A DNA stretch of 37,559 nt, taken from contig CAYMDG010000006.1 of NCBI GenBank assembly GCA_964388905.1, positions 1 to 37,559 on the forward strand. Direction: 5' to 3'. The translations under genes and the position numbers were made by a program. The notes beneath the pieces were generated by a model, which did not search any database, was not told the origin of the DNA, and saw only the letters and a program-made list of their open reading frames with translations. Every line of letters starts with the position of its first letter. Position 1 is the stretch's first letter. Below, one piece after another: positions 1 to 37,559 of the stretch. Source of the DNA: an uncultured Bacteriovoracaceae bacterium. GTDB taxonomy: Bacteria; Desulfobacterota; Desulfomonilia; UBA1062.

Positions 1-221
1 GGAAAAGTGCCCAGTATTCACGGCAAGCACCCTTTGAGGGCTCCAACCGGCAGGTCAGGGGTGCAATAATCAGGCTCCTCCTCAATAACGGTACTATGGA
101 TGAACAGGAGCTTCTCACCCTCATGGGGATAACCCCTGCCCGAGGCAAGGAGATCCTCTCAGGTCTTGAGAAAGAGGGTTTTCTTTACCGCTGTGGGTCT
201 GATCTCTGCCTGCGTATATAA
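1..221 (+). CDS. 3' end of host A/G-specific adenine glycosylase (short MutY-like HhH-GPD family), partial
   Basis: Not in the ORF track. The frame starting at base 3 reads KSAQYSRQAPFEGSNRQVRGAIIRLLL...LSGLEKEGFLYRCGSDLCLRI* (TAA 219-221). The Q.PFEGS.RQ.RG.I...L and L.KEG motifs are typical of the C-terminal winged helix of short MutY-like proteins. Confidence 0.7.
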   Translation, partial: KSAQYSRQAPFEGSNRQVRGAIIRLLLNNGTMDEQELLTLMGITPARGKEILSGLEKEGFLYRCGSDLCLRI

Positions 222-295
222 GATAAAAAGGATGCCGGACAAGGCCGGGCAGGAAGATGTTGAGTGATGGCTTTCGAGAAGATCCATAAACTAAC

Positions 296-345
296 CAAGT
301 GCCCCCGGCAGGAATCGGACCTGCGACACCAGGATTAGGAATCCT
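296..345 (-). repeat. att site, left copy: duplicated 3' half of tRNA-Arg(CCT)
   Basis: caagtgcccccggcaggaatcggacctgcgacaccaggattaggaatcct is identical to 37503-37552. Identity ends in the anticodon stem. Confidence 0.97.
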
Positions 346-474
346 CTTTTTCGCACTTTCCCGCACTTTCACATTACTTCCCAATAATGCCATTACATGT
401 TGACAATCATTGATTAATTTGGCATGAATACCTTCATGGAACATCACTTAAAAACACCTACCATCAAAAAAAAG

Positions 475-503
475 TGTGGGGCTATTGTGGGGCTAAATGG
501 GGC
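475..503 (+). promoter_or_regulatory. Integrase arm-type binding repeats, left
   Basis: TGTGGGGC-tat-TGTGGGGC-taa-ATGGGGC with an 11-bp period. The 19-mer tgtggggctattgtggggc recurs exactly at 37426-37444. Confidence 0.75.
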
Positions 504-526
504 ACTTTTAAGACACCAGGATTTAT

Positions 527-1750
527 ATGTCGACGCAGAAATATAAGTCAGACTACCCCGGGGTCCGTTACCGAGAACACGCTACCCGCAAGCACGGCAT
601 TATGAAGGATCGGTATTTTTTCATCCGGTATCGGGTCAATGGGAAGCTCATTGAAGAAGGTGTTGGCTGGGCAAGTAAGGACATGTCGGCGAAAAAGGCG
701 AACGCCATCCTTGCGGAGCTTCAGAACAACCATCGCCTGGGTGAAGGTCCTCAGACACTCCGGGCTAAGCAGGAGCTCGAAGAGACGCGGCTTGTAAAAG
801 AGCAGGAGAAGAAAGCCAGGCTACAAAAAGAATCACTCTCCTTTACTGAGTTCTGGAATGACATCTATTTCCCCCAGGCCGAGCACGACAAGAAAGGCTC
901 CTCTGTTGAACGGGAAGAATACCTCTTCAGGCTATGGATAAAGCCGGTTCTAGGCCACCTGTCCTTAAAGTCCATAAGCCCTTTCGAGATAGAAAAGATC
1001 AAGAAAAACATGGCAGGAGCACACCAGTCAAACCGGAGCATTCAATACGCGCTGGCAGTCACCAGACAGGTGTTTAACCACGCCCGCAGGCTTGGATACT
1101 TTGAAGGTGATCCGCCCACTGCAAAGGTCAAGTGGCCCAAGGTTGACAATGCGCGGCTTCGGCACATCACAAAGGAAGAAGCAGATAACTTACTTAAAGC
1201 ACTGAAGGAGAAAAGCAAGACAGTCTATGAGATAAGCCTTATATCGCTGCACTGCGGACTCAGGTTTGACGAGATAGCGTCTTTAGAATGGCAGGACATC
1301 AACCTTATAGAGAAATTCATTTTGATCCGTGATCCTAAAAACAATTCAAGTCGTTTGGCATTCATGACAGCCCCTGTTTGGGGAATGCTCTCCGAGAAGA
1401 AAAAAGGCAAGCCTGACGAGAGAGTCTTTTCCATGAAAGCGGATAAGAGAAGCAGGATCTCACGGACCTTTGACAGGACTGTAAGCGAACTCAAGTTCAA
1501 TGATGGGATCACAGATCGGCGTCTCAGGATGACGTTTCATACGTTGCGGCATTCTTTTGCATCATTCCTAGCCATGCAAGGGGTGTCTATGCTCACCATC
1601 AAGGAGGCCCTTGGGCACAAGAGTCTGGCCATGGCGATGCGGTATTCACACCTGGCACCGACTGCTTTGAAGGAAACAGCCCGAGTTGTGGAACGTGCAT
1701 TAAAAAAGAGGAATCCTGAAAAGCAAATAGTGTCAAAATCAGAGAGATAG
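527..1750 (+). CDS. int: Tyrosine recombinase / phage-type integrase
   Basis: 407 aa with an N-terminal arm-binding-like region and catalytic motifs HCGLRFDEI (R), KNN (K), FHTLRH (HxxR), LGH and MRYSH (Y). Adjacent to att. Confidence 0.95.
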   Translation: MSTQKYKSDYPGVRYREHATRKHGIMKDRYFFIRYRVNGKLIEEGVGWASKDMSAKKANAILAELQNNHRLGEGPQTLRAKQELEETRLVKEQEKKARLQKESLSFTEFWNDIYFPQAEHDKKGSSVEREEYLFRLWIKPVLGHLSLKSISPFEIEKIKKNMAGAHQSNRSIQYALAVTRQVFNHARRLGYFEGDPPTAKVKWPKVDNARLRHITKEEADNLLKALKEKSKTVYEISLISLHCGLRFDEIASLEWQDINLIEKFILIRDPKNNSSRLAFMTAPVWGMLSEKKKGKPDERVFSMKADKRSRISRTFDRTVSELKFNDGITDRRLRMTFHTLRHSFASFLAMQGVSMLTIKEALGHKSLAMAMRYSHLAPTALKETARVVERALKKRNPEKQIVSKSER

Positions 1751-1859
1751 GTTCCTGAATCAAGGAAATAAATCGGCATAGTAAATGAGTTACTTGGAAA
1801 AGTAACAATGTAATCAAATTAACATCCAGTTATGGGGATAAAAAGGGGGCTTAAAATAA

Positions 1860-2894
1860 ATGTCTGGTATGCCAAGATTGGATAAAGATGAAGTGGTCAT
1901 TAAAAAAACATATAGACTGTGGATGGAATATCTTAAACGGAGTGATAAATATAGGGAAGTTGTTTCATGGTTTAATCTTCAGTATGAATCTAATCCAAGA
2001 TTGAAAGAAGTTAAGCTGAATGGGATATGCAATAATGAATATTACCCAAGCCATTATTATTTACATGTCGCAAATTGGGATAAACTTTTATCCAATGATT
2101 CAAGTCCAGTAGCGACTTTAAAGTATAATATCGAACTAGGTCTTTATTGTAGTCAATGGCATAGTGCTTTAGGTAAACTTCAAACAAAATATGGAGAAGT
2201 TGATCTCAATAAACTTCATGTTACTTATATTTGTTTTGGAGACGTATTTGGTGATGATATCGATTTTGATCAGATATGGGAAAGGATTAGGAAAAGAGAT
2301 CCTTTTGTATTGGAAGCCAATAAAGTCCATTTTCTCAATGAAAAGATAATATTAAATAGTATCATAGCTGGGGTTGATAGTATTATTGATAAGGATTTGA
2401 ATAATATTTTGCAGGCTGATCGAAAGCCAACGAATACGGAGATTATGGATTTATTGAGAAAGGGATTAAGTGAATATTTTGATAAAGCAGAAATATTATA
2501 TACCGCAACCCCAGTCCTTTTAACTAGCCGAGGTAATCCAGGGAAAGCTGAAGCATTTCCTGAAGTTATAGAAAACTTTGCAGCTAAACGAAATGAACAT
2601 CTTGAGAGGCTTCAAAATTCTATCGCTTATTCTGGCAAGGACTATTATTTTTTAGTCCCTACTACAACCCGAATTAAGGGCCTTGATGGATACCTTGAAA
2701 TTTATGATCGCAGAAACAAGAGCTGTAAAAAAGGTAAAAAAATTAGGTACTTCAAAATCGCTATGGACTTAGCATATGAGAAATACGATGGTAAGGATAG
2801 AATTAAATCTGAGAAAGTATTAGCTGAAGCTTATAAAAAGGCCAAGAAGATTATAGAAAACACAGAAAATGGGATATTCCCAGGTAACTATTGA
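1860..2894 (+). CDS. Hypothetical protein, possible DUF6499/DUF2285 (FseA-like) transcriptional activator
   Basis: 344-aa ORF. N-terminal WMEYLKRSDKY resembles the W.FLRRN..Y motif, and C-terminal YLEIYDRR..YFKIA..AYKKAKKIIE..ENG.F resembles a DUF2285-type HTH. Lies between int and xis. The ORF is secure, the function is inferred. Confidence 0.45.
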   Translation: MSGMPRLDKDEVVIKKTYRLWMEYLKRSDKYREVVSWFNLQYESNPRLKEVKLNGICNNEYYPSHYYLHVANWDKLLSNDSSPVATLKYNIELGLYCSQWHSALGKLQTKYGEVDLNKLHVTYICFGDVFGDDIDFDQIWERIRKRDPFVLEANKVHFLNEKIILNSIIAGVDSIIDKDLNNILQADRKPTNTEIMDLLRKGLSEYFDKAEILYTATPVLLTSRGNPGKAEAFPEVIENFAAKRNEHLERLQNSIAYSGKDYYFLVPTTTRIKGLDGYLEIYDRRNKSCKKGKKIRYFKIAMDLAYEKYDGKDRIKSEKVLAEAYKKAKKIIENTENGIFPGNY

Positions 2895-2916
2895 TAATTA
2901 TTAATTAAGAAACACC

Positions 2917-2967
2917 ATCTTTTGAAATCTTTCCAAAGATAACCCCATACTGAAAAACCTCCAGTAT
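2917..2967. promoter_or_regulatory. Two operator-like inverted repeats upstream of the excisionase
   Basis: atcttttgaaa-tc-tttccaaagat (2917-2940, 10/11 match) and atactg-N9-cagtat (2947-2967). Confidence 0.4.
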
Positions 2968-3002
2968 ACTATGAGCAATAAATAAGCTTGGAGGCATTTA
3001 TT

Positions 3003-3236
3003 ATGATCAAGAAGAAAGCAGATTTAAGCAGCTTAGCAACAAAATGGCCCAGTTCTATTGTCGCACGGTCTGAAATAGAATCTTTTACCGGGGGTATTTT
3101 AAACCAAAAAACATGTGCTAATCTTGATTCGCAAGGCAAGGGCATTCAAGGGCGTATCCGCATTAATTCACGAAAAATAGCCTATCCAGTTCAAGAAGTG
3201 ATTAGATTTTTAGAAGAACGATCACAACAGCTTTAA
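3003..3236 (+). CDS. Excisionase / AlpA-like recombination directionality factor
   Basis: Small winged-HTH-like protein (IVARSEIESFTGGILNQKTCANLDSQGKG..RIRINSRKIAYPVQEVIRFL). ATG 3003 follows GGAGG, so I prefer it to the track start at TTG 2988. Confidence 0.7.
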   Translation: MIKKKADLSSLATKWPSSIVARSEIESFTGGILNQKTCANLDSQGKGIQGRIRINSRKIAYPVQEVIRFLEERSQQL

Positions 3237-3250
3237 GAAGAGAGAATTTA

Positions 3251-3991
3251 ATGCTCTGGTATAAAAAAGATACAGGTTTACGAAACCATCCAGATATTTC
3301 TGATGTCAGGGATGAATTCGGTGATGCTGGGTATGCCATGTATAATATGATTATGGAAATATATGGGGAGCACTTTGCTCGCAGATCCCATGATGGAAAA
3401 TTAAGCTTATCGGTAAAATATTTAGAGCGAGAGTTACGAAGGAAATTCAAAAAGATTCACCCAGTTCTTGTATTTTTTCAAAATCGATCAAGGATCTATT
3501 TTGAAGTATGCGACAAAACAATATCCATCTATATACCTAATTACATAGATATTTCGAGCAATTGGACAAAAAGACAAAACGCATTACCTACCGAGGTACC
3601 TACCGCTAAAGAAGCAGAAGTAGAATTAGAAGCAGAAGCAGAAAGAGAAGCAGATTTAAAAGCAGATCATAGCCTTTTGTATATACCTCAAATAATAATA
3701 CCTGAGCATGGATTAAGTGTTGCAGACATAAAAGAATCCTCACCTGGGAGGATCAATGGGTATCTCAATGCGATGGCAATCGTACTATCAAAGGAGCATT
3801 TCCCTGAAGCCAAAGAATATATCAAGAGTAGACGTGACCAGAGAATGAACCCGAGAGCCATATTACATGCTCTGAATAGATACCTAAAGAGAGAACCTAA
3901 ACCCAAACACCCAAGTGCATATTGTGATGAGATTCTGACTGCTGAAAATGGGAATTATAATGAACAAGATAGCATCAATAACCATTCATGA
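3251..3991 (+). CDS. Phage-type replication initiator (replisome-organiser / DUF4373-like)
   Basis: N-terminal W.K......HP.I......G..GYA.Y..I.E motif, a central EAEVELEAEAEREAD low-complexity linker, and a C-terminal helical domain ending P.AY...IL..ENG. Follows xis. Confidence 0.6.
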   Translation: MLWYKKDTGLRNHPDISDVRDEFGDAGYAMYNMIMEIYGEHFARRSHDGKLSLSVKYLERELRRKFKKIHPVLVFFQNRSRIYFEVCDKTISIYIPNYIDISSNWTKRQNALPTEVPTAKEAEVELEAEAEREADLKADHSLLYIPQIIIPEHGLSVADIKESSPGRINGYLNAMAIVLSKEHFPEAKEYIKSRRDQRMNPRAILHALNRYLKREPKPKHPSAYCDEILTAENGNYNEQDSINNHS

Positions 3992-4487
3992 CATGGTCAA
4001 GGCTTTCATTCCCTTCGCTGAAAGGATGATAAATGAAGGACTATCCCAGGCCGATATTGAGAGGGCTTTCAAGAACTATTTGGGGTCTAAAGAAAGAAAG
4101 GAACAAGGTCAATTAACTATGAATAACACGAAAGAGACGATCAATAGTTTATTGGAACAAATGAAAAACTCACTTTCATCAGAACCATCCCCGGAAAGAA
4201 TTTTATATGATATATTAAAAAACGAGGGGATAGAATTTGCTTTTCAAAAGAACATAGGACCGTATCAAGTTGATTTTGTCATTCAGGACCTCATCCTTGA
4301 GATCGAAGATTCTGTTCATAACTCATCTCTGCTAATCGATTTTAAACGAGATAAGTATTTGAAAGACCGAGGCTATATACTTAAGAAGATTTCAGAGGAA
4401 ACAATTAGAACTAATCCGCAAGCTATAGTACAATTTATATATGAAACACTTGAACGAATGAATTCAATAATGAGTTCAATGAAATAA
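3948..4487 (+). CDS. DUF559 / Vsr-like PD-(D/E)xK endonuclease
   Basis: SPERILYDIL..GIEFAFQKNIGPYQVDFV...LILEIED.VH...RDKYLKDRGY..I. Alternative start at ATG 3960. Confidence 0.8.
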   Translation: MGIIMNKIASITIHDMVKAFIPFAERMINEGLSQADIERAFKNYLGSKERKEQGQLTMNNTKETINSLLEQMKNSLSSEPSPERILYDILKNEGIEFAFQKNIGPYQVDFVIQDLILEIEDSVHNSSLLIDFKRDKYLKDRGYILKKISEETIRTNPQAIVQFIYETLERMNSIMSSMK

Positions 4488-4526
4488 TGGATCCGGATCA
4501 TACTGGGTGTCGAGTTATCCAATCAT

Positions 4527-4781
4527 GGGTCCTTTTACAAGGGGGAACAATGGGTTCGCGCGTCAGCGTATGACTAACTCAAGTGTGATGTTCAAACTCT
4601 ATGTTACATTAGTTTACTCATCATAGAAAAAACCATAAATAAATGATGTTGATATCAATAAACACTAAATGATGTATTTAAGCATGGATGTGTCATGATA
4701 TGACATTGTTTTCAAACCCCATACGCTGTGAGGCCTAACGGGCTTGCGCGAACCGTATGACACCCCCTTGGAAAGGACCCG
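4527..4781. repeat. Pair of imperfect inverted cos-like sequences
   Basis: The + strand at 4527-4570 reads GGGTCCTTTTACAAGGGGGAACAATGGGTTCGCGCGTCAGCGTA. The - strand at 4781-4737 reads CGGGTCCTTTCCAAGGGGGTGTCATACGGTTCGCGCAAGCCCGTT. An AT-rich spacer separates them. The repeat is seen directly, the cos identity is inferred. Confidence 0.6.
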
Positions 4782-4847
4782 CGAATTCTTGATTTATTAG
4801 GGTTAAAGGGTTCTGGATGAGACCTGTCAACAGCCTCTCTCGCCTTA

Positions 4848-4878
4848 AACAGGAGTTCAATTCCCTTTGGGGCTACCA
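4848..4878 (+). pseudogene. Degenerate tRNA 3' fragment (tRNA-Glu-like), probable old att scar
   Basis: aac-AGGAG-TTCAATT-CCCTT-TGGGGCT-A-CCA reads as T-arm, 7-nt acceptor strand, discriminator and CCA, with no 5' half. Confidence 0.6.
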
Positions 4879-4894
4879 GGAGTTACTAGTTTTT

Positions 4895-4938
4895 TAAAAT
4901 ATCCCTAGTGTAACGGTTGGTGTACCGGGGATATTTTA
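4895..4938. repeat. Perfect 11-bp inverted repeat (hairpin/terminator-like)
   Basis: taaaatatccc (4895-4905) and gggatatttta (4928-4938), enclosing gtgtaacg/gtgtaccg direct repeats. Confidence 0.55.
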
Positions 4939-4987
4939 TTCAATCATCAATGTTTTAAGTAAAGGACATATCAGGGAGGTTGATCAT

Positions 4988-5413
4988 ATGGCCATGAGTC
5001 TTGATATTCTCATTAAACAATTTAATTATCCCATAGTTCATCATGAGGGTAAGAAATACATGAATCGTGCTAGTTTAACGTTGTCTGGGAGTTCATTCCA
5101 TTGGCAAGTTGAAAGGGACCAATATCAAAACGTCCCAGGGCTCAGCGAAACAACATACTACTTCTCACATAAAGAGCTAAAACTACTTGTGGAAGCCTAT
5201 CAGACCTTGTCGGAAAAAGAATATGAGACGAGGGCACGATTAGAATATGAATTACAGGAAAAGATAAAGAATAATAGACAGCGAGCCACTTCTAAGCAAT
5301 TGGTTGAATTATTCAGGAATGCTCAAATCGAGTGGGAAACAGATCCAAGTATATATTTTGAGGATATAGTGTGGAGATTGATAAAACAAAAATATCCACC
5401 CAAGGGGAAGTAA
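4988..5413 (+). CDS. Hypothetical protein
   Basis: 141-aa ORF with strong RBS GGAGGT upstream. No recognisable motif. Confidence 0.7.
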   Translation: MAMSLDILIKQFNYPIVHHEGKKYMNRASLTLSGSSFHWQVERDQYQNVPGLSETTYYFSHKELKLLVEAYQTLSEKEYETRARLEYELQEKIKNNRQRATSKQLVELFRNAQIEWETDPSIYFEDIVWRLIKQKYPPKGK

Positions 5414-5778
5414 GGAGAAATATCCAAATATACTGACGTTCTCCTTAGAGGAGTTATTTGTATTTCAAAAAGTTGAGAATACCCTAAAGGTAGAGAGATT
5501 TGAATTCTCGACCCTAGTCAATTATATCAAAGAGTTAGGCCCTAAAACCACCTATTTTGTAGGTCAGTAGATGGGCAGTAAATTTATACATATGGATTTT
5601 TCAAAGCACACAATAATTGTCTAGAGCCAATACCAAAACTAGACATCTCAGAGTACCGATCATGGCAGAGTCTATTGAAAAACTCTAAGGATGGAAAGTG
5701 ACAAAAAAGCCACTGTGTAGAATGCCCTACGATGTGAGATCTTTGATCGGAGAATAGATAAGTTATCTAATAAATAAT

Positions 5779-6498
5779 TTAACCACCTATTATAAAACCT
5801 CTGTTAATAGCTTGTGGATTTGTTAGCATTTCATCAGAATAAACCAGATGCAGATTTTGGAATGTCAATTTTATAGGCTTTAGTATCCTTCGCCACCGTA
5901 CACATGTTAATTCATTTGGATTTGGTGAACGTGCGACAGAGGCAAAACAGTTGCCTCCAGAATTTCTATGCATATCATTTAAGAGTGGTTCAATCAATGT
6001 TTTTCCGGTTTTTTCAGCCCAATACATGGCAAAGTCTGTCTGGTTTTGGTTACTGCATAATTCGTGCAGAGGTTTTTCTAAGATTGTTTTTAACTTTAGG
6101 CGAATACGAGACAAGGTACCGTTTATTTCTCGGAACTGAATCGTCGTGCTTACATCGAAACAAACAAGTTCATATGCCTCCAACTCTACCGGTTCGAAAA
6201 CATCTCTTGTCCTTGCACTGAGATCGGGCAACGCTTCTAAGAGGTTAGTCAAGAGATGAGAAGCATAATCCTCAGCAGTATAAGGGATTGAGTCCCATGC
6301 GTTTATCCTAGCAAGAATAAGAACAGTAGCATGCCGAATATTCTCATTCATGAGTATTTGGTGTCCTGGAATTATTTTGTTGAGATCAAGCTCTTTGCTC
6401 AAGGTGATCCTAAGTTGTTCAAAGCCAACAGCATAGAACAAAGGCGCTGTAACTGCAATGAACCAGGGTCTAGCAATAATAGTACTATTCGTATACAT
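5779..6498 (-). CDS. 2H-phosphoesterase-like (LigT / cyclic phosphodiesterase fold) protein with degenerate second motif
   Basis: First motif RHATVL (HxT), then F.PVEL....L..F, L..IR..L, a second motif position CFASVAR (H replaced by F), and terminal F..LHLVYS. Spacing fits the 2H fold. Confidence 0.45.
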   Translation of the reverse strand: MYTNSTIIARPWFIAVTAPLFYAVGFEQLRITLSKELDLNKIIPGHQILMNENIRHATVLILARINAWDSIPYTAEDYASHLLTNLLEALPDLSARTRDVFEPVELEAYELVCFDVSTTIQFREINGTLSRIRLKLKTILEKPLHELCSNQNQTDFAMYWAEKTGKTLIEPLLNDMHRNSGGNCFASVARSPNPNELTCVRWRRILKPIKLTFQNLHLVYSDEMLTNPQAINRGFIIGG

Positions 6499-6591
6499 AT
6501 CAAACCCATTTCATCAAGCTAATTGCTTTAAAGAATAGATTATATAATAAGTTATTAATTATAAAAACCAGATAAAATAATTGAGCATGAC

Positions 6592-7683
6592 TCAAAGAAA
6601 TACAGCATGCTGTTTTATATGATGAGGAAGCCATGTCTCGCTTATTGGTTCTAAAGATGATTTTATTCTTTCTAAAATAACATTTTGAGTGTGCAATCGA
6701 CAAAATGGTATGCAGTTCTTTCCAGGAAAAAGATTTTGTGTTTTGCTTCGCTCCTCACTTACTAAGATTTCTTGAAAAGTCATTTTATCAAGTGATCCAA
6801 TTCTAGCTGTTCTATCACCAATATGGTGGCAGCAAATATATAAGTCTGCTCTTGCATCAATGACGGTAAAAAAATTGGAGCCATGGCATAATGTGTACCC
6901 ACGGTTAAAAGAATGTATGAGGTTGTATTTCTGGTATGATGCAAGTATTCTAAATTCGGGATCAACCTCAAAAGACTTGCAATCATTCAATTCATCATCA
7001 ATGGAACAGATTCTGTAATGATATGGACGGAAATGAATATAGTCAACGCCTAGTTCCCTTGCAAGTTTTGTTGCTTTGACTATTCCTTTGCGAGTTTTCA
7101 TATCAGTCAAGTACCCTACACCTATGAGGCAGTGTTTTGGTTTAATATTAGCAGAAGTTCTGGTTTCTATAAGCAGTTTAATGTTGTCGAGAACTCTGTT
7201 CCAGGATTCAGCGCTAACTCCGTGTGTATTATAATAAGATTTAGAATCAAATGCATCTAAGCTAATACGAACCCCTCTACATGCAGTGACTATTCGATAT
7301 GCTATGTCCTGAGTTAAGGCTTCACCATTACTTATCAATACAGTTGGTATCGATAGTATTTCAAGACGATGAAGAAGTTCGGCTAATTTTGAGTAGAGTA
7401 AGGGATCACCAGTATCACCAGAAATTACTACTCCCAAAGGTGGATTATCCCATACTGATTTTAGGAGATCTAAATCCAGCTCACACTTCAGTACTCTCTC
7501 TGCTGAGTTGTGATTTCTTGAAAATCTTCCCATCTCTCCCTGACATTGTGGACATCGTTGGTTGCATACTTCAGTCGGCTGAATCTCAAGACATATCGGT
7601 GAAGTCATTTTTCCCGAACGCCATGCCGCAACCCTTTCTGGGAATAAAAAAAGCTTATTCGCGCCTGTTGAAAAGATATTCAT
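6592..7683 (-). CDS. Radical SAM protein with SPASM/Twitch domain
   Basis: CNQRCPQC (CxxxCxxC), SGDTGDPLL (GGEP variant), ISNG and RISLDA, plus C-terminal C..IDARADLYICCH..IGSL....F.EI...C..C. Confidence 0.92.
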   Translation of the reverse strand: MNIFSTGANKLFLFPERVAAWRSGKMTSPICLEIQPTEVCNQRCPQCQGEMGRFSRNHNSAERVLKCELDLDLLKSVWDNPPLGVVISGDTGDPLLYSKLAELLHRLEILSIPTVLISNGEALTQDIAYRIVTACRGVRISLDAFDSKSYYNTHGVSAESWNRVLDNIKLLIETRTSANIKPKHCLIGVGYLTDMKTRKGIVKATKLARELGVDYIHFRPYHYRICSIDDELNDCKSFEVDPEFRILASYQKYNLIHSFNRGYTLCHGSNFFTVIDARADLYICCHHIGDRTARIGSLDKMTFQEILVSEERSKTQNLFPGKNCIPFCRLHTQNVILERIKSSLEPISETWLPHHIKQHAVFL

Positions 7684-7736
7684 TAGTTAATATCCATTTA
7701 GTTATGTTAATATCAGTATTGCTGTAGGGATGATAT

Positions 7737-9692
7737 TTACAATATTTTTTGCAACGTGTTTGCAATTTGTTTAGGGACTAATTTCAACCAAAAATCCTTA
7801 ACATTTTTCCTGTCCCAATACGGGAGGCCAGCACTCTTCACCCACAAATCCAAATCCTTTCCATCGAGAGTTACAGTTTTTCTGTCATTGTTTGCGGAGA
7901 TATTGCAAGCAATAATCGCAGTAGCCAATCCATCTTTGAGTCCCTGCTCCAAGTCATCACTATCAGATAGACATCTGCCTAGTATAAGAGATCTAGCCTC
8001 TTTGGGGTCTCTATGCCAGAGCGCGCTCAAAACGTCTCCTAACACCTGTCTTCGCCTACAACCTGCTGCCATAGCAAGTTGTGCTCCTTGAACGGCTTGA
8101 TCGTATACTTTTGAATGGTCAGGCTTTTCAGCCTTTGCATTTACTTTAGCACAGTCAAGGGCAACCTTGGCTGCAATGGATTCCCAACCAATATCCATCA
8201 GTCTAGGGATCAGGTTCTTGTTTGGTCGCTCAAGCCAGACCTTTTGTGCAAACTCTATCCTGTCGGATAAAACTCTGTCAGCAGATATCCTGACCATCCA
8301 CTCCTTTTCAATTTTAGGATTCAAAGGCTGGTTTAATTCAAATTTACCAATGAAAAGATCAAACCAAAGTCTAGGATCATCATTTGCGAGCTTTGGATTT
8401 TTAATGGATGCGTCACTTACAGCTTTCCAAAGCTGAGGGCGTATTTCGATGTCATCCTGACGGTATAGATATAGATGATGGCGAAGATGCTTTTCTAATT
8501 TGGCGGCAGTTGGCCAGAAATCAGGGTTGGATTTTACGTGAGATATCGTTTTATCAGCAATCTTTTTAAGGTCATCTTTTGGTGTACCACTGTGTTTTAG
8601 CCACTTGTGATGCAAAGGTGATTCATAATCACCTTGACTATCGAGAAACTCAGCAATTTCTGTCAATTTTTTCTCATTCAGTTTATCAGGTTTGGATAGT
8701 TTATGTAGGAGAAGTATTCGATCCAACAAATCTTCCTTTGCTTCATTAACAAAGGGCACTACATCAACACCATAACATCCACGCATCGCGACTGACCAAT
8801 AACGGTATGGCCCTGCACTATGGTTAAGGAAATTAATTTTATTATCTCCTCCATCATGATGCATCAGGGCAAGATGATGCTGACCTAGGTAAGGCTTCGT
8901 ACGCTTAACAAAAGCTGTAGCATTTCGAATAGGGATATCAGTCCACGAAACACCTAAAGTCAGTACAGATCTTTTGCTAAACAGGTCATTTAAAAAGGAC
9001 TGATAATGAATATCATCATTTTGAATTACATTGTATCCCCAGGAATCGAGTATGGGTTTGGTAAGGGTAGTAACCCGACCATGAAGGTAGATAAAATAGA
9101 TGAGCTTGGGATCTATCTCCGGTTGAGGAAATAGAAAGCTCGGAAGATCCTCCCGATTCAAAACGATTAGTTGATAACCTGGTCTTTCTTTATTCAAATA
9201 AATATTCAAGGCTTGCTCTATGTAAGGAGTGTAGTTTGTTGTAACAATCATATTGGACGAGGAAAGTAGTGATACAAGCTTCCATGTATAACTAGTTTCA
9301 GTAATTATTGGGTTAATTTTTTTAACCAATATCTTGCGGATCTTCTTATGAAATGAATTTTCCCCCAGCCTTATTTTAGGGTAAAAAGCCATTTCAGTAG
9401 GCCACCATTTAGCTAATTCATCATAGGTACTCTTCAGCCAAGGTCGTTTAAGACCACTTTTATATTTATTTGGAATCAGATCATAAAGTCGATTAAGACC
9501 ACTTTTATATATATTTGGAGTCAGATCATAAATAAGCTCTTGCCAATTTTTTATATCAGTATTAGGGCAAGAATCGCTTATAATAGCTTTATCAACTCCC
9601 GCTCCAAGATAAAAAGCGATTTCCCCACGAGATCTTACGTCTGCAATTGAACCTAAGGTTCGATTTGTTGACGGAGAGTAATTGATTATCAT
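7737..9692 (-). CDS. SIR2-like (SIR2_2) domain protein with long helical C-terminal region
   Basis: FYLGAGV..W.ELI, IVTTNY(T), IYLHG and LTLGVSWTD motifs of defence-associated sirtuin NADases. 651 aa. Confidence 0.85.
   Translation of the reverse strand: MIINYSPSTNRTLGSIADVRSRGEIAFYLGAGVDKAIISDSCPNTDIKNWQELIYDLTPNIYKSGLNRLYDLIPNKYKSGLKRPWLKSTYDELAKWWPTEMAFYPKIRLGENSFHKKIRKILVKKINPIITETSYTWKLVSLLSSSNMIVTTNYTPYIEQALNIYLNKERPGYQLIVLNREDLPSFLFPQPEIDPKLIYFIYLHGRVTTLTKPILDSWGYNVIQNDDIHYQSFLNDLFSKRSVLTLGVSWTDIPIRNATAFVKRTKPYLGQHHLALMHHDGGDNKINFLNHSAGPYRYWSVAMRGCYGVDVVPFVNEAKEDLLDRILLLHKLSKPDKLNEKKLTEIAEFLDSQGDYESPLHHKWLKHSGTPKDDLKKIADKTISHVKSNPDFWPTAAKLEKHLRHHLYLYRQDDIEIRPQLWKAVSDASIKNPKLANDDPRLWFDLFIGKFELNQPLNPKIEKEWMVRISADRVLSDRIEFAQKVWLERPNKNLIPRLMDIGWESIAAKVALDCAKVNAKAEKPDHSKVYDQAVQGAQLAMAAGCRRRQVLGDVLSALWHRDPKEARSLILGRCLSDSDDLEQGLKDGLATAIIACNISANNDRKTVTLDGKDLDLWVKSAGLPYWDRKNVKDFWLKLVPKQIANTLQKIL
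9443..9532. repeat. 45-bp tandem duplication inside the SIR2 gene
   Basis: 9443-9487 and 9488-9532 are 42/45 identical and encode YDLTPNIYKSGLNRL / YDLIPNKYKSGLKRP. Confidence 0.9.
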
Positions 9693-10360
9693 CTCTGAAA
9701 GTTCCCCTTAATTATGGAATATTTCTTCTAGTCTTTACCTCTATAATTACATCATGTGTCAGAATAATGTATTAAAATATTTTCACCTTGGGTTATATTT
9801 GTTGCACTTAGAATTATATCGCCAATAGTGATTAAAACCTGTGCAAGAATTACTCTCGTTTTACTTGCTGTCTTGAAGATAATCACAATAGACTGTCATG
9901 ACACTGAATATATTCATATCATATGATGTTGGAATAATCCATATTGAGCTACCCTTTGTGTTGTTCAAGCGATTATAGCTTTCGTACCACGTTTCAGATG
10001 GTTATATCCCCATGAATGAAGCCACCGATATTCACTGTTTACCCACAGTCAATTTCCTCGTAGATGTCTTGTTCACAATGACCTCAGGTGCGCTAGCATT
10101 ATCGTTTAGATCCTGCGAAAACTGGATCGTTAACTATCGATATATTATCCCCGTAACTGGATTTCCGATACAATGGAACGCTGATATATCAAAATTCATA
10201 TCTCTCTTCTCTAAGGTTCAGGATGCATATGATGGAATATGAAAGCCCTGAGATGGGAGAATCGTGCTCAAACGGTTGCAAGTAAGAAGTGTCTTTTGGA
10301 AGTTCAGATCAGTGGGAAGCAAATGCTTACACGCAGAATCTCGGGACTTGGATATGAACG

Positions 10361-10438
10361 CCCATTCCAGTACCATTGTTAATATTCGGTTCTGGTTTGG
10401 CAGGATTGTTGACAACCAAGAGAAGGAAGAGAAGCTAG
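10361..10438 (+). pseudogene. Remnant of a PEP-CTERM/VPLPA-CTERM-type sorting signal
   Basis: Reads PIPVPLLIFGSGLAGLLTTKRRKRS*, i.e. Pro motif, hydrophobic GSGL.GL segment and basic tail. In-frame stops lie just upstream. Confidence 0.55.
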
Positions 10439-10851
10439 CAAACAAAGGTGGAATGACATATCCGATCGCCAGAGGAGATTGGTTGATACCCCTTCCTCGG
10501 CATCTTAACTACCTAGTTTCGTTGATTCCTATGAAAGAATGTCATGCTTTAAGCATAAATATTCTATACCTTTTGGCATAAAATCATCCGTTTCTCTAGT
10601 CTTGCGGATTCGATCATTTATCGCAGAGATCTTCAATCAAATATGGAATTGATCTAAGGCTTATTATATAAGAATTAAGTAATTATGTACCTATAATCTC
10701 ACTCCAAGAAATCTCTGAGCATGTTCAATGAGAAGTGGAGGCAATTATTTTTATCTATGGGAATGAGAACAGCGTATCTAGGTCAGTAAATATTCTGATA
10801 TACAGCCTTGAGTCGGTATAGTAATTGTTAGGTGTGAGGAGATCGTAGGCA

Positions 10852-11727
10852 ATGGCAAATATTCCTGAAATCCAGGCACAATCGTGGTCTCATCTGATGG
10901 GGTTGCTCTATGAAGACTCATGGGATCCAACTATAGAAAGATTTCGTTCGTCTTTTGCTTTTAGAGGAGTTTCAAATAGTACATGGGAACTAGAAACATC
11001 GTTGATACGATTAGGTGGCCCTGTAGAGCTATTAGAAAAACACCTTCTTCGTAATTTCAGAAAATACGCGCATTCACATATTGTGGATCGTGACTCACTC
11101 TGGTACTGGCTCACATTTGCACAGCATCATGGTCTTCCAACGCGCCTTCTTGATTGGACATATTCGCCCTATGTAGCCCTACACTTCGCTACCAACAACG
11201 TGTCCTATTTTAAGAATGATGGGGCGATTTGGATGACCAATATTCCAGGTATTCACAAAGTTCTTCCTAATATTCTTTCAGATGCAATGGAGCAGGAAGG
11301 TTCGTTTGTTTTTACAACAGAAATGTTAACTCGATTCGAGCAGCCTGAGTTGCAAGCGAGTTTCAGTTTTTTTGGTGTTGGTGCATCAAAAAAAATAGGT
11401 GGGCTGAAGACGATTCGAACCCTCGAAGACTTCGATAAATTGGCTAAGAATGAATTTCTAGTATTCTTTGAGCCACCTTCAATTGATGAACGGGTCGTTA
11501 ATCAGTTTGCTTTATTTTCAGTATTATCAAACCCAAAAAAAACTATTGACTCTTTTCTGAAGACACATACCCAGAATGTAAGGAAGGTTGTGATTCCTGC
11601 GACACTAAAGCCAGAAATTAGAGACAAACTCGATCAAGCCAACATAACGGAACGCGTTTTGTTTCCAGGATTGGATGGACTAAGTGACTGGCTCAAACGA
11701 CATTATGGTAGATATCCAGCTATCTAA
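10852..11727 (+). CDS. FRG domain protein
   Basis: AFRGVS, QHHGLPTRLLDWTYSPYVALHFA, R...Q...F and L...NI....LFPGLDG motifs. RBS GAGGAG. Confidence 0.92.
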   Translation: MANIPEIQAQSWSHLMGLLYEDSWDPTIERFRSSFAFRGVSNSTWELETSLIRLGGPVELLEKHLLRNFRKYAHSHIVDRDSLWYWLTFAQHHGLPTRLLDWTYSPYVALHFATNNVSYFKNDGAIWMTNIPGIHKVLPNILSDAMEQEGSFVFTTEMLTRFEQPELQASFSFFGVGASKKIGGLKTIRTLEDFDKLAKNEFLVFFEPPSIDERVVNQFALFSVLSNPKKTIDSFLKTHTQNVRKVVIPATLKPEIRDKLDQANITERVLFPGLDGLSDWLKRHYGRYPAI

Positions 11728-11777
11728 AAAAGGCTTTAGCGGATTACTTCGATAACTCACCGGTTTCATCTTTAGAT
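11722..11777 (+). other. Degenerate attC-like (integron cassette) site
   Basis: ATCTAAA...AGCGGATTACTTCG...TTTAGAT spans 56 bp, has complementary ends and overlaps the FRG stop. GTTAGGT lies at 10827-10833 just before the gene. Confidence 0.4.
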
Positions 11778-11826
11778 AATCAACCACAGATCTCGAAAAA
11801 GAATCATCGAATCATTACAGTTTTTG

Positions 11827-11997
11827 TGTCCGATAAGAGATGATTAATGGACATTACGACTTAGATATAGGGTATTGTGATAAATTTATAATGGATAGCC
11901 CCGATTATAAACCTTCTAGAACCAAATACATTACAGCCAGTCACTTTATTTAATGAAGGCTGACAACAATCAAACCATCGTTTAATAACGTTGTCAG
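11827..11997. promoter_or_regulatory. res-like resolvase binding sites
   Basis: TGTCCGATAA-N7-TTAATGGACA (11827-11853) resembles Tn3/gamma-delta res subsites. CTGACAAC..GTTGTCAG inverted repeat at 11960-11997, directly upstream of the resolvase. Confidence 0.5.
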
Positions 11998-12015
11998 ATA
12001 AAAAAGAGGGCATAA

Positions 12016-12684
12016 ATTATTAAGGGTAAATATGTTTCCTATTATCGAGTAAGCACCCAAAAGCAGGGAAACTCAGGATTGGGTCTCGATGCTCAAAAGA
12101 AAACTGTTATGGATTACCTGAATGGTAGGAACTGGGATTTGCTCAGGGAGTTCACTGAGATTGAAACTGGTAAAGGTTCTAATGCCCTCTCAAAAAGAGC
12201 TGTTTTAAAAGAGGCTATAACCTTTGCCAAGAAAAACAATGCCACCCTCATTATCGCAAAGCTAGATCGGCTTGCACGGAATGTACTTTTTATTGCTACT
12301 CTGTTGGAGAGCAAGGCGAAGTTTGTATGTGCAGACATGCCAGAAGCTAACAGCCTTACTATACAGATCATGGCAGCTATGGCCGAGTATGAAGCCAAGA
12401 AGATCAGTGAGCGAACTAGGGAAGCTCTTGCCCAAGCGAAAGCAAGGGGCGTAAAACTTGGCAACCCGAACCTGAATATTGATAACACTATGCGGATTGT
12501 CCAGGCAAACAACTTTGCAGACAACTTGCGGCAGACTATTCAAGCCTATATAAACAATGGCCTGTCACAGAGGCAGATTGTTGAACAGCTCAACAAGACA
12601 GGCGTAAAGACTTACAAGGGTAAGGATTGGCATCTAATAAGTCTTCAGAGAGTCATCAAGAGGCTGGGCTTGGTGAGCTATTAG
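12016..12684 (+). CDS. Serine recombinase (resolvase/invertase family) with C-terminal HTH, apparent ATT start
   Basis: The catalytic YYRVSTQKQ motif is in frame at 12040-12066, upstream of the track start at 12079. Also LIIAKLDRLARN and E...ISERT..AL..AK.RG..LG. An in-frame TAA sits at 12013, followed by ATT ATT after RBS GAGGG. Confidence 0.85.
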   Translation: MIKGKYVSYYRVSTQKQGNSGLGLDAQKKTVMDYLNGRNWDLLREFTEIETGKGSNALSKRAVLKEAITFAKKNNATLIIAKLDRLARNVLFIATLLESKAKFVCADMPEANSLTIQIMAAMAEYEAKKISERTREALAQAKARGVKLGNPNLNIDNTMRIVQANNFADNLRQTIQAYINNGLSQRQIVEQLNKTGVKTYKGKDWHLISLQRVIKRLGLVSY

Positions 12685-12734
12685 GTGGGAAACGGCTATC
12701 GTTCAAGTTATAAGAAGTAGAGGAGGAATTATAA

Positions 12735-13358
12735 ATGGGACCACGAAATAGATCAATCCTTGCCAGCCTTCCATGGTGGGCCAGTGTAATTATAGCAATT
12801 GTCGCTTACCTCTTGCTCAAATATTGGATACCATCCATTGCATTTAATCATGATGACCCTCTAAGCAAGGCGTTGGCTGAGGCTGTAGCAACGATGATTG
12901 CTCCTATCGTTGGTGGGGCATTCCTTATTGTTGCAGCTTTATCGGCTTTTAGGACTTGGCGAAAAGGCTCTTTGCTTGAAGGGCAAAAAGGTATCGAGAC
13001 TATCCGTAAAATTAGTTGGCAGGAGTTTGAAGAGCTTGTTAGTGAGGCATATAGGAGAAAAGACTACACTGTGACTGAAACTGGTGGAGGTGGAGCAGAC
13101 GATGGGGTTGATCTGATCTTAAAAAAGAAGGGTGAGAAACTCCTTGTACAATGCAAACACTGGAGAATGGAAAAAGTTGGAGTAATGGTAGTACGAGAAC
13201 TTTATGGAGTTATGACTGCTGAAGGTGCAACTGGTGGGATTGTTATATCCTCTGGTTCATTCACCGTAGAGGCAACAGAATTTGCTAGAGGCAAACCGCT
13301 TGAATTGCTAAATGGTGATGCCCTGCTCAAGATCATAGAAGATGTACAAAAGACATAA
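12735..13358 (+). CDS. Mrr-family (type IV) restriction endonuclease with N-terminal TM helices, truncated before its zinc ribbon
   Basis: W.EFEELV.E.YR..DY.V..TG..G.D.GVDL......LVQCKHW..VGV..VREL.G...G.VI.SG.FT..A..FA motif set. Confidence 0.85.
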   Translation: MGPRNRSILASLPWWASVIIAIVAYLLLKYWIPSIAFNHDDPLSKALAEAVATMIAPIVGGAFLIVAALSAFRTWRKGSLLEGQKGIETIRKISWQEFEELVSEAYRRKDYTVTETGGGGADDGVDLILKKKGEKLLVQCKHWRMEKVGVMVVRELYGVMTAEGATGGIVISSGSFTVEATEFARGKPLELLNGDALLKIIEDVQKT

Positions 13359-13523
13359 AAGAAACCAATAAATGTTAGTTCAAAATTATCTACTCCTATT
13401 TGCCCCCTTTGTGGAAAAGATATGGTACTACGGACAGCAACGAAGGGAGCCAATACAGGGGGGAAGTTCTGGGGGTGTTCAACCTACCCAAAGTGTCGAG
13501 GTATTAGACCCTATCGCCCCTAA
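13359..13523 (+). pseudogene. Detached topoisomerase-type C4 zinc-ribbon tail of the Mrr gene
   Basis: Same frame as Mrr after TAA 13356-13358: KKPINVSSKLSTPICPLCGKDMVLRTATKGANTGGKFWGCSTYPKCRGIRPYRP*. Confidence 0.85.
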
Positions 13524-13639
13524 CTCTTCGCACACAAATGGAGAGATCTTGGATATTTAATCCTTGCGAAAAGTATCAGGTTGACAGCAATATCTTGATG
13601 GTTCTTAAATGATTTAAAATTGGAACTATTGGAAACAAG

Positions 13640-14752
13640 ATGAATTATCCCTCTTCAGCATACTCTTGGGATATCTTATCCGATGATGTTGCTATAAAGC
13701 ACATGGATAAATCCGCTTTCATGCACCATGGAACCGGCATTCCTAAAGAAATAGCCTTTTTCTTTGATCTTCCAGAAAATAGTTTCATCGCACCTAAACC
13801 TATTCAGTTAATGTTTGGAGCTAATACTTATAACGCCCACATTCAACTGGATGCAGTGCAATCGAGATATCGATTATTTTGGAAAACCGACTTCGCAGAT
13901 CAGCTTATAGAACAGTTTCCATATTTCTATAGAAAGTATGCTCTAAACGAAGAATTTGTCGATGAAGTCCCGTCAATGAGATTTGAACGAATCAAACCAG
14001 ATACATTTAAAATTGATTTTATTGAATCCGCTACCTTGCATCAGGACACTGATTCGAAGTCTATAGAATGGACAGACCAAGAACTTGAAGCTGTAATCTA
14101 TGCTTATTTCACAATGCTGAACAAAGAGCTAAGAGGCAGGAAATATAATAAAGCTGAGGTAAATAGACATCTACGCAGCTTGGAACTTACCAATAGAAGC
14201 AAGGGCTCAGTTGAATTCAGAATGCAGAACATCTCCTCGGTACTTCAGCAGTTATGTCACCCGATTATTCAGGGGTATCTCCCAAGAATGAATGTGGGTG
14301 CGGATGTATCGGAGAGAATCAAGAAGATCATCTTTCAAAGAAAATTTCTAAACGAGAGGGATTACTCCCCAACGGCTGATGATAACGACCTAGATAAAAG
14401 AGTAAGCTATCTTCTTAGAAAAAAAATTATTGGAATACCAAAAGGACAACGGCACCCAAAGAAACATCAGTCCACTCAAACAATTTATGAGAGAGATCCT
14501 CTAGTCAAAGCTTGGGTTCTACAAAATGCAAACGGGACCTGCGAGTTATGCAAAAACCCAGGTCCATTTCGAAACAAGTTGGGCGAATGGTTTTTGGAAG
14601 AACACCATATTGTTTCCCTTGCTGATAGTGGTCCAGATATTATTGAGAATACTGTGGCATTATGCCCCAACTGTCACAGGAAGTGTCATTTGTCACCAGA
14701 AGCGGATAAGGTTCAAAGAGAACTAAGAAATACGATTGAAAGAATTGAGTAG
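13640..14752 (+). CDS. HNH endonuclease with McrA-like C-terminus, putative modification-dependent restriction enzyme
   Basis: ERDP.VKAWVL..ANG.CELC...LE.HH...LA..G.D...N.VALCPNCHRKCH, plus a central W...EL...Y..ML...R..GS.EFRMQNIS domain. Confidence 0.85.
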   Translation: MNYPSSAYSWDILSDDVAIKHMDKSAFMHHGTGIPKEIAFFFDLPENSFIAPKPIQLMFGANTYNAHIQLDAVQSRYRLFWKTDFADQLIEQFPYFYRKYALNEEFVDEVPSMRFERIKPDTFKIDFIESATLHQDTDSKSIEWTDQELEAVIYAYFTMLNKELRGRKYNKAEVNRHLRSLELTNRSKGSVEFRMQNISSVLQQLCHPIIQGYLPRMNVGADVSERIKKIIFQRKFLNERDYSPTADDNDLDKRVSYLLRKKIIGIPKGQRHPKKHQSTQTIYERDPLVKAWVLQNANGTCELCKNPGPFRNKLGEWFLEEHHIVSLADSGPDIIENTVALCPNCHRKCHLSPEADKVQRELRNTIERIE

Positions 14753-14835
14753 ATTCATTTTAGTCATCGATTAACATCGAGAGCCAGATTTCTATTTGGT
14801 TCGATGTAATGTAATGACTTGTTAACTATCCCCCA

Positions 14836-15621
14836 TTAATGAACGTCCTCTGGTTCTGTGTGTTTTTGGCCGAGTGATACCAAGGAACCCCCATGGTTTT
14901 TTAAAACCACAGAACGAAGCTCTGAGATTTCACGCCTTAACATTAAGATCTCACTATCTTCTTTCTTCTGTGTAGGTGAAAGGAACCAGGAAGCAACAAA
15001 TCCGGACAACGTCCCAAATAGGCCAACACCTGCGATCATCAAAAATACACCTATCACACGACCTTCTATCGTCTTTGGGACCATGTCTCCATAACCTACC
15101 GTGGTCAATGTAACAAAGGACCACCAGATTGCATCAACGGGACCCTCAATGTTGGATCCAGAAGCTACTTCGAATTGGAGTATCGCTACGCTTGATACAG
15201 TAACCAAGAGGATAACGAGAAATGTCACTGAGAGAAATGCAAATTCTGTTCGTTTTTTAATTATGAAGTTGGTAAGAAGTCGTGAGGCCCGGATAGTACG
15301 TAACAACCGAAGTACCCGAAGAATTCTAGCTGTTCTTCCCAAACGAAACACATCATAGTATGGAATGCTTGAGATAAGATCAATCCATCCCCATGATATA
15401 AAATATTTCCACCGATTATTCGCACGCCAAAGACTAGCAAGGAAGTCAAAAAAGAAGATGAGACAAACCCCTGTGTCAGCCCATAAAAAAATATCTCTAC
15501 TAGCCTCATCTAATAGATTGAATGCACCAACAGCTATTAAGATAAGTGCAAAAAGGGAAAGAACAAGCATGAAGAGATCGTAAGGGGTAGCCGTTTGCTC
15601 AACATTCTGTTGGTCTCTCAT
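14836..15621 (-). CDS. Voltage-gated-type 6TM potassium channel
   Basis: TLTTVGYGD selectivity filter, Arg-rich S4 [19 protein letters not shown], and [12 protein letters not shown] 15621 follows GGAG, whereas the track starts at 15681. Confidence 0.92.
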
Positions 15622-15751
15622 CCTGATAATCTCCAAGGAAACATGGCTTCCCACTCCATAGCAATCTCCTAAAAGTAACACTGTTTTGAATTTTACAACG
15701 TCTTAAACTAAGTACGTTTTTTTATTGTGCATTTCATTAAGTAGCACAACA

Positions 15752-16441
15752 TTATGGATTACATATCTTACAAGGCCTGTATCCTGCTTTTATCGCTTCT
15801 TCTCTTGTCTTAAAGATAGCAGTACAGTTCTTGCAATTAAAACTTTTACAGTCAGGTTTATGGAACTTGAACGAATTTTGGTTACCATGGAATTCGTCAG
15901 CATTCACATGGTTGATTAATTTATCTGATTGTACTTTAGAAAATCTATTATTAGTACCATGCCTATAGTCCCAAGGTGCTATGGGATTCGGGTCGGACCA
16001 CAGGCCAATCTCTTCTGATCTTGCTTGTTTTTCTAACTCAAGCCATTTGTCGCATTTAACATCAGTACAATATTGGCCGTATACCCATGCTAAACCTGAA
16101 ACAATAAGTTCTTCATTGAGGCACTTTTCACCAACTTTAATGAAAGCAACACTACGCCCATATTTATCAATTACAGTTGGTTCAACATGCACCCGCTTGT
16201 TAAATGTGAGTTGCGATGTAAGTTGTTTAGCTTTCTTGCCAAAGGCCTGTCCGCTTTCAGGACAATCGATGCCGTATAATCGAATCTTTTCTCCTTTACC
16301 ATCATGCATTACAGTTATAGTATCACCATCAGATACACCAACAACATTGCCTTGCCATGCGTATGCCTGACTTAAGAAAGAGCTGGCGGCGTATGAAAGA
16401 ATCATTACCAGAATGATTCTAATAAATAGTAATCTGTGCAT
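15752..16441 (-). CDS. Secreted thermonuclease (SNase) with C-terminal Ada-type metal-binding domain
   Basis: Signal peptide ending AYA, then DGDTI, IRLYGIDCPE, DKYGR and GLWSD..P..PW, with tail FH...C.........F..REEA..AGYRPCKIC. Confidence 0.92.
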   Translation of the reverse strand: MHRLLFIRIILVMILSYAASSFLSQAYAWQGNVVGVSDGDTITVMHDGKGEKIRLYGIDCPESGQAFGKKAKQLTSQLTFNKRVHVEPTVIDKYGRSVAFIKVGEKCLNEELIVSGLAWVYGQYCTDVKCDKWLELEKQARSEEIGLWSDPNPIAPWDYRHGTNNRFSKVQSDKLINHVNADEFHGNQNSFKFHKPDCKSFNCKNCTAIFKTREEAIKAGYRPCKICNP

Positions 16442-16526
16442 TATCCGATTTCGCCTTTCTTTCTACCTCATTCAAATCAATTAGTAGATGGAATATATAA
16501 AATTAACTGTTGTGAGCGTCAATCTA

Positions 16527-17276
16527 TTAAAATCGCGGTATGAAGCCACTGTTCCTTATTGCTTTGTAAGGAGCTAGCTTGCCACTTTTGTCAATGTAGC
16601 GAACATGGCAATTGCATTCGGTGTACACTTCTTTCAATTTTCTGAAATTAATGACGAAATCATTGATTGATAATGAATTAACCTCATCAAATGTGTAACC
16701 AAGTTTGAAAAGAATTTCTTGTAACTCTTCGGTTTCTGCCTCGAAAGTTACTGTAGTATCTGTAACTATTATCGTTGCAATGTCTTTAGGTATTTTGTTG
16801 CCATTTTTATCCAATATATAGAAACAGGGCGGCTTTCCATACCCTCTACTCTTCCCTGTACAGTTAGCCCACTCATCTAACTTTTTTTCAAGATCCTTTA
16901 TTCCCCCCTCATTATTTACCAACGCCACCTTTTTTTCTAGTTCATTTATCCCCCCTTGTTTGTCTAAGAGTTCTACCTTTTTTATTATTTCTTTTACCCC
17001 ATCTTTATCGACCAAGTCTTTCCACTTTTTTTTAACTTCATCTGATTTAAAATCCTTTGCGGGTATTAGTTTGGTGAGCTCGTCTGTTAATTTCACAAAA
17101 TCAGAAACCCCATAGCTCTTTGTGATCTCCCCAAGTTGATCTTCTATAGATGTTATTTTCCCTTTCTCTGAACTTTGAACACTCACTTCTATAACGTACA
17201 GAAAGAGACCGACAAATATAATCTGAACGAGAAAATCAACAAGGGTAAGAAGGAAAACTGAACTCTTGTCTTTCAT
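16527..17276 (-). CDS. ZorB/MotB-like single-TM protein lacking an OmpA domain
   Basis: N-terminal TM LLTLVDFLVQIIFVGLFLY with an intramembrane Asp, then ~16-aa repeats and a GKPPC domain. Coupled to the upstream gene by TAATG. Confidence 0.55.
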   Translation of the reverse strand: MKDKSSVFLLTLVDFLVQIIFVGLFLYVIEVSVQSSEKGKITSIEDQLGEITKSYGVSDFVKLTDELTKLIPAKDFKSDEVKKKWKDLVDKDGVKEIIKKVELLDKQGGINELEKKVALVNNEGGIKDLEKKLDEWANCTGKSRGYGKPPCFYILDKNGNKIPKDIATIIVTDTTVTFEAETEELQEILFKLGYTFDEVNSLSINDFVINFRKLKEVYTECNCHVRYIDKSGKLAPYKAIRNSGFIPRF

Positions 17277-18940
17277 TACACTTCAGATATATTTTTATCA
17301 ATATTTTGTCGCGGTTGAAGAACAATATCATTTATCCCAGTAGTTATATCAACTGATTTTTTACTAAGACCTGTAAGGTTATCTAAAACTTGACGCAAAA
17401 TAGGCTCTGCTTCTAGGGATTGGTTAATAACGCTAGCAAGGAGCCTCTCAATATATTTTAGATCTTTGCTATTGGCAATGCTCATAAGTTTATCAGTTAT
17501 CTGATTCATAAGTGGTTCAGCAGCAGTAGATTGTTTGATCACACTAGATAGTACCTTTTCAATTTCATTAATTTCACTGTTATTTGCTAGCACTTCCAAA
17601 TTATCCTTTATCTGGATAATCAGTGGTTCAGTCGCAGTAGTTTGTTGGATCATATTGGAAAGAACCCTTTCCAATTCGTGTGCATCCTCATTACTTGCAA
17701 GCGTGGATAGGTTGTCTTTGATCTGAGTTAATAACGGTTCAGCAACAGAAGATAACTTAATAATGCTACCAAGAGCCTTTTCAGCTTCTTGCAGTTCTCC
17801 TCTTATACTGCCTAATTGATTCAACCTTTCCGTTGCAGCACCCATTGACATGGATAGTCTGACTGTCCATTCATCAACCCCACCCAATCCCTTTGTTGCT
17901 TTGTCTGTCGCAGTATGGAGATTGTTGAACTGCTCAGGAAGCAATTCTGTCTGGTCTTTCAGAGAGACTATTCTATCCTTTAGTGCATCAACTTCTTTCA
18001 CAGCTGCATTCAGTGATGCAATGAACCCATTGAGCATTTCGGGTTGAGAACCTAGGATTTCCAAGGCAACCTTTACTTTATCCACCTCGTTATTTATATC
18101 CTTAATTTTTGAAAGTGTATCTGAGACTTCCTTTAGGGAGCTTGCTAGAATTTCTGAGTTTTGCCCAGTATCCTTAATGTGAATGTTTGCTTTTTCTGCA
18201 TTATTGGCAAGTCCATCCAAAGGGGAAGTTAGTTTTTTAAGTTGTATTGTGATTTTACTTGATCCTTCACCCAATTCCTTAATATCTTCCCCTAGACTCT
18301 CAACCGAAGAGCGGAAATCATCTAGACATTTCAGATCACTAAAAGATTCACTCAAAAATCCCTTGAATTCATCAACAGTAATTTTGAGCGCATCTGATGT
18401 AGTGGTTACACATTTATCGAGAGATTCTACGATCTTGTCGTTCATATCATTTATAGATAGCCTAGATTCAGCTGTTGCTTGTTTAACAATTTCCGAGGCT
18501 TGATTCACCGATCTTGAAAACTCTTCTATGGTATCGTTTGCCTCAAGAGTGTCTAATTTACCTGCCCATGCCAACAATATCATCCTGCCAAGCAGCGCTA
18601 TTCCCGTTGCAAGTAGACCTGCTCCAAATTGGAGAGCAACGGTCTTGACATTAAGATTAGCCTTATCCGCGGTTGTCTTGAAGATACACACGGCTAGGAT
18701 TTCTATTGTTATGAGAAATCCGAAATAATATACACTGTCAATCGCATCCTGTGAAATAACATTTTTTTTTGCAAGCTTATCCCAAAGGAAATAGCAATAC
18801 AGTAGTAAAGGCATACATCCTACAGGAATTATTAAGAATGTATCTAGCTTAAGAAATGCTAAAAATATTATCGAGCCAAGTGAAGTAATCAGTAAGTTAA
18901 GAAAAACTGTTTTTATTTGATATTTTGATAAGTCTTCCAT
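17276..18940 (-). CDS. ZorA/MotA/ExbB-like membrane protein with long coiled-coil tail
   Basis: TM segments DSVYYFGFLIT and FGAGLLATGIALLGR resemble MotA/ExbB TM motifs. Followed by a ~430-aa heptad-rich tail with 37-aa repeats. Confidence 0.6.
   Translation of the reverse strand: MEDLSKYQIKTVFLNLLITSLGSIIFLAFLKLDTFLIIPVGCMPLLLYCYFLWDKLAKKNVISQDAIDSVYYFGFLITIEILAVCIFKTTADKANLNVKTVALQFGAGLLATGIALLGRMILLAWAGKLDTLEANDTIEEFSRSVNQASEIVKQATAESRLSINDMNDKIVESLDKCVTTTSDALKITVDEFKGFLSESFSDLKCLDDFRSSVESLGEDIKELGEGSSKITIQLKKLTSPLDGLANNAEKANIHIKDTGQNSEILASSLKEVSDTLSKIKDINNEVDKVKVALEILGSQPEMLNGFIASLNAAVKEVDALKDRIVSLKDQTELLPEQFNNLHTATDKATKGLGGVDEWTVRLSMSMGAATERLNQLGSIRGELQEAEKALGSIIKLSSVAEPLLTQIKDNLSTLASNEDAHELERVLSNMIQQTTATEPLIIQIKDNLEVLANNSEINEIEKVLSSVIKQSTAAEPLMNQITDKLMSIANSKDLKYIERLLASVINQSLEAEPILRQVLDNLTGLSKKSVDITTGINDIVLQPRQNIDKNISEV
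17365..17800 (-). repeat. 111-bp (37-aa) tandem repeats in the ZorA-like tail
   Basis: EP anchors at + strand 17736, 17625, 17514 and 17403, exactly 111 bp apart. Boundaries are approximate. Confidence 0.85.
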
Positions 18941-18961
18941 GTTTTTATCCCTTCGTAAGAA

Positions 18962-19879
18962 TCAACCAGGCAAATTATAAAGACACAAACAATAACAATT
19001 CTGGTCATGTTCTACTTTATTGCATGGTGAGTCGAGGAACATGCACTCGCATGGTGTTCCTTGTTCAGCTTCTGTACACGAGCACTTGTTGTCGCCGAAG
19101 AACCATTGCCAGAAACGGTTTCTACATTTTACAGTAGTAGATGTCATTTTTGATTCAAACCGTGGGATGATATGGATATAAATCTTGACGTTCTTAAAGC
19201 TGGGCCTCTGAACACCTCCAGCTCTTTTCTCAAGAAATTGTTTTATTGCTTCTTCTGCGGAATGCGAATGATAGAGAGATAGATAATCAGAATTCTCCAT
19301 CATATCAGAGAATATAATCAGGTTGGATGTGCTAACATTTTTATTGCCCTTGAAAATTCCTCTTTCTTCTTTACTATCAGGATCGCCTACATCCATATAC
19401 CCGGATAGTGATAAATCTATCAGGGCTTCAGCCATGTGTGTCTCTTTTGATTCTCCTAATGGAGTTTGTAGGATGTCTCTCAAGGGTTGTTCAAAGGTTT
19501 TTTTAAATTCTTCTTTTACTGCTTCTGTGTCTTCATTTAAATCGTTTCCTTTTGACCTGGGTAAACAATGATAAAAAACAGGTGCAAGATTGTGCCTAGA
19601 AAGGTCATTCAGTGTGAATACTGATACGAGTTCTCCAATCTCCACACGTCTATGGATAAAGCTGAGAATACGTCTAATGATCTCATCTTGTGTCTGTTTG
19701 GAAACAGGTTGGCTGTGGTCGATTACTATTACTGTTTTACGTGTTATATCATCACCACAGCCTGTTGTTTTATCAATTTCCTTAAGCGATCTTACCCAGA
19801 GACTTCCTCCAACAACGAATATGATCAATGCAAGCGCAGGAATAATTACATACCAATGGTACTTCTTTAGCCCTGGCAT
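18962..19879 (-). CDS. Membrane-anchored VWA-like protein with Cys-rich C-terminus
   Basis: N-terminal TM, then VIVIDHS (MIDAS-like DxS), T...EAL, LIIFSDMMENS and FW.WFF. Nine Cys in the last ~55 aa. Confidence 0.6.
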   Translation of the reverse strand: MPGLKKYHWYVIIPALALIIFVVGGSLWVRSLKEIDKTTGCGDDITRKTVIVIDHSQPVSKQTQDEIIRRILSFIHRRVEIGELVSVFTLNDLSRHNLAPVFYHCLPRSKGNDLNEDTEAVKEEFKKTFEQPLRDILQTPLGESKETHMAEALIDLSLSGYMDVGDPDSKEERGIFKGNKNVSTSNLIIFSDMMENSDYLSLYHSHSAEEAIKQFLEKRAGGVQRPSFKNVKIYIHIIPRFESKMTSTTVKCRNRFWQWFFGDNKCSCTEAEQGTPCECMFLDSPCNKVEHDQNCYCLCLYNLPG

Positions 19880-21486
19880 TATGCCGCTCCTCCGTTTAAC
19901 CTCGTGCTGTTAATTGATGATGAGCCTCTTATCTGCGCAATAAGATCATTTGCTTTATTTTCAACATCATTTTTAAGATACTCATCAAAGCGCTGGCCAA
20001 GAAATGCTTGATGTTCAAGCAGAATAGTTTTCCTTAATGCAGCTAGTCTTGTTGTGTTGTTACTTATCTTATCATTAAAACTCTGTTCCAATGTTTTCAT
20101 TTCTGCTTCAAGTTTTTCCAATTCGAGCCTTCCGATGCTTGTGTCTGTATTAATTTGAGGTATGATCTTGAAATATTCTGGAGCGGGATTGGGAGACCGG
20201 GCTGCTTCATTAGCGACCCTATAAGTAACTATAATAGCTTGCATGTCTTTTATAATAGTATCTATTATCGCATCTTTTTTACTCATTGACATCTTTATAG
20301 CACGCCTAAGATTGTCAATATTGTCCTCGATTCTCACAACAAGGGCTTGTAATCTAATAAGTTCGCTCTCTTTCTCAACAAGCTTGTTAATAATATCTGT
20401 GCGCACGGTCTGGACTTTATTTTTGAATGCCTGTTCAGCCTTTCTATAGTCTTCGTAAGGTCTTCTATACCCCCAATAGGCATCCGTAAGAGAATAACCC
20501 TCATAAAAAGCTAGAATGCATATAATGAAACTAATACAGAAAAGCAGGAAGCTCATTATGTCTCCGAATGGGTAATTGAAAGTAAAAATTGTGAGAGCAG
20601 CAGATTTAGCTTTCGTGGCTGCATCCGTAAGTTGTTGAAAATCTCTAGGGTTAGTTACATACTGGTATTCGTGTCGATAACAAGACAGCATTGTATTGAA
20701 AAAAAGAGCTACAACTATCCAAAACAAAAAACTTAACCAACCTATTACTTTCTTAATAATGTTTACATGACTTACAAAGCGGAACATTAATCCCAAGATA
20801 CCAGCTGCTGCAATGTTAATAAATGATACAAGACCTGCTATGAAAGCCCCGCCTAATAACCCGCGTTCATTCTTAAAAAATACAGCATTGATAAATGCCT
20901 CCATAAGAATGCATGATATGATAATGCCAATTTTAAAATACTGTTCTTCAGCAGTAGGATATTTCGCAGGGCGAGTGAGATTGTGCTCTCTTTTGAACCA
21001 GTTGAGGTGCTGGATCGCTTCAATTTCATTTTTCCGTAGATATGCTAGACCATCCTTGGTTTCATCTTGGAAGTCCTCTTTATCTTTCCTTTTTTTTAAG
21101 GGATCTGATGATCCGTCACGATTAAGGGTTTTTATTGATTCAATCTCGCTAGTTATTTTGTCTAGTCCGTCCGATACAGCAGCCTCTACCTCTCTATTAG
21201 TTTTCCGTAGATCCGAATTAATGTTCTCTATCTCGACGCTATAGCCATCAATGGCAATTTTAAAATTACTAATCTCATCTTCTATGAATTTCTCGGCTTG
21301 AGAAATAATTACATGTTCATATTGGTCAGGTTTTGTAGCGGTTTGAGGAGGCCTTGAATTAGAACCTTCATCTTCACCTTTTCTTTTTGTTTCGTTTCTC
21401 CTAGTTGAAGTGGCTAATTGACCATTGTATGTCGGCTCGTAAGGCTTCACAGAGCTGATAGATTTAATTGGTTCATCTTCAGGCAT
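19879..21486 (-). CDS. Multi-pass membrane protein flanked by coiled coils
   Basis: 535 aa with four hydrophobic segments and heptad-rich N- and C-terminal regions. RBS AGGAGG, and TAATG coupling to the next gene. Confidence 0.8.
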   Translation of the reverse strand: MPEDEPIKSISSVKPYEPTYNGQLATSTRRNETKRKGEDEGSNSRPPQTATKPDQYEHVIISQAEKFIEDEISNFKIAIDGYSVEIENINSDLRKTNREVEAAVSDGLDKITSEIESIKTLNRDGSSDPLKKRKDKEDFQDETKDGLAYLRKNEIEAIQHLNWFKREHNLTRPAKYPTAEEQYFKIGIIISCILMEAFINAVFFKNERGLLGGAFIAGLVSFINIAAAGILGLMFRFVSHVNIIKKVIGWLSFLFWIVVALFFNTMLSCYRHEYQYVTNPRDFQQLTDAATKAKSAALTIFTFNYPFGDIMSFLLFCISFIICILAFYEGYSLTDAYWGYRRPYEDYRKAEQAFKNKVQTVRTDIINKLVEKESELIRLQALVVRIEDNIDNLRRAIKMSMSKKDAIIDTIIKDMQAIIVTYRVANEAARSPNPAPEYFKIIPQINTDTSIGRLELEKLEAEMKTLEQSFNDKISNNTTRLAALRKTILLEHQAFLGQRFDEYLKNDVENKANDLIAQIRGSSSINSTRLNGGAA

Positions 21487-21580
21487 ATGTATTACCTCCT
21501 AAGAGACTCAAGTGTGACTGCCAGTAAGGATTCTTGAGATGCCCTTGATTTAATAATAAAATTAAAATATATTCTAATAG

Positions 21581-21610
21581 AAGATATCAAATATCGTTTA
21601 ATAATGTCAA
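21581..21610 (-). promoter_or_regulatory. Putative sigma70 promoter for the four-gene membrane operon
   Basis: Minus strand TTGACA-N18-TATCTT with a TGn extension, about 95 bp upstream of the 21486 start. Confidence 0.4.
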
Positions 21611-21990
21611 TAGACTAGTGCCTTGATATGGTGACATCATTAAAATTTATGGTATTAATTTCACAATTAAAGTTCTTTTAACTATAGACTTTGATTGATT
21701 ATTTGACCTCCTCCAAATGACGATGTATTTTAGGAGATTGTCGTATGCAGTTCAAAACACCTCGAATAAACTATATATTACGTGATCTCGGTTGCCTACT
21801 AGGAGGTTTGACGAGTCAAAAGTTTCAGTAAATTTGAGTGGCAGAATTGGACAGCAAGGAATAATATCTCATATGCTGTAGGTTAAAGAAAATAGCAAAG
21901 AGAATCCACTGAAATTGACATCAGCACAGTTCGATGCTGTTTGTAATAGATATAACTAGATAAGGCGCATTTTATTCAGAGGAGAGTTCA

Positions 21991-24900
21991 GTGGAAAGTG
22001 ATTTTAATATTAATTGTATCTATGTTGTTTTAACGCCAAAAATTAATCTCGCATTTTATCAGAACGCAGTGCCGGTTTTACGTGAACTTGTGATCATTAA
22101 TGAAGGTAAAGAAACATTGCAGGAGGTTGAGTTGAGCCTTCAATCTGAGCCAGCCTTTATAAAGTCAAAGATCTGGCGGGCTGACGCTATTAAGGCAGGC
22201 CAGCATTTTCGCATCACAGATTTGGATGTGTCACTTGATGGAGCGCTTCTAGGACGTCTGACCGAAGCTGAATCTGCCCGGGTGACGTTTGTCCTGAATG
22301 TTGGTGAAAAAGAATTTGGTAGATTGGATAAAATGATAGAACTTCTCCCCCGCAATCAGTGGGGAGGCATTGGTCATATGCCAGAAATCATAGCGGCATT
22401 TGTACAGCCGAATGAGCCTGCAATTGACCATTTACTCAAGAAGACAGCGGAAATACTTCGTAATCATGGTAAAAATAGTGCGCTTACAGGCTATGAAGGA
22501 GGCCCGAAACGGGTCTGGGAATTGTCTTCAGCAATTTGGGCTGCCTTTGGCTCCATTGGTCTTGATTATTCTCTACCTCCTGCCAGTTTTGAACGTGCAG
22601 GTCAGAAAATTCGTAGTTCTGGCCAGATCATAGACGCCAGAATCGCCACTTGTATGGACACAACACTGTTCTTCTGTGCAGTATTTGAGCAGTGTGGTCT
22701 TAATCCATTAATTATTTTCACACAGAACCATGTCTTTGCTGGTGTTTGGCTGAAAGCTGAAGAATTTACAACAGTTGTAGTCGATGACATTACGGCCCTT
22801 CGTAAACGAGAAAAACTCAATGAACTTTTATTGTTCGAGACAACCCTTGTCACACAACGCCCATGCCCAAGCTTCAAACGTGCTGTTGAATTGGGCGCTC
22901 AGCATATCTCAGAGGATGAAGAAGGACAATTTGAGCTTGCCATAGACATTCGACGAGCTCGATTACAGCGAATAAAACCTTTGGCGAGTGAGCATGTGGT
23001 CGAGCCCTCTGGCCAAAAGATCTCACCTAAGGAAGATCTGGAAGCTGTTTTTGAAGAGGCTCCGGATTTTCCCGATTATGAGATAGTACAACAAGCTCAG
23101 ACGACCCCCTCTGAACCACAGGATCGCTTGGATCGCTGGCAAAGAAAGTTACTTGATCTCTCTCTTCGCAATAGTCTTTTAAATTTTCGGACAACAAAAA
23201 GGGCAATCAAGTTATTTGCTCCTGATCCAGGTCGAATTGAAGATATGCTCTCAGATGGACACGTGCTCAAGCTGCTTCCACACCCTGACCTTATGAATGG
23301 AACGGATCCTCGCAGCCAAAAAATTTACGAGGCCCGTACAAGCGAAGACGTTCGTCGTGCCCATGCCGTGGATGCACTTAACAGAAAAGAAATTATGGTG
23401 AGTCTTCCAAAAGATGAGCTTGACAGTCGTTTGGTCGAACTATATCGCTTCGCTCGCGCTAACTTACAAGAAGGAGGAGCAAACACTCTTTTCCTAGCTC
23501 TAGGTTTTCTTTCATGGACTAGAGATGAAAAGGACAATAAACGTTTTAGAGCACCACTTGTTTTGATCCCCGTAACCTTGCAACGCAGTAGTGTGCGTTC
23601 TGGATTCACTCTGAGGATACACGATGATGAGCCACGTTTCAATCCAACATTAATTGAGATGTTGCGGCAGGATTTCCACCTCGAACTACAGGTAAGACAG
23701 GGTGAACTTCCAAGAGATGACCATGGATTGGATATTACGGGAATCTGGAATGCTGTTGCCCAAGCCATTAAAGATATCCGGGGTTGGGAAGTAGTTGAAG
23801 AGGTGGTGCTTTCAACTTACTCATTTGCAAAATACTTGATGTGGAAGGATCTGATTGACCGTACTGATCAACTAAAACAGAACCCCGTGGTGAAGCACCT
23901 TATAGATACGCCACGTGAGACTTATCAATCATCCGGATGCACCTTTCTTGATCCTAGAGCTTTGGACCAAACATATGGGCCAGAACAGATTTTTTGCCCA
24001 CTTTCAGCAGACTCATCCCAATTGTCAGCTGTGATTGCTGCGGCAAATGGCAAAGATTTCGTTTTGATTGGCCCACCAGGAACAGGCAAAAGCCAGACCA
24101 TTGCAAACATAATAGCTCACTGCTTGGCGGAGAAAAAAAGTATTTTGTTCGTGTCGGAGAAGATTGCTGCTCTGAACGTAGTTTACCGACGTCTATGTGA
24201 AATAAAATTAGGTGATTTCTGCCTTCAGCTTCACTCCAACAAAGCGCGCAAAGTTGATGTACTTCAACAGCTTGATTGTGCATGGGAAGCCAAAGGTGAA
24301 ATTGATGATGAGGAGTGGAAAAGAGAGACTCAGCGCCTTAAAACAATTCGGGACCAGTTAAATAAATTTGTCAGACAACTCCACTGCAAACGACGAAATG
24401 GACTGACGGCTTATACCGCTATTGGATTGATAACAGCAGGAAGAGATCTACCAAAATTGGGGCTTTCATGGCCTTCGGCGGATGTTCATAGTGCAGAGGA
24501 TTTAGTTGCGCTTAGAGATCTTGCAGATAAACTGGACATAAACGCTAAGGAAGTAGGAGCAATAGCTAATAGTCCTCTAGCTTATATTCCCCTCGGTGAG
24601 TGGTCTCCAAGCTGGCAACAGGCACTGATTGATTCTGCTTGTGATCTTATTTCTGCAGCTGATCATCTTGATAAATCAGCGCAAATACTTTTCGAAGCCA
24701 TTGGCATACCTAAGTTCTCTCTAGACGAGCGCAGACGTGAGGTACTCTCAATATTGAGTCGCACACTACCTAATGCTGCAGGACGTGATTGGCGTTTTGT
24801 CTTACGTCATGATGTGCGAACAATTAGTGAGGAACTGCGGAATGGATTGAGTCTATTGGAACAGTGTCGAGATATTAAAAGTCATCTACATACTCCCTGG

Positions 24901-27900
24901 TCTGTCGATTTGATCCAAAAAATTAAGCATGGACTGGACATAATTGAACGCCACCGGGAGGTTTCATCCCAATTATCTACGACATACAACAGCAATGTTT
25001 CCAATATTGACGTTGGGCAATTAAAAATAGATTGGGAAAAAGCAAACAAGTCCTGGTGGCCATTAAACTGGTTAAGGCGCCGTCAGGTTCGTTCTGCTTT
25101 GGTTGAAGTGGTTGAAGGAGATCATGATATTGAACTCCCATCCGATATTGATCGTCTAGTCATCCTACGCAAGCTTGACTCTGAAATTAACATCCTTGCA
25201 GACTCTACGACAATAACATCAAATCTTTGGGCTGGACTGGATACAAGAGTGGACGATATGTCGGCTGCACTTACATTTCAAACTACTATGCATTTAGTGT
25301 TGGCTGATCAAAGTTGGAACGAAGGTGGGATTGCCGCGGTCGCCGCTGGACGATGTGGGGCTTACATGGCTGCTGATTTGGAGAGATTGAGATCTTTGCG
25401 ATTTTTGCAAAATGAAATTGCTAAGCTCGATCACTTGCATAGCAAAACCAACGGATTGTGGAATGGACTCAACACTAGGACGGAGGAATTAGAAAGGGCG
25501 TTGGATTTTCAGGAAAAGCTAACCATTTCTATTAGTAAAATTGCCACATCATCAGAGTCTTTCAGTAAAATTAAAACTACACTACAGCATTTGTTGGGCG
25601 AGGGTAATGCTTTGCTTGACCCAACAGGACCAATAGCCAATGCAGGAAGTAGATATAGTGAGGCTGTTGAGCGTTTCCATTCTGCTTATAATAACTTCTC
25701 TGTGAAATCTGGAATGATAGCATCTGAAATCAATATCAAGGAAGACGAAACACCGGAAAGCATAAAAAATATTTGCAGCGGCATTGTTCAATTACAGCCT
25801 AAACTCCGCGCGTGGTGTGCGTGGCGAAAGGTAAGGGGCGAAGCTATTACAAAAGGCCTGATGCCACTTGTTAATGCTATAGAAAAAGGTAAAGTTGAAC
25901 ATGGTGTAATAAGAAAATCATTTGAGATAGACTATGCTCGTTGGTGGTTGAACGTAACTGTAGATAATGATGAAGTCCTTTTAAATTTTGTCTCTGCAGA
26001 GCATGATAAATGCATCGCCGATTTTAGGGCACTCGATGATAGACTCACCGAACTGACACGTGACTATGTCAGAGCTGGTTTGTGTGCTGCTCTTCCTGGC
26101 AAACAAGAATCACGCAGGAATTCGGAATGGGGCATACTCCGACATGAAATGCAAAAGAAAAAACAGCACATGCCGTTACGCGAGCTCATAAATTGCATCC
26201 CGAGTGCAATTACTAAGTTAGCTCCATGTTTATTAATGAGCCCATTGTCTATAGCTCAGTACCTATCAACCGAAACTCCTCTTTTCGATATTGTGGTGTT
26301 CGATGAAGCTTCGCAGATTCCTGTCTGGGATGCTATTGGGGCGATTGCCCGCGGGAAACAGGTAGTGATGGTAGGTGACCCCAAGCAGCTTCCCCCAACA
26401 AGTTTCTTTGATAGAGCTGAATCAGAAGCTGATTACGAAGATGTGGAAGGAGACCTAGAAAGTATCTTAGATGAATGTCTTGGAGCGAATCTTCCGATGT
26501 TAAATCTTTCATGGCATTATCGTAGCAGACATGAAAGTCTGATCACATTTTCTAATAGCCGTTATTACGGTGGTGGCCTCCTGACATTCCCGTCGCCAAA
26601 TACTGAAGATAAGGCAGTTAGTCTTCATATAGTGGAAGATGGTGTTTATGAGAAGGGCGGTGCACGAATTAATAAGCCTGAAGCTCGAGCTTTAGTCACT
26701 CATATAGTCTCGCGCCTTAAAGACCAGGAGTTCGTAGATCGAGGTCTAAGCATAGGTATTGTAACCTTTAACGCAGAACAGCAAAGATTGATTGAAGATC
26801 TGCTTGATTTTGAGAGACGAAAATTGCCTTCTATAGAGTCTTTCTTCGCTGATGATAGAATCGAGCCTATCTTTGTGAAAAACCTTGAGAGCGTACAGGG
26901 CGACGAGCGAGACATTATGTACTTCTCACTTACCTACGGGCCTGACATAACCAAGGCAATATCCATGAATTTTGGCCCTATGAATCAAGATGGGGGTGAG
27001 CGTCGCTTAAATGTAGCTATTACTCGCGCTCGACATGAATTACTTGTTTTTTCAAGTCTGCGGCCAGAGCAAATTGATTTGTCTCGTACTTCAGCTGTTG
27101 GAGTACGGGATCTGAAGCATTTCATGGAATTTGCCGATCGTGGCCCAAAGGCTATTGCAGAGGCTGTTTATGGTACTATCGGCGACTACGACAGCCAGTT
27201 TGAAAGGATGGTGGCCGAAGCCCTGGCAAACAAGGGGTGGTATGTGCATCCACAAGTAGGTGTGTCATCTTTTCGTATTGATATCGGTGTCGTAGATCCT
27301 GATATGCCTGGACAGTATTTGGCTGGTATAGAATGCGATGGAGCTACGTATCATCGCTCTGCCACTGCTCGGGACCGAGATAAATTGCGAGAGCATGTTC
27401 TTCACGGGCTTGGCTGGCATATTGTACGTATTTGGTCCACAGATTGGTGGATTGATGCTTCTGGCGCGTTGGAAAAGGTGCATTCCAGTCTTGAAAGATT
27501 ACTTGAGGAAAGCCGCGCAAAGCGAGCTGAAGAAGAATGCAAACGTCAAGAAGTGTTGACAACCACCAAGATGATAAACAGTCAAGATTTTGAGGGTAAC
27601 CGTCCTGCAGATGCAGATCTTTTTCTTCCTGCTGATGTAATAACCCCGAGAGGTAGCTATCAGAAGCAAATTGTATTACATACTGAGTCAGAAAGTAATA
27701 TAGCTGAAAGTAGCCTTATATCTGAGCACGCTATCACAAACCACTCATCTGTAACTCTGCCGGGGTCATATGTAGAGGCTTATCACCAGCAAGAACTATT
27801 TAGGGAACACTATTCTGCTATTTTTGCCCCTTACCAAAGCTATATTGGGCACTCATTCAGTGATCCGCGTATTACCAGTACTGGTGGAATTGCCGAAGGA

Positions 27901-28371
27901 CTCTGCCGCATAATAGAAGTTGAAAATCCAATATTGACCAAGCGCGCTTATGATATCTATTTGCGTGGATGCGGAATCAAGCGCATGGGGCTTGAGCTAA
28001 AGCATACAATGGATAAGGCTATACAGCATGCGGTTCGCCAAAATCGATTGGTTGTCGAAGATGAGTTGAATAATAAAGGATTTATCAATGCGATAGTACG
28101 AATCACAGACACACCTCCATTAGTCCTGCGTAAGAGGGGGCCTCGATCATTTGAGGAAATACCGCCAAGCGAGGTGATGGTTGCATCTCATCTCGCCATG
28201 AAAAATACTACTATTCAAAAAGGAAGCGATGAGCACCTTCACACAATACTGGAGATGTTTGATCTAAAGCGCCTCACCTATCAAACAAAAACTAGGCTCT
28301 TAGAAATAATTGAAAAAGAATTCGATTATGTAGTTGCTTGGATCAGGGAACGAGGTACTGATGTTTTATAA
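21991..28371 (+). CDS. Hhe-like defence protein: DUF4011 - SF1 (UPF1/DNA2-like) helicase - Vsr/DUF559-like nuclease - C-terminal DUF3320-like region
   Basis: RWQRKLLDLSLRNSLLNF (DUF4011), GPPGTGKSQT, FDEASQ, GDPKQLPP, WHYRS, QGDERD, RRLNVAITRAR and FRIDIGV..GIECDGATYH..RDRD..R...L..LGW...RIWS. Architecture matches HheA of Gao et al. 2020. Confidence 0.85.
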   Translation: MESDFNINCIYVVLTPKINLAFYQNAVPVLRELVIINEGKETLQEVELSLQSEPAFIKSKIWRADAIKAGQHFRITDLDVSLDGALLGRLTEAESARVTFVLNVGEKEFGRLDKMIELLPRNQWGGIGHMPEIIAAFVQPNEPAIDHLLKKTAEILRNHGKNSALTGYEGGPKRVWELSSAIWAAFGSIGLDYSLPPASFERAGQKIRSSGQIIDARIATCMDTTLFFCAVFEQCGLNPLIIFTQNHVFAGVWLKAEEFTTVVVDDITALRKREKLNELLLFETTLVTQRPCPSFKRAVELGAQHISEDEEGQFELAIDIRRARLQRIKPLASEHVVEPSGQKISPKEDLEAVFEEAPDFPDYEIVQQAQTTPSEPQDRLDRWQRKLLDLSLRNSLLNFRTTKRAIKLFAPDPGRIEDMLSDGHVLKLLPHPDLMNGTDPRSQKIYEARTSEDVRRAHAVDALNRKEIMVSLPKDELDSRLVELYRFARANLQEGGANTLFLALGFLSWTRDEKDNKRFRAPLVLIPVTLQRSSVRSGFTLRIHDDEPRFNPTLIEMLRQDFHLELQVRQGELPRDDHGLDITGIWNAVAQAIKDIRGWEVVEEVVLSTYSFAKYLMWKDLIDRTDQLKQNPVVKHLIDTPRETYQSSGCTFLDPRALDQTYGPEQIFCPLSADSSQLSAVIAAANGKDFVLIGPPGTGKSQTIANIIAHCLAEKKSILFVSEKIAALNVVYRRLCEIKLGDFCLQLHSNKARKVDVLQQLDCAWEAKGEIDDEEWKRETQRLKTIRDQLNKFVRQLHCKRRNGLTAYTAIGLITAGRDLPKLGLSWPSADVHSAEDLVALRDLADKLDINAKEVGAIANSPLAYIPLGEWSPSWQQALIDSACDLISAADHLDKSAQILFEAIGIPKFSLDERRREVLSILSRTLPNAAGRDWRFVLRHDVRTISEELRNGLSLLEQCRDIKSHLHTPWSVDLIQKIKHGLDIIERHREVSSQLSTTYNSNVSNIDVGQLKIDWEKANKSWWPLNWLRRRQVRSALVEVVEGDHDIELPSDIDRLVILRKLDSEINILADSTTITSNLWAGLDTRVDDMSAALTFQTTMHLVLADQSWNEGGIAAVAAGRCGAYMAADLERLRSLRFLQNEIAKLDHLHSKTNGLWNGLNTRTEELERALDFQEKLTISISKIATSSESFSKIKTTLQHLLGEGNALLDPTGPIANAGSRYSEAVERFHSAYNNFSVKSGMIASEINIKEDETPESIKNICSGIVQLQPKLRAWCAWRKVRGEAITKGLMPLVNAIEKGKVEHGVIRKSFEIDYARWWLNVTVDNDEVLLNFVSAEHDKCIADFRALDDRLTELTRDYVRAGLCAALPGKQESRRNSEWGILRHEMQKKKQHMPLRELINCIPSAITKLAPCLLMSPLSIAQYLSTETPLFDIVVFDEASQIPVWDAIGAIARGKQVVMVGDPKQLPPTSFFDRAESEADYEDVEGDLESILDECLGANLPMLNLSWHYRSRHESLITFSNSRYYGGGLLTFPSPNTEDKAVSLHIVEDGVYEKGGARINKPEARALVTHIVSRLKDQEFVDRGLSIGIVTFNAEQQRLIEDLLDFERRKLPSIESFFADDRIEPIFVKNLESVQGDERDIMYFSLTYGPDITKAISMNFGPMNQDGGERRLNVAITRARHELLVFSSLRPEQIDLSRTSAVGVRDLKHFMEFADRGPKAIAEAVYGTIGDYDSQFERMVAEALANKGWYVHPQVGVSSFRIDIGVVDPDMPGQYLAGIECDGATYHRSATARDRDKLREHVLHGLGWHIVRIWSTDWWIDASGALEKVHSSLERLLEESRAKRAEEECKRQEVLTTTKMINSQDFEGNRPADADLFLPADVITPRGSYQKQIVLHTESESNIAESSLISEHAITNHSSVTLPGSYVEAYHQQELFREHYSAIFAPYQSYIGHSFSDPRITSTGGIAEGLCRIIEVENPILTKRAYDIYLRGCGIKRMGLELKHTMDKAIQHAVRQNRLVVEDELNNKGFINAIVRITDTPPLVLRKRGPRSFEEIPPSEVMVASHLAMKNTTIQKGSDEHLHTILEMFDLKRLTYQTKTRLLEIIEKEFDYVVAWIRERGTDVL

Positions 28372-28511
28372 CAGGTTGTACTACTATGTAGAGGACAAGA
28401 GGCACAATACAAAGATCATAATCTTATTACTAATAAGCACCTAAACGAGGACTATTTCTATTCATGCACGTAACTTCTGTACAGTAATCGTTAGTGATGG
28501 AGAACATATAG

Positions 28512-29687
28512 ATGGGCCTATACTTAAGAAAAAGCTTTCGGGCTGGACCAATTCGATTCAACCTCTCGAAAAGTGGTATCGGCGTCTCCGCTGGCGTCAA
28601 GGGAGCGCGTATTGGTACTGGACCTCGAGGGGCCTATGTTCATGCGGGACGATACGGTCTTTACTATCGGCAACAGCTGTCCTCAGGGCGATCAGGTAGA
28701 AAAACAAACACAGACGGTGGGAGTTTCACGATGTTTCTTGTCATCGTTGCCGTCGGATTCGGGATATGGGTTTTCAAACGTTTAATCGAGAATCCTATAG
28801 TATTGGTGGTGACCATTGCCGTGGCCATGGCGATCCCACTTATTTGGTGGTCTATCCAGGTATATTCAAAGAAGCTTGTTTCAGAATACAAGAAAGCCCT
28901 CGACAATACCTTTGTTGCCAACCGGTCACCTTTGTCCCCCGATATGATCTCTGCTCTTAAACAACAGCGACAGCGGTTACCAAATACTGAGACATCCAAG
29001 AGGGAGATTGAGGGGATTGAAGCGAATGTCTATCAGGCCGTTCTCGACAAGATTCTTGATAGCAGTTTCATAACAGAAGAAGAAGCGGCAAGTATCGTAG
29101 CCCTTGAGCAAACACTGAATCTCAATCCTGAAACCCGACTTCAAACAAAGAAGGAAATATTTTCAGCTGCCTATGTCGAAGCAATTCAGGATCGTGAGAT
29201 CACGAATGATGAAATGAACAAGCTAAAAAATCTCATGGTAGGCCTGGCAATCCCACAAACAGAAGTGCAGCATGAGCTTGGCATTGTTCAGGAGATTGTC
29301 GATTCACAAACCCTATGTCTTCCTCTTAAGGCAATCCCATCGGAGGAACTGGATGTCCAAATACAGAAAAGTGAGCAGGCATTCTACAAATGCTCGGCAC
29401 AGGTTCTTTCCAAGCGCAAGTCAAAGGACTCTTCGAGTGGTTACGAGTACACAGTCAAGCGTGATGGTACATTGGTCTTAACTAACAAAAGAGTGTTTGT
29501 AGTCGGCAATGGAACAACAAGCATTGGGTACGAGGACATAGTTGATCTTGACGTTGACATTGATAAAGGACTCATTGAGATAGCCAAGTCGGATTCTGGA
29601 CGGCCAATTATCCTTAAGATGGCAACCCCAATTTACACAGGACGTGCCATAAACCTGCTTATGAACGCAACACAATCAGACACATGA
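28512..29687 (+). CDS. DUF4236-domain membrane protein with C-terminal PH-like domain
   Basis: MGLYLRKSFRAGPIRFNLSKSGIGVSAGVKGAR..G (DUF4236), two TM helices, a helical middle region and G.LVLTNKRV.V. Confidence 0.75.
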   Translation: MGLYLRKSFRAGPIRFNLSKSGIGVSAGVKGARIGTGPRGAYVHAGRYGLYYRQQLSSGRSGRKTNTDGGSFTMFLVIVAVGFGIWVFKRLIENPIVLVVTIAVAMAIPLIWWSIQVYSKKLVSEYKKALDNTFVANRSPLSPDMISALKQQRQRLPNTETSKREIEGIEANVYQAVLDKILDSSFITEEEAASIVALEQTLNLNPETRLQTKKEIFSAAYVEAIQDREITNDEMNKLKNLMVGLAIPQTEVQHELGIVQEIVDSQTLCLPLKAIPSEELDVQIQKSEQAFYKCSAQVLSKRKSKDSSSGYEYTVKRDGTLVLTNKRVFVVGNGTTSIGYEDIVDLDVDIDKGLIEIAKSDSGRPIILKMATPIYTGRAINLLMNATQSDT

Positions 29688-31042
29688 ATCACATGGAGTT
29701 CAGTAAGAGCAAAATGCAGATGCCCTGTTTATCCGCCAAAGACTCTGCTGCCAGTTCCGAGGGTACCCTCGACCCCTTAGGACTCTATCAAATTGCTGAC
29801 GCCCTAGGCGTTAAGCTCATCCCAGGCATACGCGAACGCATGCGGCACCCTCGGTTCCTCACTCTCACTGCAGTCTCCTTAGCCGTATGCAGCGAGATTG
29901 ATGATGATATCCTGGCAAAGGATGGAGTCAGCGAGCCTTGGCAGGTATTTGAATGGTATGTGGTGGAAGGCTTGGTCCGCTACATTAAGGACAAAGACCT
30001 TCTTCGTGGTCTGCCCGGCACTGACAAGGTCACCAGATCAATCCTTGACAATGTTCCCATCTCTGCCCGGAACTATCTCAAGACGGCCAACGTGTTCGGG
30101 TTCCACGGCGTATACCGCCTTCTGTCGCGCACCCTGAATATCGACGTGGATGGTCGTCTGGGTGAAAACGGCTACCGTCTGGTCAGTGCTTGGCGCGAGG
30201 AACAGGACTTGCCCGGTTTCTATGAATCGAGCTTAGGGAAAGGGGCGGAGGCCATCAAGATATGGCGGGATGCTGTTCGCGACGGTCTTGAAAAAGGGGC
30301 TGTTGCTCGAAGTGCTGCGTGGCAGGGCTGGCAGCTCATGGCCGAGCACCTGGGCCCACATGGTGCAGGCCCGAAGGAACAACGCGCATTAAAGGAACTG
30401 ATACTCAGCCATGAGAAAGGCTATGCGCGGCAACTCGTACAGTTCATGACCTCGCCCGATGGTTCAGGGTTAGTGAGACAGATGCTTGAACACTCCGCAG
30501 ATGGGGGTGCTTGGTCAGAGCGGCCGTTCCATAATGCATTGCGCGAGAAAGCCGAGCCTGAGTTGCGTGAACTGCTCGTTGCCATTTCAGCCTATGAGAC
30601 CTTTGCCCGACTCCTGCAGGATGCGTTTGAAGACTGCCTGCAAGAGATGACAAACTACAAGGGAAAGACACCGGTGGTAGCCCTGGCTGAATGCCGGAAT
30701 GTACAGAAGGCCGCCGAGCGCATCCCCTTGGAATATGGAAGCACTATGGATAAGCTCGAAGCATTCGGTGAGCTGGCACGCTTCCAGGATATTTTTTCTA
30801 CTTTGGCTGATAAGGGATCGCCACAAGACTGGGTGGTGAGGCTCCTGGAACACCACAGGCGTGTGCAGATGAAAAAGCCTCCCATCGGGAAACTGCCCTG
30901 GTTCGACCGGTTCGATGACGGATCATGCATTATCCGCCAGGGTTACAAAAAAGACAAGGGCGGGCTCGGGGATGATAGCTATGTCCACGCGTACCGGCTG
31001 AATTCCTTGTGGACCTTTGCCAAGGACATGGGGATGCTATGA
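29684..31042 (+). CDS. DUF6361-like protein, Azaca-like system component
   Basis: DPLGL..IAD.L...LIPGI.....R.RFL N-terminal motif. ATGA overlaps on both sides. Confidence 0.55.
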   Translation: MNHMEFSKSKMQMPCLSAKDSAASSEGTLDPLGLYQIADALGVKLIPGIRERMRHPRFLTLTAVSLAVCSEIDDDILAKDGVSEPWQVFEWYVVEGLVRYIKDKDLLRGLPGTDKVTRSILDNVPISARNYLKTANVFGFHGVYRLLSRTLNIDVDGRLGENGYRLVSAWREEQDLPGFYESSLGKGAEAIKIWRDAVRDGLEKGAVARSAAWQGWQLMAEHLGPHGAGPKEQRALKELILSHEKGYARQLVQFMTSPDGSGLVRQMLEHSADGGAWSERPFHNALREKAEPELRELLVAISAYETFARLLQDAFEDCLQEMTNYKGKTPVVALAECRNVQKAAERIPLEYGSTMDKLEAFGELARFQDIFSTLADKGSPQDWVVRLLEHHRRVQMKKPPIGKLPWFDRFDDGSCIIRQGYKKDKGGLGDDSYVHAYRLNSLWTFAKDMGML

Positions 31043-33105
31043 GCAAGACAAAGCGGGGCGATATACCTGAAGGATACGGCAAACTCCTGGAGCAATGGGA
31101 GGCTAAGGACGATTCTGGCGAGCCCATAGGTTGTATCGCCACAACATTCACCTTTTCGCCTGCCTTTTTTGAGGAAGAATGCCTGGGGCGTTTTCTCAAA
31201 CTGGAGACCGATGCAGAAGAAGACGGCCCGCTCTATCTCGTGGAAAGGGAAGAGAAGCTGGCCCAGGTGAAATGCGCCGCGGTTCTGGTGGACCAGCATA
31301 ACTGCAAGGGTGCGCGGAGCTTGCGGTGGGACCTTCATCCGGCACGGGTGAGCGGCATCATGCACGCCAAGATATCACTCCTGTGCTGGTCGAATCTCGT
31401 GCGCCTGATCATCGGTTCTGCAAACATGACGGAAGATGGATACCGTCGCAACCAGGAAGTTTTCGGTGTTCTCGATTACCATGAGGGCGCAGAGGCACCT
31501 CGTCAGGTGCTGCTCGATGTTATCACCTACCTGCGGGAGGTGATGCGCTCTTCCCAGCCTGACACGGAAAACAAGGCTGTTGACCGTTGGTATGCGTTCC
31601 TTGACCAGGTTGAACAAACGGCCGCGTCATGGGGACAGACAGCTGATGAGCATGGCCGGAAGCCGCTACGCGTGGCAGCCATACTGATCAGGCCCGGCGG
31701 GGAACATGTTTTCAAGCAGCTGAACGATCTGTGGCCTGCAGGCAGCCCACCCCATTCAGCAAAGGTGCTGAGTCCGTTTTTTGACCCACCAAAGGTTGGC
31801 AATAATAATCCGGCCAGAGAACTGTGGGAGATCATGCGCAAGCGCGGGGATGCGGTGGTGAACTATTGCCTGGAGATGGAAGAAGTTCCAGGAGAAAAGA
31901 GATTCATTGCCAGGGCGCCGGATACGCTGCTGTCCGTTAAGCCAATACGGGAATCAACCAGGGTGGTCATCCAGCGTCTGAAGAACGATCTTGACCGGCC
32001 CCTCCATGCAAAGGAGCTGTGGTTTGAGGATGACCGATTTGCCCTCCTCATGACCGGTTCCAGCAATTTCACCTCTGCCGGGATGGGGGTGGGGAAGACT
32101 ATAAACTACGAGGCCAACCTGGCCTATGTCCTGGATATGAACAAGGCAAAGAATGGCTATAAAGATCTGATGAAGCGCTTTCCGGAAAGTGTTGTAGTCA
32201 AAGACCCAGTTCAGTTTGAGCCTGCTGGACTTGGTGAAGATGAAACCGCAGAGACTGTATTGCTGCCGGCAGGATTCAAGTCCGCGATCTATCGATTGAA
32301 GGATGGAAAGACCGGTGAGGTCGTTCTTGAACTCGGTCATGACCTGCCGGTTGGGTGGCGGTTGCTCTTTGATAATGATAAGCCCTGGCAGGATGCAGCT
32401 ACTTGGGAGGCAGTAGGAAAACCATCAAGCTGGGTAGTGCCATGGCCCGCTCGTGCTCCATCGGGCATCTGGGTGACATGGACAAATGCAATGGGCAAGG
32501 CTTGGTGGCCGGTCAATGTGGAAGCTTCCACCGATCTGCCTCCACCGGATGAATTGAAGGAACTCCCTCTGGATGTCCTTATCAACCTGTTGACCTCGGC
32601 CCGGCCTCTTCATGAGGTACTACGCCGCTATCTCCGTAAGCATGAAGACGGTAAGACAGTTTTGGATACAAGCTTCAAGGATGTCGACCCACTCAAGCGG
32701 GTCGACACAAGCGAGTTCCTCCTGCAAAGGACACGCCGTTTCTCATGGGCCTTGAGCAGCCTTGGCAAACGGCTGGAGCGGCCTGTGCCCACCGAGGAGT
32801 GCCTCACCTGGCGCATCTATGGCCCGGTGGGTGTTATGGCTGTGGCCCGTGCCTTGGAGCGGGATGCAAAATCGACCGAAGAGAGATCGTTCCTGATGGC
32901 GGAATTGGCGCTAGAGCTTACCCGGGTCAGTCCTGCCGAAGTTCCCGGTTACCTGCCCGCATCCAGGGTGAGTGAAGAACTGATGAAGTCGGCTCACGAC
33001 CTGTGTAAAAAGGGAGATTTTCAGGCGATCTCGGCTCATAAACATCTCCAGATGTACTTGGGCTTGGTTTTCGAACACATTACGGGTCAAAGGGCAGGAG
33101 CATAA
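31039..33105 (+). CDS. Phospholipase D / TDP-like nuclease with two HxK motifs
   Basis: MHAKI....IGSANMT and LHAKE....TGSSNFT, plus N-terminal ATTFTF...FFEE. ATG 31039 overlaps the upstream TGA, whereas the track starts at 31009. Confidence 0.85.
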   Translation: MSKTKRGDIPEGYGKLLEQWEAKDDSGEPIGCIATTFTFSPAFFEEECLGRFLKLETDAEEDGPLYLVEREEKLAQVKCAAVLVDQHNCKGARSLRWDLHPARVSGIMHAKISLLCWSNLVRLIIGSANMTEDGYRRNQEVFGVLDYHEGAEAPRQVLLDVITYLREVMRSSQPDTENKAVDRWYAFLDQVEQTAASWGQTADEHGRKPLRVAAILIRPGGEHVFKQLNDLWPAGSPPHSAKVLSPFFDPPKVGNNNPARELWEIMRKRGDAVVNYCLEMEEVPGEKRFIARAPDTLLSVKPIRESTRVVIQRLKNDLDRPLHAKELWFEDDRFALLMTGSSNFTSAGMGVGKTINYEANLAYVLDMNKAKNGYKDLMKRFPESVVVKDPVQFEPAGLGEDETAETVLLPAGFKSAIYRLKDGKTGEVVLELGHDLPVGWRLLFDNDKPWQDAATWEAVGKPSSWVVPWPARAPSGIWVTWTNAMGKAWWPVNVEASTDLPPPDELKELPLDVLINLLTSARPLHEVLRRYLRKHEDGKTVLDTSFKDVDPLKRVDTSEFLLQRTRRFSWALSSLGKRLERPVPTEECLTWRIYGPVGVMAVARALERDAKSTEERSFLMAELALELTRVSPAEVPGYLPASRVSEELMKSAHDLCKKGDFQAISAHKHLQMYLGLVFEHITGQRAGA

Positions 33106-33108
33106 GGC

Positions 33109-35928
33109 ATGTCCAAACTCTATCCATACTGCGAACAGATCAACTTGCATGTACAAGGTAGAATTACCAAAGAGGATGCAGACCGACAGGAATCAACAGC
33201 CCGGGAGATCCTGTGCAGGCTGAAGGACCAACCGGGTATTATCCTAGCAGATGAAGTCGGCATGGGTAAGACCTTTGTTGCCCTGGCAGTGGCGATATCC
33301 ACTGCACTGGGAAACGAGGAGCGTCTGCCCGTTGTAGTCATGGTTCCACCCTCATTGCAAAAGAAGTGGCCGCAGGATTTTGAAACTTTTTGTGCCCATT
33401 GCCTGGCTCCGGAAATTCGCGACAAGGTATCTTATGAAACGGCAACTCGGGCCGTAGCATTTCTCAAACTCATTGATGACCCGCTGGAGAAACGTAAGTC
33501 CATCATCTTTGTCACACACGGGGCAATGAGCAGAGGTTTGGCTGACAAATGGGTGAAGCTCGCCCTGATACAGCAGGCATTGCGTTACAGGCATGGCACA
33601 GGGCAACTCAAGTTAAATCTCTGCAAGGTCATGGGGAGTTTGCTCCGATCTTCCTGGATGGATCGCAAGTATGGCCACGGGTTATGGATGGAACTCCTGG
33701 AAAAACATCCATCCACATGGTTGAAGGTTCTGCACAGGCAGGGGATTGACCCTGAGGGTGACAATGACCCCACAAACGATGATGACCCGGTGCCCCAGGC
33801 TGTTATTGACATACTCAATCACTTGGATACAAACAGCCTGTATGAAAAGCTGTGCATGATTCCAAAGAACAGAAGTGCATCTTTTGAGAAACGCCTGGAG
33901 GAAGTACGAAAAGGCATTCAGGATGAACTCCATTTAATATGGTCTCAGTGTATTCAACACATGCAGTTTCGTCTTCCGTTGTTGATCCTTGATGAAGCCC
34001 ATCATCTTAAGAACGAGTCCACCCAACTTGCTTCACTTTTCCGGTGCCAGGATGCCAAGGACGATATGGAAGAGATAAAGAAAGGGGCTCTGAACAGTGT
34101 ATTCGAGAGGATGTTGTTCCTCACTGCAACACCGTTCCAGCTTGGGCATGTCGAGTTATGCTCGGTGGTAGAGCGATTCGAGGGTATTGCCTGGGATAGC
34201 CCTCTAGCACCACATAGCGGCAGAAGAGGCTTTCTTGAAGGGGTGAATGGACTGAGGAACTCCCTTGATTCAGCCCAGGAATCGACGTTGCGTCTTGACG
34301 ATGCATGGGGCCGTCTGCGTTCTGAAGACCTTGTACTCTGCGAGCAGAATTATGATGACCCTGACCGATGGTGGGATTGTATACAGAGCATGATAGGCCT
34401 TACGCCGCAAACTGAGAGGGTTCTCCATTGCTACAGGCTGGCTGAGGAACGGATGCGCACTGCGGAGAATATCCTGAAGCCTTGGGTCATACGCCACCTG
34501 AAGCCGAGGGCATTACCAGCACCATATCAGGGAGAACCAAGAAGAAAGAAGCTCCCCGGCAAGTTGATCACGGGTGAAACCTCTGAAAGTCCTGTGGGCG
34601 GCTTGAATGTAACGGGTGACACCATTGTCCCGTTTCTCTTGGCTGCCAGGGCAACAGCATGCTCGCCGAACTGCCGTTCGGTATTTGCAGAGGGTCTGGC
34701 ATCGAGCTATGAGGCGTTTCTCCATACGCGGAAGACCTCGCAGGGAAATGAATGCGCAGAAGATCTCGATGCGAATGGTCTAATTGACAGGCCCATAGAT
34801 GAAGGACCTTTACATTGGTATCTGGATCACCTTTCAACTATCGTCCCACAGGGAGACATTGATGCCTCTCTGACCCATCCCAAGATAGCCGCAACGGTTG
34901 AACGGGTTGTAAAGGAATGGAGCCAGGGAGAGAAGGTACTAGTGTTTTGTCACTTCATAGCAACCGGCAAGATCCTACGTCTGGGCATATCACATGCTAT
35001 TCGCAAAAAGATAGCCGAGCAGGGTATGAAAAAACTCCAATGTTCCGAGGCAGCTGTATTTGATGAACTAGACCGTATCGGCAGGCGGTTTTTTGATGCG
35101 GAATCTCCAGCCAGACGTTTCTGTGATGATGAGATTACCAGGATGTTGGAGACTTATACAGGCCTCTCAGATCACAAGGATGACTTGCAGGAGGTTGTAC
35201 GGCGAATGATTCGCACACCGTCCTTCCTTGTGAGATACTTTTCTCTTCAGGAAGGCAGGATCGATGAAGCTGCCATTGTAGAGGCATTCAATCATGTGGA
35301 CCAGTCCAATATGACATTACGGAAGCTGCTACAGGGATTCTTTTCTTTCCTCGATCAAAGAAGCGAGAGCAGGCATAATTTTATTGATGCAGTTACCAAG
35401 ATACAGACAGGAGAGCACTTTACAAAAGGCATCTATTCCGATGATGAGATCCAGGGTGAGAATACCAATCTCCTCATCCCTAATGTACGCCTGGTTAATG
35501 GAACTTCTCGGCAGGATACGCGCCAGCGACTGATGCTTGCATTCAATACTCCATTTTTCCCCGAGGTGCTCGTAGCGAGTAGTGTCATGGCTGAGGGGGT
35601 GGACCTTCATCTCAACTGCCGCCAAATCATCCACCACGATCTGTGCTGGAATCCCAGTACACTGGAGCAACGGACCGGACGTGTGGATCGTGTAGGGGCA
35701 AAGGCAGAACAGTGCGGTAAGCCGATTTATGTTTACTTACCTTATGTATCGGAAACGCAGGATGAGAAGATGTACCGTGTTGTCATGGACCGCGAACGCT
35801 GGTTCAGCGTAGTCATGGGTGAGAAGTTTGATGTGAGTGCCCATGCCACGGACAAGCTGGCTTCACGCATTCCTCTGCCTGCATCCCTTGCACGCCAGCT
35901 TGCGTTTAGGCTAGAGGTGGAGAGTTGA
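33109..35928 (+). CDS. SNF2-family SF2 helicase
   Basis: LADEVGMGKT, LILDEAHH, LTATPFQ, KVLVFC, EGVDLH and WNPSTLEQRTGRVDRVG. Confidence 0.93.
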   Translation: MSKLYPYCEQINLHVQGRITKEDADRQESTAREILCRLKDQPGIILADEVGMGKTFVALAVAISTALGNEERLPVVVMVPPSLQKKWPQDFETFCAHCLAPEIRDKVSYETATRAVAFLKLIDDPLEKRKSIIFVTHGAMSRGLADKWVKLALIQQALRYRHGTGQLKLNLCKVMGSLLRSSWMDRKYGHGLWMELLEKHPSTWLKVLHRQGIDPEGDNDPTNDDDPVPQAVIDILNHLDTNSLYEKLCMIPKNRSASFEKRLEEVRKGIQDELHLIWSQCIQHMQFRLPLLILDEAHHLKNESTQLASLFRCQDAKDDMEEIKKGALNSVFERMLFLTATPFQLGHVELCSVVERFEGIAWDSPLAPHSGRRGFLEGVNGLRNSLDSAQESTLRLDDAWGRLRSEDLVLCEQNYDDPDRWWDCIQSMIGLTPQTERVLHCYRLAEERMRTAENILKPWVIRHLKPRALPAPYQGEPRRKKLPGKLITGETSESPVGGLNVTGDTIVPFLLAARATACSPNCRSVFAEGLASSYEAFLHTRKTSQGNECAEDLDANGLIDRPIDEGPLHWYLDHLSTIVPQGDIDASLTHPKIAATVERVVKEWSQGEKVLVFCHFIATGKILRLGISHAIRKKIAEQGMKKLQCSEAAVFDELDRIGRRFFDAESPARRFCDDEITRMLETYTGLSDHKDDLQEVVRRMIRTPSFLVRYFSLQEGRIDEAAIVEAFNHVDQSNMTLRKLLQGFFSFLDQRSESRHNFIDAVTKIQTGEHFTKGIYSDDEIQGENTNLLIPNVRLVNGTSRQDTRQRLMLAFNTPFFPEVLVASSVMAEGVDLHLNCRQIIHHDLCWNPSTLEQRTGRVDRVGAKAEQCGKPIYVYLPYVSETQDEKMYRVVMDRERWFSVVMGEKFDVSAHATDKLASRIPLPASLARQLAFRLEVES

Positions 35929-36022
35929 AGAATAAGGTTTGCTTTATTGATAGGGGTACTGATCGCACCCTCTCAGATTAGAAAACTACATTTAACAAAA
36001 GTTTCGAAAGGATAGTTCCATT

Positions 36023-36349
36023 ATGACTGGGGTAGATTTAGAAAACCTCATAGATGGGTTCAACACAGATAAAGATTTCAAAATATCTAAGGCTTTTACT
36101 GACTGTGGTATTGATCCATTATTCCCTAGCTTGAAACGAGCAGCTCTCAACCAGATAAATCAAGAACAAGCAACAGTTAACAGTTATACAATCTGGGCGA
36201 ATACCGTACGGGATAATATCAGGAAGGCAGATGAAGAAATCAAGGCTGATAATCATGCAGAAGCACACCGTCTATTGTGTCGTACTGCGAATTCAGTATC
36301 TGCTTTTTCTGAAGTTCAAAAAGCTTTGGGCAAAGTGTGTACGGATTAA
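36023..36349 (+). CDS. Small helical hypothetical protein
   Basis: 108-aa ORF with AAGGA upstream, overlapping the next gene by 13 nt. Confidence 0.6.
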   Translation: MTGVDLENLIDGFNTDKDFKISKAFTDCGIDPLFPSLKRAALNQINQEQATVNSYTIWANTVRDNIRKADEEIKADNHAEAHRLLCRTANSVSAFSEVQKALGKVCTD

Positions 36350-37293
36350 AAGATCTGAAAGAACATATTGAAATAACCGAGACAAGTGTCGAGTGTCCAG
36401 TACTTGGGTGCGCCCACAAGGTGGCTCGCCAGAGAAACCGATTTGCCAGTTATGACCGGTTCAAATGTCCCACCCATGGCATTTATATATCTTCCTCAAC
36501 ATTTGAATATGGAAGCGATCTGGACAACATCCTTTGGAAAGATCAGGAAGATCTTGTACTGCTGGGAAACATCTCTACTGTCAAACGTGAGTCACGCATG
36601 GCGCGCGATAACAGCGAGGATGCTGTGACCTGGAATGGCTTCAGATATCTTGAAAAATCTGGACAGCTTCAGTGCTTTCTCAGGACATTATCTAACAACA
36701 ATAGCACAAGTGCTGAAATCATATACTGGTCCTACAGCCAGAAAAAAAAGGATTCTTGGCCCATGCTGAATCAGGCGAGAAAAGAGTTCGGGGAAGCAAT
36801 CAGTAGGGGCTCGGAACCTGATGTGATCATTAATACGGATGAGGCCCTTTTTTTCTTTGAAGCAAAGATCACTGCCAAGAATGAGACAAGGCCGAGTGGA
36901 GAGGGAAGATTAAAGAAATATCTCACCGGTGGGAACAACTGGTTCAAGCAGGTTTTCCTATCAGACTTTCACACAATAGCCATAAAGAATGCAAGGTACG
37001 AACTCCTCCGATTTTGGCTACTAGGCACTTGGATGGCCAGGGAAAAGAAGTCATTCTACCTTATCAGTCTTGTGCGTGATGCGAATGACAAAGAGATCGT
37101 CGATGACTTCGCACGTTTCATCTTCAGAAATGACCAACATCACTTCATTCGTGTTACTTGGGAAGAGCTCTACAATTTTGTGAAGTCCTATGCGCCATCT
37201 GGTAATGGTAGAGACATCATTATGCGTTATTTTGAGAATAAGTGTATCGGATATAACAAACGAGGAGATCTCAGGAAAGCTTTTGCAGTGTAA
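36337..37293 (+). CDS. PD-(D/E)xK restriction-endonuclease-like protein with N-terminal Zn-finger-like motif
   Basis: CPVLGC...CPTH, SEDAVTWN.F, SEPDVII......FEAKI, YEL.R and TWEE. Confidence 0.65.
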   Translation: MYGLKDLKEHIEITETSVECPVLGCAHKVARQRNRFASYDRFKCPTHGIYISSSTFEYGSDLDNILWKDQEDLVLLGNISTVKRESRMARDNSEDAVTWNGFRYLEKSGQLQCFLRTLSNNNSTSAEIIYWSYSQKKKDSWPMLNQARKEFGEAISRGSEPDVIINTDEALFFFEAKITAKNETRPSGEGRLKKYLTGGNNWFKQVFLSDFHTIAIKNARYELLRFWLLGTWMAREKKSFYLISLVRDANDKEIVDDFARFIFRNDQHHFIRVTWEELYNFVKSYAPSGNGRDIIMRYFENKCIGYNKRGDLRKAFAV

Positions 37294-37425
37294 TGTGCAA
37301 GATGTCCGTTAACAATCCCTTATCTGAAATAATATGATTTAATAATTTGGTGCCTCCCTCATTGATTAGGACCATCTATTAAACAACGATTATTGATCGC
37401 TTATAGATGTTATTTAAATAAAAAA

Positions 37426-37444
37426 TGTGGGGCTATTGTGGGGC
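37426..37444 (+). promoter_or_regulatory. Integrase arm-type binding repeats, right
   Basis: tgtggggctattgtggggc is identical to 475-493. Confidence 0.75.
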
Positions 37445-37502
37445 AAAACAATATAATATGAAAAAGGCCGGGTTGATGGTTTTTTATAGAATGGCTTTAC
37501 GA

Positions 37503-37552
37503 CAAGTGCCCCCGGCAGGAATCGGACCTGCGACACCAGGATTAGGAATCCT
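37503..37552 (-). repeat. att site, right copy, within the tRNA
   Basis: Identical to 296-345. Confidence 0.97.
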
Positions 37553-37559
37553 GTGCTCT
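37507..37559 (-). tRNA. tRNA-Arg(CCT), 5' part cut off by the window end
   Basis: Reverse complement AGAGC-A-CAGGA-TTCCTAA-TCCTG-GTGTC-GCAGG-TCCGATT-CCTGC-CGGGGGC-A gives D-stem end, anticodon CCT, T-arm and acceptor strand. CCA is not encoded. Confidence 0.88.

Follow-up and report, generated by a model that had tools for sequence, protein, structure and literature searches.

A mobile five-gene cassette encoding a candidate ExbBD/TolQR-type envelope machine in an uncultured Bacteriovoracaceae bacterium

Gene organization of the locus

The window, a stretch of 37,559 nucleotides from an uncultured Bacteriovoracaceae bacterium, is an integrase-bounded island of low G+C content. Four closely spaced minus-strand open reading frames, A to D, are found within it, followed by a probable fifth gene (Table 1). 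The A/B and C/D junctions are TAATG stop/start overlaps, and B is separated from C by a spacer of 21 nt that contains a purine-rich stretch resembling a ribosome-binding site. Upstream of A there is a GGAGG-type ribosome-binding site, and a 504-bp intergenic region separates A from a divergent gene, identified as Hhe/PDC-S37 (E = 0 and 2.9e-171). The preliminary description of this DNA had placed four genes at these positions, with two TAATG couplings and one 21-bp gap, had given the membrane topologies of their products and had noted the divergent hhe; the ORF list, the junction sequences and a hydropathy scan agree with it.

Table 1. Positions of the genes and features of the cassette in the window
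Feature	Position	Strand	Basis or remark
Probable fifth gene, exported staphylococcal-nuclease-type nuclease, 229 aa	15752..16441	-	Pfam SNase 4.3e-23, Ada_Zn_binding 1e-5
Gene D, 249 aa	16527..17276	-	ORF and TM scan
D C-terminal alpha/beta domain (residues 150-249), conserved Cys pair	16530..16829	-	Structure model
Asp14 codon of D, intramembrane acidic residue	17235..17237	-	Asp in 46/46 homologues
Gene C, 554 aa	17276..18940	-	ORF and TM scan
C compact 4-TM domain (residues 1-125)	18566..18940	-	TM segments within residues 12-118
Thr112 codon of C (TM4, motif FGxGLxAT)	18605..18607	-	Aligns with Thr of last ExbB/TolQ TM helix; invariant 171/171
Thr78 codon of C (TM3, motif YYFGFLxT)	18707..18709	-	Aligns with Thr of ExbB/TolQ 'GLxGTV'; invariant 171/171
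Gene B, 305 aa, one N-terminal TM anchor and VWA-fold domain	18962..19879	-	ORF, TM scan, AlphaFold and Foldseek
Gene A, 535-aa inner-membrane protein	19879..21486	-	ORF and TM scan
Promoter-like site, TTGACA, 18-nt spacer, TATCTT with TG	21581..21610	-	About 95 nt upstream of A start codon; consensus match only, not evidence of function

The locus set comprises 54 loci from genomes and metagenomes, the window and 53 others with the same gene order, a recurrence far beyond chance. The order B-C-D is kept wherever the contig permits: B lies upstream of C in 51 of the 54 (the three misses are contig ends), and D downstream of C in 47 (six misses at contig ends and one fragment). In 38 of the 54 loci gene A immediately precedes B; the other 16 are accounted for by contig ends (8), a tubulin/GYF set (5), a DUF4407 protein (1) and two loci with no substitute. 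The four genes are a conserved unit, as had been proposed, and B-C-D is regarded as its core because A can be replaced by other partners in some loci.

The nuclease gene shares its strand with D and begins 85 nt beyond it; the product has a signal peptide and, at its C-terminus, an Ada-type Zn-binding domain. An SNase gene adjoins the unit in 16 of the 54 loci, and in 14 of the 28 with at least 1500 bp of sequence beyond D, and all copies have a hydrophobic N-terminal leader. The idea of an all-membrane machine has therefore to be abandoned, an exported SNase being a frequent fifth gene, in the window as elsewhere. The half of the loci with enough flanking sequence that have no SNase count against the interpretation preferred below. 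At one locus (L073), SNase was not detected, but about 730 bp separate D from a downstream Endonuclease_NS gene.

Predicted properties of the encoded proteins

Protein C consists of a compact membrane domain and a helical cytoplasmic tail of 436 aa, with four 37-residue repeats at about residues 398-545; its family has 1460 representatives at E<=1e-3. The window protein has no match to PF01618 in Pfam at E<=1 and no sequence match in the PDB, and hhalign gives it 2.3% and 7.9% against ExbB/TolQ/MotA alignments and 0.8% against ZorA. Because C is without directly detectable similarity to MotA, ExbB or ZorA, its superfamily membership rests on one intermediate subfamily. The window-type TM profile finds a sister C protein (P0262, from an A-B-C-D' operon at locus L106) with all four helices aligned (43.5 bits; E 1.1e-14), and the two subfamilies align by hhalign at 98.1% (reversed control 0.2%). 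When 40 sister proteins were scanned with PF01618 (MotA_ExbB), 35 matched at E<=0.01 and 17 reached the gathering score of 22.9 bits, always with residues about 65-135 against profile positions about 45-113; one of them is a 'MotA/TolQ/ExbB proton channel family protein' in NCBI naming. The sister TM domain scores 77.1% by hhalign (E 2e-5; reversed control 0.2%) against an alignment of 35 ExbB/TolQ/MotA sequences; the known pair of ExbB and ZorA reaches 62.8% by the identical method. The chained alignment places Thr78 and Thr112 on the two conserved ExbB threonines, and D68, Y71, Y72, G74, G108 and R119 are also invariant among the 171 family sequences. By this transitive chain of sequence comparisons, C is classed as a very divergent subunit of the MotA/TolQ/ExbB superfamily, and in the preferred interpretation it is a channel subunit whose pore threonines are those of TM3 and TM4. 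The MotA/ExbB-like TM domain with a very long helical tail, as previously proposed, is thus supported through the sister subfamily but not by any direct match.

Protein D has a single TM helix (residues 7-25) with a polar stripe T11-D14-Q18, and a helical linker (about 56-145) of low model confidence. The position of Asp14 is occupied by Glu in two D' proteins of the sister subfamily. The best structural match of the C-terminal domain is TolR, although weak, and the ESM Atlas gives an ExbD/TolR cluster as the first structural neighbour with a name for a D homologue (TM 0.27/0.37). Neither OmpA nor any other Pfam family was found in D, in line with the single-TM protein with an intramembrane Asp and no OmpA motif that had been described. 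The best explanation is that D is an ExbD/TolR-type partner of C, with the proton-binding acidic residue in its TM helix and a small disulfide-containing periplasmic domain. A point against this is that the TM motif F-T-L-I-D also resembles a type IV pilin N-terminus, although the Gly preceding the pilin cleavage site is missing.

The AlphaFold model of B (pLDDT 78, pTM 0.75) gives 201 Foldseek matches in the PDB at E<=1e-3, the best being integrin I domains, vWF A1 and PTMP1 (E 7e-6, probability 1.0). This bears out the VWA-like assignment made earlier, even though Pfam finds no VWA match. Three Cys residues of B are conserved (C41, C105 and C252), its invariant residues include D54, D155 and S191, with D192 nearly so, and its C-terminal motif is LPG; the TM helix is not conserved among homologues. 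Outside the membrane there are 11 Cys in B and four in D. B is modelled as an inner-membrane-anchored periplasmic VWA domain.

In protein A, a polar helical N-terminal region of about 185 residues, four TM segments (186-328) and a polar helical C-terminal region of about 207 residues are predicted by hydropathy. It has no match in Pfam, PADLOC or NCBIfam, and in hhalign comparisons with C, ExbB, ZorA and DUF4407 its probability never exceeds 1.6%, so that no link is seen. In some loci its place is taken by a tubulin-like/GYF, TPR and glycine-zipper set, or by a DUF4407 protein; one member of the partner sets bears the UniRef name 'Glycine zipper 2TM domain-containing'.

Distribution and genomic context

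The cassette is rare, patchy in distribution and horizontally mobile, and is found in integrase or defence islands. Among 401 genomes of the window's phylum, the TM-domain profile occurs in one, the window's own, and it is absent from two genomes of the same genus and four of the same family; in the order sampled around the Cupriavidus locus it occurs in 3 of 401. The C TM domain was found in none of 50,697 phage and 72,556 plasmid records, nor on any viral contig.

Other cargo of the window island includes Hhe, Mrr, a type IV HNH enzyme, PDC-S15, SIR2 with a radical-SAM gene, and a PLD/SNF2 pair. Most of the long loci have integrases, restriction, toxin or known defence genes on their flanks. 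Neighbours at loci other than the window include integrases, type I R-M, a Cap4 nuclease, a TerY-like VWA and PP2C pair, a Schlafen-type helicase, NERD with UvrD, HEPN-Hsp70 and toxin genes. Some loci lie among housekeeping or regulatory genes (LysR, GGDEF-EAL, tRNA synthetases), and two endosymbiont loci (L011 and L015) hold decaying copies. The setting suggests a role in defence against phages or other mobile DNA, island context being circumstantial.

Proposed function and alternatives

With somewhat better than even confidence, the locus is interpreted as a five-gene mobile envelope cassette (A-B-C-D and the exported nuclease) with B-C-D as its core, a new ion-driven envelope machine of the ExbBD/TolQR type that is probably defensive. 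C and D would form an ion-conducting, ExbBD-like complex of the inner membrane, most likely 5:2; the periplasmic domains of D and B may keep it closed or report the state of the envelope. Upon disturbance of the envelope by an invading element, ion flow via the Asp14/Thr78/Thr112 site would drive the C ring and its cytoplasmic tail. The output would go to an exchangeable partner, A in the window and the tubulin-like GTPase/TPR/glycine-zipper set in other loci, and the exported nuclease, where present, would destroy DNA in the periplasm. Assembly, stoichiometry, ion flow, trigger, signalling direction, the part played by A and a function in defence are what we infer. Points against this interpretation are the single intermediate subfamily on which the membership of C rests, the lack in C of the large cytoplasmic domain that MotA, ExbB and TolQ have between TM helices, and the absence of the C TM domain from the phage and plasmid records and viral contigs.

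A genuine ExbBD/TolQR-type motor without a defence role, an accessory envelope machine merely travelling on mobile islands, seems rather unlikely. Such a motor might, for example, transduce force to a VWA-bound partner in the periplasm or outer membrane, or process DNA outside the cell or in the periplasm, be it for nutrition, uptake or the remodelling of biofilms. It has precedent in the vWA force transducers beside tolQR-like genes proposed in PMC12204202, and would accord with a nuclease that is exported rather than cytoplasmic (unusual for a defence effector), with the loci among LysR, GGDEF-EAL and tRNA synthetase genes, and with the decay in endosymbionts. However, the very sparse and patchy distribution, including absence from same-genus relatives, and the integrase, restriction, toxin or defence neighbours of most long loci argue against it, and an exchangeable partner (A, tubulin/GYF/TPR/glycine-zipper or DUF4407) is typical of conflict systems. 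The TM helix of B also lacks the conserved His or Asp of the published transducers.

A static membrane complex or a triggered pore (an abortive-infection effector) in place of a working ion motor, the ExbB-like helices being an evolutionary remnant, is judged distinctly unlikely. Its action could be collapse of the membrane potential or scaffolding of the nuclease. In its favour, unplugged MotAB channels leak protons and stop growth, the glycine-zipper partner and the four-TM A are both plausible membrane-disrupting effectors, and C has only a compact four-helix TM domain, without the canonical MotA/ExbB cytoplasmic domain. Against a remnant stand the invariance of the Asp/Thr/Thr triad and of the six further C residues listed above, which argues for a conserved, catalytic-type ion pathway. 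This alternative overlaps with the preferred ion-driven machine, since known 5:2 motors work by gating an ion pathway. It is very improbable that the four genes serve the neighbouring Hhe-type helicase-nuclease as an accessory module in the membrane, with the C tail recruiting Hhe as ZorA recruits ZorC/ZorD: Hhe-like sequences do occur within 8 kb of the unit in 4 of 57 loci (the window, with its divergent 504-bp spacer, L010, L091 and L105), but not in the other 53, PADLOC describes Hhe as a single-gene system, and co-location in defence islands is expected by itself.

Comparison with known systems

None of the proteins A-D is named by Pfam, NCBIfam or PADLOC, and PADLOC 2.0 assigns none of the four genes to a known system; this is in keeping with the earlier statement that no named system is known to have this composition. 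Inner-membrane-tethered vWA proteins beside tolQR-like genes have been proposed to be force transducers of unknown function, possibly related to motility (PMC12204202). As there, the gene for a periplasmic VWA protein with a TM anchor adjoins those of a MotA/ExbB-type motor, and a TPR gene accompanies one variant of the cassette. In those families, the motor genes can be recognised as homologues of tolQ/tolR, and the VWA protein has an SHLS/His motif or the pore aspartate in its own helix; in the cassette the B helix is not conserved and the aspartate is on a separate, non-VWA protein, D. The families described there have no counterpart of A, the C tail or the nuclease.

PMC12505986 places the inner-membrane proton motors ExbB-ExbD and TolQ-TolR (PF01618 and PF02472) under 'generic ion transporters'. 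Via the sister subfamily, the ExbB/TolQ core aligns with the last two TM helices of C, and both threonines are kept; the partner gene follows directly with overlapping stop and start codons, and in D a single TM helix with an invariant acidic residue is combined with a small alpha/beta domain in the periplasm whose best structural match is TolR. In contrast, window C and D match neither PF01618 nor PF02472. C has four closely packed TM helices and a 436-residue tail, without the large inter-helix cytoplasmic domain of MotA/ExbB/TolQ, and D differs from ExbD/TolR in an inserted helical stretch of about 100 residues and in its conserved pair of Cys. There is no TonB or TolA gene; the cassette encodes instead a VWA protein together with a four-TM protein of coiled-coil type and, often, a nuclease that is exported.

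In Zorya, the long tail of ZorA has a role with soluble effectors. ZorA and ZorB are reported to assemble 5:2 (PMC11890865). PADLOC matches to ZorA, based on the tail, occur in 5 of 14 homologues, but homology of the tails was rejected: hhalign gives 96.9%, against 95.6% with the reversed ZorA alignment, and because the reversed alignment reproduces the score, the similarity is a composition artefact. The TM domains show no detectable homology (0.8-1.6% by hhalign); against ZorA the sister TM domain reaches 1.6%, compared with 77% against ExbB/TolQ/MotA. D is without an OmpA-like domain, and the cassette has no zorC, zorD, zorE, zorF or zorG, its nuclease being exported. Of the Zorya-like pair first proposed, the kinship thus lies on the ExbB/TolQ-ExbD/TolR side, and what remains is a shared plan: in both, a subunit of the MotA superfamily extends into a very long helical tail in the cytoplasm, its single-TM partner bears an Asp, the additional genes vary and the genes are located in defence islands. 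The cassette is best read as resembling Zorya by design rather than by close kinship.

Locus organization and genomic setting

The four minus-strand genes A, B, C and D occupy exactly the reading frames given in the preliminary description, as a comparison with the ORF listing showed. They form a translationally coupled operon, with a TAATG stop/start overlap at A/B and again at C/D, and a gap of 21 nt between B and C. A GGAGG-type ribosome-binding site lies 5' of A, followed by a 504-bp spacer to the divergent Hhe gene; about 95 nt upstream of A there is a promoter-like site, recognised solely by its match to the consensus. Coordinates of these and other features are collected in the table.

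Coordinates of the cassette genes, of sets replacing gene A, and of other features in the window and in loci carrying relatives of the cassette
Feature	Locus	Position	Strand	Length
Gene A	window	19879-21486	-	535 aa
Gene B	window	18962-19879	-	305 aa
Gene C	window	17276-18940	-	554 aa
Repeats in C tail	window	17306-17749	-	
Gene D	window	16527-17276	-	249 aa
K+ channel gene	window	14836-15681	-	
Mrr gene	window	12735-13358		
Radical-SAM/SIR2 pair	window	6592-9692	-	
Hhe-like gene	window	21991-28371		
DUF4236 gene	window	28512-29687		
Unknown, PLD and SNF2 genes	window	29684-35928	+	
SNF2 gene	window	33109-35928		
Tubulin/GYF-type set	L004	10965-16691		
Tubulin/GYF-type set	L014	772-6811		
Tubulin/GYF-type set	L018	10858-16274		
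Tubulin/GYF-type set	L096	778-6516		
Tubulin/GYF-type set	L099	3-2666		
Hsp70-like and UvrD-type genes	L009	915-4484		
Hsp70-like and UvrD-type genes	L069	518-4720		
Hhe-like genes	L010	1804-2913		
Hhe-like genes	L091	262-5175		
Hhe-like genes	L105	415-5022		
DUF4236 gene	L076	14318-15505		
Diverged second system	L104	G402:C4:74000-86000		
ZorA-like fragment	L061 genome	G000:C266:23-580		

The window is an entire contig from a metagenome-assembled genome (89% complete). Its left two thirds form a low-GC island (33-40% GC vs about 55% at 30-33 kb), which starts with an integrase and carries genes for a DUF559 nuclease, a radical-SAM/SIR2 pair, an FRG/PDC-S15 protein, a resolvase, Mrr, a type IV HNH enzyme, an ion channel, an SNase nuclease, A-D, Hhe/PDC-S37, a DUF4236 protein and a PLD/SNF2 pair.

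Several of these neighbours deserve separate mention. The ion-channel gene, directly 3' of the SNase gene and on the same strand, encodes a voltage-gated-type K+ channel (Pfam Ion_trans, Ion_trans_2); a tblastn search of the other 56 loci gave no homologue. The radical-SAM protein, which has weak prokaryotic-viperin matches (E 1e-9), adjoins a 651-aa SIR2-domain protein, and the pair may represent a separate two-gene defence candidate. A DUF4236 protein with weak PDC-S48 matches is encoded a few kb from the cassette in the window, and Pfam identifies one again in L076, a metagenome locus; the two show no direct similarity by tblastn. At the high-GC end of the contig, a run of three genes for an unknown 452-aa protein, a PLD-domain protein (ZacB-like, 4.9e-16) and a SNF2 helicase (PDC-M27C, 2.8e-38; ZacC, 9e-24) looks like an Azaca/PDC-M27-type system. 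In 4 of 57 loci the cassette has Hhe-like helicase-nuclease genes (AAA_11/AAA_12 plus MTES_1575) no more than 8 kb away, and in one of these, L105, they directly follow C, at the usual place of D. This proximity may reflect either co-location in islands or a functional link.

Gene C and the MotA/TolQ/ExbB superfamily

The hydropathy scan of C gives four close-packed transmembrane (TM) segments followed by a 436-residue tail, in agreement with the topology first described. The conserved part of the protein is the N-terminal TM domain, and residues P44, D68, Y71, Y72, G74, T78, G108, T112 and R119 are invariant in 171 members of the C family. A profile of this domain, run against 1.84 billion proteins, retrieved 1460 cluster representatives (50% identity) at E<=1e-3. 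Homologues are named in NCBI and UniRef as 'hypothetical', or in some cases by composition, such as 'methyl-accepting chemotaxis protein'. The tail of the window's C includes four consecutive 37-residue repeats (about residues 398-545), each opening with (A/T)EP(L/I); they are detectable at the protein level only, as no DNA tandem repeats were found in the locus.

Direct searches did not connect C to any family. Pfam, PADLOC 2.0.0 and NCBIfam gave coiled-coil noise only, the window's C had no PF01618 match at E<=1, and no Pfam gathering score was reached by any of 100 window-type relatives (those of the window's own subfamily, from a scan at E<=1e-4). A PDB profile search returned only nanocage and NorM noise. 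With hhalign, C scored 2.3% against the MotA/ExbB proteins of its own genome and 7.9% against 35 ExbB/TolQ/MotA sequences, and its TM domain 0.8% against ZorA. The one high value, 96.9% for full-length C against ZorA, was rejected as an artefact of composition: reversed ZorA scored 95.4-95.6% and TM-only slices 1.4% or less. Since the reversed control scores alike, the PADLOC matches to ZorA tails seen in 5 of 14 C homologues are discounted as well.

The connection was obtained through a sister subfamily. Searching the order around the Cupriavidus locus revealed weakly C-like genes in the same type of operon, A-B-C-D', where D' is the counterpart of D. One sister protein, P0262 of locus L106, scores 21.3 bits against Pfam MotA_ExbB (residues 78-130; cut-off 22.9). 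Among 40 relatives of P0262, 35 match PF01618 at E<=0.01 and 17 reach the gathering score of 22.9 bits; the matches always place about residues 65-135 on profile positions of about 45-113, and one sister protein is named 'MotA/TolQ/ExbB proton channel family protein' in NCBI. All 42 sister proteins match an HMM built from window-type sequences only, across all four helices, at 21-55 bits. By hhalign, the window-type and sister subfamilies align at 98.1% (reversed-alignment control 0.2%), and the sister subfamily aligns with the 35 ExbB/TolQ/MotA sequences at 77.1%, E 2e-5 (reversed control 0.2%); the TM domain scores only 1.6% against ZorA. In the same set-up the known pair ExbB/ZorA reaches 62.8%. 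The chained alignment pairs T78 with the Thr in the 'GLxGTV' helix of ExbB, and T112 with the one in its last helix; T78 and T112 are both present in 171 of 171 C family sequences.

By transitive homology, the sister-subfamily chain and the aligned threonines place C in the MotA/TolQ/ExbB superfamily as a very divergent member, one that is closer to ExbB/TolQ than to ZorA. The MotA/ExbB-like character first proposed for C thus stands by way of the sister subfamily; a direct match is lacking, and the kinship on the ZorA side was not borne out.

Gene D as a likely ExbD/TolR-type protein

The single TM segment holding Asp14, previously noted in D, was recovered by the hydropathy scan. T11, L12, D14, Q18 and F21 of this helix are present in all 46 homologues with sequence there, as is C151 (46/46), and the periplasmic part carries a Cys pair, C151/C221. 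Both sister D' proteins have a Glu aligned with Asp14 and keep the Cys motifs. The F-T-L-I-D motif of the helix also resembles the N-terminus of type IV pilins, but does not have the Gly found before the pilin cleavage site.

D has no significant family in Pfam (PF02472 included), PADLOC 2.0.0 or NCBIfam, and the Pfam search found no OmpA domain, as expected from the earlier remark that D has no OmpA motif. The hhalign values are 0.2% against 27 ExbD/TolR sequences and 0.3% against ZorB; profile comparisons with ExbD, TolR, MotB and ZorB range over 0.2-4%, and a PDB sequence search was empty. The sensitivity of hhalign is low for proteins of this type, as the true pair ExbD/ZorB gives only 11%. 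The AlphaFold model shows a C-terminal alpha/beta domain (residues 150-249, pLDDT >92). Foldseek with the whole model found nothing at E<=1e-3, and a wide VIA search matched the N-terminal helix only, to coiled coils. In the ESM Atlas, the first named structural neighbour of a D homologue from Cupriavidus is an ExbD/TolR cluster (TM 0.27/0.37, under the reliability bar of the tool). The structural results are under their reliability bars, and agree with one another and with the position of the domain. D is rated as a likely ExbD/TolR-type protein.

Genes A and B

Hydropathy scans bear out the topologies first given for both proteins: A has four TM segments with long polar helical regions on either side, and B is anchored by one N-terminal TM segment. 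The charge distribution of the loops suggests that the tails of A and C are cytoplasmic and the Cys-rich domains of B and D periplasmic. No significant family was found for A in Pfam, PADLOC 2.0.0 or NCBIfam, and in Pfam scans of 13 members at the A position the only match was a DUF4407 protein itself. A relationship of A to C, ExbB, ZorA or this DUF4407 protein, which replaces A in locus L005, was rejected at hhalign probabilities of 1.6% or less.

B likewise has no significant family in Pfam (VWA included), PADLOC 2.0.0 or NCBIfam. Its AlphaFold model (pLDDT 78, pTM 0.75) gives 201 Foldseek matches in the PDB at E<=1e-3, with integrin I domains, vWF A1 and PTMP1 at the top; these strong matches confirm the VWA (Rossmann-like alpha/beta) fold that had been suggested. 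In an alignment of 16 homologues, C41, C105 and C252 are conserved, D54, D155 and S191 are invariant, D192 is nearly so, and an LPG motif occurs at the C-terminal end; the TM helix is not conserved. As for the MIDAS (DxSxS...T...D), most sequences have the first Ser, and the second Ser of DxSxS is missing (D-H-S-Q-P in the window), so that the motif appears incomplete.

Conservation, exchangeable partners and distribution

A pattern scan that covered each species by one genome yielded 17 loci, mostly from Burkholderiales, with one from Methylococcaceae and one from a gammaproteobacterial MAG. A metagenome scan added 36, among which L070 duplicates L009 and L084 is a near-duplicate of L083. In all 54 loci (window included), every ORF was scored with HMMs from our own alignments. 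B lies upstream of C in 51 loci, the other 3 all being at contig starts. D lies downstream of C in 47 (6 of the remainder at contig ends, 1 a fragment). A precedes B in 38; of the 16 loci without it, 8 are cut by contig ends, 5 are of a tubulin/GYF type, 1 has the DUF4407 protein in place and 2 have nothing there. Gene A is thus one of several exchangeable partners, and B-C-D the invariant core. A zinc-ribbon extension is found at the N-terminus of B in both loci with nothing replacing A and in several tubulin-type loci.

In the five tubulin/GYF-type loci, A is replaced by a Tubulin_2 plus GYF_2 protein (1060-1245 aa), a TPR-type protein (415-498 aa) and a protein of about 233 aa, of which one cluster member is named 'Glycine zipper 2TM domain-containing' in UniRef. 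PADLOC gave no match to any protein of these sets. One of the five, L014, is from Massilia niabensis. Noviherbaspirillum aridicola has two systems about 11 kb apart, L104 and L004, the former a diverged A-B-C-D'-SNase set and the latter a tubulin/GYF-type B-C-D set, with a REase-ARP gene and a resolvase between or beside them. The cassette is in fragments in two leaf-nodule symbionts, Candidatus Burkholderia verschuerenii (L011, C split) and Candidatus Paraburkholderia calva (L015, A and B in pieces), which fits decay in reduced genomes.

The C TM-domain profile had a match in 1 of 401 genomes in the window's phylum, namely the window's own, and 3 of 401 in the order around Cupriavidus. It found no match in 2 genomes of the same genus and 4 of the same family, nor in the plasmid, phage and viral-contig collections searched. 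In other loci the genes around the cassette encode, among others, integrases, type I R-M, a type IV HNH enzyme, PIN and YhaV toxins, REase-ARP, NERD+UvrD (PADLOC C3a187), HEPN-Hsp70 with UvrD, a Cap4 nuclease, a VWA+PP2C pair, a Schlafen-type helicase with MazG, radical SAM, DUF4236 and H-NS. Distribution and neighbours together make a circumstantial case for an accessory, horizontally moving, conflict-related cassette. In L009 and L069, which are unrelated loci, the genes immediately upstream of the cassette encode an Hsp70-like protein (800-1015 aa) and a UvrD-type helicase, and the Hsp70-like protein of L069 bears a HEPN_Swt1 domain. In the genome of L061 a ZorA-like fragment (PADLOC ZorA1, E 1.7e-17) stands at the end of another contig, and a true Zorya system may coexist there with the cassette.

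A probable fifth component: an exported nuclease

In the window, the SNase gene, which the unit as first described did not include, starts 85 nt downstream of D. It adjoins the unit in 16 of 54 loci, and is found in half (14) of the 28 loci whose sequence extends 1500 bp or more past D; all copies start with a leader resembling a signal peptide. Cupriavidus necator A5-1 also carries a five-gene cassette. In locus L073 no SNase was detected, and about 730 bp downstream of D is a gene for a different secreted-type nuclease, Endonuclease_NS. The diverged second system of Noviherbaspirillum likewise ends in SNase. From this recurrence and these two cases, we infer that an exported nuclease is a facultative fifth component.

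Proposed function

Ion-driven 5:2 motors power flagella, gliding, Ton and Tol transport, and phage defence in Zorya. C and D would build an ExbBD-like ion pathway, probably at 5:2. The periplasmic domains of D and B might hold this pathway closed or sense the envelope, and a disturbance by an invading element would open it. Ion flow could then turn or shift the C ring with its cytoplasmic tail, which would act on A or on the tubulin-like set, and the exported nuclease would degrade periplasmic DNA. A prediction of the complex with four copies of C(1-150) and two of D(1-60), which is 4:2 and not 5:2, gave scores of 0.10 and 0.06 against a mark of 0.32.

The motor nature of the cassette is held to be quite probable and its defence role reasonably probable, with the overall reading, motor plus defence, just favoured. 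In a simpler variant, opening of the channel would drain the membrane potential and infection would be aborted. A more far-reaching proposal, which we regard as unlikely, is an undescribed class of periplasmic proton-motor immunity: a VWA-gated, ExbBD-like motor would draw on ion flow to intercept invading DNA or injection machinery before the cytoplasm and pass the DNA to the exported nuclease, its long cytoplasmic tail signalling to interchangeable partners (the four-TM coiled-coil protein or a tubulin-like GTPase set). If true, this would be the first defence system known to act on entering nucleic acid while it is still outside the cytoplasm. It would also mean that 5:2 motors were recruited into immunity a second time, independently of Zorya.

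Should the motor-plus-defence reading be right, the 1460 representatives, all 'hypothetical' or misnamed, would be a large unannotated branch of motors whose set of parts is new, comprising a VWA protein, an exported nuclease and a replaceable partner of coiled-coil or tubulin-like type. D14 of D and T78 and T112 of C are directly testable residues. The exchange of partners offers a natural experiment in how such motors couple to different outputs, and the branch could give defence-island surveys an annotation that they lack.

Comparison with known systems

PADLOC assigned no named system to the unit, consistent with the earlier view of it as a new candidate. Against PADLOC-DB 2.0.0, the window's A, B and D, with 11, 14 and 14 homologues, gave no match at E<=1e-3, and C gave only coiled-coil-type matches (DruC, JetC, LmuB, ZorA tails). 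A literature search found no description of the A-B-C-D gene set; supplementary tables, a possible home of predicted candidates, lay outside that search.

The Zorya likeness first proposed does not hold as kinship with ZorA and ZorB, to which the window proteins have no PADLOC match. The overall design is alike, but the cassette falls outside direct ZorA and ZorB membership, and no ZorC/D/E/F/G gene adjoins it; only the Mrr and SNF2 genes of the window share domains with ZorD models, and both are at least 3 kb away. The cassette is proposed to work in the manner of ExbBD and TolQR, and is not a direct member of PF01618 or PF02472. Compared with MotA/TolQ/ExbB proteins, C has a compact four-helix TM domain with no inter-helix cytoplasmic domain.

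The closest published parallel for B comes from PMC12204202 (section 8), where vWA proteins tethered to the inner membrane and encoded beside tolQR-like genes are proposed to act as force transducers. Those systems differ from the cassette in that their motors are recognisable and the VWA helix itself bears motor-binding or pore residues. In our view the cassette is a probable new branch among ion-driven machines of the 5:2 type, and its set of partners is new.
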